This document shows positions 1 through 64,000 of a stretch of DNA of 64,000 nucleotides, one piece after another (position 1 is the first letter of the stretch; the number at the start of each line of letters is the position of its first letter). Position numbers and translations under genes: made by a program. The stretch spans positions 2,670 to 66,669 of the forward strand of contig SHYW01000010.1 in assembly GCA_009692615.1 (NCBI GenBank), given 5' to 3'. This stretch comes from Deltaproteobacteria bacterium. Its GTDB lineage: Bacteria; Desulfobacterota; Binatia; UBA9968. A model generated the notes under the pieces. That model was not told where the DNA came from, searched no databases, and saw only the letters and a list, made by a program, of their open reading frames with translations.

Positions 1-634
1 TCGCCAGCAAAGCATTGCCGCCGTAACCGGAGCCGACGCTCCAGATGGTGTTGTCTTGCGGGAAGTGACAGATGAAGCGCCGCTCCATGTCGAGGTCGGC
101 CTTGGAATGCAGACAGCGCGTGAAGTCGTCCGAATCGCCGAGATGATCGAGCGCCACTTTGCCCATGCGAGTCATGAGCCGCATGTTGAGCACGACGTAG
201 ACGCTGTCGGTGACTTGAATGCCGACCTTGCTAAACGTCGAACCCAGCGGTCCCATCAGAAACGGAATCACATACAACGTGCGGCCCTGCATCGAGCCAG
301 TGAAAATCTTCGACAGCTTATCGTAGGCCTCCGACGGCGCCATCCAATTATTGTTCGGCCCAGCTTCTTCTTGCTGCTCGGTGCAAACGAAGGTTAGATT
401 TTCCGTGCGCGCGACATCGTTCAGCGCGCTGCGATGGAGGTAACTTCCCGGCTGCTCTTTCTGGTTGAGCGGCATGAGATCACCGCACTGCACCGCGACT
501 TGTGTCAACTTTTCCCGCTCGGCCTCAGAACCGTCGCACCAGTAGACATTGTCCGGCCGGCACATCGCCGCCATTTGGTTGACCCATTTTAGGATATGTT
601 GGTTATTGGGAATGGTGCCAGAGGAATTACTCAT
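1..634 (-). CDS. pckG: GTP-dependent phosphoenolpyruvate carboxykinase, N-terminal ~211 aa (gene continues beyond window start)
   Basis: Not in the ORF track because it runs off the edge. My translation of the minus strand from ATG 634-632 gives MSNSSGTIPNNQHILKWVNQMAAMCRPDNVYWCDGSEAEREKL...LYVIPFLMGPLGS...RFICHFPQDNTIWSVGSGYGGNALLA, which carries hallmark GTP-PEPCK motifs. Confidence 0.85.
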   Translation of the reverse strand, partial: MSNSSGTIPNNQHILKWVNQMAAMCRPDNVYWCDGSEAEREKLTQVAVQCGDLMPLNQKEQPGSYLHRSALNDVARTENLTFVCTEQQEEAGPNNNWMAPSEAYDKLSKIFTGSMQGRTLYVIPFLMGPLGSTFSKVGIQVTDSVYVVLNMRLMTRMGKVALDHLGDSDDFTRCLHSKADLDMERRFICHFPQDNTIWSVGSGYGGNALLA

Positions 635-924
635 GAGCGGCGACGATGTCCTTTCCGAAATCCGAATTGTCGTAAACCCCGCATGCCATCGGCGCTGCCA
701 AAAATTCCGTAAAATGGGCGGTGAATACCTGCCAAACAGCTGGAGTCATTGAGCATTATACTAACTGTGTAACCTACTAATTCAGTGCGGCGAAGTCAAC
801 CAGAGAAAGCCTAGCGGTAGTGATCTGAGTTGAACAATAGAGAGATGTTCACTTGAAGATGACAACGTGAATTCCTCGGAACGATCGCATGCCCCGCGTT
901 TCGCATTTCCATTTCCGAGCTACG

Positions 925-1298
925 CTATTTCTTGGCGCGGTATCTAACGTCGGAGATGCCGGCGAAATCGCTGTCTTGGCTCCACAGTGTCGCTCGATAG
1001 GCGCGCGCTGTTGCCAATATGATGCTATCGGCCATCGGGATTCTTTCGTCGAGGCTAACGCGAGCGGCGGTTAGAGCAAGTGGCGCGGTCAACTCAACGA
1101 TCGTTCCTTGGTGCATGAGAGCTACCGCCTGCAGGGCGTCGCTCTCACCGCGTTGCTGTAGAACCCGCTTAAAGACTTCGAATAGAATCAGGGTCGGTAC
1201 AATCAATTCTGTCCTATTTGTAATGGGAGGAGCAAAAAATCCGCGTTCGGCCCATCGGCCAAATATTCAAGCCAGCCGGAGGAGTCGACAACATTCAC
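925..1298 (-). pseudogene. vapC: PIN-domain toxin VapC, disrupted by a 1-nt frameshift
   Basis: GTG 1298-1296 overlaps the vapB stop by 4 nt (GTGA). That frame reads VNVVDSSGWLEYLADGPNADFLLLPLQIGQN*. Track ORF 925..1206 continues the PIN domain in another frame (ELIVPTLILFEVFKRV..MADSIILATA..SQDSDF). Adding one base to the A6 run at 1234-1239 restores ..ADFFAPPITNRTELIVPT... The 374-nt length is not a multiple of 3. Confidence 0.8.
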
Positions 1299-1501
1299 AC
1301 GCGGTCTGTGTTTCGTGGCACGTCGGTATCGATACCTTTGAGAAAGCCTCGCATCTTTTTTATCGATCGCACGGGTATGAGCTCGATGCGGTTTTCGTAG
1401 AGCAACGCCTGGACTTTCTGACCTGGCGTAAGCTTGAGCGTCTCGCGCATTTCTTTAGGGATAACAACTTGGAACTTGGGCGACACCGTTATAGTCTCCA
1501 T
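1295..1501 (-). CDS. vapB: AbrB/MazE/SpoVT-family antitoxin VapB
   Basis: Track ORF 1295..1552. The likely start is ATG 1501-1499 (METITVSPKFQVVIPKEMRETLKLTPGQKV), a SpoVT/AbrB-type N-terminus. It lies directly upstream of vapC and overlaps it. Confidence 0.75.
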   Translation of the reverse strand: METITVSPKFQVVIPKEMRETLKLTPGQKVQALLYENRIELIPVRSIKKMRGFLKGIDTDVPRNTDRV

Positions 1502-1655
1502 AATTTCTCCATCGATACCCGAACGTAGTGTGTGAATTGTATCGGCCCGCAACTAGGTTGGCAAGTCTCGAATTCGTGCTCCGGGAATATCAAATACCAT
1601 GTCCGGTCTCGGTCGCGGCAGACGTTCTTAGAACACTCCGGATCACAATCACATC

Positions 1656-2000
1656 CTAGACATAAATCATTCCTAGCCAAGCAAAAAAAGACGATACGAC
1701 CCACACGCTCGCATTCAGAATGCGGAGTATTTGATATGAACTAAATTGGCGAGACAAAGGCCACACTTTGAAGCTCTTGGTCAGTGCTATGCACCCGACA
1801 ACAATCCAGACGAGCGTTGGACCAACAAAAAACAGCTCAAACAGTTCTTGGCGACCGCGTAAAAGCCATATTTCTAACAAAAAGCCTCCGCCAGGGAGCG
1901 CAGCCATCACCGACGCCCAGAATGCGCTTTGAGGTTGAGCGCCATCTATCATTCGGTTCAGCCACACTATAGCTGCGATGCCAATCGCAACGAGCAACAA
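1656..2000 (-). CDS. Hypothetical small membrane protein
   Basis: The 114-aa ORF has several hydrophobic stretches (LVWIVVGCIAL, VWVVSSFFAWLGMIYV). It sits in a lower-GC patch, the track start is TTG, and I recognise no family. Confidence 0.3.
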   Translation of the reverse strand: MLLVAIGIAAIVWLNRMIDGAQPQSAFWASVMAALPGGGFLLEIWLLRGRQELFELFFVGPTLVWIVVGCIALTKSFKVWPLSRQFSSYQILRILNASVWVVSSFFAWLGMIYV

Positions 2001-2060
2001 CGCCTAGGCGCGTACATCAATCATTGAAACACGACGACTCCGTGAAGTCTCATCGAGTGC

Positions 2061-3305
2061 TCACTCCAACGGCAACGTTAGCAACTTCTGCTCCGGATGA
2101 ATCAGATGTTCGTGGCCGGTCTGCGTCACAACGCAGGTGTATTCCACTTGCACCGTGCCCCAGCCGGCTTCGTGGTTCGAGGCTTCGAGATTCATCGTCA
2201 TGCCGGGCTCGACCGGAATGTTGGTGGTGTTGGGGAGAAACGGATCGTCGACTTCTTCAGCAGGACCGAGCAGGAACGGAAACTCGCGCGCTTCCAAACC
2301 TATCGTGTGGCCGAGAAAGAAGTTCGAATAATTCGGCAAGCCGTTGGCGCGCACGCCGGCGATCATAGTTTCATAAAGTTCTTGCGGACGAACGCCGGGC
2401 TTGAGCGTTTCCACCGACTTCAACACGCCCGCTTGGATCGCGTCGTAGCGTTTGCGATGTTCCGCCGTCGGCGCGGCGCCGACCGAGCCAGATTTGCACA
2501 CATCGGCATGATAGCCGTTGATCGAGCAGCCCATGTCGACACGAAAGATATCGCCCTTCTGCAAAACGTTATCTTTGATCGCCGGAAAGTTGCCGCCGCG
2601 GGTCACCGCCATGTGCATCCAATAAACTTGCCCGCCAGCCTTGGCGATCTCACCTTTGTAAATGCTCGCCAGCTCATTCTCGGTCACGCGCGGACGGCAG
2701 GCGCGCAGCATTGAATTGATCGCCTCTTCGTTGACCTCGGCGGCCTCGCGCAGCCGCTGAATTTCATCCGGCGTCTTGATCATGCGCACGTAGCGAAAAA
2801 ACATCGACGCGGGCAAGAGCGTCGCCTGGGGCAAATTGGCGCGAATCTTTTCGTACTGCGTGATCGGAATCGCGAAGTGATCCATGCCGATGCGCCCGTT
2901 GGCCATGCCTTTATCTTGAATCAATTGCGCCAACGCTTTTTCCGGCGTCAGTCCTTTCGAATCGCTCCCGGCCAACTTCACCGTGCGCTGCTCGACGGCG
3001 GTGAGCTTATTCATATCGGCGACATGCGGATTGCGTGGCCGGCCGTAGATATATTTTTCTTCGATGCGCACGTCTTCCAGCGACGCGTAACCGACGTCGC
3101 CGCCGGGAATCAGCAGCGCCGGCTTGTGCGCCGGATCGCGCGGATAAACGACGTAGACTTGCGAGCCGCCGTAGCGATAACCGTTTTGGCTCCACGACGC
3201 ATGACCGCTCAAGTAAAAAATATTCTCCGGCGTCGCCGCGACCACGCCGGCGAGATCATGTTTGTCCATCAACGCCAGCAACCGTTCTTTGTTATAAAGC
3301 ATCAA
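2061..3305 (-). CDS. M24-family metallopeptidase (Xaa-Pro aminopeptidase / creatinase-like)
   Basis: 414 aa. A creatinase/prolidase-type N-domain is followed by pita-bread fold motifs (DMGCSINGYHADVCKSG, GHTIGLEAREFP, MNLEAS). Confidence 0.85.
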   Translation of the reverse strand: MMLYNKERLLALMDKHDLAGVVAATPENIFYLSGHASWSQNGYRYGGSQVYVVYPRDPAHKPALLIPGGDVGYASLEDVRIEEKYIYGRPRNPHVADMNKLTAVEQRTVKLAGSDSKGLTPEKALAQLIQDKGMANGRIGMDHFAIPITQYEKIRANLPQATLLPASMFFRYVRMIKTPDEIQRLREAAEVNEEAINSMLRACRPRVTENELASIYKGEIAKAGGQVYWMHMAVTRGGNFPAIKDNVLQKGDIFRVDMGCSINGYHADVCKSGSVGAAPTAEHRKRYDAIQAGVLKSVETLKPGVRPQELYETMIAGVRANGLPNYSNFFLGHTIGLEAREFPFLLGPAEEVDDPFLPNTTNIPVEPGMTMNLEASNHEAGWGTVQVEYTCVVTQTGHEHLIHPEQKLLTLPLE

Positions 3306-3354
3306 AATCTCCTAAATAATTTTGAATTTGAAATTTGGAATCTTGAATTCTCCC

Positions 3355-5031
3355 TCACACTCCGCCTTCCGACCGCCACGGCCGTGGCTCCAACGGCTTC
3401 ACGGCAACTTCCAACACGGATGGGCCTTGATGCGCTAGCGCGCGAGCTAACGCCGGTTTCAGTTCATCCGGTTTCTCGACGCGCTCGCCGTAAGCGCCGA
3501 GCGCCCGCGCCACGCCGGCGTAGTCGCCGCGCAACGAGATGCCGATCTCATGGCCTTTGAAGCGCTCGTGCAAAGTTTCCCGGCTGGCGCCTAAACTTTC
3601 GTTGTTGAGAATCACGGTCAACGTGCGGATGTCATTGCGCGCCGCGGTTTCGATCTCCATGCCGGTCATGCCAAACGATCCGTCGCCGGTAAAATTCACC
3701 ACGGTCTTGTCGGGATTGCCAAGCTTAGCGCCCATCGCCGCCGGCGTCGACCAGCCCATGGCGCTGGTGCCGCCGAAGCCGATGAAGCCCAACGGATTGA
3801 GTGCTTCATAATGATGCGAAACGTAGGCCCGGGTCACGCCGGCGTCGTGCAGCAAGATCGTTTTCTTGGCATCGAGCTGATGGGTAATGTCCCAACAGGC
3901 GCGATACGGATTGATCGGGACTTCGTCGGATGTGAGCCGCGGATTCCAGGAATCGAGCCACTTGTTTTTGAGATCTTGAATTTCCGCCGCGACATCCGCC
4001 GCCATGCCCTTGCGATAAGCCGCGAGCTTTTCTTTTCCCTGTAACAGCATCGCGCGCAGAAAAAGTTGAATGTCGGAAAGAATCACCAGATCGGCGGGAT
4101 AATTTTTGTGCAGCTCCGCGGCGTCGATGTCGACTTGAACCAGTTTCGCGTGCGCCGGCTTGGGCAGCCAACCTGAAGTCGCGTGCTGGCGAAAACTGCA
4201 TCCAAGCGCAATCACCAAATCCGCTTCCTCGGCAAACTTGCGCGACTGCCCAGTGCTGTAAACCGCGCGCGGAAAACCACCGAGGCCTAAACACAATGGA
4301 TGATCCTCCGGCATCGCGCCCTTCGCCGGCAGCGTCGCCATCACCGGCAGCGCGTAGGATTCGGCGAGTTTAACCAGCGCCTCGGTCGCGCCCGACCAGA
4401 GCGCGCCGCGGCCGACGTAGATCAGCAGCTTTTTCGACTGCTGCAAAAGTTCGATCAACTTTTCGACATCGTCAGGATCGGGACCGAAACGCACGCGCCG
4501 CGTTTTGAAATAGGGCGGCATCTCCGCCTGCGCCATGCTGATGTCCTGCGGCATATCGATGATCACCGGCCCCGGCCGTCCCGAGCGCGCCAGCGTAAAC
4601 GCGCGGCGAAACACTTCAGGGATGCGCTCCGCAGACGGCACGCTGAAGGTCCACTTGGCCATCGATTGAAACACGTCGAGATAAGGCACTTCTTGCAGCA
4701 TGCCCTTGGCCAACTACTTGCGCGAGCTGTGGCCGAAGATGACCACGAGAGGAACGCAGTCGGTAAACGCATTGACGATGGCGGTGAAGGCATTGCAGCG
4801 CCCCGGCCCTTTGGTCACCATCGCCACGCCGACTTCACCGGTGCTGCGCGCGTAGCCGTCGGCGATGTACACCGTCGCTTGCTCGTGACGCGTGAGGATC
4901 AAAGGGATCGTGCCGTTTTCATGCAAGGCATCGAAGATCGGTAAAATATCGTCGCCGGGAAACGTCGAGACGAATTTCACGCCTTCGGTTTGAAGAATAT
5001 CGACAAGAGCATCCGCGCCACGCATAGTCAC
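3355..5031 (-). pseudogene. Thiamine-pyrophosphate enzyme of the acetolactate-synthase superfamily, interrupted by an in-frame TAG
   Basis: Track ORFs 4714..5031 (TPP N-domain, ..ATVYIADGYARSTGEVGVAMVTKGPGRCNAFTAIVNAFTDCVPLVV) and 3355..4713 (middle and PP-binding domains, ..FGGTSAMGWSTPAAMGAKLG..VVNFTGDGSFGM) are in the same frame. Only TAG at 4716-4714 separates them (..IFGHSSRK*LAKGMLQEVPY..). Confidence 0.8.
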
Positions 5032-5037
5032 TTCTTT

Positions 5038-6081
5038 CTATTTGGTCGCAAGCTTTTTGAAGAAGCCTTCCTCCTCAAGCTTGCGGACAAATCGGCCATC
5101 GATAAAATCGTAGGGGTTCTTGTTCTTCAACGCCGGCTGCCGCTCGGCGAGCACATCCAAGACGAACTTGATGCCCTCGGGCGACGGCGTCAGATACTGA
5201 TTTAAAAATTTGCCCAGTGTTTCCTGCGCCTGTGCCACCGCCGGATCGTCCTTGGGCACGCGCATGTATTTCGCCACTACCGGCAAAGTCAGATCGGGCC
5301 GCGTCTTGTAGAGATAAATCGCTTCCGAAGTCGCGCACAACACGTTGAGAATCACTTCGGCATTGGCGTCGATGAATTTGCGCGTCGCGACCACGGAGAT
5401 CACCGGAAACGGAAAATCCAAACCGGCAAGATCGAAAACTTCGCGATAACCCGCTTTCGCCGCGGCGAGCGAAGACGGCGGCGTCAACACACCGGCTTGA
5501 AATTTTCCCTGCAACAGTCCGGCGAGCACTTCGGGAGAACCGCCGGCCGGCAACACGCCGACATCGCGATTGGCCGCCCAATTGAAATGGCGCAAGAACG
5601 CCAACGCAGCGAAATAGCTGTTGCCTCCCACCGCGCCGGCGGCGAGCGTCTTACCTTTGAGATCGCCGATCTGCTTGATCTGCGGACTGGCGTGAATCGC
5701 GAAGGTCAGCCGCGTGAAAACCGTGCCGAGCAGCGCGATCTCCGCGCCACTGGCCGCGGCCGCTACCGCCGCCGCGCCGCCGACTTGTGAAACGTCGATG
5801 GAGCCGCCGAGCATCGCTTGAATCGGCCGCGACCCGCCGACGTAGATCAACTCGGTTTCGTAGCCGCCATATTTCTCAAACAGTTTTAACTCGTGAGCAA
5901 TCCAGAACGGCGGGTTCGCGTAAGCAAAAGCGCTAAACGCCAGGCGCAGCTTCTTCGCTTGAGCCGCGTGCAATGGCGTAGAGGCGAACACGCAAACCGC
6001 GAGCATTGCCAAAAACAGTCGAGCAAAATTTGGCATCATCGGCATCATCATTGCGGCGAACAGACGAAGACATATTGGCAA
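5038..6081 (-). CDS. NMT1/SsuA-like ABC substrate-binding protein (NitT/TauT family), secreted
   Basis: 347 aa with a signal peptide (..AMLAVCVFASTPLHAAQA) and a periplasmic-binding-protein pattern shared with the array at 12.5-22.8 kb. The track start is TTG; the real start is probably one of the ATGs near 6051. Confidence 0.75.
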   Translation of the reverse strand: MPICLRLFAAMMMPMMPNFARLFLAMLAVCVFASTPLHAAQAKKLRLAFSAFAYANPPFWIAHELKLFEKYGGYETELIYVGGSRPIQAMLGGSIDVSQVGGAAAVAAAASGAEIALLGTVFTRLTFAIHASPQIKQIGDLKGKTLAAGAVGGNSYFAALAFLRHFNWAANRDVGVLPAGGSPEVLAGLLQGKFQAGVLTPPSSLAAAKAGYREVFDLAGLDFPFPVISVVATRKFIDANAEVILNVLCATSEAIYLYKTRPDLTLPVVAKYMRVPKDDPAVAQAQETLGKFLNQYLTPSPEGIKFVLDVLAERQPALKNKNPYDFIDGRFVRKLEEEGFFKKLATK

Positions 6082-6107
6082 TTCACTAAGCAGTCAAGTT
6101 GATTTCG

Positions 6108-6180
6108 CTTGCCCTCACCCTTCCCTCTCCCGCAGCCGCCTGAGGCGGATCAGCCTTCGGCTGAAGCGGGCGAGGGTAAG
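6108..6180. repeat. Nested-hairpin intergenic element with core CGCCTGAGGCGGATCAGCCTTCGGCTGA
   Basis: The outer arms are CTTGCCCTC..CCCGC and GCGGGCGAGGGTAAG. Inner hairpins are CCGCC-tga-GGCGG and CAGCC-ttcg-GCTG. A related core occurs at 22867-22895. Confidence 0.5.
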
Positions 6181-6205
6181 AATTAGGAAAGCTGAAGACC
6201 AAGCG

Positions 6206-7057
6206 TTAAGTTGTTTTTTTGCTGGAGAGTACAGAGGGCGCCCGCGCAGCGACCTCGGCAATGAGCGCGCCCATCTTCGGATGCACCGGTTCAATATCCG
6301 GCGTGAGACCGAATTGCCCAAGCACTTGCGTGCATACCGGGCCCACCGAACCGACGACGATTTTCTTACAAGCCTGTCGCAAGCCCTCCTCCGCTTTGTC
6401 ATAGGCGCCGATCTTGAACAGATGCTCCACCTGAGCGCCGTTGGTGAACAACGCAATGTCGACTGCGCCGTCGAGAATCTTTTCCATCGCCCCACGTAGC
6501 GGCGCGAGATCTTCCGGCAACGCCCAGCGATAGATCGGAATCGACACCACCGTTGCGCCGTGAACTTGCAGCGCAGAAATCAATTCCGCATTGGTGACGC
6601 CGTATTCTTGAATCGCGATGCGCTTGCCGCGCAGATCCAGCGTTGCCGCCAACGTCGAGATAACTTCGCGCCAAGTATTGGGCTCCGGCACGATCAGCCC
6701 TGCTTGGAGTCCCAACTCTTTCAACGCCGCGGCCGGCTTGGGCCCGCGCGCGACAAGCTGCACAATTTTCAATGCCGCGACAATTCTATCTTGAGAAAAT
6801 TCACTCAATAGAATTTCGTTGAGCGTCTTGGTGCCGACGCCGGTCATGAGAATGACAATGTCGAAGTTGCCCGCTTCGATGGCCGGCAAGAGATCGAGCG
6901 CGGCGCGGTTCTCGGTCAAAGGAATTTCGCGCATGGACGGCGCGACGATCGGCTCGCCGCCATAGCGGCGAATCAGCTCCGCCATCTCCTTAGCGCGCCG
7001 GCTCTCAAAGGAGACAACTTTCAAGCCTTGCAAGTTATTTCGCGGGTTGGATTCCAT
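6206..7057 (-). CDS. hemD: Uroporphyrinogen-III synthase (HemD-like)
   Basis: 283 aa with a HemD-like pattern (VVSFESRRAKEMAELIRRYGGEPIVAPSMREIP..FDIVILMTGVG). It sits in a siroheme gene context with sirC and cobA. Confidence 0.7.
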   Translation of the reverse strand: MESNPRNNLQGLKVVSFESRRAKEMAELIRRYGGEPIVAPSMREIPLTENRAALDLLPAIEAGNFDIVILMTGVGTKTLNEILLSEFSQDRIVAALKIVQLVARGPKPAAALKELGLQAGLIVPEPNTWREVISTLAATLDLRGKRIAIQEYGVTNAELISALQVHGATVVSIPIYRWALPEDLAPLRGAMEKILDGAVDIALFTNGAQVEHLFKIGAYDKAEEGLRQACKKIVVGSVGPVCTQVLGQFGLTPDIEPVHPKMGALIAEVAARAPSVLSSKKTT

Positions 7058-7073
7058 GAGATTGAATATCGAA

Positions 7074-7703
7074 CTATGCGGCCACGCCCAATTCTCTGAG
7101 CAACAGACTCTTCGCCCGCACCAAGTCGCCGCGCATGAGCAGTTGGCGCACCTCGCCGCTCAAGGCGCGCTGCCAAGCTTCGAACGGCGCTGTAATTGCC
7201 CGCGCATGCAATTCATCGCGCACTTGCGCGGCGAGATTCGCCAGCAAGGCGTATTCGTCGGTGAAATAAACTTCCAGCTCTTCGCGGATGGTCCGCGCCA
7301 ACGCCGGACTCTTACCGCCGGTGGAAACCGCAACCGTGAGATCGCCGCGGCGCAGCACCGAGGGCAAAATGAAATCGCAGTGCGCCGCATCGTCCGCCGC
7401 GTTGACCCAGACGCCGAGCTTGCGCCCCTCGGTGAAAACCTGCCGGTTCACGCCGCCATCGTCGGTGGCGACGAAGGCAATCTCGTATTCAGTCAAATCG
7501 CCGGACCGATACTGACGCGCGATCCAGTCAACGGACTTCTCTTTGGACCAGCGCAAAATATTGCCGCTCACTTCAGGACTGATCACGACCACATCCGCCC
7601 CCGCTTCCAGTAAGCCGGCAACCTTGCGCTCCGCCACCGCGCCGCCGCCGATCACCAAACAGCGCCGACCGGTCATTTCGAGGTAGATCGGAAAGTAGCT
7701 CAT
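7074..7703 (-). CDS. sirC: Precorrin-2 dehydrogenase / sirohydrochlorin ferrochelatase (siroheme synthase N-terminal domain type)
   Basis: The sequence MSYFPIYLEMTGRRCLVIGGGAVAERKVAGLLEAGADVVVISPE has a Rossmann motif typical of CysG-N/Met8/SirC. I prefer ATG 7703-7701 over the track TTG at 7718. Confidence 0.85.
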   Translation of the reverse strand: MSYFPIYLEMTGRRCLVIGGGAVAERKVAGLLEAGADVVVISPEVSGNILRWSKEKSVDWIARQYRSGDLTEYEIAFVATDDGGVNRQVFTEGRKLGVWVNAADDAAHCDFILPSVLRRGDLTVAVSTGGKSPALARTIREELEVYFTDEYALLANLAAQVRDELHARAITAPFEAWQRALSGEVRQLLMRGDLVRAKSLLLRELGVAA

Positions 7704-7800
7704 GTTCGTTGCGCACAATCTAACTCTTGGACGCCAAGATAGACAAGCCGAACGGAAGATAAAATCCGCGCGCTATGGGAAACACGCCAACAAGAGAATC

Positions 7801-7886
7801 CCACACGGGAGAACTACGAAAAGCACGAAGATCGGATTTGAAGACTCTCTTATTTCGTGTGGTTCGTGTTTTTCGTGGGTGAATTT
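7801..7886. repeat. CACGAA-periodic hairpin repeat, copy 1
   Basis: ACTACGAAAAGCACGAAG .. TTTCGTGTGGTTCGTGTTTTTCGTGGGTGAA. The arms are imperfect reverse complements built from CACGAA/TTCGTG units spaced about 8-10 nt apart. Confidence 0.6.
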
Positions 7887-7945
7887 TTTACGATCTTGTA
7901 AAGCAGGTCTTGACGCGGGGCGAGCGGGACAGTGTGGCGCTGCGT

Positions 7946-8746
7946 CTACGGTCGCAACGACAAATCTTCCCGTCGATCCGACAATTCGTCGCAGGACGGC
8001 ACGAAGTCGTGGGCGAACCAATCCAATTTATCCGCCAACCGCACCACCTCGCCGACGACGATCAGCGCCGGCGCTTTGAGTGCCGCACTCTTCTCGACGA
8101 TGTCGACCAACGTGCCGATCGCTTTTTGCTGCTGCACCGTGGTGCCCTGCTGAATCACCGCCGCTGGAGTTTGCGGCGACCGGCCATGAGCGACCAGCGC
8201 GGCGACGATCGCCGGCAGATTGTGCAACCCCATGAGAATCACCAGCGTGTCGACTGCGGTGGCGAGCTTGGCCCAATCGACGGAAGACTTGGATTTGATC
8301 GCCTCATGTCCAGTGACCACAGCGAAAGACGAAGCGTAATCTCGATGAGTCAGAGAAATGCCGGCGTAGGCCGGAACCGCGACCGCCGAACTCACGCCCG
8401 GAACTATTTCGAAAGCTATGCCGGCATCGGCCAACGCTTCCGCTTCTTCGCCGCCCCGGCCAAAGACAAACGGATCGCCGCCCTTCAAGCGCACGACTTC
8501 ACAGCCGCGCTGGGCGTAGTTGATTAAAACCGAATTGATTTCGCCTTGGGCGATGCAGTGGCGCCCCGCCTGCTTGCCGACGAAGATTCGTTCTGCATCA
8601 AGCGAGACTTCTTCAAGCAGCACCGGATTGACCAGTTGATCGTAAACGACGACTTGCGCCGCATGAAGCAATTGCATCCCGCACACGGTCATCAACCCTG
8701 GATCGCCCGGTCCAGCGCCGACGAGATAAACTTTGCCAGTAGCCAT
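7946..8746 (-). CDS. cobA: Uroporphyrinogen-III C-methyltransferase
   Basis: MATGKVYLVGAGPGDPGLMT..VVRLKGGDPFVFGRGGEE is the classic tetrapyrrole methylase motif set. I prefer ATG 8746-8744 over the track TTG at 8755. Confidence 0.9.
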   Translation of the reverse strand: MATGKVYLVGAGPGDPGLMTVCGMQLLHAAQVVVYDQLVNPVLLEEVSLDAERIFVGKQAGRHCIAQGEINSVLINYAQRGCEVVRLKGGDPFVFGRGGEEAEALADAGIAFEIVPGVSSAVAVPAYAGISLTHRDYASSFAVVTGHEAIKSKSSVDWAKLATAVDTLVILMGLHNLPAIVAALVAHGRSPQTPAAVIQQGTTVQQQKAIGTLVDIVEKSAALKAPALIVVGEVVRLADKLDWFAHDFVPSCDELSDRREDLSLRP

Positions 8747-8762
8747 GTCAGTCAAGTCACTC

Positions 8763-9338
8763 TCAATCCCGCGGCAAATTCGCCAATGCCTTACTCAGAT
8801 CGAGAGCCGCGGCAGTTTTGATGTGAACGTTCAGCCGTTGGCGCGAATCATCGTCGCGCGCCACGTTCACCGCCGCGCCGCCGAACAACTGTGACGCCAC
8901 CACTTGAACATCGCCTTTGATGGCGTCGAACGCTGCTTGCGAATTCTCGCCGCGCCGCCGGTCATTGAGCGAAATCACCGCTTCGTTGGCCGCGAAGCGC
9001 AGCTTGCCGCGTAACGCCGGCTCGGCTTCGAGCTTGCGGCAATTTTCCAGCGCGCCGCGTAACACCGCCCGTAGTTTCGCTTGTTTGGAACCGGCCAGCT
9101 GCGCCTTCTGTGCGAACACCAAACCGCGCCGATTGCCGCTTTCGTCAATACTGACGTGCGAATCATTGGCGACCAGAACGATTCCTGGCCCGGCCTGCAT
9201 GTGGCTGTAATCGGCAACGTCGTGATAGACGCCGTCGGTGGCCTGAATCCAACCGTGAAAGATATCGATGAAATCCGTCAGGGCAATCCTATCAGGCTGT
9301 TCGACGAATAATTTGACGTTCATTTTTTGCAGTTCCAT
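8763..9338 (-). CDS. Conserved-looking hypothetical protein embedded between sir and cobA
   Basis: Track ORF 8763..9344. ATG 9338-9336 is preceded by GGGAG. The ~191-aa product is not low complexity, and I recognise no family. Confidence 0.55.
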   Translation of the reverse strand: MELQKMNVKLFVEQPDRIALTDFIDIFHGWIQATDGVYHDVADYSHMQAGPGIVLVANDSHVSIDESGNRRGLVFAQKAQLAGSKQAKLRAVLRGALENCRKLEAEPALRGKLRFAANEAVISLNDRRRGENSQAAFDAIKGDVQVVASQLFGGAAVNVARDDDSRQRLNVHIKTAAALDLSKALANLPRD

Positions 9339-9387
9339 TTTCACTCCCGGTCTTTGCTGCGATCGATATCTGGTGCCGCGCGAGAAA

Positions 9388-9478
9388 AGAAAATCTCCCC
9401 TAACCCCTCTTTTTCAAAGAGGGGAATCGATCTCGGTTTTTCCCCCTTTGAAAAAGGGAGACCAAGGGGGATTTTCTT
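9388..9478. repeat. Two-module G/C-tract hairpin repeat, locus A (modules adjacent)
   Basis: Module 1 is GAAAATCTCCCCTAACCCCTCTTTttcAAAGAGGGG (9-bp stem 9404-9412 / 9416-9424). Module 2 is TCCCCCTTTgaaAAAGGGAGACCAAGGGGGATTTTC. The outer GAAAATC..GATTTTC ends are also inverted. The same modules occur at 62934-63085. Confidence 0.65.
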
Positions 9479-9503
9479 CACGTTCACTTCGTACCTAAGT
9501 CCA

Positions 9504-11794
9504 TCACGCGCTCGCCTGCGCCGTCGGTGCGATCGTCGCCGCGCCCGGCGCGACGCCGCGCGTCTTGATATGGCAATCATGCGCCGCGTCGATGAACAAC
9601 TGCGCTTCTTGGAGCAACTGCACGGCGCGGTCAGCGTCGGCGCTTTTGCCCGCGCCGACAAACTCCTTGGCTTTAAATAAATACTCGGCGAATTTTCCGC
9701 CGGCGTATTTGTCCCAGAAAAGCTGGGTGTCGTAGAAGCGCTGGGTGAACTCGGCGATAATCTGATCGTCATGTTCCGAAATCGCCGGGTTGTAATCCTT
9801 CACTAAACCCTGCGCCGCGCGCACCATGGAAGCGTAAGCCGCCTTGACTGCCGGTTGGGCGTGGCCCGCATCTAATAATAATTGAGCCTCGAACAGCTCG
9901 CGTTCGCTGGCGGCCAGCGTGAATTCCGCTTGGCTCACCACTTCGCCGGCGCATTCGCCGACGCCCATGTCGGCGAGGGTAAACTCGCGCGGATCGCCCC
10001 AGTCGCTGTAATAACTGCGGTCCACGTCGTGGGCGGGAATCTTGGTCAAATCGTCGAGCAAATCTTTTACGGCTTTTTTACCCACCCGCGCGACGAAGTC
10101 TTGAAACCGCTCGTCCTTCAGCCGCTGGCGCACGTAATATTCTGTGATAGACGAAACCGCTTCGGGAATCCGCTTCGACGGCACCGCGCCGATGGCGAGG
10201 CCGTACTCGCCGGCGTTATCGTGAAACTTGCCGCCGAGAATCACTTGGAAATGCGGCACGGCGAAGCCTTTGATATTGCGATTGATGCCGTAGAAGCCGA
10301 TGTCGGCGATGTGATGCTGGCCGCAGGAGTTGAAACAGCCGCTGACTTTGATGCGGAGATTTTTCACCGCTTCGTCCAACTGCAAACTCTTCTCGCCCAA
10401 ACGCTGGCGCAGCTCCCGCGCCAAACCGCGCGACGACGCAATGCCCAACTTGCAAGTGTCGGTGCCGGGGCAAGAGGTCACGTCAACGATCGTCGCCGCG
10501 TCCGCCGCGCCCAAACCGATCGCCTTGATCGCTTGATAAAATTCCGGCAAATCCGCTTCGCTGACCCAGCGAAAAAGTATGTTCTGCTCCACCGTCGTGC
10601 GCAGCGTGTCTTTGACGAAGCGGCGCGCGATGTCGGCCAGCGCGCGCATCTGATCAGCGCTGGCATCGCCCAACGGCAGCGTCACCGTCGCCGCGACGTA
10701 GCCGGGCTGTCTTTGTTTGTAAACGTTGGTCGCGTACCAAGCAGCGAAACCCTCCGGCCGTTGCTGGCCGTTGAGATTCACGCCGGGCTTGAGTTGCGCC
10801 TCGGAGCGATCGTCTACGCAGGCGAGGAAATCGGTCCAGCGCCGATCGGGAGAAAGTTTTTGCCGCTCCTCCACCACCAGTTTTTTGAATTCGTCGATGC
10901 CCAAGTGGGCGATCAGAAATTTGATTCGCGCGCGCGCACGATTGCGTTTCTCACCCAAGCGCGCGAACACCCGCGAGATCGCCTGCATGGTCGGCAGTAA
11001 TTCCGCTTCGGGCAGAAACTCGTCGAACAATTTAGCTTTGTAGGCACCGAACCCAAACCGCCGCCGACGTAAAAAGCAAAGCCGCGCTGTTTTTTGCCGT
11101 CGACCACGCGAGTCTTGGCGATGGCGCCCATGTCGTGCATCGTCACCAGGCCGCAGGGATTTTGCTCGCAGCCAGAAAAGGCGATTTTAACTTTGCGGCC
11201 AAAATCTTGGGTATCGGGATGGCCCATGAGAAATTTCGCGCAAGCTTTGGCGTAAGCAGTCGTATCAAAAGTTTCTTCGTGGCAGATGCCCGCCAGAGGG
11301 CAAGCCGTGACATTGCGCACGACGTTGCCGCAAGCTTCTTGAGTCGTCACGCCAACCGCAGCCAACCGCCGCATCAGGTCGGGTGTGTCGTCGATATGAA
11401 CGAAGTGAAACTGAAAATCCTGCCGCGTGGTCACGTGCGTCACGCCGTCGGCATACTCTTCGGACAGGTCGGCGAGCGTATACAACTGTTCGGGCGTGAC
11501 GCCGCCGAAGGGAATCTTGATCCGCATCATCCCCGGCGCGTCCCACATGGTATCCGGCCCTTTGACCAGATCGGCGGAGAGATTTAACTTTTGCACGCGC
11601 TTGCCGTCGTGGCGCTGGCCGTTGTCGTAGCGCTGGCCGTAGATGCCGCGGCGCAGACGGGTCTCGGCGAAAACTTTCTCGTCGATCTTACCCTGCTTGC
11701 GCAGCTCCATCTGCTGCTCGAAGATATCGATCTCGCGGCCGAGCTCGGCGGGGATTTTCTCCGCGAGTTTGTCTTTCCAAGTTAGCTTGTCCAT
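9504..11794 (-). pseudogene. sir: Assimilatory ferredoxin-type sulfite/nitrite reductase (siroheme-[4Fe-4S]), split by a 1-nt frameshift
   Basis: Track ORFs 10913..11794 (N half, ..FAFYVGGGLGSVP then out-of-frame tail) and 9504..11030 (C half, from LFDEFLPEAELLP..). The cluster-ligand motifs TSCPGTDTCKLG and VSGCFNSCGQHHI are present. The frames rejoin if one base is added in GTGCC^TAC (about 11043-11045). The 2291-nt length is not a multiple of 3. Confidence 0.85.
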
Positions 11795-11839
11795 GGTCTA
11801 TGACCTCCAGCGCGATTGGCAAACGGCACCATTACAAAA

Positions 11840-11861
11840 GTAAGTTGATTGAGTTAGTCAG
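11840..11861. promoter_or_regulatory. Candidate Rrf2 operator upstream of sir
   Basis: The AT-rich GTAAGTTGATTGAGTTAGTCAG lies between the Rrf2 stop and the sir start. It matches the reverse complement of 12350-12371 at 15 of 22 positions by hand alignment. Confidence 0.35.
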
Positions 11862-11892
11862 TTATTGTCTCAAAAAAAATCCGCAGCACAAA

Positions 11893-12327
11893 CTAGATAT
11901 AATACATGTACGATTCCTGCTCCGGCTTACACAGATCGGCGAGGGTCGTGTCTTCCAAGACCGCCTCCATCGCCGCCACACCCTTGCCCCACGCCTGCAT
12001 CAAGCGCTCCGTCGCCAGCGCGCCGCTGCCGTTTTTTTTCTTCGGTCGGACATCTGGGCTGACGAACGGCCCTTCCAAAACCTCGATCACTTCCTTGACA
12101 GAAATCGTCTCCGGCGGCCGCGCCAAGATGTAGCCGCCGCCGGGCCCGCGCGAACCATGCACCAAGCGCGCGCGATTGAGTAGCACCATGATCTGACCGA
12201 GGTATTCGGAAGGGATATCTTGATCCTTGGCGATCTCTTTGACTTGAGTGGTGCGGCGGATTTTATAATTGTTCGCCAACTCAACCAAAGCGAGGAATCC
12301 GTAATACGCTTTAGAACCGACTTTCAT
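11893..12327 (-). CDS. Rrf2-family transcriptional regulator (IscR/CymR-like)
   Basis: MKVGSKAYYGFLALVELANNY..VKEIAKDQDIPSEYLGQIMVLLNRARLVHGSRGPGGGYILARPPETISVKEVIEVLEG is a typical Rrf2 winged-helix N-terminus. Confidence 0.9.
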   Translation of the reverse strand: MKVGSKAYYGFLALVELANNYKIRRTTQVKEIAKDQDIPSEYLGQIMVLLNRARLVHGSRGPGGGYILARPPETISVKEVIEVLEGPFVSPDVRPKKKNGSGALATERLMQAWGKGVAAMEAVLEDTTLADLCKPEQESYMYYI

Positions 12328-12349
12328 ATTGCATGCTCCAAGGAAGGTT

Positions 12350-12371
12350 CAAACTAAGTAATTCAACTAAC
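12350..12371. promoter_or_regulatory. Candidate Rrf2 operator in the divergent Rrf2 / SBP-array intergenic region
   Basis: CAAACTAAGTAATTCAACTAAC contains two ACTAAGT near-palindromic heptamers 17 nt apart. It begins 23 nt upstream of the Rrf2 ATG. Confidence 0.35.
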
Positions 12372-12547
12372 TAAGTCAAGAATAGATTTGGCTCGCCCTT
12401 TCCGACCTAACGAACCAACGCAACCACCAAAATCCCAGCGGGCGCGGGCGCGCCTCTTTTTAATTTGCTTGGCTCATTCGATTAAAGCTATATTTGGAAC
12501 AACTAATCCCAGACAAGTCGTTCACAGCAGTTTTGGAGGCCACTCTA

Positions 12548-13582
12548 ATGAAATGTTTAGGCCGATCGGTCTTATCCGTCATATTCGTCTTGATCGTTAT
12601 CGCTATATCTCAAACCAATCTCCACGCTGCACCGGGCGAGGTGATCATTTCCCACGCCAGCATGAGCACAACCTCGATCCCGCTTTGGGTCACCCAGCGG
12701 CGAAACTTTTTCGGCAAATACGGCGTCAATTCGAAAGTCGTCTGGGTGCGCGGCAATCCCGCGCAAATCGCTACGCTGGTTTCCGGCGACACGCAGATCG
12801 CCTACGGCGGCGCACCCACCGCCATCGCCGCAACCCTCGGCGGCCGCGACATGAAGATCATCGCCAGCTTGAGCAGCCGCGAGAGCCTCGACATCGTCGC
12901 CCGGCCCAACATCAAGAGCGCCAAAGAGTTGGCCGGCAAACGCTTCGGCGTACAAAGCGTCGGCGGCGGCGTGTGGAAAACCGCGCCCGTATGGTTGGAA
13001 CACCTCGGCATGGACGAGCGGCGCGACAATATTCAGATGCTCGTCATCGGCGACGTCACCGTGCTCGCCCAATCGCTGGAATCCGGCCTCATCGACGCCA
13101 CGGTGGTGCCGCCGTTTTTAAGCCGCCGCCTCGGCGCTAAAGGCTTCACCGTCCTCGGCCGCTGCGAAGAAACCCGGCTTTCATCGGTCGGCATGACGGT
13201 CTTAGTCGAGCGCCCCTATTTGCAGCAAAACGCCGAGACCTTGCAAAACGTCATGATGGCGCTCATCGAAGGCATGCTCTACACCGGCCACCCGAGAAAC
13301 AAAGCCGTCGTCATGGAAACCCTGACCAAACAATTCCGCATGACCGATCCCGCCATCGCCGAAGGCGCCTACCAAGACGTGTCCACGCTCGTGCGTTTAG
13401 AAGAAGCGCGCAAACCCGATGTCTCGTTAGAAGGCATGCGCATCCTGCAACGATTGCTGGCGCCGGGGAATCCGAAAATCGGCAGCTTAAAAATAGAAAC
13501 CCTGATCGACTCCAGCATCGTCAAGAAAATTGAGGACAGCGGGTTTTTTGAGAGGATGACTGCGGAATACGGAGGGAAGTAG
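12548..13582 (+). CDS. NMT1/SsuA-like substrate-binding protein, array member 1
   Basis: Track ORF 12494..13582. ATG 12548 is preceded by GGAGG and followed by a signal peptide (MKCLGRSVLSVIFVLIVIAISQTNLHAAPG). It shares family blocks with the other SBPs (RPNIKSAKELAGKRFGV, WLEHLGMDERRD). Confidence 0.8.
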   Translation: MKCLGRSVLSVIFVLIVIAISQTNLHAAPGEVIISHASMSTTSIPLWVTQRRNFFGKYGVNSKVVWVRGNPAQIATLVSGDTQIAYGGAPTAIAATLGGRDMKIIASLSSRESLDIVARPNIKSAKELAGKRFGVQSVGGGVWKTAPVWLEHLGMDERRDNIQMLVIGDVTVLAQSLESGLIDATVVPPFLSRRLGAKGFTVLGRCEETRLSSVGMTVLVERPYLQQNAETLQNVMMALIEGMLYTGHPRNKAVVMETLTKQFRMTDPAIAEGAYQDVSTLVRLEEARKPDVSLEGMRILQRLLAPGNPKIGSLKIETLIDSSIVKKIEDSGFFERMTAEYGGK

Positions 13583-13672
13583 CTTTGAATTTCTCGCCTA
13601 GAAGCCAACTCCGCGCGTCCGGCAAGCGGTATCGGAAATCTTGTTCGAGGTCCTTAGTCCCCCGACATTACG

Positions 13673-14065
13673 TCACGCGCCCGAATCCGAAAACGGCTCG
13701 GCGACAACTTGAAAATCATCTTCGTAGACAATGAACCCCGGCCGATCGGTTGTTACCGTTTCCACGACGACACCATGAAGGCGCATGAGTTCAACAACTT
13801 CTCTAGCCAGACGAATGTGATCTACCGCTGTGTCTTTGAACCACGCTAGTCCACGATGGTTCTTGTGAGAGTTATTTCTTTTCCGGGAGACGCGGGCTGG
13901 CACGGGTAGATTTTTATTGAACCATTTGAAAATCTCTTCGAGTCGCTCGTCCTCATAATCCGGCAATACCCCGCGCTTCTGAATGACCTCGGCACCGCGC
14001 AGAAATCCGTAGCGATACCCAGACTCCTCGCTTCGGTTAGGAATTACGAATCGGAGATAACGCAT
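13673..14065 (-). CDS. Hypothetical protein (no family recognised)
   Basis: A 130-aa ORF on the opposite strand inside the SBP array, in a lower-GC patch. It has no signal peptide or TM segment. Confidence 0.45.
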   Translation of the reverse strand: MRYLRFVIPNRSEESGYRYGFLRGAEVIQKRGVLPDYEDERLEEIFKWFNKNLPVPARVSRKRNNSHKNHRGLAWFKDTAVDHIRLAREVVELMRLHGVVVETVTTDRPGFIVYEDDFQVVAEPFSDSGA

Positions 14066-14205
14066 CGTAGTCCTGTTTACGACTCAAGCTCACCGACACA
14101 CGCTTCGTTAGCTTTGCGGTATTTACAGTAATTCATCGATGTTTATGCAAGATTCGAACGCTAGTCATTGACGCATTTTCATTGTCGTTGTCAATTTTGA
14201 TCACC

Positions 14206-14234
14206 TTGACAGCAGCCAAGCATCATATCATAAA
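14206..14234 (+). promoter_or_regulatory. Possible sigma70-type promoter for the hydrolase gene
   Basis: TTGACA (14206-14211), a 17-nt spacer, then CATAAA (14229-14234), ending 14 nt before ATG 14249. No clear SD follows, so this is weak. Confidence 0.25.
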
Positions 14235-14248
14235 CGTTAAAATTATTT

Positions 14249-15085
14249 ATGAACTACCAAACCCATATCCACAGTTTCAAAACCGCCGACAATGAGCGGC
14301 TCCACGGCGCGCTGTTGACGCCGCCGGATCAGCAATCCGATCTGGCGCTAATCTTAGTCCACGGCGTGGCGATGAATTTTTATTTGCCGCCGCTGTTTAG
14401 TTTCGGTCAAGAACTTGCAGCGCGCGGCCATCACAGTTTCGTCATCAACACGCGCGGCCATGATTGGATCGCGCGGGCGGGGAATTTGCAGAAGTTCGGC
14501 GGCTCGGCCTATGAGAATCTCGAAGACTGCGTTGCGGATCTCGACGCGGCCATCGACTTTCTCAAAGCGCGCGGCTACCGGCGCTTCATTCTCATCGGCC
14601 ACAGCCTGGGTGCCATCAAGTCGATTATTTATCAGGGCACGCAACAGCGCGCTGACATCGCGAGCATCGTTGCCTGCTCGGCGCCGAAGCAGTTCTACTC
14701 GGAGCGCGTCGAACGCTATCCTGAGTTTCGCGAGTTAATCGCCAACGCCGAGCAGATGGTAGCGGAAGGAAAGAGCGAGGAACTGATGATGGTGCCGGTG
14801 GGCGTCAATCCAGGGATCTTCACCGCGCGCACGCACTTGAACAAGTATGCCAAAGACGATCGCAACGACTGCCGGCCCCACGCGAAAAACGTCGGTTGCC
14901 CAGTGCTTGCCATCGCCGGCGGCGCCGAGCCGCCGTTCTTTCACGAGTACGCCCAAGAAATCGTCGCCGCCGCCGGCGGCCGCTCGAAGTATCAAAGGGT
15001 CGACGGCGCCAACCACTTCTACAACCGCCACACGCCGCAGATGGTCGAAGTCATCGCCCAGTGGCTAAAACAATTTCAGGATTAG
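14249..15085 (+). CDS. Alpha/beta-fold hydrolase
   Basis: 278 aa. It has LILVHGVAMNF (oxyanion region) and the nucleophile elbow GHSLGA. Confidence 0.8.
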   Translation: MNYQTHIHSFKTADNERLHGALLTPPDQQSDLALILVHGVAMNFYLPPLFSFGQELAARGHHSFVINTRGHDWIARAGNLQKFGGSAYENLEDCVADLDAAIDFLKARGYRRFILIGHSLGAIKSIIYQGTQQRADIASIVACSAPKQFYSERVERYPEFRELIANAEQMVAEGKSEELMMVPVGVNPGIFTARTHLNKYAKDDRNDCRPHAKNVGCPVLAIAGGAEPPFFHEYAQEIVAAAGGRSKYQRVDGANHFYNRHTPQMVEVIAQWLKQFQD

Positions 15086-15100
15086 AAAATTTAATCACGT

Positions 15101-15137
15101 AGGGTCGCGATTCATCGCGCCCTCTTCCGCTTTTTTC
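15101..15137 (+). terminator. Probable intrinsic terminator after the hydrolase gene
   Basis: AGGGTCGCGAttcaTCGCGCCCT is a hairpin (9 bp with one bulge), followed by CTTCCGCTTTTTT. Confidence 0.5.
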
Positions 15138-15194
15138 CTATGTGAACTTTGCGCTCTTTGTGGTTAGATCGATCCGAAAGGAACTTTCACGACA

Positions 15195-16217
15195 ATGAAA
15201 CGGTATCACCGCATCCGATTCGCCGCGTTTCTCTTCGGAATCCTAAATTCTTTGCCGTCTCTCTCCGTCCTAGCCGCGGCGGCGCCGACCAAAATCGCCG
15301 TCGGCTACGCCACCATCAGCAGCGCGTCGACGACGCTTTGGGTTGCTCAGGACGAAAAGTTTTTCACCAAGTACGGCATCGATGCCGATTTAGTTTTCAT
15401 GCCGGGAGCACCGACGCTGATCGCGGCGATCAATTCCGGCGCGTTGGCAATCGGTTACACCGGCGGCACGGCGATCCTCGGCGCGGTGGCCGGCGGCACG
15501 GACTTGAAAATCATCGCCGCCAGCCAGGGGCGCGTGCTGCACGATCTGGTGGTGCGCCACGACATCAAGAAAGCCGAAGACCTACGCGGCAAGCGCGTCG
15601 GCGTCACCAGCATCGGCGGTTCCGGCTGGATGGCGGCGATGTTGGCCTTCGAACAGTTGGGGATCAATCCCGACAAAGATAAGTTAATCGTCTCCGCCTT
15701 CGGCGATATGCGCATCATCGCCAAGGCGTTCGAAGCCGGCAATCTCGACGGCGCGCTGGTCACCGGCAATCTAATCTCGCAATTCAAACGCGCCGGCTAC
15801 AACGTCTTGAGCGAACTCGAAAAGGTGCAAATGTTAGGCTCGGCAGTGGTCGTGAAGCAGAGCATGATGACGACGCAAACCGAGCTGCTGCGCAATGTCA
15901 TCCGCGCCCTAACCGAAGCCCATGCCTTTGTATTAAGCCCGAGCAAACATGGCGCCGTGCTGCGCGTGATCAGCAAACGGCTCAACATCACCGACCCCAC
16001 GGCCGCCGAAGACGGCCTACAGGATCTGCTCAAACGTATCGACAAGAAACTGTTTCCCTCCCTCGACGGCCTGCGCAACATTCAACGCCTCCTGCAAACG
16101 CGCAATTCGAAGATCGGCCAGATCAAACTCCAAGAGGTCATCGACGACTCCTTGGTCAGAGAACTGGAAAAGAGCGGCTTCAACGACCGCGTGCTCGGCG
16201 ACTACGGCGTAAAATAA
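15195..16217 (+). CDS. NMT1/SsuA-like substrate-binding protein, array member 2
   Basis: 340 aa with signal peptide ..SLPSLSVLAAAAP and family blocks (DIKKAEDLRGKRVGVTSIGGSGWM). Confidence 0.85.
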   Translation: MKRYHRIRFAAFLFGILNSLPSLSVLAAAAPTKIAVGYATISSASTTLWVAQDEKFFTKYGIDADLVFMPGAPTLIAAINSGALAIGYTGGTAILGAVAGGTDLKIIAASQGRVLHDLVVRHDIKKAEDLRGKRVGVTSIGGSGWMAAMLAFEQLGINPDKDKLIVSAFGDMRIIAKAFEAGNLDGALVTGNLISQFKRAGYNVLSELEKVQMLGSAVVVKQSMMTTQTELLRNVIRALTEAHAFVLSPSKHGAVLRVISKRLNITDPTAAEDGLQDLLKRIDKKLFPSLDGLRNIQRLLQTRNSKIGQIKLQEVIDDSLVRELEKSGFNDRVLGDYGVK

Positions 16218-16240
16218 TTTCCGACTGGAGATGAATTCCC

Positions 16241-17260
16241 ATGCTCGTGCTCAGAACCTTCGTCATCATTGCATTGCTATTCATACACTCGCGTCCACCC
16301 GCCATGGCAGCCGCGGCTCTGACCAAGGTAGTCATCGGCTTCGCTGCGATGAACGCGCGCGTGGCGCCCCTGTGGATCACCGAGGAACAAGGCATCTTGG
16401 CGAAATATGGGCTTCAATCTCAGCAAGTTTATCTGCGCGGCGCGCCGACTTTGGTAGCCGGCATGGCGTCGGGCGATATTCATTTCGGCCGCAGCGGCGG
16501 CAGCGCGACGCTTGCCGCGGTGGGCGCCGGTCATGATTTTAAAGTCATCGCCAGCTTCTCGAGCCGCAACAGCTACGACCTGATGGCACGGCCCAATATC
16601 AAACGCGCCGAAGAGCTGCGCGGCAAAAAAATCGCCGTCACCAGCATCGGCGGCAGCTCCTGGATGGGCGTGATGTTGTGGCTCGAACATTTCGGCCTCG
16701 ATGCCCAGCGCGACAACATTCAGCTGTTAGTCGTCGGCGATCAGTTGGTGCAGATGCAAGCGGTGGAGACCGGCATCGCCGATGCCGCCGGCTTGGACGG
16801 CGTGTTCAGCAAGCAGCTGCGCGCCAAGGGCTTCAACATGCTCGGCGAATATTCCGATTTGAAAGCCGCCATCGTCGGCCAAGCGATGGTGGTGCCCCAA
16901 GCGTTTCTCAACCGCCATGCCGACATCGCCGAGAACTACTTGAAGTCCGAGGTCGAAGCATTGGCGTTCGCCGTGGCGCCGAAAAACAAACCGGCGGTGT
17001 TGAAGCTGCTGATGAAACGGCTCAAGACCGAAGCCGCCGGCGCCGAGGAAGGCTACCAGGATCTTCTGCGCGGCGTCGACCGCAAACCGTTTCCGTCCCT
17101 TGAAGGCATGCGCAACATTCAGAGAATTTTAAGACCGCGCAATCCCAAACTCGCCGATATCAAAGTCGAAAACGTCGTCGACGATAGAATCATGCGCAAG
17201 CTCGACGAGTCCGGCTTCATCGACCGCGCCTACGCCGCCCAGGGCGCGAGCTTGAAATGA
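16241..17260 (+). CDS. NMT1/SsuA-like substrate-binding protein, array member 3
   Basis: 339 aa with a signal peptide ending PPAMAAAA. It is a close paralog of members 4-8 (GGSATLAAVGAGHDFKV, LWLEHFGLDAQRD, KLDESGFIDRAYAAQG). Confidence 0.9.
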   Translation: MLVLRTFVIIALLFIHSRPPAMAAAALTKVVIGFAAMNARVAPLWITEEQGILAKYGLQSQQVYLRGAPTLVAGMASGDIHFGRSGGSATLAAVGAGHDFKVIASFSSRNSYDLMARPNIKRAEELRGKKIAVTSIGGSSWMGVMLWLEHFGLDAQRDNIQLLVVGDQLVQMQAVETGIADAAGLDGVFSKQLRAKGFNMLGEYSDLKAAIVGQAMVVPQAFLNRHADIAENYLKSEVEALAFAVAPKNKPAVLKLLMKRLKTEAAGAEEGYQDLLRGVDRKPFPSLEGMRNIQRILRPRNPKLADIKVENVVDDRIMRKLDESGFIDRAYAAQGASLK

Positions 17261-17266
17261 AGACTA

Positions 17267-17380
17267 TTCACCACAGAGCACACAGAGATCACAGAGCAAA
17301 AGATTCACAAGTCGGGCGGGTCACGACCCGCCCTCCGAATCCTCCGAACCTTTCGTGTGTTTCGTGTTTTTCGTGGTTAA
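17267..17380. repeat. CACGAA-periodic hairpin repeat, copy 2 (variant left arm plus central GC hairpin)
   Basis: The left arm is TTCACCACAGAGCACACAGAGATCACAGAG. The centre is GGGCGGGTcacgACCCGCCC (8-bp stem, 17314-17333). The right arm is TTTCGTGTGTTTCGTGTTTTTCGTGG. Confidence 0.6.
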
Positions 17381-17411
17381 ATCCGAACTTCTTTTCGACG
17401 GAGGACAGGCC

Positions 17412-18431
17412 ATGAATTATCGACACCAACATTGCGCCGTGATCTTCCTCATCCTATCTCTCTGCCAATTCCCTAGTGCCTTCGCCGCCGCGCCGTCGAA
17501 ACTCGTCATCGGCTACGCCGCCATGAGCGCGCGGGTGATGCCGCTGTGGATCGCCGAGGAGCAAGGTATCTTCGCCAAGTACGGCATCGACTCGCAGCAG
17601 ATTTTCATCCGCGGCGCGCCAACTCTGGTCGCCGGACTGGCGTCGGGCGATATTCAAATTGCCAGCACCGGCGGGAGCGCAACGCTCGCCGCCATCGCCG
17701 CCGGCCATGATTTGAAAATGCTCGCGGCCTTTTCCAGTCGTAACACCTACGATCTGGTCACCCGGCCGTCGATCAAGCGAGCCGAAGACCTGCGCGGCAA
17801 ACACTTTGGCGTCACCAGCATCGGCGGCACCGTGTGGATGGGGATCATGCTCTGGCTCGAGCACTTCGGCCTCGACGACCAGCGCGACAAAATCCAGATC
17901 CAAGTCATCGGCGACCAGACCGTGCAAATGCAAGCTTTGCAAAACGGCATCATCGACGCCGCGGTGCTCGACGGCGTCTTCAGCCGGCGCTTAAAGCAAC
18001 AAGGCTTCAACATCACCGGCGAATTTGCCGATCTTAAGCAGCAATACACCAGCCAGGCCATCGTCGTGCAGGGCAAGTACGTGCAGCAACGGCCCGATAT
18101 GCTGGAGAATCTCTTGAAGGCCCAAGTCGAAGCCATCGCCTTCTCGCTGGCGCCGAAAAATAAACCGACGGTGATTAAAACATTCATGCGCCGGCTGCGC
18201 ATCGACGCCGCCACCGCCGAGGAAGGCTACCTCGACCTGCACCGCGCCGTCGACCGCAAGCCCTACGCCTCCGCCGAAGGCATGCGCAACGTGCAGCGGC
18301 TCATGGCGCTGCGTAATCCCAAGATCGGCGAGGTCAAAATCGACAACGTGATCGACAACCGCATCGTCAAGCGGTTGGACGACAGCGGATTTATTGATAA
18401 AGCCTATGCAGCCCAGGGGACCAAACCGTAA
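17412..18431 (+). CDS. NMT1/SsuA-like substrate-binding protein, array member 4
   Basis: Track ORF 17355..18431. The first 19 codons run through the repeat element. ATG 17412 follows GGAGGA and gives signal peptide MNYRHQHCAVIFLILSLCQFPSAFAAAP. Confidence 0.9.
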   Translation: MNYRHQHCAVIFLILSLCQFPSAFAAAPSKLVIGYAAMSARVMPLWIAEEQGIFAKYGIDSQQIFIRGAPTLVAGLASGDIQIASTGGSATLAAIAAGHDLKMLAAFSSRNTYDLVTRPSIKRAEDLRGKHFGVTSIGGTVWMGIMLWLEHFGLDDQRDKIQIQVIGDQTVQMQALQNGIIDAAVLDGVFSRRLKQQGFNITGEFADLKQQYTSQAIVVQGKYVQQRPDMLENLLKAQVEAIAFSLAPKNKPTVIKTFMRRLRIDAATAEEGYLDLHRAVDRKPYASAEGMRNVQRLMALRNPKIGEVKIDNVIDNRIVKRLDDSGFIDKAYAAQGTKP

Positions 18432-18485
18432 CCGCCGGCGGTTAGAACGGAACCCGCGCTGGAATTAGAAAATGTTGGAGGCAAG

Positions 18486-19520
18486 GTGAAACTCGATCGG
18501 TTGTGCGCCAAATTATTCGCCGTTGCGTTAATCATATCGGCTTCGTTTAGTCTTGCGGTGTATTCCTTCGCCGCCGCGCCGGGGAAAATCATCCTCGGAT
18601 ACGCCGCGCCCGGCGCTCGGGCACTGCCCTTTTGGATCGCCCAGGAACTCGGCCTATTCAACAAATACGGCCTCGATGTCGAGCCGGTATTCATTCGCGG
18701 CGCGCCGCTGTTAGTCTCGGGCCTGGCCTCGGGCGACATCCATATCGGCAGCACCGGCGGCAGCGCCACCTTGGCGGCGGTCGCCGCCGGCCAGGATTTG
18801 AAAATCATCGCCACCTTCGGCAGCCGCAACACTTTCGATCTGATCTCCCAGCCTAACATCAAGCGGCCCGAAGACTTGCGCGGCAAGCGCATCGGCCTCA
18901 CCAGCATCGGCGGCACCACCTGGATGGCGCTCCTGCTCTGGCTCGAACACTTCGGCCTCGATGTCCAGCGCGATAAAATGCAATTGCAGCCCACCGGCGA
19001 GCAGGCGCTGACCGTCCAAGCCCTCGACGCCGGCGTGGTCAACGCGGCGATCCTCGACGGCATCTATTCGAGCCGCGTCAAGCCCAAGGGCTTCACCGTC
19101 TTGGGCGAATATTCCGATCTAAAATACCAGTTCATCAGCCAGGCGCTAGTGGTGCAGAAGAGCCTGCTGCAACAGCGCGGCGACATGTTGGAGAATCTGT
19201 TGAAAGCGGAGATCGAAGGGCTGGCTTACGTATTGGCGCCGAAGAATAAAGCCGCGGTCATCAAAACTCTCATGCGCCGAATGAAAACCGCCGCCGGCCC
19301 CGCCGAGGAAGGCTACCTCGATCTGCTGCGCGGCATGGACCGCAAACCCTTCCCCACCGTCGAGAGCCTGGTCCATGTGCAGCGTTTGATGAAAGCCCAG
19401 AACCCCAAGATCGGCGCGGTCAATCTCGAAGAGCTGAACGACGCGCGTTTGGTCAAAAAGCTCGACGACAGCGGCTTCATCGACAAGGCCTACGCGGCAC
19501 AGGGGATCAGTCTGAAATAA
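18486..19520 (+). CDS. NMT1/SsuA-like substrate-binding protein, array member 5
   Basis: 344 aa. The GTG start follows GGAGG. It has signal peptide ..SFSLAVYSFAAAP and the paralog blocks. Confidence 0.9.
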   Translation: MKLDRLCAKLFAVALIISASFSLAVYSFAAAPGKIILGYAAPGARALPFWIAQELGLFNKYGLDVEPVFIRGAPLLVSGLASGDIHIGSTGGSATLAAVAAGQDLKIIATFGSRNTFDLISQPNIKRPEDLRGKRIGLTSIGGTTWMALLLWLEHFGLDVQRDKMQLQPTGEQALTVQALDAGVVNAAILDGIYSSRVKPKGFTVLGEYSDLKYQFISQALVVQKSLLQQRGDMLENLLKAEIEGLAYVLAPKNKAAVIKTLMRRMKTAAGPAEEGYLDLLRGMDRKPFPTVESLVHVQRLMKAQNPKIGAVNLEELNDARLVKKLDDSGFIDKAYAAQGISLK

Positions 19521-19558
19521 TCGAGCAAGGCTCTGGAAGGATTACTTCGGAGAACCCC

Positions 19559-20605
19559 ATGTTACACGGCGCGAGCATAACCATCAGGCGGCATCCGACA
19601 AATTTCGTCATCAGCCTTATTATTCTAATTGCACTGCAGCACCCGCTCGCGTCCAACGTTTTCGCGGCCACCAAGCTGATCGTCGGCTACGCCACCCACA
19701 ACGCCCGCATCGCGCCGGTCTGGGTCGCCCAGGAACAAGGCTTCTTCAACAAGTATGACATCGACACCGAGCAAGTGTACGTGCGCGGTGCTCCGATCCT
19801 GGTCGCTGGCATGACCTCGGGCGAGATCCAGATCGGCCGCAGCGGCGGCAGCGCGACCTTATCGGCCATCGCGGCCGGCCATGATTTCAAAATCATCGCC
19901 AACTTTTCTTCACGCAACCCCTACGACTTGGTCGCCCGCCCCAACATCAAACGGCCGGAGGACTTGCGCGGCAAAAAAATGGCCGTCACCAGCATCGGCG
20001 GCACCACTTGGATGGGCGCGCTACTGTGGCTGGAACAGTTGGGCCTCGATCCACAGCGCGATCAAATTCATTTGCAGGCGATCGGCGATCAAAACACCCA
20101 AACCCAATCGGTGGAAAGCGGCATCGTCGACGCCGCCGTGCTCGACGGCGCCTATAGCCGGCGGCTCAAGCAAAAGGGCTTCACGATTCTTGGCGAATAC
20201 GCCAATCTGACCAAGCCCGTGCTCGGCCAAGCCGTCGCCGTGCCGCGGCAGTATCTGCAACAACGTGGCGACCTGGTGGAAAATTACTTGAAAGGCGAGA
20301 TCGAAGCCCTGGCGTTTTGTTTCGCGCCGAGAAATAAATCCGCGATGATCAAGCTGCTCATGCGGCGCCTAAAAACCGATGCGGCTGGCGCGGAGGAAGG
20401 CTACGCGGATTTGATCCGCGGCATCGACCGGCGACCGTTTCCTTCCGTCGAAGGCATGCGCAATATTCAGCGCTTGATGAAACTCCGCAGCCCAAAGGTC
20501 GGCGAACTGCGCGCCGAAGATGTCATCGACGGCCGTATCATGCAAAAACTCGACGACAGCGGCTTCATCGACCGGGTTTACGCGGCACAGGGGTTGAAAC
20601 CATAA
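19559..20605 (+). CDS. NMT1/SsuA-like substrate-binding protein, array member 6
   Basis: 348 aa with signal peptide ..LQHPLASNVFAA and the paralog blocks. Confidence 0.9.
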   Translation: MLHGASITIRRHPTNFVISLIILIALQHPLASNVFAATKLIVGYATHNARIAPVWVAQEQGFFNKYDIDTEQVYVRGAPILVAGMTSGEIQIGRSGGSATLSAIAAGHDFKIIANFSSRNPYDLVARPNIKRPEDLRGKKMAVTSIGGTTWMGALLWLEQLGLDPQRDQIHLQAIGDQNTQTQSVESGIVDAAVLDGAYSRRLKQKGFTILGEYANLTKPVLGQAVAVPRQYLQQRGDLVENYLKGEIEALAFCFAPRNKSAMIKLLMRRLKTDAAGAEEGYADLIRGIDRRPFPSVEGMRNIQRLMKLRSPKVGELRAEDVIDGRIMQKLDDSGFIDRVYAAQGLKP

Positions 20606-20680
20606 TCATTCGTTCAAGGTTCAAAAGTTCTAAGTCGGACACATTGAGAAGTCTTCAGTATTTTAAGGAGAGCCGGGTTG

Positions 20681-21727
20681 ATGCCTATTGAGCATAATCT
20701 ACGAATCACAGCCAATATTCTCGGAACTGCAATATTTGGATTTATACTCCTGCTTGTTTCAACGATCCTTCATGCCGCAACCGCCCCAACGCGGCTGGTC
20801 ATCGGTTATGCCTCGACGACGCCGCGCTTAATGCCGCTGTGGATGGCGCGCGATCAAGGCTTCTTCGCCAAGTATGGCATTGAGTCCGAGCCGGTGCTGT
20901 TGCGCAGCGGCGCGACGCTGGTGACCGGCATGGCGTCGGGCGACATCCAGATTGGCCGCACCGCCGGCGCTGCGGTCTTGTCCGCCGTGGCTGCCGGCCA
21001 TGACATCAAGATGTTGGCGACTTTTTCCAGCCGCAATTCCTACGACGTCGTCACCCGGCCGAACATTAAACGAGCCGAAGAGCTGCGCGGCAAAAAGCTC
21101 GCCATCAACAGCGTCGGCGGCGGCACCTGGATCGGCGCCATGTTGTGGATCGAACACTTTGGCCTCGACGTGCAGCGCGATCAGATCCTGCTCCAATCCA
21201 TCGGCGATCAGGGCACGCAATCTCAGGCTTTGGAGTCCGGCACCGTCGACTGCGTCTTCGTCGACAGCGTTTACAGTAAGCTGCTGAAACAGAAAGGCAT
21301 GAACATCATCGCCGAATCCAACGAGCTGAAACAGCCGTTGGTCAGTCAATCGACGATCATGCCGAATAACTTTCTTCGTCAATATCCCGATGTCGCCGAA
21401 AACTATATCAAAGGCGAGATCGAAGGCATCGCGTTTGCCACCGCGCCCAAGAACAAACCGGCGGTCATCAAAATGCTCATGCGCCGGCTGCGGGTCGACG
21501 CCGTCACCGCCGAAGAAGGCTATAATGATATGCTGCGCGGCGTCGACAGAAAACCGTTCGCGTCGATGGAAGGCATGCGCAATCTCCATCGATTGTTGAG
21601 ACCGCGAAATCCCAAGATCAGCGAGGTGAAAGTCGAAGACGTGGTCGACAACCGGATCATGCGCAAACTGGATGAGTCCGGCTTTATCGATAAAGTCTTC
21701 GCGCTGCACGGAGCGAGTTTTAAATAA
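20681..21727 (+). CDS. NMT1/SsuA-like substrate-binding protein, array member 7
   Basis: The track ORF starts at TTG 20678. ATG 20681 follows AAGGAG. It has signal peptide ..LLLVSTILHAATAP and the paralog blocks. Confidence 0.9.
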   Translation: MPIEHNLRITANILGTAIFGFILLLVSTILHAATAPTRLVIGYASTTPRLMPLWMARDQGFFAKYGIESEPVLLRSGATLVTGMASGDIQIGRTAGAAVLSAVAAGHDIKMLATFSSRNSYDVVTRPNIKRAEELRGKKLAINSVGGGTWIGAMLWIEHFGLDVQRDQILLQSIGDQGTQSQALESGTVDCVFVDSVYSKLLKQKGMNIIAESNELKQPLVSQSTIMPNNFLRQYPDVAENYIKGEIEGIAFATAPKNKPAVIKMLMRRLRVDAVTAEEGYNDMLRGVDRKPFASMEGMRNLHRLLRPRNPKISEVKVEDVVDNRIMRKLDESGFIDKVFALHGASFK

Positions 21728-21809
21728 CTATTAGCGATCAACGGTCATTTATTAATTTTGGGCTTGCGCTGGTAACCGATAACTGAATACTGACGGCTCA
21801 CGGAGGTCG

Positions 21810-22847
21810 ATGTCCATGAAGCGTTCAAAACAACTCGCTCTAGTCGTTGTCACTTCTATTTTCTTGCTCACGTCCGGCGTTTATGACGCGCGCGCCGCCG
21901 CGGCGCCGGCCAAATATGTCGTCGGCTACGCCACCTTCACGGCGCGCATCGTGCCGCTCTGGCTCGCCCAGGAACAAGGCTTCTTCACCAAGTACGGTAT
22001 CGAGGTCGAACCGGTGTTTATCCGCGGCGCGCCGACATTGGTGGCCGGATTAGCCGCCGGCAGCATGCACATCGGCCGCACCGGCGGCAGCGCCATGTTG
22101 GCCGCGGTGGCCGCCGGCCACGATTTCAAAGTCGTCGCCGCTTTCAACACACGCAACACCTACGATCTAGTCGTCCGTCCCAACATCAAGCGCGCCGAAG
22201 ATTTGCGCGGCAAGACCTTTGGCATCACCAGTATCGGCGGCACCAGCTGGATGGGCGTCATCCTCTGGTTGGAGCATCTGGGTTTGGATGAAAAGCGCGA
22301 CAACATTCGTCTCCAAGTGATCGGCGACCAGAGCGTCCAGGTGCAGTGCATGGAAAGCGGTCTGTGCGACGCCATCGCTGTCGACGGCGTCTACACCAAG
22401 CAAGCCAAAGCCCGCGGCATGAATGTGCTGGGCGAATACACCCAACTCAAATCTCTATTGATCGGTCAATCCATGGTGGTGCCGAGTGCGATGCTGCAAC
22501 AGCGCCCGGACGCCGCCGAAGCGTATTTGAAGGGTGAGATTGAAGCTCTGGTCTTTTCCTTGGCGCCGAGAAACAAACCGGTGGTGCTCAAGACTTTGTC
22601 GAAGTGGCTCAAGGTCGACGCCGCCGGCGCCGAGGACGCCTACCTGGATCTCATCCACGGCGTCGATCGAAAACCCTTCGCCGTCCTCGAAGGATTACGC
22701 AACGCCCAACGCCTGTTGAGAACGCGAAACCCAAAAGTCGGCGAAGTCAAAGCCGAAGACGTTATCGACAACCGCTTGATGAAAAAACTCGACGACAGCG
22801 GTTTCATCGACAAGCTCTACGCAAGCTACGGCGTCAGCCTGAAATAG
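21810..22847 (+). CDS. NMT1/SsuA-like substrate-binding protein, array member 8
   Basis: 345 aa with signal peptide ..LLTSGVYDARAAAAP and the paralog blocks. An alternative ATG lies at 21816. Confidence 0.9.
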   Translation: MSMKRSKQLALVVVTSIFLLTSGVYDARAAAAPAKYVVGYATFTARIVPLWLAQEQGFFTKYGIEVEPVFIRGAPTLVAGLAAGSMHIGRTGGSAMLAAVAAGHDFKVVAAFNTRNTYDLVVRPNIKRAEDLRGKTFGITSIGGTSWMGVILWLEHLGLDEKRDNIRLQVIGDQSVQVQCMESGLCDAIAVDGVYTKQAKARGMNVLGEYTQLKSLLIGQSMVVPSAMLQQRPDAAEAYLKGEIEALVFSLAPRNKPVVLKTLSKWLKVDAAGAEDAYLDLIHGVDRKPFAVLEGLRNAQRLLRTRNPKVGEVKAEDVIDNRLMKKLDDSGFIDKLYASYGVSLK

Positions 22848-22851
22848 GTTG

Positions 22852-22906
22852 CCGGGGCGCAGCATCCGCCAGAGGACGGATCAGCCTTGGCTGATGCTGC
22901 GCCCGG
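22852..22906. repeat. Hairpin element sharing the GGATCAGCCTTGGCTGA core with 6108-6180
   Basis: The stem is CCGGGGCGCAGCATC / GATGCTGCGCCCGG, and the loop CGCCAGAGGACGGATCAGCCTTGGCT. It begins 5 nt after the stop of array member 8, so it may also terminate the array. Confidence 0.55.
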
Positions 22907-22942
22907 TCTCAATTCGGCAGCGACAACAAGGTCGAATTCTAA

Positions 22943-22992
22943 TTCACCACGAAGGCGCGAAGAACACCAAGCTCGTGAGCACGAACACTCAC
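22943..22992. repeat. CACGAA-periodic repeat, copy 3 (single arm)
   Basis: TTCACCACGAAGGCGCGAAGAACACCAAGCTCGTGAGCACGAACACTCAC. Confidence 0.5.
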
Positions 22993-23094
22993 AACCGATT
23001 CCCCGAGTAGCCACGTCGCGTGGCGTAGCGAGGGGTCCCTCGATACGCGCTGCGCGCGACTCGGGAAAACGGATTTCGGAAGTTAAATTCAAAA

Positions 23095-24096
23095 CTACTT
23101 AGCGAAAAAAATCTGCCGAAACTCCGCGCTGAGTTTCTTATACTCCTCCGCCGTCGGGCTATCCATGAAGATGCTATTGGCGCTCACTTTGTCGGCGTCC
23201 TTGATCGCTGGGTAGACACCGGGATAGAGCACGAACTCGCCGTGCTCGGCGGCGATCTTTTGACCTTCCTGGGAGCAGAGATATTCGATGTATAACTTGC
23301 CCGCGTTGGCATTGGCCGCCTTGGCGCCCAGACCGAGATCGTTAGTGTCCGTGAGTATTTTATCCATTAAGACAAAGGCGAACGGCGCCTTGGCAAATTG
23401 CTGGACATATTGAATGTAAGTAAAGCCCAGCGTCACCTCGCCGCGCAAAATATCGTTGGGTACCGGCGCGAAGGACTCTCGTAGCAGCGGCTCTTGTTTG
23501 GCCAGCGCCTTGACGTAGTCGAGCCAACCGTCGCCTTTGATTTTTTTCAAACTATAAAGAAACTGTGCCGTGGTGGTGTGGCGCGTCGGATCGGGAATCG
23601 CGATCTTGCCTTTCCACTTCGCTTGCAGCAAATCGTCGAGACTCTTGGGCGCGTCGGTGCTTTTGATCATATCGGTGTTGTACAGAACGCCGATGGGCGT
23701 GTGCCGCCACGAGGTGAGGATACCGTCTTTGTCTTTGAACTTGGCGGGGAACTTTTCCGCCGACGGCGGCGTGTATTTGGCCAACGCGCCGGCCTGCTTG
23801 ACCAGATCCTGGGCGCTCTGCGCCGCGAAGATCACGTCGAAGCCCGGCTTGCCGGTTTGCCACTCGGCGACGGCGCGCTCCATCACTTGGGTCGCCGAAG
23901 CACGCCAGTAGTCGACTTTGATACCGTACTTTTTTTCAAAGCCGCGGTGAATCGGGTCCATGACTTGGGGCAGAATGGTGCCGTAGGCAATCACCTTGCC
24001 CTCTTTCTTAGCGGCATCAATGTTGAGCGGCTGCGCCTGGGCACTGGAACTGAACAACCAAGATAGCGCCAGCGCGACTAATAAATTATTTTTCAT
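23095..24096 (-). CDS. Extracellular solute-binding protein, Fe3+/AfuA-like family 1 SBP
   Basis: Track ORF 23095..24126. ATG 24096 gives signal peptide MKNNLLVALALSWLFSSSAQA. The block KKEGKVIAYGT..GFEKKYGIKVDYWRA is typical. It resembles the SBP at 32137. Confidence 0.75.
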   Translation of the reverse strand: MKNNLLVALALSWLFSSSAQAQPLNIDAAKKEGKVIAYGTILPQVMDPIHRGFEKKYGIKVDYWRASATQVMERAVAEWQTGKPGFDVIFAAQSAQDLVKQAGALAKYTPPSAEKFPAKFKDKDGILTSWRHTPIGVLYNTDMIKSTDAPKSLDDLLQAKWKGKIAIPDPTRHTTTAQFLYSLKKIKGDGWLDYVKALAKQEPLLRESFAPVPNDILRGEVTLGFTYIQYVQQFAKAPFAFVLMDKILTDTNDLGLGAKAANANAGKLYIEYLCSQEGQKIAAEHGEFVLYPGVYPAIKDADKVSANSIFMDSPTAEEYKKLSAEFRQIFFAK

Positions 24097-24336
24097 TGGC
24101 CCATCCCTTCGTGATTCAAATCGCATACCTGCGGCGGCGGCGCTGCCAGAAACTGCCTACCACGACAGCTATCTAGTGGATCCCATCGAGTCTCAGCTCA
24201 AACAGAGATATGCCACCAACCCATCCGGCGCGCAACGAATGAAAACACAGGGGCGCGAAAATTCGGTTGCCGAAGCGGACGGATCGCAGCTATAGTCCGC
24301 TCAAGTTCGACGCTATCAAAATCCCACGGAGGTCAG

Positions 24337-25140
24337 ATGCCCTTTCTCAACATCAACGACGCCGAAGTCTACTACGAAGTGCACGGCGAAGGCGCGCCGT
24401 TTCTTTTCTGCAGCGTCACCGGTCTCGACCATCAAGCCTGGAAGTTTCATCAGGTGGCGGAGTTTTCCCGCGATCACAAAGTCATCCTGTTCGACTACCG
24501 CGGCACCGGCAAATCGACCAAGGCGATACAGAAATATTCGATCAAGATGTTCACCGACGACGCCGCGGCGATTCTAAATCATTTGAATGTCGAGCAAGCC
24601 GTCGTCTGCGGCCACTCCATGGGCGGTGTGGTCGCGCAACTGTTCGCCCTCGACTATCCGAGCAAAGTGAAAAAGTTGATTCTCGCCTCCAGCGGCGCGG
24701 CGCATCCTGGAGCGCACGGCATCCCATTGGCGATGTGCCGCGACATGGTCAAGCAAGGCTTCGAAGGTTATATCCGCGCGCACACCATCGAAACCGGCTG
24801 GACCAAAGAGTTCGTCGCCAAGAATCCCGCGCTGATCGAAAAGTTTTTACAAGTGAGAATGTCCGGCATCGCCGGGATCGACAACTATCTATATTTCGTT
24901 TTAGCGCGCCAAGAACACGATCACACGGCGCGCTTGAAAGAAATCAAAGTACCGACGCTGGTCTTGGTCGGCGACGACGAAAACCACGGCGCCACCGACA
25001 CCACCCACTGGGCCGCGGCGCACCAACTGGCAAAGGCGATTGCCAACGCTAAGCTGGTCGTCCTCGCCGGCGAAGGTCATCACTACTTGGCGACGAATCC
25101 GGCAGCGGCGCACAACGCAATACGAGAATTTATTAAATAG
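24337..25140 (+). CDS. Alpha/beta-fold hydrolase
   Basis: 267 aa with FDYRGTGKS and the nucleophile elbow GHSMGG. An RBS (GGAGG) lies upstream. Confidence 0.85.
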   Translation: MPFLNINDAEVYYEVHGEGAPFLFCSVTGLDHQAWKFHQVAEFSRDHKVILFDYRGTGKSTKAIQKYSIKMFTDDAAAILNHLNVEQAVVCGHSMGGVVAQLFALDYPSKVKKLILASSGAAHPGAHGIPLAMCRDMVKQGFEGYIRAHTIETGWTKEFVAKNPALIEKFLQVRMSGIAGIDNYLYFVLARQEHDHTARLKEIKVPTLVLVGDDENHGATDTTHWAAAHQLAKAIANAKLVVLAGEGHHYLATNPAAAHNAIREFIK

Positions 25141-25150
25141 GAGACGCGAT

Positions 25151-26287
25151 ATGGTGAAACACCCAGCAAACGATTTAAGCCGCCGCGACTTTCTCAAGAT
25201 CGCCGGCAAGAGCGCAATCATATCGTCCGGCTTGTTAGCCAGTTGCGCGACCACGGCAACACCGACTCGAACTACGGCGAGCGCCATCGACGTTCATCAT
25301 CACTATATTCCGATGGAGCTGATCGATGAGGTCAAAAAGAACGGCAAAGCGCTCGGCGTCGAATATTTTCCGCCCAAGGACGCTAAAGACAATCCCCTAC
25401 GCATTCAATTTCCCAAAGGCAATCGGCTCAATCCCGATCCGCGCATGGCCGAAGTGCCCAATCGTCTCGAAGCGATGACCAAGGGCAATATCGGCATCGC
25501 CACGGTGGAAGCCCACACCGCCTGCGTCGGCTACGAACTCGACGGCGAGCGCGGCGAAACCTGGTCGAAACTCTACAACGAAGCGATCATGAACTTGGTC
25601 AAGCGCCACCCCAACCGCTTCGCCGGCATCGCCACCGTGCCGTTGCAAGATCCCACCCGCGCCGCCAAAGTGTTGGAACACGCCGTCGTCAGTTTAAAAA
25701 TGTCCGGCGTCACCATCGCGTCGAATGTCGTCGGCAAATATTTCAACGACAAGAGCTTCGATCCATTCTGGAAAAAAGCCGAAGATCTCGACGTGATGAT
25801 GATCATGCATCCGGAATGGGTCGCCGGCGCCGACAAGATGGATCCTTTCAGCCTACGCAGCATTTGCGGCAATCCGGCGGACACCACGCTCTCGGTCACC
25901 TACATGATTTACACCGGCATCTTCGACCGCTTCCCCAGTCTGAAACTCTGCCTGCTGCACGGCGGCGGATATTTCCCCTACCACCTGGGCCGCTTGGACC
26001 AGGACAAAACCGGCGGCTCTGGAGCATCCGCGATCCCGTCAAAATATCCGCCGAGTAAATATCTGAAGAACCTCTACTTCGATAATTTGGTCTACCGCGT
26101 TGAAACTCTCGAATATTTGAAACGCATGGTCGGCGCCGATCACATCATGGTCGGCACCGATTATCCCTTCGACTTGGGCGACTGGATGGCGGCGGACAAA
26201 CTTCAGACGATGGAATGCACCAGCGCGGAACGGGAAGCGATGCTGCACGGTAATGCCCGGAGGCTGTTGAGGATGACCGCCGCGTAA
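25151..26287 (+). CDS. Amidohydrolase-2 (ACMSD-type) family protein with twin-arginine signal
   Basis: Track ORF 25040..26287. ATG 25151 gives MVKHPANDLSRRDFLKIAGKSA (Tat motif). IDVHHHYIP and the C-terminal GTDYPFD are typical of the PF04909-type fold. Confidence 0.75.
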   Translation: MVKHPANDLSRRDFLKIAGKSAIISSGLLASCATTATPTRTTASAIDVHHHYIPMELIDEVKKNGKALGVEYFPPKDAKDNPLRIQFPKGNRLNPDPRMAEVPNRLEAMTKGNIGIATVEAHTACVGYELDGERGETWSKLYNEAIMNLVKRHPNRFAGIATVPLQDPTRAAKVLEHAVVSLKMSGVTIASNVVGKYFNDKSFDPFWKKAEDLDVMMIMHPEWVAGADKMDPFSLRSICGNPADTTLSVTYMIYTGIFDRFPSLKLCLLHGGGYFPYHLGRLDQDKTGGSGASAIPSKYPPSKYLKNLYFDNLVYRVETLEYLKRMVGADHIMVGTDYPFDLGDWMAADKLQTMECTSAEREAMLHGNARRLLRMTAA

Positions 26288-26373
26288 GATAGTCAGATGT
26301 CCGCTTTACAACGTTGCAACTACTGCCAGATGGCACTACACTAGCTGCCAGTAGAAATTTTAGGAGCAATCAA

Positions 26374-26808
26374 ATGCAATCAATGGAATCACTCGTAGAC
26401 GCACTTGGTGGCCGCAAAGTTTTGAAGCGGCGAATCGCGAACTTGGCCGACTTGAGAGAAACGGTTAAGGGAGGCCTCCCGTATGCATCCTTCGAGGCAT
26501 TGTCGGCACGACTCGGCTTGGGACGGGAAGAAGCAGCAAACGCCCTACATTTACCTCATCGAACCAATGCAAGAAGGAAAAAGCAGCGGAGATTGCTTGC
26601 CGACGAGTCCGATCGCGTGCTGAGAATGGCGCGCGTTGGCGCCCAGGCCGCGGAAACTTTAGGTAGCGAAGCCAAAGCCGCCGAGTGGTTGCGCCGCCCG
26701 AATCGCGCCTTGGGCAATGTACCGCCGCTAGAACTGCTCGACACCGACATCGGCATTCGGCAGATCGAAGAAGTTCTAGGTCGCATCGAGCACGGCATCG
26801 TAAGCTAG
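26374..26808 (+). CDS. Xre/ParS/MbcA-type antitoxin (DUF2384 C-terminal domain)
   Basis: ATG 26374 follows AGGAG. The C-terminus AAEWLRRPNRALGNVPPLELLDTDIGIRQIEEVLGRIEHG is characteristic of RES-partner antitoxins. Confidence 0.85.
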   Translation: MQSMESLVDALGGRKVLKRRIANLADLRETVKGGLPYASFEALSARLGLGREEAANALHLPHRTNARRKKQRRLLADESDRVLRMARVGAQAAETLGSEAKAAEWLRRPNRALGNVPPLELLDTDIGIRQIEEVLGRIEHGIVS

Positions 26809-27263
26809 TGCGAGTCTGGCGCATTGCGTTGAGAAAATTTCGCCGCTTCGACGGCGAAGGCGCACGGCAATATGGCGGCCGATGGAATCACTCGGGCGGG
26901 TCAGCCGTCTACACCTCTGAGTCATTGTCGCTCGCCGCATTGGAACTATTTGTTCACTTCGACACCGATCTTGCCCCCGAAGATTTGGTCGCCATACCCG
27001 CTGAAATTCCAGACAACGTGAAGATCGAACATCTCGAGACTGCGATGTTGCCGAGAAACTGGCGGGACTTCCCCGCTCCCGAAGCGCTCAAGGATATTGG
27101 CTCATCCTGGTTAGTCAGGAACACCACTGCGATCATGTCCGTCCCGTCCGCGCTAATCCCAACGGAGTGCAATTATCTGCTGAACCCAAAACAGAAAGAC
27201 TTTAGACGCATTCGAATCGGTACACCGATCCCGTTTCGTTTCGACCCGAGGATGTGGAAATAA
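26808..27263 (+). CDS. RES-domain toxin (NAD+-targeting ParT/MbcT family)
   Basis: GTG 26808 overlaps the antitoxin TAG by 1 nt. VRVWRIALRKF..GEGARQYGGRWNHSGGSAVYTSESLSLAALE is the RES signature region. Confidence 0.85.
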   Translation: MRVWRIALRKFRRFDGEGARQYGGRWNHSGGSAVYTSESLSLAALELFVHFDTDLAPEDLVAIPAEIPDNVKIEHLETAMLPRNWRDFPAPEALKDIGSSWLVRNTTAIMSVPSALIPTECNYLLNPKQKDFRRIRIGTPIPFRFDPRMWK

Positions 27264-27276
27264 TCACTGCGTCCAT

Positions 27277-29211
27277 ATGAATCGAATCATTTCCCCCTAT
27301 GGCTCCTGGAAGTCGCCGATCAGCGCCGACATCGTCGCCGGCGGCGAAATCGGTCTGGAGCAAATCCGCATCAATCTCAACAGGGGCGACGACATCTATT
27401 GGATCGAACGCCGCTCTCAAGAAGGCGGCAGAAAAGTCATCGTCCGCCGTTCTGCAGACGGCAACATAACGGATGTGACGCCAACCGGATTCAACGCCCG
27501 TAACCGCGTGCACGAGTACGGCGGCGCCGACTATGCAATTTCGAATGACGCCATCGTCTTCTCAAACTTCGCCGATCAGCGGCTGTATCGGCAAACCCTG
27601 GCTGGAGAACCGCAGCCGTTAACGAAGCAAGGCAACTATCGTTACGCCGACGGCCAGATCGACCGGCCCAGAAATTTATTTTACTGCGTGCGCGAAGATC
27701 ATTCCGCTCCGGGCGAAGCCGTCAACGCGATCGCACGCGTCGACCTTAACGGCGACAACTCTGGCGAGATCGTCGTTTCGGGAAATCATTTCTATTCTTC
27801 GCCGCGTCTGAACCCCGACGGCTCACAACTCGCTTGGCTGACTTGGAATCATCCTAATATGCCGTGGGACGGCACCGAGCTTTGGCTCGGCAAACTAGGC
27901 GACAACGGCGCAGTGATTGAGCAAATAAAGATCGCCGGCGGCGTTGATGAATCGATCTACCAGCCCGCATGGTCGCCTGACGGCGTGCTCCACTTCGCTT
28001 CCGATCGTACCGGCTGGTGGAATCTCTATCGGTGGCGTGAAAATCAAATTGAAGCGCTGTGCCCGATGGCCGCCGAGTTCGGCCAACCGCAATGGACATT
28101 CGGCGGCTCGCTTTACGGCTTCGCATCCGACAAACAAATTATTTGTAGCTACACGAAGAACGGCAACGATTATCTCGCCACGCTCGACATAGAAACGAAA
28201 AACTTGCGCGACATCGAACTTCCCTATTCAGCCATTTCACAAGTCCGCGTCACTGGAAACCGCGTCGTCTTCATCGGCGCGTCCGCAACCGAGACAAGCG
28301 CGGTTGTCGCCTTGGATCTTTCGACGAAACGATTCGAAGTGTTGCGCAGGTCGCGCGACACCGCCGTCGAAGACGGTTATCTCTCCGAAGCGCGGGCGAT
28401 CGAATTCCCAACCGAACAAGGTTTAACCGCGCACGGATATTTTTATCCGCCGCGGAATCGCGACTACGCCGCGCCGGCAAACGAAAAGCCGCCGCTATTG
28501 GTGCTGAGCCACGGTGGACCGACCTCGTCGAGTTCCGGCTCATTGAAATACTCGATTCAATATTGGACCAGCAGAGGCGTCGCAGTGCTGGATGTCAACT
28601 ACGGCGGCAGCTCCGGCTACGGCCGCGCCTATCGCGAAAGATTGAACGGCCAGTGGGGTATCGTCGACGTCGACGACTGCGCCAACGGCGCGCGCTATCT
28701 CGCGGAGCGAGGCGAAGTCGACGCTAATCGCTTGGCGATACGCGGCGGTAGCGCCGGCGGCTACACGACGCTGTGCGCGCTGACATTTCGCGATATATTC
28801 AAAGCCGGCGCCAGCCACTACGGCATCAGCGATCTCGAAGCGCTCGCCAAAGACACCCACAAGTTCGAGTCGCGCTATCTCGACCGTCTGATCGGTCCGT
28901 ATCCCGAACGCCGCGATCTCTACGTCGAACGTTCGCCGATCCATTTCACCGACCAATTAAATTGCCCGATGATCATCTTCCAAGGCCTAGAAGACAAAGT
29001 TGTCCCACCCAATCAAGCTGAGAAAATGGTCGAGGCCGTGCGGACGAAAAAACTTCAGGTAGCCTATCTGACTTTTGAAGGCGAGCAACACGGCTTTCGC
29101 AAAGCCGAAAACATCAAGCGCGTGCTCGAAGCGGAGCTGTATTTCTACTCGAAGGTGTTCGGATTCGAGCTGGCCGTGCCGGTGGAGCCGGTTGAGATCG
29201 AGAATCTGTAA
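27277..29211 (+). CDS. S9-family serine peptidase (prolyl oligopeptidase / acylaminoacyl-peptidase-like)
   Basis: 644 aa. A beta-propeller N-region is followed by an alpha/beta catalytic domain with GGSAGGYT (nucleophile Ser) and ..FQGLEDKVVP..EGEQHGF (Asp/His regions). Confidence 0.9.
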   Translation: MNRIISPYGSWKSPISADIVAGGEIGLEQIRINLNRGDDIYWIERRSQEGGRKVIVRRSADGNITDVTPTGFNARNRVHEYGGADYAISNDAIVFSNFADQRLYRQTLAGEPQPLTKQGNYRYADGQIDRPRNLFYCVREDHSAPGEAVNAIARVDLNGDNSGEIVVSGNHFYSSPRLNPDGSQLAWLTWNHPNMPWDGTELWLGKLGDNGAVIEQIKIAGGVDESIYQPAWSPDGVLHFASDRTGWWNLYRWRENQIEALCPMAAEFGQPQWTFGGSLYGFASDKQIICSYTKNGNDYLATLDIETKNLRDIELPYSAISQVRVTGNRVVFIGASATETSAVVALDLSTKRFEVLRRSRDTAVEDGYLSEARAIEFPTEQGLTAHGYFYPPRNRDYAAPANEKPPLLVLSHGGPTSSSSGSLKYSIQYWTSRGVAVLDVNYGGSSGYGRAYRERLNGQWGIVDVDDCANGARYLAERGEVDANRLAIRGGSAGGYTTLCALTFRDIFKAGASHYGISDLEALAKDTHKFESRYLDRLIGPYPERRDLYVERSPIHFTDQLNCPMIIFQGLEDKVVPPNQAEKMVEAVRTKKLQVAYLTFEGEQHGFRKAENIKRVLEAELYFYSKVFGFELAVPVEPVEIENL

Positions 29212-29331
29212 GGCACGCACGAGTGAAGGCTTGTCAAATTGCCCGTCAACGCGCAACTAAATTTCCTTATCCATTGACTGTTCAGATTTAGATAGTTTAT
29301 AACTACCTCCTGACACTGGAAGTGTCCCCCG

Positions 29332-30432
29332 ATGATCAACCCATCACAGACTTTCGACGATTGGTACGTAAAAAGCTCTTATCAGGATTTTGTTAAGCAA
29401 GAAGGAGTCCCTCTATACGAAGGCAGCGCGATCGAGGATCTCGCCGCGCTGCCCCTGAGCGATTGGGAGAGAAGAGGGGGAAAGGCCGCGTATACCCGCC
29501 TGGGCGACCAGGAAATCTACAACCTTCAAATCGTGGAGATCCCGGCCAAAGGCGAATTGAAACCCGAGCGCCACATGTACGACTCGGTCATGTACGTCAT
29601 GCAAGGGAGAGGAGCCACGGCGGTTTGGCAGCCGGGTGAGCCCAAACACACCATCGAATGGGAAGAGGGAGCGCTGCTAGCGATCCCTCTGAACGCGTGG
29701 CATCAGGAATTCAATAGCTCGGGCACTGAACCCTGCAGAATACTTTTCGGCACCAACATGGCTCAGGTTATTAACCTGTACCACAATCTGGAATTTGTCT
29801 TTAACAACGACTTTTGTTTCCGCGATCGGTACTCGTTTGCGATGCAGGATTACTTTTCAGGGAACGGCAAACACTGGAATTTACGACTCCACGAAACCAA
29901 TTTCATTGCAGACATCCGCAAGTTGAATCTCGACCCTTATCCTGAACGGGGCAACCGAACATCGATCATGCGCCTTGCGATGTCCAACACCTCCATCGGC
30001 ATGCACGTAATGAGCGCTTCCGAAGGAACCTACGTCACCGCGCACCGGCATGATGCGCGCGCGCACGTGATTGTCATCGAGGGCCAAGGCTATGAGCTGC
30101 TCTTCATGCCCGGGGAAGAAAAGAACCGCCGCAAGGTGCGGACTCGTCCTTACGGGGTGGTGGCCCCTCGGACCAACGAGTTCCATCAACACCACAACAC
30201 CGGGAAGGGTGACTATAAAATGTTGGCCTTTCGGGGTAGCGGTTTGCGTTACGGGAGTGGCAGAAGCTACAACCCGGCGCTCACCGCGCAGGATAAAGAT
30301 CCGTACTCCAAGTACGGCTTCAAGATCTCCTATGAGCGGGAAGATCCCGCGATCCGAGAGGACTATTACAAAGAGCTGGAAAAAAATAACATCCCGCACC
30401 GACTCAACCCGGTCGAGCAAAGCGGCGGCTGA
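29332..30432 (+). CDS. Bicupin-domain protein (dioxygenase-like)
   Basis: 366 aa with two cupin-like cores (..ERHMYDSVMYVMQGRG.. and ..TAHRHDARAHVIVIEGQGYELLF..EFHQHHN). The precise activity is unknown. Confidence 0.55.
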   Translation: MINPSQTFDDWYVKSSYQDFVKQEGVPLYEGSAIEDLAALPLSDWERRGGKAAYTRLGDQEIYNLQIVEIPAKGELKPERHMYDSVMYVMQGRGATAVWQPGEPKHTIEWEEGALLAIPLNAWHQEFNSSGTEPCRILFGTNMAQVINLYHNLEFVFNNDFCFRDRYSFAMQDYFSGNGKHWNLRLHETNFIADIRKLNLDPYPERGNRTSIMRLAMSNTSIGMHVMSASEGTYVTAHRHDARAHVIVIEGQGYELLFMPGEEKNRRKVRTRPYGVVAPRTNEFHQHHNTGKGDYKMLAFRGSGLRYGSGRSYNPALTAQDKDPYSKYGFKISYEREDPAIREDYYKELEKNNIPHRLNPVEQSGG

Positions 30433-30459
30433 GAACAATGAAACGAAGATGACCTGCCT

Positions 30460-31929
30460 ATGGAATCCGAGCATACCGTAAAGAGCCTCCACAGTTTTCT
30501 CGACGATGTCCGTGCTTTGGACCCGGGATACTTGCTGAACGTGGAAGAAGAGCTGGATCCCCGGTTCGAAATTTCCGCCTTACTGGTAAAGTTGGACCAC
30601 GCGCGCAAATTCCCCATTGTGATGTTTCGCCGGGCGAAAGATGTTCAGGGAAATCCGTCCCGCTTTCCGCTCCTTTCCAATCTCTTTGCCAGTCGCCGGC
30701 TCTGCGCGCTGGCGCTGGACTCCACCGTCGAGAGAGTGGGCCTAGACTTCGACTTGAAAAGCCAGAACACAAGACCGCCACTGGTGATCGCCAAAGAGCA
30801 AGCGCCGGTCAAGCAGTGCATTCTCGTCGGCGATCAGGCCAACCTTTATGACTTTCCTGTCCCGCTGCCCTATCACATGGAGGGAGGCCGCACGATCCTG
30901 GGTTCTATCATCACGACGGTGGATAAGGACACCCGGAAAATTTACAACTGCGCGTACCAGACCCTGAGGGTTTTGGGACCGAGACGAGCGACGATGGGTT
31001 TAGGAGAGGGTAGTCATAATTGGGAACGTTTCCGCGAACGGCGAATCCACGGCGAGCCTACACCCTTTGCAGCTTGGATCGGCCACCATCCCGCCGCGTG
31101 TCTAGGCTCCCTAACACGCGCCTCCATCGATGTCGACGAGTATTCGGTCATCGGCGGCATCCTCGATCAACCGCTTCGGCTGGTTGCATCGGAAACCTGG
31201 GGCGAGGATTTTCTTGTGCCGGCCGACGCGGAAATTGTCATCGAGGGAGTGATCCTGCCAAACGAGAAAGGCCGCCACGGGCTCCGCGCCGATTTCGCGC
31301 GCTATTATTCGCCGGAAACGCTTCGGCCCATTGTGGAGATCCACGCGATCACCCACCGCCGCGGCGCCATATATCACGACATCCACCTGGGCGGACGGGA
31401 CCAAGACCACTTGGGAGGAATTCCCCTCGAAGGGGCGGTGTATCGTGCCGTCAAACAGGCCGTGCCCACGGTAAGAAACGTTCATCTTCCCTCATCGGGC
31501 TGCAGCCGCTTTCACGCCTACGTGCAAATCATGAAAACCGCTCCGGGCCAAGGAAGAGAGGCGATCGTCGCCGCCCTTGCCGTTGATCGGCGCTTAAAAC
31601 ATATCGTGGTGGTAGACGAAGACATCGATGTTTTCGATGACGCGGATGTGCTTTGGGCGGTAGCGACGCGCAGCCGCTGGGATCGAGATCTGGTGGTTAT
31701 TCCCAATATGGTTTCAACCACTCGCGACCCGACGGCCTACGCGGTTGGCCCTGAAGATCTTAGTTACCAGGCCTATACTGTCGCCAAGGGCGGCATCGAC
31801 GCAACCAAACCGGCGGCGCCGGAGCCCTTCGAAATCAAGATTCAGGTGCCAGAGGAAACCATGCGCAAGGTTGATTTGGAGAAATGCGTCGGCAGCGCTA
31901 ATTTGGCACGAATCCCATCTGACGCTTAA
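30460..31929 (+). CDS. UbiD-family (prenyl-FMN-dependent) decarboxylase
   Basis: 489 aa. The N-terminus LHSFLDDVRALDPGYLLNVEEELDPRFEISALLVKLD..PIVMF and the overall length fit the UbiD family. Confidence 0.75.
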   Translation: MESEHTVKSLHSFLDDVRALDPGYLLNVEEELDPRFEISALLVKLDHARKFPIVMFRRAKDVQGNPSRFPLLSNLFASRRLCALALDSTVERVGLDFDLKSQNTRPPLVIAKEQAPVKQCILVGDQANLYDFPVPLPYHMEGGRTILGSIITTVDKDTRKIYNCAYQTLRVLGPRRATMGLGEGSHNWERFRERRIHGEPTPFAAWIGHHPAACLGSLTRASIDVDEYSVIGGILDQPLRLVASETWGEDFLVPADAEIVIEGVILPNEKGRHGLRADFARYYSPETLRPIVEIHAITHRRGAIYHDIHLGGRDQDHLGGIPLEGAVYRAVKQAVPTVRNVHLPSSGCSRFHAYVQIMKTAPGQGREAIVAALAVDRRLKHIVVVDEDIDVFDDADVLWAVATRSRWDRDLVVIPNMVSTTRDPTAYAVGPEDLSYQAYTVAKGGIDATKPAAPEPFEIKIQVPEETMRKVDLEKCVGSANLARIPSDA

Positions 31930-32117
31930 TGGGAGAAAGTCGCATTATGGCCAGCTCAATCAGAATTACATGTCCCGGTTGTAATCAGGAGTTCTTGGTT
32001 TCTCCCCAGTTCGAAAAGCTAAGGATCGCAGCCAAGTGTCCGTTTTGCGAAAACGAATTCGCTATCGCAGATGGCAAGAACGTCGTCCGGCCAACTCCTA
32101 TCTTACTAGTCAAATAA
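31929..32117 (+). CDS. Small zinc-ribbon protein (CPxC..CPxC)
   Basis: ITCPGCNQEF..AKCPFCENEF. ATG 31929 overlaps the UbiD stop (TAATG). An alternative ATG 31947 follows GGGAGAAAG. Confidence 0.5.
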   Translation: MGESRIMASSIRITCPGCNQEFLVSPQFEKLRIAAKCPFCENEFAIADGKNVVRPTPILLVK

Positions 32118-32136
32118 TTCGACAAAGAAAGATACC

Positions 32137-33237
32137 ATGCTACGAAGAACGCGCCCTCGCTGGTGGTACTTCGTACCGGTTTGCGCGGTTTTCCTGCTCT
32201 CCTCGTTTTGGCTCAGCGTTCAGGGGGCGGAAATGGCCAGTCGGCTTCCCGAGCGAATAAACAATCTCGCCGCACCGGAGCGAGAAAACTTGTTGGTGGA
32301 GGGGGCAAAAAAAGAAGGCGCGGTCATGTGGTACGCGAACTGGGCGGGCGACGAGGTCGAGAAGATCTCGCAGGGATTCAAGAAAAAATATCCACTCATC
32401 AACGTTCTCGTCTTTCGCGGTGTCAGCGGTAAAGTTGAAGACAAAATTACCACCGAGTACCGGGCGGGGAAGCACCTTGCCGATGTAGTTCTCGCCGGCA
32501 CGTCGAAGATGGCGCTTTTTCGCGAAGGTGGAATCATCGGTCGCTATCTGTCGCCCCAAGTGCGCGCTCTGCAGCCCAAACTTTACGATAGAGACGGTTG
32601 GTGGGTGAGCTTGGCCATGAGTCCGACGGTGATCGGGGCGAACACCAATCTCGTTGCTCCTCAGGAAACTCCCAAAGAGTGGCGCGACCTGCTCGACCCT
32701 AAGTGGAAAGGGAAAATAGGACTCGATACGGAGCCTGACATCATGATTTTGGGGATGGTTCAGGCTTGGGGCGATGAAAAGACTCTGGAATTTATCCGCG
32801 CGCTGGCGCGAAACCAACCGCAGATCCGCAGCGGCCACACGCTCCTCGCCCAGCTGGTGGCTGCCGGCGAGCTTCCAGTTGGAGCGGAGTTGTACGGCTA
32901 CCGGGTGGCCGAGCTGATTGCAAAAAAGGCGCCCTTGCGGATGTCATATCCTAACCCGGCCATTTTTAGTCTGTCACCGATCATGACGGCCGCGTTGCCG
33001 CCTCACCCGCATGCCGCGGCGCTCTTTTATGATTTCCTCCTCTCGGAAGAGGGCCAGACTATAATTGGAACGGACATCGGCAGAACCCCGGTGCGCAAGG
33101 GTATTCCCGCGCGCAATCCCGAATTCGTCAAAGTGCAGGAATCCGACGCGTTCCTCCCTTTGGACCCGTTGATGGCCGGCAAAAAGAGCAACGAAGCGAA
33201 ACGCTGGATCAAAGAAATCCTTCTTGTTCGCAAGTGA
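32137..33237 (+). CDS. ABC transporter substrate-binding protein, Fe3+/AfuA-like family 1
   Basis: 366 aa with a signal peptide. KKEGAVMWYAN..GFKKKYPLINVLVFRG resembles the SBP at 23095. Confidence 0.8.
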   Translation: MLRRTRPRWWYFVPVCAVFLLSSFWLSVQGAEMASRLPERINNLAAPERENLLVEGAKKEGAVMWYANWAGDEVEKISQGFKKKYPLINVLVFRGVSGKVEDKITTEYRAGKHLADVVLAGTSKMALFREGGIIGRYLSPQVRALQPKLYDRDGWWVSLAMSPTVIGANTNLVAPQETPKEWRDLLDPKWKGKIGLDTEPDIMILGMVQAWGDEKTLEFIRALARNQPQIRSGHTLLAQLVAAGELPVGAELYGYRVAELIAKKAPLRMSYPNPAIFSLSPIMTAALPPHPHAAALFYDFLLSEEGQTIIGTDIGRTPVRKGIPARNPEFVKVQESDAFLPLDPLMAGKKSNEAKRWIKEILLVRK

Positions 33238-33333
33238 TTTTGTAACCGTGGCCGATTCGATCTGACGGCCGCAATGACCGCCTGACCGGATTCCATCAGC
33301 GCGCACACGCGCGATGATTCGCCTCAAGCCATA

Positions 33334-35040
33334 ATGCAAGCGGAGACAAGCCGACTGGACTGGAGGTCGCTCATTCTTCTCGGGACCGCCGGGATCGTGG
33401 TCTATCTCACCTTGATCCCCGTCATCATGGTCATTTACGGAAGTTTCCAGGACGGCCCGCCCGGAACCAAGACCCATTTCACCCTGCAGAATTATGCCCA
33501 GGCCTTTGCCAATTCAAATCTCGGCCGGGCCACCTGGAACTCTCTGATCTTTGCGCTCGGCGGCGGCAGCCTGGCGTTTTTCATCGGCTGCTTGCTCGCG
33601 TGGCTGACGGAGCGAACCAACATCCCTTTCCGCGGGTTGATCTATGGCGCCGTTTTCACGGAGATCATGATCCCCGGCATTATCGAGAGCATTTCACTCG
33701 TGCTGCTTTTCAGCCCCAAGATCGGCCTCGTGAACCTCGCTCTCATGAACCTGTTCGCGCTACCAGATCCGCCGTTCAACGTATACAGCATGGGAGGAAT
33801 GATCTGGGCGTTCGGCACGGGAAGCTTTACTACGGCATTTCTCCTCATCGCGGCGGCTTTCCGTTCCATGGACCCATCGCTGGAAGAAGCGGCAATCATG
33901 TCCGGTAGCGGCATCCTCCAAACGCTTCATCAGGTCACCTTGCGACTGATTTCTCCCGCCCTCCTGGCGACTTGGTTGTTGCTGTTTATTCGTGCGGTAG
34001 AGACCTTCGAAGAGGCGGTGATCCTGGGGCTTCCCGCGGGAATCACCCTGCTCGCGACCGAAGTATACTTGAGCGTCCGCGAGGTGCCGACCAATTACAA
34101 CCTCGGTGCCACGTTCGCGATGATTTATCTAGTCATCGCCGGAGCGGGACTGTTGCTCTACTTTCGCGCGACGCGCCACGCCGAGAAATACGCGGTCATT
34201 ACCGGCAAAGGCTTCCGCCCTTACGTCATGAATCTCGGCCGAGCGCGCTATCTGTGCGGTTCTCTCGCTCTGTCTATCTTGAGCTTGGTTCTCGGCCTCC
34301 CTGTCCTGGTGATTCTCTATGCGTCTTTTCTTCCTTGGTACGGGTCCCCGTCCGCGAGCATGTTTCGGCTATTCTCCCTGGACAACTACCGTTGGCTGAT
34401 CACCTACAACGCGATTCTAAACGCGCTGGGCAATAATTTGATCGTCGGTCTCGGCAGCGCCAGCATCTGCGTATTTCTCACCTCGATCGTCGCTTGGATC
34501 GTCATCCGCACGAACATCCCCGGACGCAAGCTCCTCGATGCGCTCGCCTTCTCACCCATCGCCTTTCCGGGCATGGTCTTCGGCCTTTCACTCCTTTGGC
34601 TGTATCTGACCGTTCCGATCCCAGTCTATGGCACGCTATGGATTCTGGTGATTGCCTACGTGAGCAAGTATATGCCGATCTGCATGCGCGCCTGCAGCAC
34701 CGCTCTCACGCAGGTGCATAAAGAGCTCGAAGACGCTTCGCTGATGAGCGGCGCCTCCTGGTGGTATACTTTTTCCCGCGTACTCGTGCCGTTGATCCTT
34801 CCGGGAATGTTTGTCGGCTGGGTCTACGTGCTGACCATGAGTTTTAAAGTCCTGTCTCTGCCCGTCCTTCTCGGGCACGCGGGCACGGAGGTCATCCCGG
34901 TTCTTATCTTCGACCTTTACGAAGGCGGGCAGTACACCCAGCTCAACGCGCTTGGCGTCGCCGTAGTGGCTCTGGTTACCGCTCTGACTTTGCTAGCACG
35001 GCGCGTAAGCCAGCGGTTCAGCGTGGCGGAGATCCGATAG
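33334..35040 (+). CDS. ABC transporter permease, fused double-TMD (FbpB/AfuB-like)
   Basis: 568 aa, highly hydrophobic, with two repeated permease halves. It sits between the SBP and the ATPase. Confidence 0.85.
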   Translation: MQAETSRLDWRSLILLGTAGIVVYLTLIPVIMVIYGSFQDGPPGTKTHFTLQNYAQAFANSNLGRATWNSLIFALGGGSLAFFIGCLLAWLTERTNIPFRGLIYGAVFTEIMIPGIIESISLVLLFSPKIGLVNLALMNLFALPDPPFNVYSMGGMIWAFGTGSFTTAFLLIAAAFRSMDPSLEEAAIMSGSGILQTLHQVTLRLISPALLATWLLLFIRAVETFEEAVILGLPAGITLLATEVYLSVREVPTNYNLGATFAMIYLVIAGAGLLLYFRATRHAEKYAVITGKGFRPYVMNLGRARYLCGSLALSILSLVLGLPVLVILYASFLPWYGSPSASMFRLFSLDNYRWLITYNAILNALGNNLIVGLGSASICVFLTSIVAWIVIRTNIPGRKLLDALAFSPIAFPGMVFGLSLLWLYLTVPIPVYGTLWILVIAYVSKYMPICMRACSTALTQVHKELEDASLMSGASWWYTFSRVLVPLILPGMFVGWVYVLTMSFKVLSLPVLLGHAGTEVIPVLIFDLYEGGQYTQLNALGVAVVALVTALTLLARRVSQRFSVAEIR

Positions 35041-35042
35041 AG

Positions 35043-36152
35043 ATGATGATCCGCGCTCACAATTTGAAGAAAGCGTTTGCCACCCAGGAGGAAAAAGTTT
35101 CCGCTTTAAATGGGATCGGCTTTGACGTCGAGTCCGGCAGCTTCTTTACTCTCTTGGGGCCTTCGGGATGCGGCAAGACCACCACCCTTCGCTGTATCGC
35201 GGGACTGGAGAGGCCCGATGAAGGAGAGATCGCGATCGGCGACAGGACCGTCTTCTCCTCTTCGCAGCGCATTTTTATTCCCGGAAATAAGCGCGATATC
35301 GGAATGGTTTTCCAGTCCTATGCGATCTGGCCGCACATGACCGTATACGGGAACGTTGCCTATCCTTTGCGGGCCAGGGGGCGGCCGCGAGCCGAGATTG
35401 AAGAAAAAGTTCATGCCGCGCTCAAGCTGGTGGGATTAGAGGATTTCCACGACCGGCTGGCGCCGCGGCTTTCCGGTGGGCAGCAGCAACGCGTCGCGCT
35501 CGCGCGCGCGTTGGTTGCGGAGCCGAGCGTCCTTCTCTTGGATGAGCCACTCAGCAACCTCGACGCCAAGCTGCGTAACCAGATGCGCTGGGAACTCAAG
35601 GACCTGCAGCGGCGGCTCGGAACCACGACGATTTACGTGACCCACGATCAAGTCGAAGCGCTGGCGATTTCGGATCGCATCGCGCTGATGAATAAAGGTC
35701 AAATCGCGCAGATCGGGACTCCGCGGGAGATCTATGCCAACCCGGTGAACGAGTTTGCCGCTGACTTTATCGGCGCCGCGAATATCATCAGTGGGGAGCT
35801 GAGCGAGGAGATAGACCATCGTAGCTTTGCGCGCATCACGACATCCTTTGGGGTGCTGATGGCGACGCAAAAGGGAGAGCTGAATAAGGCGTCGAAGGAT
35901 GTGCTGATCGCTTTCAGACCCGAGGATGTGTCACTAGTGAGCCAAGCGACTTGCGCCGAGGGTCAGCATAATGTTTTCCAAGGAATTGTCCAGGGATCGA
36001 CCTACCTTGGGGACTCAAGCGAATTTAGGATAACGGTTGGAGAACAGAGAATCCAGGCCAAAACAGATAGTACCACCCATTTCCCCGTCGGCGCCGTCGT
36101 CTATCTCAGTATCGCGCCGGCAGCGTGTCTAGTTATTCGCCGCGGCGATTGA
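35043..36152 (+). CDS. ABC transporter ATP-binding protein (FbpC/PotA-like)
   Basis: It has Walker A GPSGCGKTT, the signature LSGGQQQRVALARAL and Walker B LLLDEPLSNLD, plus a C-terminal regulatory/TOBE-like region. Confidence 0.95.
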   Translation: MMIRAHNLKKAFATQEEKVSALNGIGFDVESGSFFTLLGPSGCGKTTTLRCIAGLERPDEGEIAIGDRTVFSSSQRIFIPGNKRDIGMVFQSYAIWPHMTVYGNVAYPLRARGRPRAEIEEKVHAALKLVGLEDFHDRLAPRLSGGQQQRVALARALVAEPSVLLLDEPLSNLDAKLRNQMRWELKDLQRRLGTTTIYVTHDQVEALAISDRIALMNKGQIAQIGTPREIYANPVNEFAADFIGAANIISGELSEEIDHRSFARITTSFGVLMATQKGELNKASKDVLIAFRPEDVSLVSQATCAEGQHNVFQGIVQGSTYLGDSSEFRITVGEQRIQAKTDSTTHFPVGAVVYLSIAPAACLVIRRGD

Positions 36153-36425
36153 GAATAACCCTGCGGAGCGTGATCATTATCGCCTCAACACCTGCGTCAT
36201 ATTTGCATTCGTCTTTAGGCACTCAATCCTGGTTTGGATTTGTCGGAGCCTTGTGGGCGATACGCCACACTGCTCGTCAACCGCCCCAAAACAAAGATTT
36301 CCAGCCCTGCGCGTGTCCGCGCCGTTCTTAATCTACAAGGAGAAAAACTTACTTGACATCAATAATAATTAAATCTAAACAATAGGCTCCGCGACGATTT
36401 TAACCGAGAAGAACAAACCCTGAAT

Positions 36426-37409
36426 ATGTCGATCCTCTTCCTTCTCCAACTTTTGGGTACATGTCTCGCCTTGATATTAACGTTTGGGCAGGGGTTTAGC
36501 GCCGAGCCGCAAAAACTCGATCGCCTGAAGATCGGCTATGCTTCGATCAGCGGCAACCGGATCTCGCTATGGGCGACGCAAGATGCCGGTTTTTTTTCCC
36601 GTCATGGCATTCAAAGCGAGCTTATTTTTTTTCCTACGTCTGCACAGGGAATGCCGGCTCTTCTGGCTGGGGAGGTGCCGATATACTTAGGATCGGCGGA
36701 CACCGCAGCCCTAGCGGCGGCGCGGGGCTTTGAACTGGTCATATTTGCGAGCAATGAACCGACTCAATATAAGCTTATCGTCCAGCCCCATATTAGGAGC
36801 GTGAATGAATTGAGGGGACAAAGAATCGGCGTCGATCGTATCGGCAGCTCGAGCTATTACGCGACCAAAAGGATGCTAGAGAAGCTTGGGCTAAAAGCGC
36901 AAGACATGAAATTCTTGCCGGTCCCCGGCGGTGGGAATCAAAGAGCAGCGGCTTTCAGCTCGGGCAATCTCGAAGCGGTTGTCTCCACTGTTGAACGGTT
37001 CGAGCGCGCGAAGATTCCGTATCATGTTTTGGCAGATGCTGTCAGCATGGGTATTCGGGTGTTCGGCAATTCGTTTATCACGCCGCGTGTCTTTCGCGAT
37101 CAGAATCGAGATATTCTCACGCGATTTATCAGAGCCTTGGTCGACGCGAGTTACTGGCTCAAGGATCCAAAGAACCGAGAGAGTGCGCTCAAGATAGTGA
37201 GCCAGAGGCTCAGAACCTCGGACCCGGCGGTATTGAGTCTTAATTATCGCCTCTACATAGAACCGCTAATACCTTTACCGTATACCGACATCAATGACCT
37301 AAGGACAAACATCGAAGATCTCGCCCAAGAAAATGCCAAGCTTCGAGATTTCGATGTCGCTCGGATGGTAGATAATAGTTTCATACGTCAGGTCCAGCAG
37401 GATCGCTAG
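36426..37409 (+). CDS. NMT1/SsuA-like substrate-binding protein
   Basis: 327 aa with a signal peptide and family blocks (IRSVNELRGQRIGVDRIGSSSYY, LEKLGLKAQD). Confidence 0.8.
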   Translation: MSILFLLQLLGTCLALILTFGQGFSAEPQKLDRLKIGYASISGNRISLWATQDAGFFSRHGIQSELIFFPTSAQGMPALLAGEVPIYLGSADTAALAAARGFELVIFASNEPTQYKLIVQPHIRSVNELRGQRIGVDRIGSSSYYATKRMLEKLGLKAQDMKFLPVPGGGNQRAAAFSSGNLEAVVSTVERFERAKIPYHVLADAVSMGIRVFGNSFITPRVFRDQNRDILTRFIRALVDASYWLKDPKNRESALKIVSQRLRTSDPAVLSLNYRLYIEPLIPLPYTDINDLRTNIEDLAQENAKLRDFDVARMVDNSFIRQVQQDR

Positions 37410-37938
37410 CTGGTCTCGCCCACTGGGGCAGATAGTATTTTCTGATTCTATACGTTCGGCAACTCCATCCGTAGCGCCAACCCCAGCACATAAACTAAAC
37501 GGCATTTTCCTGGTTCAGCGCACAAAGCAAGTGGGCTTGTGATTGAACGCGCCATCGACCGACGCGGCGCTAACCGTTTGGCATCGGGGTCGCTCGCCCA
37601 ATCCATTTAGTCGATCGGGGCAAAGAGTTCTTCAATCTTGAGGCGCCGATCGGTTAGCCTTAAACCGACAATAAAATTGGCGTCAGGCAGCCAATTTGAG
37701 TTTGTCCTCGATGGGTTCGATCCGTTCTTGCGCCGCAGGAGTCACCGAGAAGCGCCGCACTGAGTAGCCTTGAGGCCAGATAAGACATGCCGAATGGTGA
37801 ATCCGCTTGAATCGGATCGTTTTCAACCTGTGTAGCAAGTAACCGCAAGTCCGTTTGCGCGATCTGGGCTTTGTTGTCGCCAGCGTCTGGAGCTGAAAGT
37901 TTCGTAGCAGGTTGTGGCTCAACACCGAGATCCGTTGC

Positions 37939-38136
37939 CAGGCCGAGAAAATGATCCAAGCCGTGCGCGCGAAAAAACTCCCGGTGGCCTATCTGACGTT
38001 CGAAGGCGAACAACACGGTTTCCGCGAAGCGGAGAACATCAAGCGCGTGCTTGAAGTGGAGCTATATTTCTACTCGAAAGTGTTTGGATTCGTACTGGCT
38101 GACCCGGTTGAGCCGGTGGAAATCGAAAATCTATAG
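37939..38136 (+). pseudogene. Displaced 3' fragment of an S9 peptidase gene (last 65 codons), copy 2
   Basis: [65 protein letters not shown] compares with the intact gene end [65 protein letters not shown]. Of 65 residues, 57 are identical. Homology stops abruptly upstream of codon Q. Confidence 0.85.
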
Positions 38137-38234
38137 AAACTCGCTGGCGCTTTTTCTCGCGCCGATGATCGGTGGTTTTTTGCCGGGTGCGCTGGTAGAA
38201 TTACGTTACTGACGCCCTTTAAACGTTAATATTT

Positions 38235-38585
38235 ATGGATACAGCCGCGGATCGGAAAAGCATCTATCCGGAAGTTGACGAAGAACTTCTCAAGGGAGTA
38301 GTTCGCCGTATTTGTGAAGCAGGAAGCCCTCACAAGATCGTTCTCTTCGGTTCCCGGGCTCGTGGCGATGCCCGTCCTGACAGCGATCTCGATGTGCTCA
38401 TTATTGAAGACTCAAACCTACCTCGGTACCAGCGAGCTACACGTTATCGCCGCGCGCTCTTGGGTTTGTTTCCAGCCAAGGACATTGTGGTTTGGACGCC
38501 GGCAGAAATTCACGAGTGGAGCGAAGTGCCCCATGCTTTCATCAGTATGGCGCTAAGAGAAGGCAAAGTTCTTTATGAAGGATAA
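38235..38585 (+). CDS. Nucleotidyltransferase-domain antitoxin (MntA-like)
   Basis: IVLFGSRARGDARPDSDLDVLII is the minimal-nucleotidyltransferase GS..RG..D.D motif. Confidence 0.85.
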   Translation: MDTAADRKSIYPEVDEELLKGVVRRICEAGSPHKIVLFGSRARGDARPDSDLDVLIIEDSNLPRYQRATRYRRALLGLFPAKDIVVWTPAEIHEWSEVPHAFISMALREGKVLYEG

Positions 38586-38961
38586 GGTCGCCCACGCCCG
38601 CGGCTGGTTCCTGAAAGGGGACAGCGACTTCGCGGATGTGCGGCGCACGGTGATCAGTGAAGGCCCTTTCGACACCGCGTGTTTTCACGCCCAGCAGGCG
38701 GCGGAAAAATATTTGAAGGGTCTGCTAGCGCACTTCGACGAGCCGATCCCCAAGACCCATGACATCGAGGAGCTCCAGCGACTCTGCCTCCCCCTTGCGA
38801 AAAACCAAAAGCTAGCTGAAATGGATCTGACGGTGCTTTCAGATTACGCTGTCCCCGCCCGGTACGACTTGGAGTTTTGGCCGGATCGGGACACGGCTGC
38901 TGACGCTCTGGCTCTCGCCGAACAGGTTCGCGAGATTGTCCTTGCCATTGTGTCACAATGA
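38575..38961 (+). CDS. HEPN-domain toxin (HepT-like)
   Basis: 128 aa overlapping the MNT gene by 11 nt. It has the HEPN helical pattern (FHAQQAAEKYLKGLL..KTHDIEEL..PARYD). Confidence 0.8.
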   Translation: MKDKVAHARGWFLKGDSDFADVRRTVISEGPFDTACFHAQQAAEKYLKGLLAHFDEPIPKTHDIEELQRLCLPLAKNQKLAEMDLTVLSDYAVPARYDLEFWPDRDTAADALALAEQVREIVLAIVSQ

Positions 38962-38982
38962 CGACCATCCTCGAACGCGTCG

Positions 38983-39015
38983 GAAGTGGAAACGGTGCAG
39001 ATCGAAAATCTTTAA
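38983..39015 (+). other. Possible third, very short remnant of the S9 peptidase 3' end
   Basis: GAAGTGGAAACGGTGCAGATCGAAAATCTTTAA encodes EVETVQIENL*. The intact gene ends [10 protein letters not shown]. By hand alignment, 21 of 26 nt match copy 2 just before the stop. Confidence 0.4.
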
Positions 39016-39027
39016 ACCGACAAAGTT

Positions 39028-39753
39028 ATGCCTGGTATAGATTCACTATCTCCGACGACGCTCATCATGGCAACGGCCATCATGATGCTTGGCGCCGCCA
39101 TTCAATCAGCGGTTGGAATCGGATTAGCGCTCGCTGCGGCTCCGCTACTGACGCTTCTTGAGCCACGATTCGTACCGGGACCGATGCTCTGTGCTTCAAT
39201 AGTCCTAGCGCTGGCAACCGCATGGCGCGAGAGAACAGCCATAGCGCAGGATCAACTTAACACATCGTTGCTGGGGCTGGTGATTGGCACTGGGATTGGA
39301 GCGAGCGCACTCACTATCATTACTCCCGACATTCTCCCGAAAGTTTTCGGCGTGTTCGTTCTCATTGCAGTGGCAATCAGCGTTTCTGGATTTTCGCTTC
39401 AGCCCACTTTGCTCGCGCTGGTTTTAGGTGGCACCGCGTCCGGCATTATGGGAACCATGATCGGAATTCACGGACCGGCGATAGCTTTGGTATATCAGAA
39501 CGTCGCGCCAGCGCGCGCACGCGCGACCCTGGGAGCATTTTTTACGGTGGGGTATTTGATCACTGTACTAGCTCTGGTTTGGATAGGCGTTTTCGGTTCG
39601 ACGGATCTTGCATTGTCGGTTATTCTTACTCCTGGAGTTCTCCTCGGTTGGGCCATCGGACCCAAACTCACACCGTTTTTGGACCCGCGCAGAACGAGAG
39701 CAAGTATCCTGACACTTTCCGCTCTCACGGCGTGTGCAAACTTGCTGAAATAA
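39028..39753 (+). CDS. TauE/SafE (TSUP) family membrane transporter, sulfite-exporter-like
   Basis: 241 aa, polytopic and glycine-rich in the helices (AIQSAVGIGLALAAAPLL). This is the DUF81-type pattern. Confidence 0.7.
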   Translation: MPGIDSLSPTTLIMATAIMMLGAAIQSAVGIGLALAAAPLLTLLEPRFVPGPMLCASIVLALATAWRERTAIAQDQLNTSLLGLVIGTGIGASALTIITPDILPKVFGVFVLIAVAISVSGFSLQPTLLALVLGGTASGIMGTMIGIHGPAIALVYQNVAPARARATLGAFFTVGYLITVLALVWIGVFGSTDLALSVILTPGVLLGWAIGPKLTPFLDPRRTRASILTLSALTACANLLK

Positions 39754-39778
39754 CGCACAGCTTAAACAATAAATAGCC

Positions 39779-40480
39779 ATGACCTACCGCGCAATCATTT
39801 TCGATCTCTTCGGCACCTTGGTGAACGACTTTATGTCGGTCACTGGCCAAACCCACGATGAACTCGCGGCGATTCTCCGCGTGCCTTATGAACCGTTCAT
39901 GAAACAGTGGCGCGAGATAACCGGACGACGCACGATGGGAGAGTTTCAGACTGTCGAAGCCAGCATCGACCACGTCTGCGCTGCGCTCGGTGTGATGGTG
40001 AATGCCGATCAAATGGTCCAAGCCGTCGAGTTTCGCTTGGCGTACACCCGGCGTGCGCTCGTGCCCAAATTGGATGCCGTCTCAACATTAACGCAATTGA
40101 AACAAACAGGTTTCCAAGTCAGCCTGCTGAGCAACTGCTCCATCGAGATTCCGATCTTGTGGCCGGAAACCGAATTCGCCGACTTAATCGAAAGCCCTAT
40201 CTTCTCTTCTCGCGAGCGGCTGAAGAAACCCGACCCGCGCATCTACCGAATCGCCTGCGAGCGCCTGGGCGTCGCGCCGAAAGATTGTCTCTACATCGCC
40301 GACGGAGAAAATCACGAGCTGAAAGCTGCCGCCGATTTTGGCATGAGCCCAGTGTTGATCCGACCCACTTCGCATGAGCCTCGCGGCGAATTGCGCCAGG
40401 AAGCAAGAGAGTGGCAAGGGACAAATATTTCGACGTTGTCTGAAGTATTGGTCATCGTCGGCAACGAGCGCAGATTGTGA
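39779..40480 (+). CDS. HAD-superfamily hydrolase
   Basis: Motif I is IIFDLFGTLV. The later SN and ..YIADGENHELKAA motifs are also present. Confidence 0.85.
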   Translation: MTYRAIIFDLFGTLVNDFMSVTGQTHDELAAILRVPYEPFMKQWREITGRRTMGEFQTVEASIDHVCAALGVMVNADQMVQAVEFRLAYTRRALVPKLDAVSTLTQLKQTGFQVSLLSNCSIEIPILWPETEFADLIESPIFSSRERLKKPDPRIYRIACERLGVAPKDCLYIADGENHELKAAADFGMSPVLIRPTSHEPRGELRQEAREWQGTNISTLSEVLVIVGNERRL

Positions 40481-40492
40481 AAACTAAGCAGT

Positions 40493-40984
40493 ATGACGAT
40501 TCGCGACGCCACTGAAACCGATCTGCCAGCCATCTTAGAAATATACAACGCGGCAATCCCCGGCCGCATGGCTACCGCGGATACGCAAACGGTAACAGTC
40601 GAAAGCCGGCGCAACTGGTTCCATGAACATGATCCAAACACGCGGCCACTTTGGATCGCTCTAGAGAATGATGTCATCGTCGGCTGGCTAAGCTTTCAAT
40701 CGTTCTACGGCCGCCCTGCTTATCATGCGACGGCTGAGTTGAGCGTTTACGTAGCCTCCCAACATCGGCGCAAAGGAATAGGCAGCGCGCTTCTCACCGA
40801 AGCGATCGCACGGGCGCCGCGCTTGACACTAAAAACTCTCGTCGGCTTCATATTCGCGCACAATGAACCGAGCCTGCGGCTGTTCGAAACGTTCGGCTTT
40901 CAACGCTGGGGAGTTTTGCCGAGGGTTGCCGAGCTCGACGGCGTGGAGCGCGATCTGGTAATTGTTGGGCGACGCTTGGCGTGA
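40493..40984 (+). CDS. GNAT N-acetyltransferase, phosphinothricin/methionine-sulfoximine acetyltransferase-like
   Basis: IRDATETDLPAILEIYNAAI..HRRKGIGSALL..GFQRWGVLPRVAELDGVERDLVIVGR is typical of PAT-type GNATs. Confidence 0.8.
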   Translation: MTIRDATETDLPAILEIYNAAIPGRMATADTQTVTVESRRNWFHEHDPNTRPLWIALENDVIVGWLSFQSFYGRPAYHATAELSVYVASQHRRKGIGSALLTEAIARAPRLTLKTLVGFIFAHNEPSLRLFETFGFQRWGVLPRVAELDGVERDLVIVGRRLA

Positions 40985-41016
40985 ACTGAATACAGGACCG
41001 GTCTCTGAAGGAAACC

Positions 41017-41670
41017 ATGAGTCGACTCCCCCGCAGATTGTACTTTACATTATTGCTTTTGCTGGTTGGCAGTTCTGCCGCCGCTGAACCGAATGTTTGG
41101 GAAGATTCGTTCAACGCCCAAACCAAAGAGCGCTATTTCCCGGTCGAACTCTGGGCTGGCGTCGAATGGGATGGCAATCGCGAGTTGAAGATGCCGAAGT
41201 CCGATTTCACCTTCCGTCATCGATCCGAATACCGCATCAAAGGCCCGGTGGAGTGGGAACATCCGGTGATGCGCCAAACGTTTACGGTTTACGAACGATT
41301 GAACCCAGGCCGCGGCGGAATGAAAACTCAGAGATTCACGATCAACCAAGAAAGAAACGGCCTGGGCCGCGTCTACGACGACCGATCGGAGCTGGGCACG
41401 CGAATGTTTTCCGACGGCCTCAAGTTTCCCTTGGGAGTTTGGAAAGAGGGCGAGACGCGCAAGTTTGTCTACAAACATTTTGAAGGCGCGCGGGTCAGCG
41501 ACCGCGCCGAGACGATCACGATCAAGCAAATCGATTTTAAATTTTTCCAAAGCTCCCACTGCGTAGAATTCTATTGGACCGCCACCGATCGCGACGAGAA
41601 ACGCTATTACGATCGCCAGACCTATGTTTACTGCCCCGGCAAAAGCATGGTCAGTCAGATTCAGCACTGA
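41017..41670 (+). CDS. Hypothetical secreted protein
   Basis: 217 aa with signal peptide RRLYFTLLLLLVGSSAAAEP. I recognise no family. I prefer it over the 401-aa antisense ORF. Confidence 0.5.
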   Translation: MSRLPRRLYFTLLLLLVGSSAAAEPNVWEDSFNAQTKERYFPVELWAGVEWDGNRELKMPKSDFTFRHRSEYRIKGPVEWEHPVMRQTFTVYERLNPGRGGMKTQRFTINQERNGLGRVYDDRSELGTRMFSDGLKFPLGVWKEGETRKFVYKHFEGARVSDRAETITIKQIDFKFFQSSHCVEFYWTATDRDEKRYYDRQTYVYCPGKSMVSQIQH

Positions 41671-41673
41671 AGG

Positions 41674-42408
41674 ATGACCGATTCGATGACCGCCTACGAC
41701 CGATTTGCAAAATACTACGACCGGGTCATGGGCGATCGCTCGGCGGCGGCGGATTACATTGGCGATCTCATCGAGCGCTACCACCCAGAGGCGAAGACAG
41801 TTTTGGAAATCGCCTGCGGCACCGGCGGCATAACGGGCCGGCTGTCCGAATCCTACGATGTCACCGGCCTCGACCGCTCGCGGAAAATGTTGGCTATCGC
41901 GCGCCAACGGTTGCCGCACATCCATTTTCACCGCCAAGACATCACCAGCTTTCGCGTCAACCGGCGCTTCGACGCTATCGTCTGCGCCTTCGACTCGATC
42001 AATCATTTGCATCGATTCGCTGACTGGCGGAAAACCTTTCGTTGCGTTGCTCGCCATCTCAACAGCGGCGGCGTTTTCGTTTTTGACGTCAATACCAACG
42101 GCAAACTTCAGCGTCTTGTCGAAGGGTCGGCGTGGATCAAACCGTTCGGCCGCGATCTCGTGGTGATCAAAGTTAACCAAGGACGCAGAGCAATTTTCAC
42201 CTGGGATGTAAAAATCTTTGCGCATCGGAAAGGCGATAGCTATAAACTCATTCACGAGACCATTGAAGAGATTGCCGTTCCAATGACCCGCATTTTGACT
42301 TGCTTACGAAGTAAATTTACGGCAGTCAAAGTGTTCGATCCCGAAGGCGGGCGGCCATCGGATCGCTCGGAGCGGCTGTACTTCGTCTGCAAAGCAAAAG
42401 CGAAATGA
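41674..42408 (+). CDS. Class I SAM-dependent methyltransferase
   Basis: Motif I is VLEIACGTGG, followed by post-I VTGLDRS and ..FDAIVCAFDSINHL. Confidence 0.85.
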   Translation: MTDSMTAYDRFAKYYDRVMGDRSAAADYIGDLIERYHPEAKTVLEIACGTGGITGRLSESYDVTGLDRSRKMLAIARQRLPHIHFHRQDITSFRVNRRFDAIVCAFDSINHLHRFADWRKTFRCVARHLNSGGVFVFDVNTNGKLQRLVEGSAWIKPFGRDLVVIKVNQGRRAIFTWDVKIFAHRKGDSYKLIHETIEEIAVPMTRILTCLRSKFTAVKVFDPEGGRPSDRSERLYFVCKAKAK

Positions 42409-42425
42409 CGCAGATCTAAATTCGC

Positions 42426-42932
42426 ATGATAATCCGCCAAGCGACAATCGCAGACGCAGCCGACTTGGTCGCAGCGGAGCAAGAAACCGCGCGCACCGCG
42501 GGCTTGCTCGTCTCCCGCCCCGATGAACTGAAGCGCGCTGCGTTCGAGCACAAGATCGCCGAACTCGCCACCACGGGTCGTTATATAGTTGCGGAGAGCA
42601 ACGGCGAGATCGTCGGCCATGCGCTGTTAGATCCAATGCCACTGACGGCGACCGCTCATGTCCTTCGTCTGACGATCGTCGTGCACCCAGGTTTTCTCGG
42701 CCGCGGCATCGGCGAAGCCCTCATGCGCGACCTCATGGATTGGGCGGAGCGAACAACCAAGGCGCGGAAAATTGAATTGCTGGTTCGCGCTACAAATGCG
42801 CGTGCGATTCATTTATATTCCAAGCTCGGCTTTGTCGAAGAAGGGCGCTTTAAAAACCGCTTACGTTTGCCGGATGGAAACTATATCGACGACATCGCCA
42901 TGGCGTGGTTTCCAATGCGCAAGCATGATTAA
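42426..42932 (+). CDS. GNAT-family N-acetyltransferase
   Basis: 168 aa. ..VHPGFLGRGIGEALM.. is the acetyl-CoA binding motif, and ..YSKLGFVEEG is also present. Confidence 0.8.
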   Translation: MIIRQATIADAADLVAAEQETARTAGLLVSRPDELKRAAFEHKIAELATTGRYIVAESNGEIVGHALLDPMPLTATAHVLRLTIVVHPGFLGRGIGEALMRDLMDWAERTTKARKIELLVRATNARAIHLYSKLGFVEEGRFKNRLRLPDGNYIDDIAMAWFPMRKHD

Positions 42933-43033
42933 TTGCGGCGCATCGGTGGCAAAAGGGTCGGCCATTTTGTTCCGCATGATCGACACATTGTGCTATTGTT
43001 CACCGACCGGAAATTCCATTTAGAAAGTTGAAT

Positions 43034-44206
43034 ATGTCACATCAGCCCCCGACTCACTTCGAACAGCCTCAGGGATTTCTATCGCTGGCCAAGAACGTCG
43101 GCATCAAAGACGCCACGCTCGATCTCACGGTCATTTACTTGACCGTACGCGCCCGCGCGGCGGCGATGTTTACGCGCAACCGCTTTCCTGGCGCGCCGGT
43201 GATCGTTGGACGCAAGCATATCGCCAACGGTTTCGCACAAGCGCTTGTCATCAACAGCAAGAATGCCAACGTGGCGATGGGAAAACTCGGCATCGACAAC
43301 GCGGTGGAAACTTGCCGCATCGTCGGAACCGAGCTCGGCATCGATCCCTACGATGTCCTGCCGTTTTCCACCGGCGTCATCGGCCGGCCGTTGCCGATGG
43401 ATAAAATCCGCGCTGGACTCAAAGGCATTCGCAGTGAGCTGAAGCCGGATAACCTGAAGCTCGCCGCCGAAGCGATCATGACCACCGACATGTATCCCAA
43501 ATATATTTCCGTGCGCGTCGGCAAGGCGATCATCGCCGGCATCGCCAAAGGCGCCGGCATGATCGAACCGAACATGGCGACGATGCTTGTCTATCTCATG
43601 ACCGACGCCGAATTGCCAAAGACGGCGCTCAAGCCGATGCTCAAGCGCATTGTTGACCGTACGTTTAACGCCATGAGCATCGATACCGACACCAGCACCA
43701 GCGACACGGTGGTGCTGATGGCCAACGGCTTCGCCGGCAAAGTGAAGTTGCCGCAGTTTGAAAAAGGCTTGCTGCAAGTCTGCGAATATCTCACCCGCGA
43801 GATCGCCCGCAACGGCGAAGGCGTGACTAAACTCATCACGGTCGACGTCAGCGGCGCAAAGACTTCAGCGCAGGCGAAACGCGTCGGCAAGTTGGTGGTA
43901 AATTCGCCGCTGGTCAAAACCGCCGTCTATGGCGCCGATCCCAATTGGGGCCGAGTCATCATGGCGGTCGGCAAAAGTTTCGATCCAAGCATCGAACCGG
44001 CGAAAGTCACCATCCGCTTCGGCGCCACCGCGGTATTCAAGAAGGGTTCACCCGTCGACTGCGACCTCGAAGCGCTGCGTAAATATTTGAGCCAGGGCGA
44101 AGTCAGCATCGGCGTCGATCTCGGCATCGGCAAAGCCAAGGCGCGCGTCTGGGGCTGCGACTTGACCGAAGGTTATGTGAAAGAGAACGCGTACTACACA
44201 ACGTGA
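43034..44206 (+). CDS. argJ: Bifunctional ornithine acetyltransferase / N-acetylglutamate synthase
   Basis: GIAKGAGMIEPNMATMLVYLMTDA contains the autoproteolytic ATML-T site, and the C-terminus ..GCDLTEGYVKENAYYTT is typical. The track start is TTG 43028; ATG is at 43034. Confidence 0.9.
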   Translation: MSHQPPTHFEQPQGFLSLAKNVGIKDATLDLTVIYLTVRARAAAMFTRNRFPGAPVIVGRKHIANGFAQALVINSKNANVAMGKLGIDNAVETCRIVGTELGIDPYDVLPFSTGVIGRPLPMDKIRAGLKGIRSELKPDNLKLAAEAIMTTDMYPKYISVRVGKAIIAGIAKGAGMIEPNMATMLVYLMTDAELPKTALKPMLKRIVDRTFNAMSIDTDTSTSDTVVLMANGFAGKVKLPQFEKGLLQVCEYLTREIARNGEGVTKLITVDVSGAKTSAQAKRVGKLVVNSPLVKTAVYGADPNWGRVIMAVGKSFDPSIEPAKVTIRFGATAVFKKGSPVDCDLEALRKYLSQGEVSIGVDLGIGKAKARVWGCDLTEGYVKENAYYTT

Positions 44207-44239
44207 TCGGAATTCCTCACGCAAGATTCGGAGAAGAGA

Positions 44240-44325
44240 TTCACCACGAAAAGCACGAAACACACGAAATGATTGAGAAGATCGATTTCTTTTTTTCGTG
44301 ATTGTCGTGTGTTTCGTGGTTTGAT
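44240..44325. repeat. CACGAA-periodic hairpin repeat, copy 4
   Basis: TTCACCACGAAAAGCACGAAACACACGAAAT .. TTTTTTCGTGATTGTCGTGTGTTTCGTGGTTTGA. The arms are imperfect reverse complements of about 30 nt. The element sits between argJ and the amidohydrolase gene. Confidence 0.65.
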
Positions 44326-44328
44326 TTT

Positions 44329-45504
44329 ATGACCGCACGAAATTTATCGAACTTTCTACTCAAAGGCGGACGCCTCATCGATCCGGCAATTGGCACCGAC
44401 GGCGTGCTCGACATCCGTGTGCGCGACGGCAAGGTTGACGCCATCGGCGCCAATCTCAATGCCGACGGCGCGACGGTCGTCGACGTTAAAGGCCAGATCG
44501 TCACGCCGGGATTGATCGATGTCCATCTCCATTTAATGAAAGGTCTCGGCGCCTTCGGCGTCGATCCGGATATTTTCGGCGTCGGTTCCGGCGTCACCAC
44601 CGTCGTCGACGCCGGCAGCGCCGGCCACACCATGCTCAACGTCTTTCGCAACTACGTCACCGACAACGCCAAGACGCGAGTGCTGAATTACATCAACCTG
44701 TCCACGCTCGGCGGCGTCGCCGGACCGGGATTCAGCATTCTCGCCGATCCGCGCTTGATTGATGAAGCGAAGATCGAGCAGGCGGTCGAGGCCAACCGCG
44801 ACATGATCGTCGGCATCAAGATCATGGCCACCGGCGGCGCGCTGGGCGCGCAGGGGCTGAAGCCGTTGGAGCGCGCGCGCAAACTCGGCGACGAACTAAA
44901 AATTCCGCTGCTGGTTCACATCGGTGAGAGCTGGACCCAGGGTACCGAGCCGGTCGCCGTCGGCGACGTGCTCAAATATTTGCGTGCCGGCGATATTGTC
45001 ACGCATATGTTCACCGTCCATCCCGGCGGCTTGCTCGACGGCAATGGCAAACTCTGGCCGCAAGTTCGAGATGCAAAGGCATCCGGTGTATTGATGGACG
45101 TCGGCCACGGTTTGCATAATTTGAACTTCGACGTCGCCCGCAAAGTCCTCGACCAAGGCCTCCATCCCGACGGCGTTTCCACCGACGGCCACCGCGGCAA
45201 CCGCGCCGGGCCCGTATACGATCTGCCGACGACCATGGGGAAGTTAATGGCGCTGGGATTTTCCCTGAATCAAGTGATCGAGATGGCGACTGCCAACGCG
45301 GCGAGACTGCTTGGCAGAAGCGGCGACCTCGGCACACTGAAAGTTGGCGCACCGGCGGAAATATCAGTGCTGAAGATCGAAGACAGAGAGTGGAAAGCGC
45401 TGGACTCGCAAAAAGGCACGATTCCCGCGCATCAAACCATCACTCCGGTCTACGCCATCCGCGGCGCGTCGATTTACGAGCCACTGCCGGTCGAGCGGCC
45501 GTAA
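44329..45504 (+). CDS. Metal-dependent amidohydrolase/deacetylase-family protein
   Basis: Track ORF 44302..45504. The first 9 codons run through the repeat, so I prefer ATG 44329. LKGGRLIDP..VTPGLIDVHLHL carries the HxH metal motif. Confidence 0.85.
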   Translation: MTARNLSNFLLKGGRLIDPAIGTDGVLDIRVRDGKVDAIGANLNADGATVVDVKGQIVTPGLIDVHLHLMKGLGAFGVDPDIFGVGSGVTTVVDAGSAGHTMLNVFRNYVTDNAKTRVLNYINLSTLGGVAGPGFSILADPRLIDEAKIEQAVEANRDMIVGIKIMATGGALGAQGLKPLERARKLGDELKIPLLVHIGESWTQGTEPVAVGDVLKYLRAGDIVTHMFTVHPGGLLDGNGKLWPQVRDAKASGVLMDVGHGLHNLNFDVARKVLDQGLHPDGVSTDGHRGNRAGPVYDLPTTMGKLMALGFSLNQVIEMATANAARLLGRSGDLGTLKVGAPAEISVLKIEDREWKALDSQKGTIPAHQTITPVYAIRGASIYEPLPVERP

Positions 45505-45812
45505 ATGGAACTGACCTGAATTAGCTTTGGTGTCACAATATTTTTTCGGGGCATGGAGGGACCGGGGTCCACTGGCTGCGCGGCGTTTGAAGAAAAAGCG
45601 AATGTGAGTGGAATCGTAAGTACGAGAAACAAGATTATTGTTGGAGAGATGAAGTCATCGGGAGATCCGGCCTGCAAGGATTCTCAAAATCGGCACTTTT
45701 CAGTTCCCTATCTCGTAGAACCAGCACAAACAAAGCCTCGCAATCGACGGGTTTGGAACAATAGTAGTCATTCTGTTTTACGCGCTACGCATCGCATAGC
45801 TGTCATTGATGG

Positions 45813-46103
45813 TCACACCAACTCAAGGCGCAGTCGGCGGCCGATTGCTGACGCCGCTCGGCTCAAGGTAGCCAAAGTGACGCCGTCATTGTTTGGATCG
45901 AGCAAGCGGTTAAGCTGTACGCGGCTGGTAGCCATACGCCGCGCCATTTCGGTGCGAGTGAGATTTTGTTTTTGCATGGCTTGTTCGATTTGCCACGCCA
46001 CGACTTTCTTGATGGAGGCGTTGGTGGCTTCTTCGTAGATGCCTTCCTCTTTGAGCCAATCCTCGAACCGTCCACCGATATGGCGGTTTTTGCGCTTCTT
46101 CAT
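45813..46103 (-). CDS. higA: XRE-family HTH antitoxin (HigA-like)
   Basis: This is the internal ATG 46103-46101 of track ORF 45813..46310. MKKRKNRHIGGRFEDWLKEEG..QKQNLTRTEMARRMATSRVQLNRLLDP is the HTH. Its ATG overlaps the toxin stop (ATGA). Confidence 0.8.
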   Translation of the reverse strand: MKKRKNRHIGGRFEDWLKEEGIYEEATNASIKKVVAWQIEQAMQKQNLTRTEMARRMATSRVQLNRLLDPNNDGVTLATLSRAASAIGRRLRLELV

Positions 46104-46444
46104 CGTTTTGCCTCTCCCATTCGTTTTATGGCCAGCGCCAGATCGCCCTTTGGAGTCTTTTGCGTCTTCTTGATGAAGCCATGCAGCAATAGCAACTCGC
46201 CGTCGATCACACAAAACAGCACTCGGACGATGCGCCGGCTTGGTAAATCGCTGCGTATTTCCCAAAGCCCGTCGCCGAGCGATTTGCATAACGGCATGCC
46301 AATCGGCCAACCAAATTCAACATCACGGATGTCATGCCCGACATGTTTACGGTCGGTAACCGGCAAGCGCATCAACCAGTCACGAACCGGATTGGCTCCA
46401 GCTGCCGTGAGATAGAAACGAGCCACGACACGCTTAATCGGCAT
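46100..46444 (-). CDS. higB: RelE/ParE-superfamily toxin (HigB / Gp49-like)
   Basis: This is the internal ATG 46444 of track ORF 46100..46507. MPIKRVVARFYLTAAGANPVRDWL..LGDGLWEIRSDLPSRRIVRVLFCVIDGELLLLHGFIKKTQKTP is the typical pattern. Confidence 0.8.
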   Translation of the reverse strand: MPIKRVVARFYLTAAGANPVRDWLMRLPVTDRKHVGHDIRDVEFGWPIGMPLCKSLGDGLWEIRSDLPSRRIVRVLFCVIDGELLLLHGFIKKTQKTPKGDLALAIKRMGEAKR

Positions 46445-46575
46445 CGATCCTTGCACACCTTCATGTTGTACCAATATCGGTACGCCGTCAATCGCAATGG
46501 TTGGCACGCTGACTTCGGATCGTGGGCTGCTTTCTTTTGAGTCGGGTTCAGAATGAATCCCAGCTAAGTTGACTA

Positions 46576-46689
46576 TGGTAAGCGCTCGACTCGCAAAAAG
46601 ACTCGATCCCCGCCCACCAAACTATCACGCCCGTCTACGCCATCCGCGGCGACGCGATCTACGAGCCGTTGCCGGTCGAGCGACCGTGA
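46576..46689 (+). pseudogene. Displaced 3' fragment of an amidohydrolase gene (last 37 codons plus stop)
   Basis: It reads W*ALDSQKDSIPAHQTITPVYAIRGDAIYEPLPVERP*. The intact gene end (45391-45504) reads WKALDSQKGTIPAHQTITPVYAIRGASIYEPLPVERP*. The two are equal in length, and 96 of 114 nt are identical by hand alignment. Eleven of the 18 differences are synonymous third-position changes. Confidence 0.85.
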
Positions 46690-46698
46690 CACGTTACG

Positions 46699-47997
46699 CT
46701 AAGCTAATTCACTCTCGGTTGCCAGCCGGCGAACCAGCAACGCCCAAGCGATGAGGATCGGCACGCTGATTTGCACGGCAAAGCGCGGCCAGCCCAACGC
46801 CGGACCGATTTGCAACATCCCCAAACTTAAGTAGGAGCCGACGAAAACCGCGACGTAGACCAAAGCGGACCAGACCAGCAATCGACCGCCATCCAGCGCG
46901 CGGCTGTTGGTACCTTGCGCGTAATGCGACCAGACGATGGTCAGCGGCAAGAGCAAAATCATCAGATCGTAAAACATCAGGTGCGGACTGATCACCAGTG
47001 CCAACGCCAAAGTCGCCGCCATGCGGAAATCCCAAGAGCGCGTTGCCGGCTGCCATGGCGACGAACGCCAGCAGCAATAAACCAGCGCCAAGCCGGCGAG
47101 CGTTAACAACACGGAAAGTAATTTGACGACTTCAACCGGCAAGAAACCGCTGAACAGCAAAATGCAAAAGCCGTAGAGATTATGCAGCTTGGCGATCGGA
47201 TAGCTTGGCAGAAACGGCAGCTGCGCGATCTGCGGTATGACGCGCAAGTAATCCAATGTGGCGGTCAGACTGAGCAAGCAACCGACAGCGATCCACAGCG
47301 CCGAGGTTAACAGACAACCGCTAAGCGCGCGCCAACGCCCGTTGAGCAAAAGTAGAAACCCAGGCACGATCATGAGCTGCGGTTTGTAGAGCAGACAGCC
47401 GAGCGCAACGCCGGCGCTCAAGTCCGCGCCGCGGCGCAAGCGAACAAAGAGAATCGTCAACAAAAGAAACGACAGCGCTGAGTTCTGGTTCGCGAGGAAC
47501 CAAGCGATCGTCGGATAAAAACAAAAACTCAGCAGCATAAGCGCCGCCGTCGAGTAACTAGCCAGCGGCGCCAATTCCCAACGCAGCATGTTCCACGCGA
47601 ACGCCAACGCCGCCAAGCCGGCGACAGTCCACAGCATGAGGCCGATTTCGAAACTCGCCAGCGCGAACGGCGCGTAGAGCAAAACTGTATGAGGCGGATG
47701 GTTGAAGGGCGTGAACTGATCGGCGCTCAGTTTGAGCGTCGCCATCTGAAAGGTTTGCTGGGCGGCGAAATCGTATAACTCACTCAACCGTCCATCCAAA
47801 AAAAATCGCCCGCCGGTGAAGAATTAAATAAAATCGCCGTCGTGAAACAACGAACGCGCCGACGGATGGAATAACGTGCTCAACGCAATCGCCAGGGCAA
47901 CTAGCGGCAGCGCTCGAGTATAAATTTTTATCCGGCGCGAATTGAGCCAGCCGGCGACAGCGGCAATCAAGCGCGAAGAACAATCGATGGCAGCCAA
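46699..47997 (-). pseudogene. GT87/DUF2029-like polytopic membrane glycosyltransferase with in-frame TAA
   Basis: Track ORF 46699..47799 continues upstream in the same frame (..LPLVALAIALSTLFHPSARSLFHDGDFI*FFTGGRFFLDGRLSELYDF..). It is interrupted only by TAA at 47826-47824. The start codon is uncertain (TTG 47997 or CTG 48003). The family call is moderate. Confidence 0.55.
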
Positions 47998-48010
47998 GAG
48001 CAGGCCTAAG

Positions 48011-49459
48011 TCAGCGCCGCCGGCGCGTCGTCGATCCGAATATCGAGCCTAAGGCGCCGCGAATGATTTCCCGTCCCACCTGGCTGCCGATGGCACGCAC
48101 CGCGCTGGTCGCCATGGCGCCGAGCAACTTGCCGGCGGTGGATTGCCATTCACTTGGCGCCGCGGCCGTTCCGGTTTCCGCTTGCGGCGCGCGGGCTTTG
48201 AGCAGTTCGTAGGCCGATTCGCGGTCGACAACTTTTTCGTAGTGGCCGAAGAGCGACGATTGTTTGATCAAGGTGTCCCGCTCGCCGGCGCTCAAGGGCG
48301 GCAGTTGGCTTTGCGGCGGAAAGATCTGCGCGCGGTCGACCACGTTGGGTTGGCCTTTGTCGTTGAGAAACGACACCAGCGCTTCGCCGACGGCCAGTTC
48401 GGTGATCGCGCTTTCGACGTCGATATCGGGATTCTGGCGAAAAGTTTGCGCCGCCGCTTTCACCGCCTTCTGATCCCGCGGCGTGAAGGCGCGCAAAGCA
48501 TGTTGCACGCGGTTGCCCAACTGGCCGAGCACGACATCGGGAACGTCGAGGGGATTTTGCGTGACGAAGTAAACCCCGACGCCCTTGGAGCGAATCAAGC
48601 GGATCACCTGTTCGATTTTTTCCAAGAGCGCGTCGGGCGCGTCGGTGAATAGTAAATGAGCTTCATCGAAAAAAAATACCAGCTTGGGTTTCTCCGGATC
48701 GCCGACCTCGGGCAAGCGCTCGAACAGTTCCGAGAGCAGCCAGAGCAAAAACGTCGCGTAAAGCTTCGGCGCGGCGATCAATTTGTCGGCGTTAAGAATA
48801 TTGATCACGCCACGGCCGGCGCCATCAGTTTGCATCAGGTCGTCGAGATCGAGGGCCGGTTCGCCAAAAAATTTGTCGGCGCCCTGCTCTTCCAAACCGA
48901 GCAAGCCGCGTTGGATCGCGCCGATGCTCGCCGCCGAAACGTTGCCATATTGGGTTTTGAACTGCGCCGCGTTGTCGCCGACATACTGGAGCATGGCGCG
49001 CAGGTCCTTCAAATCGAGCAGCAGCATGCCGTTGTCGTCGGCGATTTTGAAAACCAGCGTCAGCACGCCGCTCTGGGTTTCATTGAGGTTGAGCAAGCGC
49101 GCCAACAGTAGCGGCCCCATGTCAGAGATGGTCGTGCGCACCGGATGGCCCTGCTCGCCGTAGAGATCCCAAAACACCGTCGGGTAACCGGCGAAGCTGA
49201 AATCTTTCAAACCGATCTGAGCGGCGCGCTCGGCGATCTTAGGGTTGTCGACGCCCGGCCGGGCGATGCCCGACAAATCGCCTTTGACATCCGCCATGAA
49301 CACCGGCACGCCGATGGCACTGAAGTGTTCGGCGATCACCCGCAGGGTCACCGTCTTGCCCGTGCCGGTGGCGCCGGCGATCAGCCCATGGCGATTGGCC
49401 AGACGTGGCAGGAGTAAATGAAGCGCTTTTCCTTTGCCGATCGGCAAACCTACAATCAT
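48011..49459 (-). CDS. HerA-like helicase-domain ATPase (DUF853 / YjgR family)
   Basis: 482 aa. It has Walker A GATGTGKT in ..[26 protein letters not shown].., and ..[12 protein letters not shown] (Walker B). Confidence 0.85.
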
Positions 49460-49606
49460 CCGTGGAACCCTCTCATTTCAGCGATTTATAGAGCTTTTCT
49501 AGCATGATTACGCTTGAGAAACAGCGCCGATTCGGATATAAATACCTCCTAGCGTGAATGAAAACTCTCAGTCACGCGTCCAAGTCACCAGAACCAACAA
49601 AATGAA

Positions 49607-49633
49607 GCCGTGACGAACGGAGGGCCGCACGGT
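49607..49633 (+). promoter_or_regulatory. Leader hairpin with loop AACGGAGGG upstream of lysine-rich gene 1
   Basis: The stem is GCCGTG (49607-12) / CACGGT (49628-33), with inner C-G and G-C pairs. The loop carries AACGGAGGGC. The same loop sits on a different, compensating stem at 50287-50309. Confidence 0.5.
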
Positions 49634-49688
49634 CATCGAGTGGGTTCCAAAAAATTTAGAAACTGATTCCATGAAAGGGGATTACTTA

Positions 49689-50072
49689 ATGAAACGTTTT
49701 CTAGGCGTATTAGTTGCTTCGATGTTTCTCGCCTCGGCGGCTTTTGCGGCGGATGCCATGAAAGAAGAGAAGAAGGCCGATGCCAAAGCTGATGCCAAGG
49801 CAATGAAAGAAGAGAAGAAGGCCGATGCCAAAGCGACCAAAGAAGAGAAGAAGGCTGATGTGAAGGCCACCAAGGAAGAGAAAAAGGCCGACGCCAAAGC
49901 CGATGCCACGGCAATGAAGGAAGAAAAGAAGGCCGATGCCAAGGCAATGAAGGAAGAGAAGAAGTCTGATGCCAAGGCTACCAAGGAAGAGAAAAAGGCC
50001 GACGCCAAAGCCGATGCCAAGGCAATGAAGGAAGAAAAGAAAGCCGAGAAGAGCGACAAGCCCAGCAAGTAA
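49689..50072 (+). CDS. Secreted lysine/glutamate/alanine-rich tandem-repeat protein
   Basis: Track ORF 49671..50072. ATG 49689 follows AAAGGGGA and gives signal peptide MKRFLGVLVASMFLASAAFAADA. Eight units of [M/T]KEEKKADAKA follow, some with an extra DAKA. Confidence 0.75.
   Translation: MKRFLGVLVASMFLASAAFAADAMKEEKKADAKADAKAMKEEKKADAKATKEEKKADVKATKEEKKADAKADATAMKEEKKADAKAMKEEKKSDAKATKEEKKADAKADAKAMKEEKKAEKSDKPSK
49758..50060 (+). repeat. Coding tandem repeat, 33-nt and 45-nt units with a 111-nt higher-order period
   Basis: ATGAAAGAAGAGAAGAAGGCCGATGCCAAAGC.. is repeated eight times. The pattern of 15+11+11 aa units recurs about 2.7 times. Confidence 0.85.
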
Positions 50073-50091
50073 TCTTCCCGATTCGAATCTA

Positions 50092-50132
50092 GCGAGCAAG
50101 GTAGCCCTCCCTACTTTGCTCGCTTTTTTTTG
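50092..50132 (+). terminator. Intrinsic terminator after lysine-rich gene 1
   Basis: A 14-bp stem AGCGAGCAAGGTAG / CTACTTTGCTCGCT with loop CCCTCC is followed by T8. Confidence 0.85.
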
Positions 50133-50286
50133 CCCGCTAGTTTCAATTCACGATACACGTCGCGCAAGTAGCGCGCCGACGCCGTTCACTAACTTTTCCT
50201 TGAGCCGGAAATTCAACTGAGCTATAAACAGTGCATCCTAACTTGAAGCGAAACTCATTCGCTCCGTCTAATTATTTAGAATCACG

Positions 50287-50309
50287 CCAACCGAACGGAG
50301 GGCGGTTGG
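50287..50309 (+). promoter_or_regulatory. Leader hairpin with loop AACGGAGGG upstream of lysine-rich gene 2
   Basis: The stem is CCAACCG (50287-93) / CGGTTGG (50303-09), with loop AACGGAGGG (50294-50302). It ends 46 nt before ATG 50356. Confidence 0.5.
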
Positions 50310-50355
50310 TTGATCACGACAAATCAACAATTAGCCAAACAAGGAGAACTTCGCC

Positions 50356-50682
50356 ATGAAAAACAAACTCGCACTCTTGATCGCCGTCATCTTCTTCAGC
50401 TCGGTTGGATTAGTCGCAGCCAAAGACTATCAAGTCACCGGTCCCGTGGTTGACGTCAAAGACGATGTCATCGTCGTCAAAAAAGGCGCCGACAACTGGG
50501 AACTCGCCCGCGACAAGGACACCAAAGCCACCGGCGAGTTCAAAAAAGGCGACAAAGTTACGATCAAATATAAAATGATCGCCACCAGCATCGAAGGTAA
50601 AGAAGCGCCCAAGGCCAAAGCCGAAACCAAGACCAAGGCCGACGACAAGATGAAGGGCGACGCCAAAGCTAAAACCAAGTAA
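50356..50682 (+). CDS. Small secreted protein with lysine-rich C-terminal tail
   Basis: 108 aa. The RBS AAGGAGA lies upstream. The signal peptide is MKNKLALLIAVIFFSSVGLVAA. A compact domain (DYQVTGPVVDVKDDVIVVKKG..KVTIKYKM) precedes the tail KAKAETKTKADDKMKGDAKAKTK. Confidence 0.7.
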   Translation: MKNKLALLIAVIFFSSVGLVAAKDYQVTGPVVDVKDDVIVVKKGADNWELARDKDTKATGEFKKGDKVTIKYKMIATSIEGKEAPKAKAETKTKADDKMKGDAKAKTK

Positions 50683-50713
50683 CTTTCGCTTAACTCACCC
50701 TCCAAAAACCAAC

Positions 50714-50747
50714 CAACGGGCCGCTTCATGCGGCCCGTTGCATTTTT
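50714..50747 (+). terminator. Intrinsic terminator after lysine-rich gene 2
   Basis: An 11-bp stem CAACGGGCCGC / GCGGCCCGTTG with loop TTCAT is followed by CATTTTT. Confidence 0.85.
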
Positions 50748-50815
50748 AGCCCGGCTTTTCTTTTCACCGGGCTTTTGCTAGGGTTTCGGTAATTTTGCGA
50801 ACGGGAAAAGTGATT

Positions 50816-51526
50816 ATGACCCCACATCCGGAAGTCACCATCGTCCATAGCTCCGACCTCCATCTCGGCACCGACGATAGCTTTAGCGATCGCGATCGCT
50901 TGGCCAATTTACCCAGAGTGCTCGCCGCCGCCAACGACGTCGACGCCAATGTCGTCCTGCTCGCCGGCGATTCCTTCGACAACCACCGCCAACCGGTGGA
51001 GCTGCTCGAGCGCGCCGCGCAAATCCTGCGCGACTACAACAAGCCGGTGGTGATCCTGCCCGGCAATCACGACCCGCTCACGCCCGACTCGGTGTACCGC
51101 CGCGGCGGTTTAGGCGAAGTCGCCAACGTCAGCATTCTCGGCTTGAACGCCGGTGACGCCGTGCTGTTTCCTGAATTGGAGTTGGAGATTTGGGGCCGCG
51201 CCCATCTCGACTACACCGACATGTCACCGCTGGCCAATCCGCGCCCACGCACAACCCGGTGGCAACTCGCCGCGGCCCACGGCCACTACGTCGATGAAGC
51301 GCGCGATCCCAATCGCATGATCGGCTCCTGGTTGATTCACCGCGAAGAGCTGATGGCCATCGACGCCGATTATGTCGCGCTCGGCCATTGGAACCAGCGC
51401 ACGCCGGTAGGCAACGGCGAAGTCGCCGCCCACTACTCCGGCTCGCCGGAATACACCGGTACTGTGAATGTCATTCGCTTCAAAAAAGACGGTAGCGTCG
51501 AAGTCGGCAAAACCGCGCTGCGATAA
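50816..51526 (+). CDS. Metallophosphoesterase (calcineurin-like / SbcD-Mre11-type fold)
   Basis: VHSSDLHLG, LLAGDSFD and LPGNHD motifs are present. I prefer ATG 50816 over the track TTG 50795. Confidence 0.8.
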   Translation: MTPHPEVTIVHSSDLHLGTDDSFSDRDRLANLPRVLAAANDVDANVVLLAGDSFDNHRQPVELLERAAQILRDYNKPVVILPGNHDPLTPDSVYRRGGLGEVANVSILGLNAGDAVLFPELELEIWGRAHLDYTDMSPLANPRPRTTRWQLAAAHGHYVDEARDPNRMIGSWLIHREELMAIDADYVALGHWNQRTPVGNGEVAAHYSGSPEYTGTVNVIRFKKDGSVEVGKTALR

Positions 51527-51598
51527 CTCGGCGGATAACCGACGAGCCGCTTTGCCCGCCGGCGGTTTCCCGGCGGCGCCGAACCATTTCAAATCATC

Positions 51599-52657
51599 GT
51601 GAAGAGATATTTCTTTCTCGCCGCGCTGTGGCTGGGCTATGCCTCGGTGTGTCACGCGGCCGCGGCAACCAATCGCGAAAACTTCGATGCACTTTCGGTC
51701 GCGAATTTCTATCGCGGCAAGGTTCTGCGCATCGTCGTCGGCTTCCCGCCCGGCGGCGGCGCCGATGTCTACTCCCGCTTGATCGCGCGCCACCTCGGCC
51801 GCTTCATTCCGGGAAATCCCACCTTAGCGGTCACCAACATGGCCGGCGCCGGCAGCATGATCGCCGGCAATTATATTTACAATAGCGCCGCCAAAGACGG
51901 CAGCGAGATCGGCATGCTCAACGGCGCGGTGATCTTGGAGCAGCTGTTCGGCCATCCTGGCGTCCACTTCGACATGGCCAAGTTTCGCTATCTCGCCGTG
52001 CCAGTCAACGAGACCTACGTGATGATCGTCGCCCGCCAGTCGGCCATCGGCAAATTTAGCGAACTGATCGGCGCCAACGCCAAGCAGGCGATCCTTGGCG
52101 CGATTCCCAACTCGACCTTGGAGCATGCGCCGATCTTGCTGCGCGAAGCGTTGGACGCCAACTTGAAAGTCGTCTCCGGCTACAAAGGCAGCGCCGACAT
52201 TCGACTCGCCGTCGACTCCGGTGAGATCGGCGGCTTTTTCAATCCCTGGAGCACGGTCAAGCCGAGTTCGACGGACAAATTCAAAAGCGGCGAATGGTCC
52301 GTGCTGCTGCAACTCACCGATCAACCGCTGCGCGACTTGCCTGCGACTAATATTCCGACGATCAACGACATCGCCAAGGACGAAAACCAGCGCGCGCTGT
52401 TGCGCTACGGCACCAGCGCGCCCAATCAATTCGGCAAAGTGTATATGTTACCGGCGGCGGTCCCCGCCGAGCGCGCCGCGGTTTTGGAATCGGCCTTTGC
52501 GAAAACGCTCGCCGACAAATCTTTCTTAGCCGACGCGGAAAAAGGCAAGCTTGAGATCACCCCGATCTACGGCGCGGCGATCCAGCGCATCGTCAGCGAG
52601 TTTCTCACGATGCCGCCGGCGATCAAGTCACGATTGGAAAAAGCTCTCAGAAAATGA
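51599..52657 (+). CDS. Tripartite tricarboxylate transporter substrate-binding protein (Bug/TctC family)
   Basis: 352 aa with a signal peptide. ..LRIVVGFPPGGGADVYSRLIARHL..NMAGAGSMIAGN is the Bug-family signature region. No tctA or tctB is adjacent. Confidence 0.85.
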   Translation: MKRYFFLAALWLGYASVCHAAAATNRENFDALSVANFYRGKVLRIVVGFPPGGGADVYSRLIARHLGRFIPGNPTLAVTNMAGAGSMIAGNYIYNSAAKDGSEIGMLNGAVILEQLFGHPGVHFDMAKFRYLAVPVNETYVMIVARQSAIGKFSELIGANAKQAILGAIPNSTLEHAPILLREALDANLKVVSGYKGSADIRLAVDSGEIGGFFNPWSTVKPSSTDKFKSGEWSVLLQLTDQPLRDLPATNIPTINDIAKDENQRALLRYGTSAPNQFGKVYMLPAAVPAERAAVLESAFAKTLADKSFLADAEKGKLEITPIYGAAIQRIVSEFLTMPPAIKSRLEKALRK

Positions 52658-52658
52658 C

Positions 52659-52734
52659 AAGCCGTAAGGGGTGAAGGGTAAAGCGTCTGCGGAATCCCAA
52701 CGCCTCACCCCTGACCCTTCACCCCTTACGGTTT
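52659..52734. terminator. Long palindrome between convergent genes (likely bidirectional terminator or REP-like element)
   Basis: AAGCCGTAAGGGGTGAAGGGT (52659-79) pairs with ACCCTTCACCCCTTACGGTTT (52714-34) at 20 of 21 positions, with a 34-nt loop. It fills the gap between the TctC stop (52657) and the dehydrogenase stop (52738). Confidence 0.6.
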
Positions 52735-52737
52735 GTC

Positions 52738-53724
52738 TCACGCCGTCAACAACAGCCGCGCTTCATCAGCATCGACCACCGGATTCTTGGGCCGCTTATG
52801 TTCTAGTACGCGGATGACTTCCTGCGCCGCGCCCCACTCGCCGCGCTCTGACGCTTCCAATGTCACAGCACCGAGATGCGGCGTCCACAGCACGTTGTCG
52901 AGTTTAAATAGCGGAGGATCTTTGGCCGGCGGTTCCTCAGCGATGACGTCCAACGCCGCGCCGGCGATTTTTTTCTGCTGCAATATCTGACCGAGTGCGT
53001 CTTCGTCGACGATGCCGCCGCGCGCGGCGTTGATCAGAAATGCCGACGGCTTCATCAACACGAGATCTTTCGCGCCGATCATGGCGCGGGTCTCGCGGTT
53101 GAGTGGACAGTGAAGGGTGACGAAGTCGGATTCTGCGAGCAACTCGTTCAAGCCCACCCACTTGCCGGCCAATGACGTGACATGAGACTCCGGAATGTAA
53201 GGATCGTAGACGAGGAAATCCATTTCAAACGCCCGGGCGCGCAGCGCCATGCGCGCGCCGATGTTGCCCATGCCGACGATGCCGAGGGTCTTGCCGGCGA
53301 GCTCCGTGCCGATGAATTGCAGATAATCGCTCCAACGATTCTCTTTGACCGCGCGGTTCGCTTCGTGGGTGTGGCGCACCAGGGCGATCATCTGACCGAA
53401 GACCAATTCGGACACCGACACGGCGTTGCTGCCGGGCTGATTGGTCACCCAGATTTTTAATGCCGCCGCCGCTTCCAAATCGACCCGCGACGGATCGACG
53501 CCGACACCGGTGCGGGCGATGATCTTTAGCCGGCCAGCGCTTTTTTCCATCTGCTCGCGGCTGATTTTACCTTTGCGGCTGATCACCGCGTCGACCCGCG
53601 ACGCTTCCAATTCCCAACGCTCGGGCTCGACCCACGGATTGACGACGATCAATTCGACCCGCTCGCGCAGCCACTGGAGCACTTCGGCTTGAAACTCTTC
53701 CACCAACACTCGGCCAAGAATCAT
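52738..53724 (-). CDS. D-isomer-specific 2-hydroxyacid dehydrogenase (PGDH-like)
   Basis: The NAD motif is GIVGMGNIGARMA. The catalytic region ..NAARGGIVDE..TPHLG is also present. Confidence 0.9.
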   Translation of the reverse strand: MILGRVLVEEFQAEVLQWLRERVELIVVNPWVEPERWELEASRVDAVISRKGKISREQMEKSAGRLKIIARTGVGVDPSRVDLEAAAALKIWVTNQPGSNAVSVSELVFGQMIALVRHTHEANRAVKENRWSDYLQFIGTELAGKTLGIVGMGNIGARMALRARAFEMDFLVYDPYIPESHVTSLAGKWVGLNELLAESDFVTLHCPLNRETRAMIGAKDLVLMKPSAFLINAARGGIVDEDALGQILQQKKIAGAALDVIAEEPPAKDPPLFKLDNVLWTPHLGAVTLEASERGEWGAAQEVIRVLEHKRPKNPVVDADEARLLLTA

Positions 53725-53848
53725 ATTCGCCTCCCCATCGACGCCATCATTTTAAACTCGCCATGCCGCGCATGCCATCGTGATCGAACAGTTGCGTCAT
53801 TTTTCCATGTCGCTATACTGACCAGCAATTCCCTTCGGAAACCACAAT

Positions 53849-54808
53849 ATGAAACTCGTCCATCGCCTTGCCTTGATCGCAGCCATCGCGGCGTCGCTCG
53901 CCAGCGCGGAAATCGCCAGCGCGGAAAAAATTCGCCTGGCCTTGCCGTCGCGCTCCATGGGTTATCTGCCGATGTTCGTCGCCCTGCACCGGGGTTTTCT
54001 CAAAGACGAAAATCTCGAATTGGAATTACCGGCGCTGTTGCCCAACATCGCCCACAACGCGCTGCTCGGCGGTGAAGTGGAATATCATGGCGTCGCCGAT
54101 TCGGCGCTGCGCTTGGCCGCGAAAGGCGCGCCGCTGAAAAGCATCTTTTTTAGCGCCCGTTTGCCGAATTATTTCTTGATGGCCAAGCCCAACATCAAAT
54201 CGGTGGCCGAGCTGCGCGGCAAATTGGTCGCGGTGAGCCGTTTCGGCGGGACCACTGACTTAGCCGCCCGCGTCGCCCTGCAAACCAACGGCCTCGACCC
54301 GCAGAAAGACGTGACGCTGATCATGATCGGCCTCGGCAATACGCGCAACGCCGCGCTGATCGCCGGCTCGGTGGACGCCAACATCGCCAATCCGCCGGAC
54401 AACTCCATGCTCAAACAAAAAGGTTTTCGCGAGCTGTTGTTTCTCGGCGACGCCATCGAGTTTCCAAGCAACGGCTTCACCACCACCGAACGCAGGTTGG
54501 CGGAAAATCGCGATCAAGTTAAACGGCTGATGCGGGCGTTTTACCGCGGCCTACTGTTTTCCCGCGACAACGCCGAGGAGACGGTGCGAATCGTCGAGCG
54601 CGAGTGGAAACTCGATCCGGTCACCGCGCGGGACTCCTACACATCGATCATGAAAGCCGCGAGCCGCGACGGCGCTTCGTCGGACAACGGCCTAAAAGTC
54701 CACGTCAAATTGATTCAGCAAGCCGAGAAAACTCTCGGCGATATTCCGCTCAACAAGATCGTCGACTTTCGCGTCCTCGAAGAAGTGCGCCGGGAGAGCG
54801 CGCGATGA
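53849..54808 (+). CDS. NMT1/SsuA-like substrate-binding protein
   Basis: 319 aa with a signal peptide and family blocks (IKSVAELRGKLVAVSRFGGTTDL, LQTNGLDPQKD). Confidence 0.8.
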   Translation: MKLVHRLALIAAIAASLASAEIASAEKIRLALPSRSMGYLPMFVALHRGFLKDENLELELPALLPNIAHNALLGGEVEYHGVADSALRLAAKGAPLKSIFFSARLPNYFLMAKPNIKSVAELRGKLVAVSRFGGTTDLAARVALQTNGLDPQKDVTLIMIGLGNTRNAALIAGSVDANIANPPDNSMLKQKGFRELLFLGDAIEFPSNGFTTTERRLAENRDQVKRLMRAFYRGLLFSRDNAEETVRIVEREWKLDPVTARDSYTSIMKAASRDGASSDNGLKVHVKLIQQAEKTLGDIPLNKIVDFRVLEEVRRESAR

Positions 54809-55773
54809 AAACATGCGTCCTATTCGTCTTATCGGTCCTATTCCCCCTCCACGCTTTCGCCGAACGAGTGCGCACCGTCGTGCCGCGCGCCACGCTCAAC
54901 TATCTGAGCATCCCCGTCGCCGAAGCCAAAGGCTACTTCCGCGATCAAGGTTTGGAAAATGAAACCATCGTCATCCCCGGCAGCACCGCCATCGCCGCTC
55001 TGGTCAGCGGCAACGTCGACTATAGCGGCGCCGGCGGCACCGGCATGCGCGCGGCGCTGCGCGGCGCGCCGATCAAAGCGGTGATGTTTCAGACCGAGAA
55101 AGTGACTTGGTACTTGCTCGCCGCCGCCGACATTCAGAAAATTTCCGATCTCAAAGGTAAACGCGTCGCCGTCGGCACCGTCGGCGACACCCAAGACACA
55201 TTGATCACGATGATGGTCGAACGCGAAGGTTTGTCGAGCCGCGACATCACGCGCATCGCCATGCCGTCGCGCAACACCACCAGCACGATCCTGTCCCTCA
55301 AGAGCGGCGCCTTCAGCGCCGCGGTGGTCAACGCCGACGAATCGCTGCTCGGCGAAAAAGAAGGGCTGCGCACGCTCGGCTTCATCGGCGATCTGTTCCC
55401 TTATCCGTTTCAAGGTTTTATGGCCGCCGACAAGATGATCGCCGAGAAGCCCAACGACATAAAAAGGTGGCTGCGCGCCATGGCCCGTTCGTTGATGTTC
55501 ATCCGCGAACGGCCCGAAGAAGCGGCCGACATCGCGCTAAAAAAATTGCCCATGGGCAACATGAGTCGTGCTCTAGTCGTCGAAGGCATCCGCCGCTTCG
55601 CCAAGGCGCTGCCCGACGGTGTGCCCGGCTTGCCGTCGGCGCAAGGCATCAAGAACGTCATCGAGTACGATGTCAAAGCGCCGCTCAAAACCAAAGAAGA
55701 TGTGCCGGTGGAAAAAATCATGAGCCTGCGCTTGATGCGCGAGGTCAAAGAAGAGTTGGAAAGCAAACGCTAA
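54805..55773 (+). CDS. NMT1/SsuA-like substrate-binding protein
   Basis: This is the internal ATG 54805 of track ORF 54604..55773, overlapping the upstream stop (ATGA). It has signal peptide MKTCVLFVLSVLFPLHAFA and family blocks (IQKISDLKGKRVAVGTVG). Confidence 0.8.
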   Translation: MKTCVLFVLSVLFPLHAFAERVRTVVPRATLNYLSIPVAEAKGYFRDQGLENETIVIPGSTAIAALVSGNVDYSGAGGTGMRAALRGAPIKAVMFQTEKVTWYLLAAADIQKISDLKGKRVAVGTVGDTQDTLITMMVEREGLSSRDITRIAMPSRNTTSTILSLKSGAFSAAVVNADESLLGEKEGLRTLGFIGDLFPYPFQGFMAADKMIAEKPNDIKRWLRAMARSLMFIRERPEEAADIALKKLPMGNMSRALVVEGIRRFAKALPDGVPGLPSAQGIKNVIEYDVKAPLKTKEDVPVEKIMSLRLMREVKEELESKR

Positions 55774-55798
55774 GCCGAGCAAAAGAGGAACTTCCACA

Positions 55799-56797
55799 AT
55801 GAAGCCAATGATCTCTGGATTGTTATTGTCGATCACGGTGCTCTGCTGTGGCAACGCGGCACACGCCGCCAAGGCTTCCGTGCTCATCGATTTCGATCCC
55901 AAGAGCGCCGAGCAAACCGTTATCGTCGAAAGCATCGCCGCCGATCACAAAGGACTGCTCTATGCCTGCGACCGCGTCACCGGCAACGTCTGGCGCATCG
56001 ATCCGAAAAATCCCAAGCTCGTGGTCGTCGGCAAAGTTCAAGAACGCGACATCGGCGGCAAAAAAGTTCGCGCCGATGTTTCCGGCATTGTCTTCAATCA
56101 AGCCGGCGATCTCTACTTGACCGCCGGCGGCTTCAAAGAAGTGCTGCGCATCCGCGCGCGCAATCTCGATGCGGACAATCCCGGTGTCGCACAGACCTTC
56201 GCCATCGAAACCGAAGGCGCCAACGGCATCGACTTCGATAAGAACGGCTATCTCTTCGTCAGCGGCGGGCGCAACGGCAGAATTTACCGCACCGGACCCG
56301 AAGGTGGCCGCGCCGAAGTGTTCGCGCAAATTGCGTTGCACACGCGCGTCCTTCCCGACGGTAAGACCGAGCAGGCGGTGACGGCGAACGGAATGGTTTT
56401 CGACAAACAAGGCACCACCCTTTACATCACCGACACCGCCCGCGGTGCGATCTGGAAACTCGCCATCGGCGCCGACGGCAAAGCCAGCCAGCCGGCACTC
56501 ATGACACAGAGCGCTTTGCTGGAAGGCGCGGACGGCCCAGCCTTCGATCCCCAAGGCAATCTCTGGGTCGCCGCCAACGAACGCAACGCCGTTGTCCTGG
56601 TGCAACCCGACGTCCGCGTCTTCGACGTGCAAAAAAACGACAGCAAAGGCCCGCTGGAGTTTCCCACTTCGGTGGTATTTGTCGATGGCACAGCTTACGT
56701 CAGCAATTTCGACACGCCGCGGCGCGACAATCTGGCCGCAGACGGTAAATCATCCGTCGACGGCATCGGCGCGTCGATCGTCAAGATCGAACGGTGA
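55799..56797 (+). CDS. Secreted SMP-30/gluconolactonase/LRE-like beta-propeller protein
   Basis: 332 aa with a signal peptide and repeated propeller-blade-like segments (..GLLYACD.., ..GDLYLT.., ..GYLFVS.., ..TTLYITD.., ..GNLWVA..). Confidence 0.55.
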   Translation: MKPMISGLLLSITVLCCGNAAHAAKASVLIDFDPKSAEQTVIVESIAADHKGLLYACDRVTGNVWRIDPKNPKLVVVGKVQERDIGGKKVRADVSGIVFNQAGDLYLTAGGFKEVLRIRARNLDADNPGVAQTFAIETEGANGIDFDKNGYLFVSGGRNGRIYRTGPEGGRAEVFAQIALHTRVLPDGKTEQAVTANGMVFDKQGTTLYITDTARGAIWKLAIGADGKASQPALMTQSALLEGADGPAFDPQGNLWVAANERNAVVLVQPDVRVFDVQKNDSKGPLEFPTSVVFVDGTAYVSNFDTPRRDNLAADGKSSVDGIGASIVKIER

Positions 56798-56803
56798 CGT
56801 CCT

Positions 56804-57796
56804 GTGAACCGAGCCAAAATTATCATTCTGTCATTGGTCGTATCGGTCCTATTCTTTCCATCGGCCCACGCCCAAGAAAAGAAAAATCTCCGCGTCGTCT
56901 TCGTCAGCTTGTCGTGGAACGCCCAACTACCGTTCCGCATCGCCAACGCCAAAGGTTTTTTCAGAGAGCAAGGACTGACGGTGGAGCCGATCTTCGTGCG
57001 CGGCGGGCCGATCGCGATCGCCGCGCTGGTCTCCGGCAATGTCGATTTCGCCAGCATCGGCGGAGCCCAGGCGGCGATGCGCAGTAAAGCGAAAGGCCTC
57101 GATCTCAACATCATCTCGTCGTTGTCCAATTACACCAACTACACGCTGATCGGCGGCAAGGAGAATAAACGGCTCGAAGATCTGCGCGGCAAAACCGTCG
57201 GCATCACCGGCGCCGGCACGTTTTCCGATTTTACCATTCGGCTTTATCTCAAGCGCAACAATATCGATCCCGACAAGGACGTGGCGCTGCGCGCCATCGG
57301 CCAAACCGTGGTGCGTGCCGGCGCGCTGGAAAAAGGCTTGATCGCCGCCGCGCCGTTTTCTGCCGAGGACGCGGTCAAACTCCTCGACAAAGGTTTTCCA
57401 TTGATCGTCAACTTGAATGAAGCCCTGCGCGTGCCGCAAAGCGTCTACGTCACCCGCGGCGATTTTCTCGAAAAGTTTCCCGACACGTCCAAGCGATTTC
57501 TTAAGGCGGTGATTCTCGGCATGCAGTTGGCCAAATACAACAAACAGGAAGCGATCAAGATCGGCTTCGCCGCCGGACTCCAAGGCGACCCCTACATCGT
57601 CAACCGCTCCTACGATCTGTTCAGCCCCGGCTACGCCGGCGATCTCTCGGTCGCCTGGGACGGCATCCAGATCATGCTCGACGACGACATCCGCACCGGC
57701 CTGGTCGACAAAAAATTTACGCTGGACCGCGTCATCAACGACCGGATCTTGAAACAAGCGCAGCAGGAGTTGAGGAACGAAGGACGGCTGAGGTAA
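56804..57796 (+). CDS. NMT1/SsuA-like substrate-binding protein
   Basis: 330 aa with a GTG start, signal peptide ..VLFFPSAHA and family blocks (LEDLRGKTVGITGAGTFSDF, LKRNNIDPDKD). Confidence 0.8.
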   Translation: MNRAKIIILSLVVSVLFFPSAHAQEKKNLRVVFVSLSWNAQLPFRIANAKGFFREQGLTVEPIFVRGGPIAIAALVSGNVDFASIGGAQAAMRSKAKGLDLNIISSLSNYTNYTLIGGKENKRLEDLRGKTVGITGAGTFSDFTIRLYLKRNNIDPDKDVALRAIGQTVVRAGALEKGLIAAAPFSAEDAVKLLDKGFPLIVNLNEALRVPQSVYVTRGDFLEKFPDTSKRFLKAVILGMQLAKYNKQEAIKIGFAAGLQGDPYIVNRSYDLFSPGYAGDLSVAWDGIQIMLDDDIRTGLVDKKFTLDRVINDRILKQAQQELRNEGRLR

Positions 57797-57839
57797 GACA
57801 ATGCCACGAAGCAACTGAATTCGGGAAGGAGCTTCAGTT

Positions 57840-58652
57840 ATGAACCAAGAACTGACCGCCGGCATCCCCTATACCGTGGACACAGGTGAAAAACTCGTCA
57901 ACGAAACCTTCGGTCCGAATAATATTCGCCGTCGTAAAACCGGGACCCATGAATTAATGCGCATGCCGGTGCGCAATGGTCGCTTGTATGCCAATGAGAT
58001 TTCATTTGAGAGAAACGGCTTTGTCCTGGTCGAGCATCAAACCAAAGTCGCCGACTTCTTCGACACCAAGCAACTGGAAACGGTGTACTACCCGGAGGTC
58101 GAGCAGTTGATCAAACGGCAATCGGGCGCGGCGCGGGTGGCGATCTTCGACCACACGTTGCGCTCGGGCGACGAAGCGGAACGCGAAACCAAACTCATCC
58201 GCGAACCGGTGATGTCGGCGCACAACGATTATACCGAATGGTCCGGGCCTAATCGGCTGCGCGAATTTCTTCCCGACGAAGCCGAAGCTTTGCTGACCCG
58301 CCGCTTCGCCATCATTCAAGTTTGGCGCGCGATCAACCAAACGATCCAAGCCAATCCACTGGCGCTGGCCGACGCACAGAGCGTAGCGACGGAAGATCTC
58401 GTCGTCGCCGAGCGCCGCTACCCGCACCGCGTCGGCCAAACTTATCGCTTAAAGCATCGCGGCGATCATCGTTGGTATTACTTTCCCGAAATGCGCCGCG
58501 ACGAAGCGCTGGTGTTCAAAGTCTACGATTCGAAAAAAGACGGCTGCGCCCGCTTCACGCCGCACACGTCGTTCGACGACCCGACCTCGCCACCGAACGC
58601 GTCGCCGCGGCAAAGCATCGAAGTGCGGGCGTTCGCGTTTTTCGCTGCCTAG
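57840..58652 (+). CDS. CmcJ/NvfI-like oxidoreductase-family protein
   Basis: 270 aa. ..REPVMSAHNDYTEWSG.. and ..FAIIQVWRAI.. resemble the CmcJ/AsaB-type family. The call is from memory of the family pattern only. Confidence 0.5.
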   Translation: MNQELTAGIPYTVDTGEKLVNETFGPNNIRRRKTGTHELMRMPVRNGRLYANEISFERNGFVLVEHQTKVADFFDTKQLETVYYPEVEQLIKRQSGAARVAIFDHTLRSGDEAERETKLIREPVMSAHNDYTEWSGPNRLREFLPDEAEALLTRRFAIIQVWRAINQTIQANPLALADAQSVATEDLVVAERRYPHRVGQTYRLKHRGDHRWYYFPEMRRDEALVFKVYDSKKDGCARFTPHTSFDDPTSPPNASPRQSIEVRAFAFFAA

Positions 58653-58734
58653 CAAATTGTCTCAAGCTGCTAGTCGTTTATTCTGATCAACTCACCATGA
58701 AGAGTAAGAAGGTTCGGATAATTTAAAGTCCGAA

Positions 58735-58764
58735 CTTCGTGCTCTTCGTGTCCTTCGTGGTGAA
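58735..58764. repeat. CACGAA-periodic repeat, copy 5 (single arm, TTCGTG orientation)
   Basis: CTTCGTGCTCTTCGTGTCCTTCGTGGTGAA. Confidence 0.5.
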
Positions 58765-58815
58765 ACCATCATTCTAGTCGCTGTGAAAATTTCCCGGCAA
58801 TTTTTCTTACAGCCA

Positions 58816-58843
58816 TTCACAAGATCGCCGTCTCTGCTATAAT
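58816..58843 (+). promoter_or_regulatory. Sigma70-type promoter candidate with extended -10
   Basis: TTCACA (58816-21), a 16-nt spacer ending in TGC, then a perfect TATAAT (58838-43). It lies about 140 nt upstream of the Sel1 gene ATG. Confidence 0.45.
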
Positions 58844-58984
58844 CGGTGGCGAAGATCAAACCTACCAATGTGTAATCGATGTGATATAGGGTGCGCTTGC
58901 GCACCGTCGGCATCCACGATGCCAACATTGAATTGATGTGGCAAAACTACGACCGCGAATCCTAATCATACATCACGGTTAGTA

Positions 58985-59560
58985 ATGACGGTAAAAATCG
59001 ATCCGAAACAGAGACTACGGGATATTGAGAAAACGATATTTTCCGGCAATTTTGCTCGCGCCCACAAACTTCTCAAGCCATTGCTTCTTCAAAAAAATGC
59101 AGAAGCATACTTTTTCTCCTCATCCATTTCCAAGCATAAGGAATCAATAAGAGCCTTCGAAAAGCGGCACGTAGCGGAGCTGACAGAGTCCGCTGACCTT
59201 GGCTATCCCCGAGCGATTTATGGCCTTGGTGCTTGTTATGACTGTGGCGACTTCGTTCCACAAGATAAACAAAAAGCGTCTGCACTTTTCAAACGCGCGG
59301 CTGATTTAGGACACGTACACAGTCAGTGGATACATGGCGTGGAATTGCTTTACGGCCTTGGTTCCTTTCGAAAAAATCAAAGAGCTGGCGCCAGATATCT
59401 GATCCGGGCAGCGGAAGGAAAGCACAAATACGCACTTGAGATACTTGCTGAGTGCCATGCAAAAGGAACAAACGGATTTCCTCGCGATCCCAAACTCTCG
59501 AAGCGATATTCTACCGCGGCTCGTAAAGCTAAAGCGTTCTGGGAGCGTGATGACACATAA
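58985..59560 (+). CDS. Sel1-like repeat (SLR/TPR-type) protein
   Basis: 191 aa with repeated ..A..Y.LG.CY..G.GV.QD...A..WF.KAA.-like units (GYPRAIYGLGACYDCGDFVPQDKQKASALFKRAADLGH). The segment is lower in GC. Confidence 0.8.
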   Translation: MTVKIDPKQRLRDIEKTIFSGNFARAHKLLKPLLLQKNAEAYFFSSSISKHKESIRAFEKRHVAELTESADLGYPRAIYGLGACYDCGDFVPQDKQKASALFKRAADLGHVHSQWIHGVELLYGLGSFRKNQRAGARYLIRAAEGKHKYALEILAECHAKGTNGFPRDPKLSKRYSTAARKAKAFWERDDT

Positions 59561-59687
59561 CGATCCGTTGAACGGGGAGCGCAGCCAAAATTACGAGCTG
59601 TGTACTCGGAATTTACCATTCTGGAACTTGCCGTCAGCGATATTCGACCAAACCGTTCAATAGCCCCACGGAGAAACCAAAGACGCC

Positions 59688-61739
59688 ATGTTTAAGCCCA
59701 TGCCCAAATCCGAAACGGCAACCGGCGAAAGCCAACCGGCAGAACCGAAGAAAAACGTCACCGCCGCCGAGATGGGCGCGCGCCAGCGGAATATTTCCGT
59801 CTCGGAGTTTTTCACCAAGAACCGCCACTTGTTGGGCTTCGACAATCCGCGCAAAGCGCTGCTCACCTGCATCAAAGAAGCCGTCGATAACGCGCTCGAC
59901 GCCTGCGAAGAAGCGGGCATCTTGCCGGAAGTGACCGTTAAGCTCGAAGTCGTTGCCAACGGCGGCCCCATGCCCACGCCGGCCCAAGCGACGCGCTTTC
60001 GCGTGACGGTCATCGATGACGGCCCCGGCATCGTGCGCCAACAGATTCCGCCGATCTTCGCTAAGCTGCTCTACGGTTCGAAGTTTCACCGCCTGCGCAT
60101 GAGCCGCGGCCAGCAAGGCATTGGCATCTCGGCCGCCGGCATGTACGCACAGTTGACCACCGGCAAACCGGTGCAGATCATCTCACGCACCGGCCCACGC
60201 GCGCCGGCGCACTATTTCGAAGTGCAGATCGATACCAAAAAAAATGAACCGCGGATTTTCGAAAATAAAAAGATCGACTGGGAAATTCCGCGCGGCACCC
60301 AGGTTAGTCTTGAAATCGAAGGCCGATATCAAAAAGGGCGCGCCTCGGTGGACGAGTATCTGGAACAAACCGCGATCGCCAACCCGCATGTGAAACTCGT
60401 CTATCACACACCGGAAGGCGAGGTAAAACAATATCCGCGCACCATCGCAGAGCTGCCGCCCCAGCCGCGCGAGATCAAGCCCCATCCTTACGGCATCGAA
60501 TTCGGCATGATGCTCAAGATGCTGCACGACACCAAGAGCCACTCGCTCTCGGGATTTCTCTCGAGCGAATTTAGCCGAGTGTCCTCCAGTGTCGCCCAGG
60601 AGATCTGCAAGGCAGCGAAGCTTTCGCCGGACACCCGGCCAAGAAACCTGCACGGAGCGGTAGCCGAGAATTTTTATAAGACGATCCAGGCGACAAAAAT
60701 CATGGCGCCACCGTCGAACTGCCTCTCGCCCATCGGCGAGAGGGCGATTCTGCACGGCTTGTATAAACAGATCAAAGGCGAATTCTACACCGCGGTGACC
60801 CGGCCGCCGGCGGTTTACCGCGGCAATCCGTTTGTCATCGAAGCAGGCTTGGCCTTCGGCAAAAATCCAGAACTAGCGGCGAAAGTAAAAGAACAAAGTA
60901 GCCCCCGCGCCGAAGGCGAAGACAAAGACGACGACAGCGAGTTGGCGAGCGTCATCCGTTACGCCAACCGCGTGCCGCTGCTCTATCAACAATCGGCCTG
61001 CGCAACATTTAAATCGGTCCTCGACACCAGTTGGCGCAACTACGGCGTGGCCCAATCGCGCGGCGCGCTGCCAGCCGGGCCGATGGTCATCTTCGTTCAC
61101 ATGGCCTCGGTCTGGGTGCCGTTCACCAGCGAATCGAAAGAAGCCATCGCCGAATACGACGAGATCAGAAAAGAAATCAAACTGGCGCTACAGGAATGCG
61201 GCCGGCGCCTGGGCGTATTTTTACGACGACGAGAACGCGCCAAGGGCGAGTTTCGCCGGCGTAATATCTTCGCCCTGTATATCGAAGAAGTGGTCGACGC
61301 CTGCGCGCGCTTGAAAGGCGGCAAGCTCGCCAAGGAGAAACTCAAAGCGCAGCTGCAAAAGATCGCCGCCAAACGCACCGGCGGCGAAAAGACCGACGAG
61401 ATCCTCGGCCGCGACGGCGGCGGACCGGAAGGACTGCCGCACTCGATCATTGTCACCGCCGAGGGCATCGAAGGCGATGCGCCGGTGGTGCCGTCGACTC
61501 AAGAGAACGATGTCGAAGTTGGCCAAGAAGAAACGTCCGATGAGCAGGAGCCGACGTTGCCAACATTGGCGCTGAAAAAAACTAAATCTGCGAAAAAGAA
61601 CAAAGCGATAAAAGCAAGTCCTTCGCACGGCGCAAAATTCGCAAGTGCCAAGCAGATGACGTTGGGTTTCGACAAACGGAGCGGCAAAACAGCAAAGAAA
61701 CCAGGAAAGAACCATGGCGGCAAAAAAAGCAAAAAATAA
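59688..61739 (+). CDS. top6B: DNA topoisomerase VI subunit B with long acidic-then-lysine-rich C-terminal tail
   Basis: ISVSEFFTKNRHLLGFDNPRKALLTCIKEAVDNALDA is the Bergerat N-box. VIDDGPGI (G1) and GQQGIGISAAGMY (G2) are also present. The tail reads ..ETSDEQEPTLPTLALKKTKSAKKNKAIK..GKTAKKPGKNHGGKKSKK. Confidence 0.9.
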   Translation: MFKPMPKSETATGESQPAEPKKNVTAAEMGARQRNISVSEFFTKNRHLLGFDNPRKALLTCIKEAVDNALDACEEAGILPEVTVKLEVVANGGPMPTPAQATRFRVTVIDDGPGIVRQQIPPIFAKLLYGSKFHRLRMSRGQQGIGISAAGMYAQLTTGKPVQIISRTGPRAPAHYFEVQIDTKKNEPRIFENKKIDWEIPRGTQVSLEIEGRYQKGRASVDEYLEQTAIANPHVKLVYHTPEGEVKQYPRTIAELPPQPREIKPHPYGIEFGMMLKMLHDTKSHSLSGFLSSEFSRVSSSVAQEICKAAKLSPDTRPRNLHGAVAENFYKTIQATKIMAPPSNCLSPIGERAILHGLYKQIKGEFYTAVTRPPAVYRGNPFVIEAGLAFGKNPELAAKVKEQSSPRAEGEDKDDDSELASVIRYANRVPLLYQQSACATFKSVLDTSWRNYGVAQSRGALPAGPMVIFVHMASVWVPFTSESKEAIAEYDEIRKEIKLALQECGRRLGVFLRRRERAKGEFRRRNIFALYIEEVVDACARLKGGKLAKEKLKAQLQKIAAKRTGGEKTDEILGRDGGGPEGLPHSIIVTAEGIEGDAPVVPSTQENDVEVGQEETSDEQEPTLPTLALKKTKSAKKNKAIKASPSHGAKFASAKQMTLGFDKRSGKTAKKPGKNHGGKKSKK

Positions 61740-62820
61740 CGGCGTAGTCGAGAAAAAACTCATCGGCGTCGCCGATATCGTGATCGGCGCGGCGCAGCGC
61801 AGTCAGGACCCGGCGCTGTCGATTCCCGTGCGCAGCCTGGCCAACGTCAACTTCAACGCCAAGCGTGGCCTCATCGAGATGGGCAAGCGCAAACAGACGC
61901 GGACCTTTTTCAACGTCGGCATGGCCAAGAAATTCATGCAGACCATGCTGGTGGCCGACGCCCTAGCCGAACTCCAGCGCGCCAATCTGACGACGTCGCT
62001 GCGGGAAATTTATTACCGCACCAAACACACGATGAAGAACTCCAACGAGAACACCTTCGACGACCAGAACGAGTCCGATCCGTTGATAGAAGATCTCGAA
62101 GTCACCCTCGAAGCGCTGCGCGAAGAACTCCATGTCCGCGCCGAAAACCGCGGCACCGTGGTCGGCCCGTTGACGATTGTCGACGATGGCGACCGCGTCG
62201 ATTGCACCAAACTCGGCAACGGCGGCTACTCGGTGCCGTCCATCGTCGAGCCGGAATATATTCAGATCAGCAAATGCACCGCCGACTTCGTTCTGCTGGT
62301 CGAAAAAGGCACCCAGTGGAATCGCTTGTCGGAAGATAAGTTTTGGCGCCGCTATAATTGCATCCTGCTCACCGGCAATGGCCAACCGCCGCGCGGCGTG
62401 CGCCGTCTAGCGCGCCGGCTGCACGAAGATTACAAACTGCCGGTCTACGTGCTCGTCGACAACGATCCCTGGGGCTACTACATCTATTCCGTCATCAAGC
62501 AGGGATCGATCAATCTGGCCTTTGAAAGCGAACGCATGGCGATTCCAAAAGCCAAATTTATCGGCTTCTCCAGCGCCGATCCCGAGCGCTACGGCCTGCC
62601 GCGCAACGTCGGTATTAAGTTGAACGACAAAGACATCAACCGCGCCAAGGAACTGATGAAGTACAAATGGTTTCAGAAAAAGGAATGGCAAAACGAAATC
62701 AAGGGCATGCTCACCAGCGGTTTGAAGTTCGAACTCGATGCCTTGGCGAATAAAGATTTTCAGTACCTGACGAAAACCTATCTGCCAAGAAAGCTCAAAG
62801 ACAAAGACTGGCTGGATTAG
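61714..62820 (+). CDS. top6A: DNA topoisomerase VI subunit A (Spo11-type)
   Basis: It has the catalytic-Tyr region LREIYYR, the Toprim Glu in VLLVEKG, and DxD in YVLVDNDPWGYYIYSV. It overlaps top6B by 26 nt. Confidence 0.9.
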   Translation: MAAKKAKNNGVVEKKLIGVADIVIGAAQRSQDPALSIPVRSLANVNFNAKRGLIEMGKRKQTRTFFNVGMAKKFMQTMLVADALAELQRANLTTSLREIYYRTKHTMKNSNENTFDDQNESDPLIEDLEVTLEALREELHVRAENRGTVVGPLTIVDDGDRVDCTKLGNGGYSVPSIVEPEYIQISKCTADFVLLVEKGTQWNRLSEDKFWRRYNCILLTGNGQPPRGVRRLARRLHEDYKLPVYVLVDNDPWGYYIYSVIKQGSINLAFESERMAIPKAKFIGFSSADPERYGLPRNVGIKLNDKDINRAKELMKYKWFQKKEWQNEIKGMLTSGLKFELDALANKDFQYLTKTYLPRKLKDKDWLD

Positions 62821-62933
62821 CGCGACGCTGTCGGCAAACGCGTGCATCGTGATGTCATTGCAAAGCTAAGCCAAGGAATTTCGCCTGGGCAAACAACTGA
62901 AACGGCGAAGAGCGATCCGATGGCTCTTCTCGG

Positions 62934-62969
62934 TTCCCCCTTTTGGAAAAGGGGGATCAAGGGGGATTT
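62934..62969. repeat. Two-module G/C-tract hairpin repeat, locus B, module 2
   Basis: TTCCCCCTTTTggAAAAGGGGGATCAAGGGGGATTT has a perfect 9-bp stem (62936-44 / 62947-55). Confidence 0.65.
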
Positions 62970-63042
62970 GATTGCGTGGTGGGGCGGTTTTCTTTGTAGC
63001 CGTGCGGTTGTCCTCTGAAACGACGGAGCCAATTGCGAGAAA

Positions 63043-63085
63043 GAAAATCTCCCCTATCCCCTCTTTTCCAAAGAGGGGCACCCGA
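63043..63085. repeat. Two-module G/C-tract hairpin repeat, locus B, module 1
   Basis: GAAAATCTCCCCTATCCCCTCTTTtccAAAGAGGGGCACCCGAG has a perfect 9-bp stem (63058-66 / 63070-78). It is nearly identical to 9390-9424. Confidence 0.65.
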
Positions 63086-63241
63086 GAAAAAGCCACTTCT
63101 TGAGCGCTGGAGAAAAATTGTTCGTGCGTTCCGCGAAGCCCCCATGTCCAGCCGAAACTTATAGATAAGAATCCGCTTTCAAAAGGAGAATACTCCGAAC
63201 CTCATATGTGAATTTGTGTAAAAGAGTTAAGACTCACAACA

Positions 63242-64000
63242 CTACCGCACCAACGCGCGATCCAACGGGCCATTGTCACGAAACAATTCCGGCTTGGCGA
63301 AAAACTCCTTCGGCACCGCGCGCCGCGACGCCAAGTCTTTGAGAATATTTTCGATGCCCTTGTCGGGCACGTAGGGCGCCGACTTCACGGTGCGCGCGTG
63401 GGATTCGATGGATTTGCTGACGACGTAACTATCTTTCTCCCGCGTCCATTTGACCAACGAGCGTTCGGCGAAGGCCGAATCTTTTTTGATCACCTGAATG
63501 CCCGCCACATAGGCGGCTAAAAAATCCTCCACCACTTTCGGTTCGCTTTTGACATAGCCACGGCTGGCAGTGACGCAGGCCGACGGATAGACCAGATCGG
63601 TCTTGGTGAGATCGACCAGTACCGGCCAGTTGCGCCGTAGAAACGGCAAAGCGTAACGGGTGTTCAGCGCAGCGACGGCGATGCGACCACTCTCCAACGC
63701 GGTGGCCATCTCCGGCCCCGCGCCCAATTGCAAAATCGTCATGTCCTTGTCGGCATCGAGGCCGACCTGACGCAGCGCCGCGCGCAGATAGAAATGCGTC
63801 GACGATCCGATGCGCGTCACCGCGCTTGATTTACCCTTGAGTTCGGCCGCCGATTTAATTTCCGGCCGGGTAATGAGAAAGATCGGTTCGAGATTGCTCG
63901 GACAAGCGAGCAAAACGAGCTCAGCGCCTTCGACCCGCGCCGCGACAACCGATTCCGCGCCGGCGCCGGAAAATTGCAACTGCCCGCTCATGATTCCCAG
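63242..64000 (-). CDS. NMT1/SsuA-like substrate-binding protein, C-terminal part (N-terminus beyond window end)
   Basis: Track ORF 63242..63991. The protein begins mid-domain (..RPEIKSAAELKGKSSAVTRIGSSTHFYLRAALRQVGLDADKD), so the true start lies past 64000. Confidence 0.75.
   Translation of the reverse strand: MGIMSGQLQFSGAGAESVVAARVEGAELVLLACPSNLEPIFLITRPEIKSAAELKGKSSAVTRIGSSTHFYLRAALRQVGLDADKDMTILQLGAGPEMATALESGRIAVAALNTRYALPFLRRNWPVLVDLTKTDLVYPSACVTASRGYVKSEPKVVEDFLAAYVAGIQVIKKDSAFAERSLVKWTREKDSYVVSKSIESHARTVKSAPYVPDKGIENILKDLASRRAVPKEFFAKPELFRDNGPLDRALVR

Follow-up and report, generated by a model that had tools for sequence, protein, structure and literature searches.

The window, a 64-kb stretch of DNA from an uncultured Binatia bacterium (Binatota) of soil and freshwater, carries 14 binding-protein (SBP) genes of the NMT1/SsuA superfamily, 13 of them complete. 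Eight of these (copies B to I) lie between 12548 and 22847, and the initial annotation had described them as a head-to-tail array of eight. The count holds, but copy B is split from the seven contiguous copies C to I by a 130-aa minus-strand ORF and an alpha/beta-hydrolase gene that ends 109 bp before copy C. The features discussed below are as follows, all SBP copies being assigned by Pfam.

925-1552: PIN/MazE-type toxin-antitoxin pair, placed along with pckG after the TPP and M24 peptidase genes
2061..5034 (-): TPP-dependent enzyme gene and M24 peptidase gene, with an in-frame TAG at 4714-4716 in the TPP gene
5038..6042 (-): copy A, distant NMT1 SBP, heading the A-TPP-M24 peptidase cluster
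6206-7057 (-): hemD
7074-7718 and 7946-8755 (-): sirohaem synthesis genes
9504-11794 (-): NirA/SirA-type sirohaem reductase gene, frameshifted
11893-12327 (-): Rrf2 regulator, heading the operon 6206..12327 that diverges from the array
12548..13582 (+): copy B, NMT1-family periplasmic SBP (NMT1/NMT1_2), first gene past the divergent Rrf2 promoter region
14249..15085 (+): cytoplasmic alpha/beta-hydrolase lacking a signal peptide (Pfam Abhydrolase_6/1)
15195..16217 (+): copy C, NMT1-family SBP
16241..17260 (+): copy D, NMT1-family SBP
17412..18431 (+): copy E, NMT1-family SBP
18486..19520 (+): copy F, NMT1-family SBP, GTG start
19559..20605 (+): copy G, NMT1-family SBP
20681..21727 (+): copy H, NMT1-family SBP
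21810..22847 (+): copy I, NMT1-family SBP, modelled by AF2 and searched with Foldseek
24337-25140 (+): esterase-like alpha/beta-hydrolase, which many relatives also have on the downstream side of the array
25148-26287 (+): lipoprotein with a Tat signal, ACMSD-type Amidohydro_2 family, likewise kept there in many relatives
32137..36152 (+): sole ABC importer in the 64 kb, made up of an SBP_bac_6 SBP, a permease with two fused domains and a TOBE-domain ATPase
36426..37409 (+): copy J, a distant NMT1 SBP that follows the unrelated ABC ATPase after a 273-bp gap
53849-54808 (+): copy K, NMT1 SBP, second cluster
54805-55773 (+): copy L, NMT1 SBP, second cluster
55799-56797 (+): SMP-30/gluconolactonase-like protein with a signal peptide, between copies L and M
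56804-57796 (+): copy M, NMT1 SBP, second cluster
63242..64000 (-): copy N, partial NMT1 SBP running off the window edge

The order Rrf2/NirA/sirohaem operon, copy B, hydrolase, one to seven SBPs, hydrolase, Amidohydro_2 and S9 peptidase recurs at more than 30 loci of related genomes, and the array is therefore not a chance arrangement. Copy number in the array varies from 1 to 7 among relatives, the divergent operon is present at no fewer than 13 loci, and the alpha/beta-hydrolase upstream of the array, kept at nearly all related loci, is its most conserved neighbor. The reductase is closest to Mycobacterium tuberculosis NirA, a sulfite reductase, and plant nitrite reductases score nearly as high. 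The second cluster (K-L-SMP-30-M, 53849..57796) has its gene order repeated in one relative (L051). TctC-like SBP genes are interleaved at the array locus in relatives; in the window, a divergent ORF at 51599-52657 has a sub-threshold TctC match.

Family, fold and divergence of the copies

Profile HMMs bear out the assignment to an NMT1/SsuA-like family: 14 of 14 ORFs match Pfam NMT1 (PF09084) at 33-85 bits, above the gathering score of 20.5, and NMT1_2 and Phosphonate-bd usually match the same ORFs. The one copy modelled, copy I, is predicted by AF2 to adopt a TauA/SsuA-type class II two-lobe fold (pLDDT 92, pTM 0.84). Foldseek with this model retrieves 3qsl, TauA, SsuA, ThiY and PqqT at E = 1e-14 to 1e-18, and all 40 of the top 40 matches are NMT1-family SBPs or THI5. 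The best structural match, 3qsl (exported protein CAE31940 of Bordetella bronchiseptica; E = 2.6e-18, TM 0.74/0.78), is a weak sequence match at 18% identity, and as its own ligand and partner are uncharacterised it permits no transfer of function. Escherichia coli TauA and SsuA, which serve the alkanesulfonate importers TauABC and SsuABC (PDB 6ssy, 2x26), share with the array the Pfam family, the class II two-lobe fold, the periplasmic location and conserved glycine-rich loops at helix N-termini (Foldseek with copy I, E = 1e-15 to 1e-17, TM about 0.7-0.8 on target). They differ in sequence, at 18%-21% identity, and the array lies below every curated cut-off.

Export of the complete copies, as originally proposed, agrees with a heuristic test in which 13 of 13 have a hydrophobic N-terminal segment (12-aa hydropathy 1.9-3.5) and 12 of 13 an A-x-A-like site. 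The pattern search was blank for copy H; in the heuristic check of the proposed starts at 12548, 17412, 20681 (copy H) and 54805, which stand, each gave a protein of 319-348 aa whose N-terminus has a hydrophobic stretch and an A-x-A-like site. These predicted signal peptides speak against a cytoplasmic enzyme with an SBP fold of the THI5/DszB type.

Copies D to I had been called close paralogs. The shared blocks quoted for them (GGSATLAA.AAGHD.K, RPNIKR.EDLRGK, LWLEHFGLD.QRD, RKPF.S.EGMRN.QRL and KLDDSGFID..YAAQG) are indeed found, and pairwise identity is 47%-62%. Copies B and C are 35%-42% identical to D-I (B alone 35%-41%), and the six copies outside the array just 19%-27% identical to any copy. 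Each of D-I has its own ortholog at 85%-93% identity, with order kept in related genomes. By copy, the orthologs are: B, 63%-84% identity at 12 loci (dN/dS 0.14); C, 88% in L005 (0.12); D, up to 90% (0.11); E, up to 89% (0.08); F, up to 93%, duplicated in some relatives (0.10); G, the rarest orthogroup, a single ortholog at 88%, again in L005 (0.10); H, up to 90% (0.09); and I, up to 93% (0.10). The array is thus old and conserved, and each paralog is under purifying selection, dN/dS against orthologs ranging from 0.08 to 0.14 across all eight copies. Specificity-type positions cluster at 42-48, 145-146, 186-190 and 217-222. The expectation that variable positions line the binding cleft did not gain support, the loops predicted as cleft-facing being enriched for specificity-type positions weakly and not significantly (odds ratio 1.7, p = 0.24).

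Candidate ligands

No array copy reaches the cut-off of any curated ligand-specific model. The best-scoring of these is SsuA_fam, at 49-83 bits against a cut-off of 163.5, and taurine models (taurine_ABC_bnd) give at most 51 bits against 304. Aromatic or aliphatic carboxylates and their esters would fit the neighboring esterases, ACMSD-like decarboxylase, UbiD and cupin, and organosulfur ligands would fit the conserved divergent Rrf2/sulfite-reductase-like/sirohaem operon.

The second of these possibilities can be framed as a specific version of the explanation preferred below, in which the SBPs would be receptors for sulfonates or sulfate esters, co-regulated with sulfite reduction by Rrf2. 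The rank of SsuA_fam among curated models, the presence of TauA and SsuA among the best fold matches, the recurrence of the divergent operon, the likeness of its reductase to NirA and, in one relative (L049), a transporter within the Rrf2/NirA/sirohaem operon all lend it some appeal. We nevertheless consider it rather unlikely, given the distance of the scores from the SsuA_fam cut-off, the nearly equal scores of plant nitrite reductases and the frameshift in the window's reductase gene. Gln30 of TauA hydrogen-bonds the sulfonate group (PMC6906117), and the position aligned to it is Ala in all of B-I, a mapping that is approximate in an alignment of ~20% identity. Among the window ORFs scanned there is no luciferase-like monooxygenase (SsuD/SsuE linkage), TauD-family protein or sulfatase; the array differs from TauA and SsuA in having neither an adjoining cognate permease and ATPase nor a desulfonating oxygenase.

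Transporter genes in the window and in relatives

The initial annotation reported no cognate permease or ATPase in the 64 kb, and none was recovered here. In a Pfam scan of ORFs, BPD_transp_1 and ABC ATPase domains occur solely at 33334-36152, and tblastn of the window gave no match to a NitT/TauT permease from Binatia or to that permease's own SBP. As had also been stated, the one permease and ATPase of the window pair with another SBP family: they follow the SBP_bac_6-type gene at 32137, the fused permease (33334-35040) is ThiP/FbpB-like, and the ABC block that includes 32137..36152 is bracketed by a 197-nt direct repeat and missing from that place in relatives. Just beyond the right edge, syntenic relatives have a further NMT1 gene instead of a permease; orthologs of copy N (90% identity) are followed there by this gene, a short-chain dehydrogenase (SDR), a cyclase and Amidohydro_2. 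No NitT/TauT permease or ATPase lies within 10 kb of the multi-copy arrays in relatives.

The membrane component could conceivably be of another type, either a TTT or TAXI-TRAP component or the fused ABC permease. Several copies have weak TAXI-TRAP (TIGR02122) matches, TctC-like genes are interleaved at the locus in relatives, and copy J closely follows the unrelated ATPase. The TAXI scores, however, are 16-30 bits against a cut-off of 84, TctA/TctB and DctQM genes were not found in the window, and the ABC system has its own SBP_bac_6 partner inside the repeat-bracketed block, and we regard this reading as improbable.

Related Binatia do have a NitT/TauT operon of the same superfamily at the array locus, one that is conserved among Binatia and soil loci (L020, L049 and L054-L133). 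In L049, L020 and L054, permease, ATPase and SBP directly follow hemD; in L055 and L056 they come after the ortholog of copy A at 5038 (72% identity in L056), TPP and M24 peptidase. The label "orphan" is thus true locally, since the window lacks the operon, but false for the family. This conserved transporter invariably comes with a dedicated SBP, which is only about 22%-26% identical to array copies. In metagenomic contigs L065 and L084, an SBP of the D-I family (47%-49% identity) lies immediately 5' of permease-ATPase-SBP on the same strand, and it has in common with the array family the framework residues R46, W51, R72, D119, S141, G143-G144, W147 and D192. The association is occasional, since only five of 80 permease-anchored metagenomic loci have a D-I-type SBP nearby. 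The sampled loci, 708 kb in total, contain 171 NMT1 ORFs versus four NitT/TauT permeases, in a sample that is SBP-biased and in which two of the four permease loci were fetched via the permease.

In the window, the slot that holds the transporter in relatives is occupied by the toxin-antitoxin pair, and two genes of the flanking operons are broken, the TPP gene by a premature stop and the nirA-like gene by a frameshift. The transporter may therefore be gone from this lineage and not just relocated. The same signs of decay could be read as marking the array as a functionless relic, which is highly improbable, as 8 of 8 array genes are intact, dN/dS is low and the array is kept in several species. 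A transporter slot lost while an eight-gene array stays under strong purifying selection would instead allow the SBPs to have been repurposed without an importer, as enzyme partners or sensors, a scenario we judge to be a long shot.

Receptors and a proposed shared importer

A non-transport role has also been considered, in which the SBPs would act as periplasmic ligand sensors or as capture and hand-over partners of adjacent exported enzymes. It would accommodate the missing transporter slot, the lack of a transporter near any multi-copy array, and the interleaving of SBP genes with genes for periplasmic enzymes (an ACMSD-like amidohydrolase exported by Tat, and an SMP-30-like lactonase); the same alternative has been given for orphan TTT SBPs (PMC5994714). 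Yet no membrane partner, be it a histidine kinase, a chemoreceptor or another, is encoded in the conserved neighborhood, family members sit inside NitT/TauT operons elsewhere, and the most conserved neighbor is a cytoplasmic hydrolase, which implies uptake. We therefore think such a role unlikely.

The explanation we find somewhat more probable than its negation is that the array supplies diversified receptors to one NitT/TauT importer, shared among them and encoded at another place in the genome. One NMT1/SsuA SBP subfamily (class II, NitT/TauT ABC) would have expanded in tandem within one Binatia clade. Each paralog would be exported to the periplasm, bind a ligand of its own from a group of related small organic anions, and dock on a common NitT/TauT-type permease/ATPase encoded away from the array; the imported compounds would pass to the co-transcribed alpha/beta-hydrolase of the cytoplasm and to neighboring catabolic enzymes for processing. 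We infer that such a transporter persists elsewhere in the genome, that it serves every paralog and that the paralogs differ in ligand. The reading of one transporter with many receptors rests on the retention of the transporter at the array locus by relatives. Of the original proposal of ligand diversification feeding a distant transporter, the transporter half draws indirect support from that operon and from the D-I-family SBP that is its first gene in some contigs, but cleft enrichment of the variation was weak and not significant.

One importer with many receptors looks like an ordinary pattern in an extreme case. The Bug/TctC expansions of Bordetella, Cupriavidus and Rhodoplanes likewise have numerous SBP genes and few membrane components (PMC5994714); orphan TTT SBP expansions, among them a nine-gene Rhodoplanes array with paralogs below 50% identity, have been explained in the same way and with the same two competing explanations (PMC5994714). 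Both these arrays and the Binatia array are tandem, have paralogs near or below 50% identity and are interleaved with catabolic and regulatory genes. They differ in family (TctC versus NMT1), in coupling (secondary TTT versus ABC ATPase) and in phylum. The array copies are NMT1 and not TctC proteins, so it resembles a Bug expansion only. Unlike those expansions, the Binatia one is old rather than recent, as each paralog has conserved orthologs across species.

Binatia are abundant, uncultured bacteria of soil and sediment, and to our knowledge their substrate range is known from gene inventories alone. The phenomenon as such would not surprise a transport specialist. If one ABC importer does serve diverged, conserved receptors, transporter gene counts would underestimate uptake range, and the paralogs would be a ready panel for scavenged organic anions such as lignin-derived acids and organosulfur compounds. 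It would also extend the architecture of many receptors and few membrane components, documented for TTT, to ATP-driven NitT/TauT importers.

Composition and family of the binding-protein genes

All 14 substrate-binding protein (SBP) genes that the initial annotation assigned to the NMT1/SsuA superfamily (copies A to N, starting at 5038(-), 12548, 15195, 16241, 17412, 18486, 19559, 20681, 21810, 36426, 53849, 54805, 56804 and, for the partial N, 63242(-)) score above the Pfam NMT1 (PF09084) threshold, and most match NMT1_2 and Phosphonate-bd too. The export signals it described were also recovered by a heuristic test: all 13 complete proteins, which are 319–348 aa long with that annotation's start codons, have an N-terminal hydrophobic segment, and an A-x-A-like site was seen in 12 of them (the pattern search gave none in copy H). 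Eight copies do lie within 12548–22847, but they do not form the continuous head-to-tail array described, the layout being one copy, a hydrolase gene and then seven copies. Copies B and C are separated by:

14249–15085, alpha/beta-hydrolase gene, cytoplasmic product, between copy B and copies C–I
minus strand, 130-aa ORF between copy B and the hydrolase gene, without a family match

The seven genes C–I are contiguous, with spacers of 23–151 bp. Pairwise identity is 47%–62% among copies D–I and 35%–42% between these and copies B and C; copies A, J, K, L, M and N have just 19%–27% identity to any other copy. As had been stated, the window's only ABC permease and ATPase (33334–36152) come after an SBP of another type (SBP_bac_6), and tblastn searches of the window with a NitT/TauT permease from Binatia, and with the SBP dedicated to it, gave no match, in line with the reported lack of a cognate permease. 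No Rfam family matched anywhere in the window, and promoter and terminator scans of it gave results at or near chance level.

A divergent signal-peptide protein (51599–52657, +) has only a sub-threshold match to TctC (TTT SBP). Its homologs in relatives (~35% identical; L004, L008, L012, L020, L021 and L037) lie among the genes of the array locus. This protein and its homologs are a second orphan SBP type.

The predicted structure of copy I (AlphaFold, input alignment of 56 sequences; pLDDT 92) finds its best PDB matches in 3qsl (an uncharacterised Bordetella exported protein), Escherichia coli TauA and SsuA, the thiamine-/pyrimidine-binding SBPs 4nmy and 3ix1, THI5, PqqT, CmpA and NrtA; by sequence only TauA, 3qsl and CmpA are detected, and weakly. 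The best curated model is NCBIfam SsuA_fam, yet scores are 50–83 bits against a cut-off of 163.5. We aligned TauA and SsuA to the array family, taking the TauA ligand contacts from the published set, in which Gln30 binds sulfonate (PMC6906117). The aligned residue is Ala in all of copies B–I; on this residue and on the SsuA_fam score, the array copies fail the tests for sulfonate-specific membership. The glycine-rich loops RGAPT, GGS and TSIGG are conserved in this alignment, and TauA Ser32 and Thr132 align with positions 43 and 145, which are fixed within orthogroups and different between them. Specificity-type positions cluster at 42–48, 111–113, 145–146, 186–190 and 217–222. Variation may line the cleft; in a crude test, enrichment in loops set beforehand as cleft-facing was not significant (odds ratio 1.7, p = 0.24). 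Matches to NCBIfam 'Sao', a system whose description links it to selenoproteins and organometallic biochemistry, were set aside as uninformative here.

Conservation and age of the array

Copy I has homologs with up to 92% identity, 'Candidatus Binatus sp.' being the sole taxon name among the matches listed. Few proteins belong to the subfamily: of 1.8 billion representatives, those with E ≤ 1e-30 form 169 clusters at 50% identity. A scan with one genome per species gave 42 loci. The labels are Binatia, uncultured delta proteobacterium or Thermodesulfobacteriota for nearly all of them, and Gammaproteobacteria or Verrucomicrobiia for single loci; window DNA was found in two freshwater metagenome runs at a depth of ~10. 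Gene order is conserved in >30 loci: one strand carries an Rrf2 regulator, a NirA-type sirohaem reductase, sirohaem synthesis genes and hemD, and the divergent strand carries a B-type SBP, sometimes a TctC-like SBP, an alpha/beta-hydrolase, one to seven D–I-type SBPs, a second hydrolase, Amidohydro_2 and an S9 peptidase. The intergenic region between the two strands (12328–12547) holds two conserved sigma-70-like motifs in 13 loci, one like TTGACA-N17-TAGGAT facing the Rrf2 gene and one like TTGC(G/C)-N17-18-TATATT facing copy B. A shared operator was not evident in this region of the 13 loci.

Every array paralog in the window has its own ortholog, 85%–93% identical and in the same order; a full set of eight copies is present in the related locus L005. 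Gains and losses are lineage-specific, with G found in one relative only and F doubled in some. Synonymous divergence among paralogs is near saturation and dN/dS against orthologs is 0.08–0.14 for all eight copies, which together indicate that the array is old and that purifying selection acts on every copy. These dN/dS values contradict the idea that the array is a functionless relic, which we regard as very improbable. In a clade with a single copy (L020, L021, L023 and L028), that copy is 63%–64% identical to E and to I alike, and the clade looks like the pre-expansion state.

In another organism (L053; ENA contig_543, 121 kb), a 21-kb stretch without ABC components holds about eight genes for NMT1 SBPs, and between them lie glyoxalase-fold, cupin, UbiD, creatininase, TenA and MFS genes; dense orphan NMT1 clusters therefore exist beyond the array locus.

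The transporter in relatives and decay in the window

The 708 kb of sampled loci contain 171 NMT1 ORFs versus four NitT/TauT permeases, two of the four permease loci having been fetched via the permease itself, and no ABC components lie within 10 kb of the multi-copy arrays in these loci. That the array SBPs work with another type of transporter is improbable in our estimate. The array family is not intrinsically orphan, since the NitT/TauT transporter occurs in a single-copy-clade operon, after the cluster of copy A, TPP-dependent enzyme and M24 peptidase genes, and next to a D–I-type SBP. The first arrangement (L049, L020, L054) is an operon of Rrf2, NIR_SIR, hemD, permease, ATPase and SBP, divergent from TctC-like, hydrolase and D–I-type SBP genes. 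In the second (L055, L056), orthologs of copy A (72% identical), the TPP enzyme (85%) and the M24 peptidase (87%) are followed by permease, ATPase and SBP, the permease having 96% identity to that of L020. In the third (metagenomic contigs L065, L084), a D–I-family SBP, 47%–49% identical and retaining the family framework residues, lies directly upstream of permease-ATPase-SBP on the same strand. The permease-ATPase-SBP unit is strongly conserved, its permease being at least 79% identical across 80 loci, and it nearly always has its own SBP, ~22%–26% identical to array copies; a D–I-type SBP is near the unit in five of the 80.

No window copy exceeds ~27% identity to the transporter's own SBP, and copies A and N were rejected for that role, having no BLASTP match to it (E ≤ 1e-3). 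Beyond the right edge, syntenic relatives show another NMT1 gene, short-chain dehydrogenase, cyclase, Amidohydro_2 and SBP_bac_11 and no permease; a permease just past copy N was rejected on synteny in L051 and L052. Topoisomerase VI subunits B and A (59688–62820, +), here in a bacterial genome, lie beside copy N in those two loci also. Contigs of array-bearing genomes are absent from the permease match list. Logan contigs of two sequencing runs (X1 and X2) carry the window at a depth of ~10 but are short, and their permease-like contigs, <90% identical and at 3–5 times higher depth, are not assignable to this genome. A search for RNA runs returned none.

MAGs named 'Candidatus Udaeobacter' and 'Candidatus Acidoferra...' have annotated proteins (P0212 and P0349) that are the conserved permease, at 81% identity, and a homolog of copy N; array locus L025 is labelled Verrucomicrobiia. 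Such labels come either from mis-binning or from horizontal transfer between soil phyla.

The window shares the copy A-TPP-M24 cluster, but its peptidase gene is followed by genes for a MazE-type antitoxin and a PIN toxin fragment and by pckG. Toxin-antitoxin-like pairs are found at:

925–1552, minus strand, PIN/MazE-type, occupying the relatives' NitT/TauT transporter position
26314–27263, plus strand, Xre/RES, between Amidohydro_2 and S9 peptidase genes that are neighbours in relatives
38235–38961, plus strand, nucleotidyltransferase/HEPN

The TPP enzyme gene (3355–5034, -) has an in-frame TAG at 4714–4716, where the 86%-identical L056 ortholog has Gln and the remainder is collinear. The nirA-like gene (9504–11794, -) is split into two overlapping frames by a frameshift near 11036–11054; its NirA/SirA-type reductase orthologs are single ORFs of 764–772 aa. 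Both lesions appear without variation in the X1 and X2 contigs, and the frameshift seems real because these contigs hold no indel variants. With the missing transporter slot, the lesions make it possible that this lineage may have lost its local uptake system yet kept the array, which keeps alive a non-transport role for the array SBPs, unlikely as we consider it.

A 197-nt direct repeat (29014–29210 and 37939–38135, 83% identical), which duplicates the S9 peptidase gene at its 3' end, flanks an 8.9-kb block of cupin, UbiD, the window's only ABC importer and copy J; this block looks inserted or rearranged.

Ligand class and a proposed shared importer

The conserved divergent Rrf2/NirA-type/sirohaem operon suggests sulfur assimilation; the nearest solved relative of its reductase is Mycobacterium tuberculosis NirA, which we take to be a sulfite reductase. 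The TPP enzyme was rejected as a sulfoacetaldehyde acetyltransferase (its best model is PRK06154, and the Xsc model, with a cut-off of 620 bits, gives it 186). Neighbouring genes, namely the co-transcribed cytoplasmic hydrolase, an Est1-like esterase, UbiD and cupin genes and a Tat-signal ACMSD/LigW lipoprotein, point in a different direction and suggest catabolism of organic/aromatic acids and esters. The last of these, an Amidohydro_2 protein (25148–26287, +), has a twin-arginine signal and lipobox (SRRDFLK...LLASC), kept by orthologs in at least eight loci, which imply a periplasmic lipoprotein decarboxylase or hydrolase. Such catabolism is also suggested by published work in which phthalate and plant aromatics were inferred to be substrates that Binatia degrade (bioRxiv 10.1101/2022.03.11.484050).

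In the literature that could be searched, neither this locus nor any orphan array of the NMT1 family turned up, and a search on orphan NitT/TauT SBPs returned nothing relevant. The array SBPs and NitT/TauT genes go unmentioned in the Binatota genome paper and in its supplements. The orphan-array phenomenon is already known from another SBP family: Rhodoplanes has a nine-gene Bug/TctC array with paralogs <50% identical, and for orphan Bug/TctC expansions the explanation favoured is the same as ours, a shared importer (PMC5994714). The best-supported reading, held with moderate confidence, is that the array paralogs would be alternative receptors sharing a NitT/TauT-type importer whose genes lie elsewhere in the genome; having several of them would widen its ligand range.

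Follow-up and report, generated by a model that had tools for sequence, protein, structure and literature searches.

Results

Three copies of the peptidase gene end

The window analysed here, a stretch of 64,000 nucleotides from a Deltaproteobacteria bacterium, holds an intact S9 peptidase gene of 644 amino acids (27277..29211, +; Pfam Peptidase_S9, E 2.4e-52). The gene can be aligned over its full length to its orthologs, with 77-83% amino acid identity and 85% nucleotide identity to that of the relative L241. Its last 198 nt form the functional peptidase end (tail 1, 29014-29211, +). Two displaced ends lie downstream: tail 2 (37939-38136, +), the last 65 codons and stop codon of a diverged peptidase ortholog, and tail 3 (38986-39015, +), the last nine codons and stop codon of what is likely the oldest resident peptidase end.

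Tails 1 and 2 align without a gap at 164 of 198 nt (82.8%) and 57 of 65 amino acids, each closing with a stop codon, and homology of tail 2 to the peptidase starts sharply at 37939 against every ortholog. Tail 2 is accordingly the diverged in-frame copy with a sharp homology edge that the initial annotation had described. The differences between the two fall 4/4/25 by codon position (third positions, 25 of 33), with a dN/dS of 0.059 and neither indels nor stops over the 65 codons. Because most of the differences are at third positions, the substitution pattern argues that both tails belonged to functional genes of different lineages and diverged there under purifying selection, rather than by decay in place. 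Consistent with that, tail 2 is 76-85% identical in nucleotides to the tails of relatives, and the distance between tails 1 and 2 (83% identity) is about that of each to the orthologs of other species (76-85%). Decay of tail 2 is slight, with four unique residues as compared to zero to five in functional relatives. A tail-by-tail comparison with relatives gave no usable signal as to which tail is native, and sliding identity against L241, L081, L083 and L084 revealed no clear breakpoint within the peptidase gene.

The region of tail 3 (38983-39015) translates as EVETVQIENL*, with firm homology over 38986-39015. It matches tail 1 at 24 of 30 nt and tail 2 at 23 of 30, while the runner-up 30-mer in the whole window on both strands reaches 19 of 30 and the best of 200 shuffles 22 of 30; the short third copy proposed earlier is thus better than chance. 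Only 12 nt separate the end of tail 3 from the ATG of a TauE-like gene (39028). In L241 the peptidase stop codon is likewise followed, after 12 nt, by a TauE-like gene, and the peptidase end there matches tail 3 at 27 of 30 nt. The L241 alignment starts at the very first base of tail 3 and runs on colinearly across the 12-nt spacer into TauE, which identifies tail 3 as an authentic former end of the gene. MAFFT suggested that tail 3 might reach further upstream, to near 38969 across a 2-nt gap, but this was rejected since the local alignment with L241 goes no further than 38986. The longest block identical across all three tails is 5 nt, and the displaced tails are unequal in length (198 and 30 nt). 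A possible fourth copy, repeat D10 (37642-37671 and 38994-39023), reduces to a 12-nt match between an insertion sequence (IS) inverted repeat and the peptidase-TauE spacer, probably due to chance.

Genes between and beyond the tails

A spacer (29212-29266) separates the peptidase stop codon from a promoter/operator-like leader (29267..29331, +), which is kept in the copy of the downstream operon in another Binatia genome, L161; homology to L161 begins at 29267 (blastn) and includes the conserved block ATTGACTGTTSAGATTTAGATA. The cargo operon itself (29332..36152, +; Pfam) encodes a bicupin (29332-30432, +), a UbiD-family decarboxylase (30460-31929, +), a solute-binding protein (32137-33237, +), an ABC permease (33334-35040, +) and an ABC ATPase (35043-36152, +). 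It shares 68-87% amino acid and 70-75% nucleotide identity with the L161 operon, which has no peptidase or peptidase end adjoining. A genome scan with UbiD found L161 as the only relative. Relatives in a metagenome scan had at most 83% amino acid identity. An NMT1-like solute-binding protein gene (36426..37409, +; Pfam NMT1, NMT1_2) follows; it is missing from the L161 operon copy and has no close relative among genome representatives.

Between tails 2 and 3 lies only a toxin-antitoxin pair (38235..38961, +) with an 11-nt gene overlap, composed of MNT (38235-38585; NTP_transf_2 PF01909, E 3.9e-13) and HEPN (38575-38961; PF05168, E 6e-23), both identified with Pfam. The content between the tails is therefore as initially annotated: cupin, UbiD, a three-gene ABC transporter and the NMT1-like gene in the first interval, and the MNT-HEPN pair in the second. 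No relatives of the toxin-antitoxin flank at tail 3 were found. In line with the suggested k-mer comparison, the tetranucleotide composition of the cargo operon is atypical for the window (0.0221 against a null maximum of 0.0154). To the right of tail 3 are the TauE-like gene (39028-39753, +; Pfam), for which genome scans returned no closer relative, and a HAD hydrolase gene (39779-40480, +; Pfam), which forms a conserved boundary to the variable interval on its right.

No recombinase gene or remnant was detected in the intergenic stretches searched, and scans for Rfam families and tRNA were empty, in agreement with the earlier reading that integrase and tRNA are absent. A hairpin found after tail 2 in a pattern scan was rejected as a terminator, as it folds no better than shuffles (z -1.05). 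An Xre-RES insertion further upstream has no flanking scar.

A truncated insertion sequence abuts tail 2

The initial annotation had also stated that no transposase was present. However, the 3'-terminal 294 nt of an IS1380-family element, cut inside the transposase gene, lie at 37654..37947 (-). They comprise a terminal inverted repeat (37654-37671), the transposase stop codon (37683-37685) and the last 87 codons of the gene (37686-37946). Protein search gave PF13701-bearing matches, tblastn gave 76% identity (E 1.5e-38), and proteins 69-76% identical to the 87-codon remnant match NF033539 IS1380 (E 5.8e-46) in addition to PF13701; the family call is taken from these homologs, the remnant itself being too short to score. 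At the DNA level the remnant shares 81-87% identity with IS copies of L239 and L240, which are full elements of about 1.52 kb with 18-nt inverted repeats at both ends. The homologs thus have the features of the IS1380 family, of which ISEcp1 is the best-known member: a fit to the transposase model, 18-nt terminal inverted repeats and a length of about 1.5 kb. Unlike those elements, only the last 294 nt remain here. With a single inverted repeat kept and the opposite end lost, this is a fragment and not an element.

The IS and peptidase sequences overlap by 9 nt, CAGGCCGAG (37939..37947), at an illegitimate joint. The window reads GTTGC-CAGGCCGAG-AAAATG, the IS copies read TGCCAGGCCGAG followed by TTCGCC, and the peptidase orthologs read AAT followed by CARGCNGAR-AAAATG, so that the overlap falls on peptidase codons Q-A-E. 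CAGGCCGAG occurs in two independent IS copies and fits the sequence of the peptidase orthologs, with at least 6 nt of the overlap certain. The left edge of tail 2 is where a truncated IS1380 transposase gene and a truncated peptidase gene meet through microhomology, not an att core. As a broken IS is fused here at a 9-base overlap, the joint points to ordinary illegitimate recombination and not to a new kind of mobile element. The IS appears to have been a passive partner in the joint, with no sign that it moved the cargo.

The peptidase-HAD interval is a variable hotspot

In relatives HAD is found 35 nt to 3.2 kb downstream of the peptidase, and the content between them differs in every relative examined; in two (L082 and L094) the interval is empty. 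Within this Binatia-like clade, the peptidase-HAD interval is a hotspot of variable content. The empty site that the initial annotation had predicted, the peptidase followed directly by TauE, does occur in L241, but the deepest empty site is the peptidase followed by HAD. In 159 other loci with the S9 peptidase, downstream content varies and no second tail was detected at E<1. No relative has tandem full-length peptidase genes, the arrangement that had been named earlier as a sign of paralog decay. A donor arrangement, with the peptidase followed directly by the cargo or by MNT-HEPN, was not found in any of the collections searched.

A protein search with tail 2 also returned many short peptidase-end proteins (60-110 amino acids) on long contigs. 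These were rejected as recurrent remnants; L237 and L238 showed the short products to be pieces of full-length peptidase genes that frameshifts have broken up in long-read assemblies.

Discussion

The arrangement at this locus is best accounted for, with a probability we place at roughly 60%, by two acquisitions, each with one end anchored through homology to the peptidase gene and the other sealed by an illegitimate joint. In its favour are the divergence of the tails under selection, the slight decay of tail 2, the truncated IS with its 9-nt overlap, the changing content of the hotspot, the L241 arrangement, the occurrence of the operon away from a peptidase in L161 and the atypical composition of the cargo. 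Under this scenario, the hotspot was filled stepwise by DNA of related lineages that carried other genes behind the peptidase. In each event one end of the incoming DNA would have undergone homologous recombination within the peptidase gene, the sole conserved sequence on the left side. As there is no homology past that gene, the other end would be closed by an illegitimate joint in the last codons of the resident gene, so that the donor gene end became the working end while the resident end stayed downstream as a dead fragment. The starting state would have been peptidase-TauE-HAD, as in L241. In a second step tail 2 and the MNT-HEPN pair would have entered, leaving the 30 nt of tail 3. In a third step tail 1, the cupin/UbiD/ABC operon, the NMT1-like gene and part of the IS1380 element likely entered, leaving the 198 nt of tail 2, with the joint formed through the 9-nt microhomology of the transposase gene with peptidase codons Q-A-E. 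The three tails, their divergence under selection, the truncated IS, the overlap and the starting state in L241 are seen directly, whereas we infer that a homologous crossover took place in the peptidase gene, which way the DNA was transferred and in what order the steps came. The data are equally well fitted by a mirror version in which the anchor is on the TauE/HAD side and tail 2 is the foreign piece. Counting against the scenario are the approximately 17% divergence of the tails, which is near the limit for RecA-mediated exchange, the lack of a detectable breakpoint within the peptidase gene and the failure to find a donor arrangement in any collection.

The final structure is equally compatible with a one-step event and with integration followed by deletion. 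In the latter case a circular DNA such as a plasmid or an excised element, bearing the cargo together with a peptidase homolog and a complete IS1380, would integrate by a single homologous crossover in the peptidase gene to leave two full-length peptidases flanking the insert. A deletion between the transposase gene and the second copy, at the 9-nt microhomology, would then take away most of that copy and stabilise the insert. This predicts the same end structure as homology-anchored acquisition, accommodates tails that diverged as functional genes, and explains why both joint partners are truncated internally, as a deletion within one molecule yields. We nevertheless find it rather unlikely, as it invokes two events when a single one would do, the region retains no genes for plasmid functions or conjugation, and no relative has tandem full-length peptidase genes. 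If the gene end or a tandem paralog had been duplicated locally in this genome and the unused copies had then decayed neutrally, direct repeats on the same strand within 10 kb could result. However, tail 2 is as close to the orthologs of other species as to tail 1, and the 4/4/25 distribution, the dN/dS of 0.059 and the 65 codons free of indels and stops refute neutral decay, making this account highly improbable. Still less credible is an assembly chimera, in which reads of different strains were joined at short repeats. The source is metagenome-derived, from a community with related strains, but a 9-nt overlap is far below the k-mer size of assemblers, and Logan assemblies made independently from three sequencing runs are 99.97-100% identical across the junctions IS/tail 2, tail 2/toxin-antitoxin and toxin-antitoxin/tail 3/TauE. 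These contigs span 35474-43489 (L242, SRR8561390), 35474-39069 (L243, SRR8561391) and 38235-39309 (L244, SRR12053441), and an ENA contig agrees in gene order over the peptidase and the cargo.

The initial annotation had proposed two insertions that each displaced a gene end, as in att-site accretion. The two nested acquisitions and the displaced tails are retained in our interpretation, but the analogy to att sites does not hold given the 9-nt IS joint and the unequal tails (198 and 30 nt). Under such accretion, tandem site-specific integrations at the 3' end of the peptidase gene would have brought substitute ends and later lost their integrases, leaving decayed cis-mobilizable elements. Tandem accretion at the 3' end of a gene is known for ICESt1/CIME at fda, for the ssrA islands of Dehalococcoides (PMC3146451) and from a review of IMEs (PMC5704250). 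The architecture here resembles the tandem ssrA islands and the decayed CIME/IME tandems in that successive accessory modules, a toxin-antitoxin pair among them, sit between nested direct repeats of the target 3' end, with the working end closest to the gene. Unlike in those systems, the repeats stem from the gene ends of different lineages and are 17-20% diverged, rather than being copies of a single att site; they have no common core, with at most 5 nt identical across the three tails, and the left boundary of tail 2 is set by microhomology with a truncated IS. In addition, no recombinase gene or remnant was detected in the ORFs of 37299-38016, and Pfam on all genes of the region together with protein search of 37683-37938 gave only the DDE transposase fragment. 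The 159 loci with the S9 peptidase vary in downstream content and have no repeats, and the L161 operon is without a peptidase end beside it. Site-specific accretion is therefore improbable.

The closest known counterpart of homology-anchored acquisition is homology-facilitated illegitimate recombination (de Vries & Wackernagel 2002, Prudhomme et al. 2002 and Meier & Wackernagel 2003, summarised in PMC6382021), in which joints measure 3-10 bp. As in those cases, foreign DNA from a diverged relative would have one end in a homologous anchor, given tails that differ by 17% (dN/dS 0.059) and are as far apart as orthologs of other species, and the joint is short and GC-rich, the 9 nt of CAGGCCGAG being within the 3-10 bp range. 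The locus differs in that it is a natural scar in an uncultured lineage and in that two successive events at one gene end left nested displaced tails. As the mechanism is already established, the value of the locus is illustrative and no concept is changed. It offers a base-resolved natural record of how a hotspot may be filled when donor and recipient share one flank only: the conserved gene would serve as anchor, the donor end replace that of the resident, and old ends stack downstream by order of arrival. A systematic search for such scars could gauge how frequently hotspots of uncultured bacteria are supplied by one-sided homologous recombination rather than by integrases.

Replacement of a gene end by incoming DNA also occurs in E. 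coli, where e14 and phage 21 integrate into icd with a substitute 3' end. There, too, diverged replacement codons come in, the gene is left intact and the old end is shifted downstream. Those events are integrase-mediated and reversible with a defined core, whereas the peptidase locus has no phage genes or integrase and its joint is illegitimate.

One-ended transposition has been described for ISEcp1, and here the IS1380 remnant borders the cargo on the right, its transposase oriented towards the cargo. By analogy, an IS1380 element might have mobilised the cupin/UbiD/ABC operon and the NMT1-like gene together to the site just downstream of the peptidase in the donor lineage, a decidedly unlikely suggestion; if true, catabolic operons in an uncultured phylum of the soil would be carried from hotspot to hotspot by IS1380 elements.

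A minor observation concerns gene calling. Displaced tails get annotated as small genes, such as a 61-amino-acid product on tail 2.

Three copies of a peptidase gene end

The intact S9 peptidase gene (27277-29211, plus strand, 644 aa; Pfam Peptidase_S9, E 2.4e-52) is followed by two displaced copies of its 3' end. Its own last 198 nt (tail 1, 29014-29211, plus strand) align without a gap to tail 2 (37939-38136, plus strand), with 164/198 nt (82.8%) and 57/65 aa identical and a stop codon closing both. Tail 3 (38986-39015, plus strand), separated by 12 nt from the ATG (39028) that opens the TauE-like gene, is a 30-nt match to the other two (24/30 nt with tail 1, 23/30 with tail 2), and over the equivalent stretch tails 1 and 2 agree with each other at 24/30. 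The next best 30-mer on either strand of the 64-kb window scores 19/30, and the maximum in 200 shuffles was 22/30, attained once. Formal alignment and the shuffle control thus bear out the three gene ends described in the initial annotation, including the short third copy, and gene content likewise agrees with its placing of the cargo between copies 1 and 2 and of the MNT-HEPN toxin-antitoxin pair alone between copies 2 and 3. In public gene calls, 37951-38136 within tail 2 is annotated as a gene for a 61-aa protein (P0001) starting at an internal ATG; this is a displaced fragment and not a gene, and its GEQHGF motif is the likely site of the S9 fold's catalytic histidine.

The junctions are not an assembly artefact. 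Contigs from two sequencing runs, L242 (SRR8561390) and L243 (SRR8561391), reproduce 35474-43489 and 35474-39069 at 99.97-100% identity, a contig from a third run, L244 (SRR12053441), matches 38235-39309, and a 48.9-kb ENA contig repeats the gene order, beginning upstream of the peptidase gene and running through the cargo to TauE. The concern that the junctions might be chimeric is contradicted by these independent assemblies.

Of the 195 coding positions compared between tails 1 and 2, 33 differ, falling 4, 4 and 25 on codon positions 1, 2 and 3, with no indel or stop (dS about 1.0, dN 0.059, dN/dS 0.059; binomial p 1.5e-9 versus neutrality). Their 83% identity falls within the 76-85% that each shows to other species' tails within the clade, and residues unseen in 18 relatives number 4 in tail 2, 3 in tail 1 and 0-5 in functional relatives. 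The codon-position bias, the clade-level distance and the few unique residues together mean that the two tails diverged inside working genes; tail 2 itself has decayed little since its displacement. Local duplication followed by decay, which had been raised as paralog decay, is therefore ruled out by the substitution pattern and intact frame, and DNA of another lineage is required.

A truncated insertion sequence joined to tail 2

Between the NMT1-like gene and tail 2, a stretch of 530 nt holds two open minus-strand frames matching PF13701/PF01609 transposase fragments in a protein search, so the earlier statement that no transposase is present does not stand. The last 87 codons of a transposase lie at 37946-37686 on the minus strand (tblastn, 76% identity, E 1.5e-38), and its homologs match NCBIfam NF033539, IS1380 family (E 5.8e-46), and also PF13701. 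Two intact IS1380 copies (L239, L240) match 37947-37654 at 81-87% nucleotide identity; in them the element spans about 1.52 kb and carries 18-nt inverted repeats TTAACCCTAAnCCGACAA. Judged against these copies, the window retains just the final 294 nt of the element, with one terminal inverted repeat (37654-37671) and a cut within the transposase gene. In L240 the IS1380 copy adjoins an IS110-family transposase (DEDD_Tnp_IS110 / Transposase_20) inserted in an ABC substrate-binding gene (925-1880), and the end of that contig carries many insertion sequences.

IS homology extends to 37947 and peptidase homology starts at 37939, leaving a 9-nt overlap, CAGGCCGAG. Both independent IS copies carry the overlap at this position (TGCCAGGCCGAG followed by TTCGCC), and it is compatible with the peptidase orthologs (AAT followed by CARGCNGAR-AAAATG). 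The sharp halt of homology at codon Q, correctly noticed before, therefore marks where two internally truncated sequences were joined at 6-9 nt of microhomology, which is the signature of illegitimate recombination rather than of a recombinase core. An exact 12-nt match, TTAAACCGACAA, links the inner IS inverted repeat (37660-37671) to the peptidase stop/TauE spacer by tail 3 (39010-39021). The spacer sequence is ancestral, given that a relative's contig, L241, has 10/12 of it at the same place; the match is probably chance, an IR-like target preference of the IS1380 element being a less likely source.

The locus in relatives

The closest TauE homolog (80% aa) lies on L241 (GCA_041498115.1), whose peptidase gene is also the closest found (85% nt over 1484 nt). 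There TauE begins 12 nt past the peptidase stop, and the contig is colinear with 38986-39756 at 81% identity, the alignment beginning exactly at base 1 of tail 3. A peptidase gene that formerly ran directly into TauE has thus left its end as tail 3.

The closest peptidase orthologs are found in Binatia-type metagenome-assembled genomes (77-83% aa), in the order amidohydrolase, peptidase, variable interval, HAD hydrolase. The interval is empty in L094 (35 nt) and L082 (69 nt) and non-coding in L002 (362 nt). It holds a PCMT-like methyltransferase in L001, a LanC-like gene in L084, methyltransferase, LanC-like and GNAT genes in L085, GNAT-like and DUF885 genes in L083, and further gene sets in L237 and L238; in L081 the peptidase stop is followed by the start of a PCMT-like gene as in L001, HAD not being recovered on that contig. 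Since the content differs relative by relative, the peptidase-HAD interval is a variable hotspot. The empty site foreseen in the initial annotation, peptidase followed directly by TauE, exists in L241, but the deepest empty state is peptidase then HAD. No second gene end turned up in any of 159 other loci with this peptidase; the remnants are particular to the window's lineage. In L237 (ERZ25039541 contig_12296) and L238, both long-read assemblies, apparent frameshifts break the peptidase gene into 2-4 called ORFs, so that the protein collection overcounts short 'S9 peptidase' proteins; in L237, moreover, a second HAD-like gene lies between amidohydrolase and peptidase.

The cargo operon

The five-gene operon with its leader (29267-35785) has a counterpart with 70-75% nucleotide identity in another Binatia genome (L161, on a 3.57-Mb contig), near which no peptidase gene or peptidase end was found; the operon is therefore a unit located at different places in different genomes. 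Its tetranucleotide distance (0.0221) exceeds the leave-one-out null for the rest of the window (mean 0.0114, maximum 0.0154), so the suggested k-mer comparison did reveal atypical composition, while the TA and TauE segments are not outlying versus the window. Upstream of the cupin gene lies a conserved block, ATTGACTGTTSAGATTTAGATA (29277-29305; L161 8762-8790), which resembles a promoter and might serve as a regulator's operator; no regulator gene accompanies the operon in the window.

Origin of the nested gene ends

These observations support two nested acquisitions, each of which displaced an older gene end; both were likely made by one process acting twice, the simplest account of the nested tails. 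DNA from a related lineage, carrying this peptidase gene ahead of different genes, would pair with the resident peptidase gene. As there is no homology past this gene, the far end of the incoming DNA would be sealed illegitimately. Where the seal fell within the resident gene's last codons, the donor end would become the working end and the resident end would persist as a fragment. Tail 3 would be the oldest, left when tail 2 and MNT-HEPN arrived, and tail 2 would have been left when tail 1 arrived with the cargo, the NMT1-like gene and the IS piece. Homology-facilitated illegitimate recombination has joints of 3-10 bp (PMC6382021), and the process proposed here, with its joint of 6-9 nt, matches it. 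The crossover within the peptidase gene, the order of events and the direction of transfer are what we infer from this arrangement; no recombination breakpoint is detectable within the peptidase gene. A mirror event anchored in TauE/HAD, importing tail 2, the TA pair and tail 3, may instead have occurred, as it yields an identical final structure. A two-step route, in which a circle integrated by single crossover and a deletion later joined the IS to the second peptidase copy, may also apply.

The initial annotation had proposed at least two insertions, as in att-site accretion, at the peptidase 3' end. Its nested acquisitions displacing old ends are supported; its mechanism is not. Tandem islands bounded by copies of a gene 3' end are well known (PMC3146451; PMC5704250), and the architecture here resembles them, but their defining features fail. 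Neither Pfam searches of the region's genes nor the protein search with the two minus-strand frames beside tail 2 found a recombinase gene or remnant, and the tails have no common core, with at most 5 nt identical across all three. Moreover, the repeats are of unequal length, at one boundary an IS is fused through microhomology, and repeats do not recur at the site across 159 loci. What remains at this variable hotspot is a well-resolved scar left by known recombination processes, a useful illustration rather than a new kind of system.

Other features around the locus

An Xre-like antitoxin and RES-domain toxin pair lies between the amidohydrolase and peptidase genes (26314-27263), with no homolog at any relative locus compared and no duplicated gene ends beside it. 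The amidohydrolase-peptidase gap is 20-117 nt in L001, L002 and L088 and 0.8-2.9 kb in L081, L082, L086 and L089, making this a second variable spot, upstream of the peptidase gene. Further upstream (about 17412-22847) are five tandem genes for NMT1/phosphonate-binding-type solute-binding proteins (339-348 aa), with a further binding-protein gene after them on the opposite strand. The cargo NMT1-like gene has only about 25% identity to relatives of this array.

Follow-up and report, generated by a model that had tools for sequence, protein, structure and literature searches.

Both toxin-antitoxin (TA) pairs of the window, by which we mean the whole 64-kb stretch of DNA that was analysed and that belongs to a Binatia-like MAG, lie in accessory-gene slots behind conserved genes: MNT-HEPN between an S9 peptidase gene and a HAD gene, and higBA between an amidohydrolase gene and the gene of a HerA-like ATPase. 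The displaced gene ends beside them are a recombination scar of a known kind and not the mark of a new mobile element. They probably arose by homology-anchored one-sided recombination at gene-end hotspots, with the cargo coming from related lineages that carried it behind the orthologous gene.

Organization of the two slots

The first-pass annotation had described an intact gene, a TA pair and the old 3' end of that gene at both loci. This holds for the amidohydrolase slot (Table 1), where higBA is bracketed by a 112-nt direct repeat (45391-45502/46576-46687) that is 85% identical, with a stop codon at the end of each copy. Tandem paralogues and the S9 pair aside, these copies, c1 and c2, are the top-scoring gene-end duplicate of the window. 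The amidohydrolase shares 80-94% amino acid identity with its orthologues at ~85 related loci. The displaced copy c2 has a nonsense change in its third codon, and the GT87 gene, convergent with c2, lies 9 nt from its stop. The higB and higA genes overlap by 4 nt in a toxin-first operon and form a predicted type II TA system.

At the S9 slot the description stands in part. MNT-HEPN is there, and so is a displaced S9 end downstream of it (fragment c), but the upstream gene is not whole; it is a fragment of 66 codons (fragment b). MNT and HEPN are real genes by Pfam and overlap by 11 nt; as a nucleotidyltransferase antitoxin gene followed by an overlapping HEPN toxin gene, they make up a putative type II TA module. 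Over 37939-38135, fragment b is identical to copy a of the intact gene (29014-29210) at 164 of 197 nt (83%) and has a weak Pfam Peptidase_S9 match to the C-terminus of the profile, and repeat comparison within the window found no S9 similarity upstream of 37939. Since the intact S9 gene, 75-92% identical to the S9 genes of relatives, stands at 27277-29211 and a fragment stands upstream of MNT-HEPN, locus 1 is a nested stack, in the order S9, 8.7-kb non-TA insert, S9', MNT-HEPN, S9'', TauE and HAD. Insert 1, which also contains 529 nt without annotation, is a transport and metabolic gene block with the same kind of scar around it as the TA pairs. The scar is therefore not TA-specific, contrary to the initial view that tied this architecture to TA cassettes.

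Taken alone, the match of fragment c (19 of 22 nt identical in the best local alignment) scores at the null level, and a second ENA contig stops inside higB, as might be expected if the repeats had arisen by chance or through misassembly of the metagenomic contig. That explanation is scarcely credible, since the scores of the 112-nt and 197-nt repeats lie far beyond the null level, the arrangement of the amidohydrolase slot recurs in L001, an independent Logan assembly with identical sequence, as well as in L007, another, independent MAG, and repeats just 83-85% identical are in our judgement unlikely to cause mis-joins. Fragment c itself is credible despite its short match because 'IENL*' has three occurrences in the six reading frames of the window, each one an S9 end, and because the fragment starts where homology to the MNT-HEPN cassette of relative L002 ends (~38985). 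Compared by eye, the final 10 codons of fragments b and c are identical at 23 of 30 positions.

Table 1. Features of the S9 and amidohydrolase slots, in window positions.
Feature	Position	Strand	Remarks
S9 (prolyl-oligopeptidase family) peptidase gene, intact	27277-29211	+	644 aa; Pfam Peptidase_S9, E = 2.4e-52
S9 3'-end copy a	29014-29210	+	final 197 nt of intact S9 gene
Insert 1, non-TA	29212-37938	+	8.7 kb; Pfam; flanked by S9 3'-end copies a (left) and b (right)
Cupin gene (insert 1)	29332-30432	+	Pfam
UbiD-like gene (insert 1)	30460-31929	+	Pfam
ABC transporter, SBP (insert 1)	32137-33237	+	Pfam
ABC transporter, permease (insert 1)	33334-35040	+	Pfam
ABC transporter, ATPase (insert 1)	35043-36152	+	Pfam
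NMT1-like SBP gene (insert 1)	36426-37409	+	Pfam
S9 3' fragment b	37939-38136	+	displaced copy, final 66 codons including stop
MNT-HEPN cassette	38137-38985	+	98-nt leader, MNT, HEPN, ~25-nt tail
MNT	38235-38585	+	Pfam NTP_transf_2, E = 4e-13
HEPN	38575-38961	+	Pfam HEPN, E = 6e-23
S9 3' fragment c	38986-39015	+	displaced copy, final 10 codons plus stop, VETVQIENL*
TauE/SafE-family membrane protein gene	39028-39753	+	Pfam TauE; accessory, between fragment c and HAD
Amidohydrolase gene, intact	44329-45504	+	391 aa; Pfam Amidohydro_1
Amidohydrolase end copy c1	45391-45502	+	final 112 nt of gene, stop next
higBA cassette	45505-46575	-	spacer, higA, higB, upstream region, 56 nt non-conserved
Unannotated spacer	45505-45812		308 nt, within higBA cassette
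higA	45813-46103	-	Pfam HTH_37/HTH_26, scores below or near cut-off
higB	46100-46444	-	Pfam Gp49/PF05973, E = 2e-19
Conserved region upstream of higB	46445-46519		75 nt
Displaced amidohydrolase end c2	46576-46689	+	final 37 codons plus stop
GT87-family membrane glycosyltransferase gene	46699-47799	-	Pfam GT87; accessory gene of amidohydrolase slot
HerA-like ATPase gene	48011-49459	-	HerA_C/DUF87; conserved right-hand neighbour of slot
Junctions	~37938/37939, 38985/38986, 46575/46576		

Alleles of the slots in relatives

Between S9 and HAD, insert 1 is missing from relatives L002, L003, L005, L008 and L010. A single S9 end is present in each of L003, L005 and L010, and in L003 the S9 stop directly adjoins the HAD start. 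L002 has the order S9-MNT-HEPN-HAD, without fragment c and without TauE; the leader, genes and tail of MNT-HEPN are all conserved in it, and its upstream S9 gene reaches the 5' end of the contig (384 aa present). The TauE gene gave no tblastn match in L002-L027 and is missing from all 25 relatives examined.

The higBA cassette was found in no examined relative other than L007, where it shows ~90% nucleotide identity to that of the window and has a spacer of ~765 nt with an extra 110-aa ORF, the c2 junction being at the same position in the amidohydrolase gene. Among genomes, close relatives of the GT87 gene were found on the L007 contig only. L193, in which GT87 comes directly after the intact amidohydrolase gene (convergent) without higBA, is the empty site of the higBA slot. 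The amidohydrolase gene is convergent with HerA in many relatives, including L213 (94% amino acid identity), and the gap between the two measures ~3 nt to ~400 nt where the contig is long enough. At the empty sites of L193 and of L003, L005 and L010, relatives that are ~16% diverged and not isogenic, the repeat is a single copy.

A donor-type layout for MNT-HEPN, S9-MNT-HEPN, exists in L002. Among ~90 related loci we found neither an amidohydrolase-higBA allele without c2 nor an S9-cupin allele for the 8.7-kb block, so for these two inserts the donor step is one that we infer. The nearest HigB relatives (72-77%) are on plasmid-like contigs, and higBA may therefore have arrived initially by a different route, as part of a larger element. 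Carried further, this would make the TA pairs the last remains of bigger plasmids or prophages that entered by a single (Campbell-type) crossover or a mobile element and have since been pared by deletion, only the addictive TA resisting loss. ParAB, TrfA/RPA and MobA accompany the nearest HigB relatives, family members occur on 440 plasmids, the window has an unexplained 308-nt spacer and L007 a longer one with an extra ORF, and a streamlining model has been published for TA islets (PMC13617665). We nevertheless hold such an origin to be very unlikely, since it leaves unexplained both the same scar on the 8.7-kb non-TA block and the survival of a useless displaced gene end through thorough deletion, and since the repeats are close to the TA operon at several loci in other genomes. 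Paring of a larger element and one-sided recombination are in part compatible.

Divergence of functional and displaced copies

Differences between S9 copies a and b are distributed 4/4/25 over the three codon positions, and those between c1 and c2 4/2/11. For six pairs pooled the counts are 25/17/71, which places 71 of 113 differences (63%) at the third position. The same share is seen when genes of the window are compared with their L007 orthologues, whereas in-situ duplication with neutral decay would give ~44% and is rejected (P = 3e-5). Between the window and L007, c2 has differences at 20 of 111 sites, significantly less than the four-fold degenerate sites of neighbouring genes, 33% of which differ (P = 3e-4); by this comparison c2 is too conserved for neutral drift. 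Judged by sequence, the functional and displaced copies look like alleles of different lineages, although the amidohydrolase repeats, at 111 nt and with an SD of ~5% between segments of that size, are too short to tell the foreign copy. Divergence of this kind is also expected from an in-situ duplication later overwritten by homologous recombination.

The latter course has been weighed as an explanation of both loci. Insertion would duplicate a long target in situ, repair synthesis at a staggered or resected break doubling 30-200 nt, and later allele replacement by homologous recombination would explain the divergence of the copies. Such duplication has been described for restriction-modification (RM) modules, whose repeats measure ~45-420 bp and often run across a stop or start (PMC2853133). 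No higBA donor allele was found among the related loci, and the nearest relatives of the higBA cassette are plasmid-borne, so that the cassette need not have arrived with the amidohydrolase end. We consider long target duplication unlikely all the same: the copies are 15-17% different, with the third-position share well above that of one-copy neutral drift, and the reading frame and the stop are preserved in the displaced copies. Both toxin families, HigB and HEPN, are RNases, and the DNA-breakage rationale offered for RM modules is therefore not applicable.

Mobility genes and cassette boundaries

Pfam scans of ORFs of at least 70 aa gave no match to integrase, resolvase or transposase families in the 64-kb window, as the first-pass annotation had stated of recombinases; ~10 window ORFs are without any Pfam match. 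No tRNA and no Rfam match were found in the window. A search for conserved motifs at the cassette boundaries, which had been proposed as a check, found nothing shared above shuffled controls. Terminal inverted repeats are absent from every boundary, the inverted-repeat search yielding short scattered pairs only. The two S9 junctions differ, lying 66 and 10 codons ahead of the stop, which speaks against an att site of fixed position.

These results bear on site-specific integration, either by a trans-acting tyrosine or serine recombinase or through remnants of integrase-bearing elements (CIME-like, or like e14 and phage 21 with an attP mimicking the gene 3' end). The succession of intact gene, element and displaced 3' end corresponds to the classic attL/attR layout, gene ends carried by elements likewise diverge mainly synonymously, and the amidohydrolase junction is common to the window and L007. 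With no recombinase in 64 kb, different junctions for the two S9 events, no motif common to the cassette boundaries and no tRNA target, we regard this origin as quite unlikely, and the junction in common with L007 is explained by shared descent or block transfer. The proposal of a trans-acting recombinase aimed at gene 3' ends is thus not upheld, while its counterpart, one-sided homology-anchored capture, is the reading that the evidence favours. Among element types, an integrase-type element (attL/attR) was disfavoured on the first three of these grounds; a transposon, IS or MITE because there are no terminal inverted repeats and the duplications, at 30-197 nt, are not short; and an integron cassette because there is no attC-like palindrome at the cassette end and no integrase in the 64 kb.

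Scars at cassettes in other genomes

Further examples, for which the first-pass annotation had advised a search, were found. Flanking direct repeats are present at 7 of 71 unrelated higBA cassettes and at 3 of 375 offset control positions (Fisher P = 1.6e-4); by this quick survey, such a scar would be present at about one higBA cassette in ten. Examples include the PolA end in L089, a gene end in L129 and, for MNT-HEPN, L262. In L129, L139, L127 and L092 the repeats are found within ~70-130 nt on the upstream side of higB and 22-63 nt on the downstream side of higA, and in L132, L138 and L145 at up to ~270 nt.

Discussion

Of the classes described so far, 'insertion with long target duplication' comes closest; it is known for RM systems and is reportedly the subject of Nobusato et al. 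2000 (Gene 259:99). According to the available text of Furuta, Abe and Kobayashi 2010 on RM modules (PMC2853133), the class has long repeats of variable length, often across the stop or start of a neighbour, and is delimited by direct repeats >30 bp, inserts <20 kb and no mobility genes; published repeat pairs are mostly 93-100% identical (e.g. 47/47, 44/46, 417/423 and 384/412). The earlier impression that no described element type fits is not borne out. The amidohydrolase pair (112 nt) and S9 a/b (197 nt) both exceed 30 bp, S9 b/c with only 22-30 nt is borderline, and the inserts of 0.85, 1.07 and 8.7 kb are all <20 kb, with no mobility genes in or beside them. The likeness extends to the insertion of a small selfish addiction module without mobility genes, to long direct repeats of tens to hundreds of bp that match a single copy at the empty site of relatives, and to the frequent position of repeats across the stop or start of a neighbour gene that is left intact. 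Unlike in the RM class, the cargo here is HigBA, MNT-HEPN or a transporter/UbiD block, the copies are 83-85% identical with synonymous divergence and not near-identical and recipient-derived, and a rationale from DNA breakage is ill-suited to RNase toxins.

Homology-facilitated illegitimate recombination, reportedly shown by experiment in Acinetobacter, Streptococcus pneumoniae and Pseudomonas stutzeri, makes its illegitimate joint at a microhomology of 3-12 bp near the anchor. It resembles our loci in having one homologous anchor and an illegitimate joint nearby and in needing no element-specific recombinase, and it would explain the variable junction positions and the one foreign repeat copy, but it is known mostly from laboratory transformation and usually deletes recipient DNA. 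The elements e14 and phage 21 are inserted by integrase into the 3' end of icd, for which they bring a substitute end, and CIMEs are cis-mobilisable remnants flanked by att sites. They too present an intact gene, an insert and a displaced 3' end that differs mainly synonymously, whereas the loci described here have no integrase, no fixed crossover at S9, no conserved att motif, and inserts down to 0.85 kb. Integron TA cassettes are small, promoter-bearing and bounded by repeats of 60-140 nt in chromosomal arrays; ours are likewise small and repeat-bounded, but their repeats are coding 3' ends of the neighbour gene and not attC, and there is no IntI and no array. In work on hotspots of horizontal transfer and on 'TA islets' (Oliveira et al. 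2017, PMC5635113; Belot et al. 2026, PMC13617665), slots between core genes likewise have variable cargo, TA-only islets without mobility genes occur, and spread through homologous recombination in the adjoining core genes has been proposed. Displaced gene-end scars are not described in the available portions of that work; the 2026 paper instead reports that a 24-bp res-like palindrome is duplicated.

For the inserts in the two slots we infer a homologous plus an illegitimate joining, in the following order. New DNA would enter the slot from a related lineage whose orthologous gene already had the cargo behind it. At one end, this DNA would undergo homologous recombination inside the conserved gene, and the other end, without homology, would be joined illegitimately a few to 66 codons ahead of the stop of the resident gene, so that the incoming 3' end would complete the gene while the resident 3' end would be shifted past the cargo and kept as a fossil. 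Repetition of the process at S9 would build up the stack S9a / 8.7 kb / S9b / MNT-HEPN / S9c / TauE. The finished block could then spread to related genomes via ordinary homologous recombination; with crossovers within the repeats, the junction would stay fixed and the repeat sequences would follow the local alleles. TA addiction probably helps repeat-flanked inserts to persist, because their loss by repeat-by-repeat recombination would be penalised.

It is conceivable, if unlikely, that the gene-end repeats, beyond being passive scars, serve addiction modules as active ends in a cassette life cycle that needs no recombinase. Were this so, repeat-by-repeat recombination would free a circle consisting of the TA and one gene end, the circle would insert, through RecA alone, at the end of the orthologous gene in a related genome, and addiction would kill cells that merely lose the cassette. 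Such a cycle would account for repeats at ~10% of higBA cassettes across unrelated phyla, for the coding-like state of both copies and for the like architecture of RM modules.

The integration of TA systems into chromosomes is called 'unelucidated' or 'unclear' in reviews (PMC7167474; PMC13617665). The scars are a usable lead on how TA pairs enter chromosomes, and the window preserves, as a clean natural record, three acquisitions that followed one another behind S9, each with a datable fossil of the old gene end. TA systems with such scars join a class until now described for RM systems only. If a larger survey bears this out, displaced gene ends would offer a cheap way, free of annotation, to mark recent recombinase-independent gene gain, and would allow testing whether addiction modules stabilise unstable repeat-flanked inserts.

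A direct repeat of a gene end flanks higBA

We compared both toxin-antitoxin (TA) loci of this metagenomic contig (ENA ERZ1305449) with ~25 related genome loci and 67 related metagenome loci, which were ~16% diverged from the window and not isogenic with it. The nearest sequenced relatives were MAGs labelled Candidatus Binatia, 'delta proteobacterium' or Syntrophobacter. The first-pass annotation had described an intact gene, a cassette and a displaced 3' end at higBA, and this arrangement was confirmed: the amidohydrolase gene is intact and its last 112 nt (c1) occur again past higBA (c2) as a direct repeat with 85% identity, the stop codon ending both copies. A GT87 gene is convergent with c2 and lies 9 nt from it, and the stretch upstream of higB measures 131 nt, of which the first 75 nt are conserved in L007, an independent MAG.

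Features of the window and their coordinates
Feature	Position	Strand	Remark
TPP enzyme, central and C-terminal domains	3355-4713	minus	
In-frame TAG	4714-4716	minus	
TPP enzyme, N-terminal TPP-binding domain	4714-5031	minus	
NIR_SIR ORFs	9504-11030; 10913-11794		odd overlap
NMT1-like paralogues	12494-22847		eight genes, 60-78% identical
Xre-RES pair	26374-27263		directly upstream of intact S9
S9 peptidase gene, intact	27277-29211		Pfam scan of rest of window
Unannotated stretch	37410-37938		
S9b	37939-38135		
MNT	38235-38585		confirmed, Pfam
HEPN	38575-38961		confirmed, Pfam
S9c	38986-39015		last 10 codons of S9
Hairpin-like stretch	44207-44320		between ArgJ and amidohydrolase
Amidohydrolase gene, intact	44329-45504		Pfam
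11-nt inverted match, first arm	45517-45527		TGAATTAGCTT
Spacer, amidohydrolase to higA			308 nt, no recognisable content
higA	45813-46103	minus	between c1 and c2
higB	46100-46444	minus	Gp49 family
c2	46576-46687		
11-nt inverted match, second arm	46701-46711		AAGCTAATTCA; end of GT87
Repeat proteins	49671-50072; 50356-50682		
Topoisomerase VI subunits B and A	59688-62820		adjacent genes

In many relatives whose contig reached far enough, including the closest (L213, 94% amino acid identity), the amidohydrolase gene is convergent with a HerA-like gene across a gap of ~3 nt to ~400 nt, and neither GT87 nor higBA is present. A search of genomes for GT87 returned only the L007 contig; the pre-insertion allele came from the metagenome scan, in which contig L193 carried an intact amidohydrolase gene (91% amino acid identity) followed directly by GT87, with neither higBA nor the duplicate. 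L193 serves as an empty site for higBA. A HerA match limited to the first 44 residues lies at 2462-2593 of L193, upstream of the match to GT87 by ~235 nt. The full occupied architecture was found among relatives only in L007, at an identical junction position, and an independent Logan assembly (L001) contained an identical copy of the occupied locus. L007 has an extra 110-aa ORF (7001-7333, minus strand; no Pfam match) between the amidohydrolase stop and higA, and since this ORF is missing from the window, the spacer content is unlike in the two occupied alleles. A second ENA contig from the same sample (48,879 bp) terminates within higB, a possible sign that strains in the sample differ at the site, occupied versus empty. 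The amidohydrolase-HerA spacers of four relatives (L004, L008, L016 and L027) hold palindromic REP/MITE-like inserts of 100-200 nt (GGCCGCAAAGAACGCAAAA...TTTTGCGTTCTTTGCGGCC), which the hairpin-like stretch of the window resembles. No duplicate of the HerA 3' end was found at the other edge of the slot.

The S9 peptidase slot is a nested stack

At MNT-HEPN the pair itself stood up to the Pfam analysis; the whole gene said to precede it did not, the upstream sequence (S9b) comprising no more than the 3' part of an S9 peptidase gene. This fragment is 83% identical to the last 197 nt of the intact S9 gene (S9a), and a third occurrence of the gene end (S9c) follows the pair. The three copies of the S9 3' end, the first of them within the intact gene, establish a nested stack, S9a / 8.7-kb block / S9b / MNT-HEPN / S9c / TauE / HAD, as a real structure. 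The 8.7-kb block encodes a cupin, a UbiD-like protein, an ABC transporter and an NMT1-like substrate-binding protein, and in a donor search the close homologues of this NMT1 lay in a different NMT1-UbiD context. We searched the stretch preceding S9b for a UbiD relic and the other edge of the slot for a duplicate of the HAD 5' end and found neither.

Relatives differed in what follows S9. In L003 HAD starts directly at the S9 stop, L002 has S9-MNT-HEPN-HAD with the leader and ~25-nt tail seen in the window and without S9c and TauE, and in L008 and L010 an unrelated ~400-aa ORF fills the slot. The S9/HAD slot is a gene-gain hotspot. The idea that a scar, i.e. the displaced gene end beyond the cargo, is a property of TA pairs was not sustained, as the scar in the S9 slot is not peculiar to them. 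A third TA pair precedes the intact S9 gene and consists of an Xre-type antitoxin (Xre-like-HTH and MbcA/ParS C-terminal domains) and, after it, a RES-domain toxin. A search around this pair for gene-end duplicates found none.

Mobility genes and boundary signals

When all window ORFs of at least 70 aa were scanned against Pfam families, no integrase, resolvase or transposase family matched, in agreement with the earlier reading that the loci lack a recombinase. Scans of the window for tRNA genes and Rfam families were empty, and searches at the inserts for terminal inverted repeats and attC-like palindromes found none. A check for shared motifs at the boundaries named in the first-pass annotation was negative, the six boundaries giving nothing above shuffled controls. 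One reverse-strand match (hig_L versus mnt_L), with a score of 10 where the shuffled maximum was 9, was treated as chance, other comparisons being at or near the shuffled level. A perfect 11-nt inverted match has its arms 12 and 11 nt past the two amidohydrolase stop codons; it is probably a chance match because it is not conserved in L007. Within S9, one junction is 66 codons and the other 10 codons ahead of the stop. A recombinase targeting gene 3' ends, as had been suggested, is disfavored by this spacing, since with a fixed core in S9 both junctions would fall at one position.

Displaced copies diverge like alleles

Duplication in situ followed by drift of the displaced copy would spread changes evenly over codon positions. 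We therefore counted differences by codon position in six pairs of functional and displaced ends.

Differences between functional and displaced gene ends by codon position
Pair	Position 1	Position 2	Position 3
S9 a/b (window)	4	4	25
Amidohydrolase c1/c2 (window)	4	2	11
Amidohydrolase c1/c2 (L007)	9	4	14
L089	4	4	7
L262	2	1	7
L129	2	2	7
Pooled	25	17	71

Position 3 accounted for 63% of the pooled differences, a share equal to that between window genes and their L007 orthologues, and this rejects in-situ duplication then drift, for which 44% is expected (P = 3e-5). Between the window and L007, c2 shows differences at 18% of its sites, as compared to 33% of four-fold degenerate sites in adjacent genes (P = 3e-4). 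Reading frame and stop are kept in the displaced copies of the window amidohydrolase and S9 pairs, L262 and L129; c2 of L007 has lost its stop, and aligning the L089 pair takes one gap. Damaging changes are few; those in c2 include a nonsense codon and a replacement of Gly by Asp. From the codon-position split, the conservation of c2 and the scarcity of damaging changes, the copies resemble 3' ends that come from two diverged alleles and were joined, or sequences that functional alleles have overwritten repeatedly. The identity of c1 and of c2 to relatives differs by <1 SD between 111-nt windows, repeats too short to mark either copy as foreign.

Recurrence in other genomes

Further examples of the pattern were found in surveys of both TA families. 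We sampled 80 diverse genomes with HigB relatives 55-64% identical, and direct repeats flanked 7 of the 71 testable cassettes versus 3 of 375 offset controls (Fisher P = 1.6e-4; a small survey with simple controls). The repeats were 55-148 nt long, 80-96% identical and 22-270 nt from the operon. Clear gene-end cases were L089 (Leptolyngbya MAG), involving the PolA C-terminus, and L129, where the duplicated end belongs to a 391-aa ORF convergent with higA. The control matches were L122, L148 and L142; L122, the one inspected, proved to be tandem TctC-family paralogues with no cassette. In the MNT-HEPN survey, one of 20 loci (L262) had 144 nt of the neighbour's 3' end duplicated past the pair. 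Among random gene ends in ~1 Mb of fetched loci, 10 of 813 had scores clearly exceeding the null; these include L007 itself and at least one tandem paralogue pair. In L045 (Vicinamibacterales), near-identical copies of the ends of two adjacent genes (3' ends; 988-1146 versus 2791-2917 and 4013-4053) lie beyond a 410-aa ORF that starts with a Walker-A-like GKS motif. The arrangement has the look of a young instance of the same scar type with non-TA cargo. The nearest HigB relatives (72-77%) are on plasmid-like contigs, and the family is present on 440 plasmids.

Other features of the window

The last seven of the NMT1-like paralogues are in tandem, spaced ~1.03-1.17 kb, and further NMT1-like genes are scattered over the window. 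The TAG dividing the thiamine-pyrophosphate (TPP) enzyme gene could mark a pseudogene, a sequencing error or read-through. The repeat proteins are rich in Lys/Ala/Glu/Asp (MKEEKKADAKA...) with periodic units of 33 nt and 45 nt, and the topoisomerase VI genes lie in a bacterial contig.

Discussion

The first-pass annotation could name no described element type, but the pattern fits the class 'insertion with long target duplication', which PMC2853133 describes for restriction-modification modules, with long variable direct repeats that often span the stop or start of a neighbour, no mobility genes, and one repeat copy where the site is empty. The window scars depart from this class in what they carry and in the allele-like divergence between repeat copies. 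Nor do the inserts show the features that define integrase elements, integron cassettes or transposons. Reviews (PMC7167474; PMC13617665) treat the mechanisms of TA integration as unresolved.

We propose that incoming DNA from a related lineage would bring the 3' part of a conserved gene together with cargo. A first, homologous crossover would fall within the conserved gene, and the far end would be joined illegitimately inside the 3' region of the resident gene, pushing the resident tail past the cargo. L002 supplies a donor-type allele for MNT-HEPN; none was found for higBA or the 8.7-kb block among the related genome and metagenome loci. The scars mechanistically resemble homology-facilitated illegitimate recombination. 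Once formed, the block amidohydrolase-c1-cargo-c2-GT87 could move into a genome with amidohydrolase-GT87 by two homologous crossovers, possibly inside c1 or c2, which would explain both the junction common to the window and L007 and the resemblance of the repeats to local alleles. TA addiction may then stabilise the insert by penalising its loss through recombination of c1 with c2.
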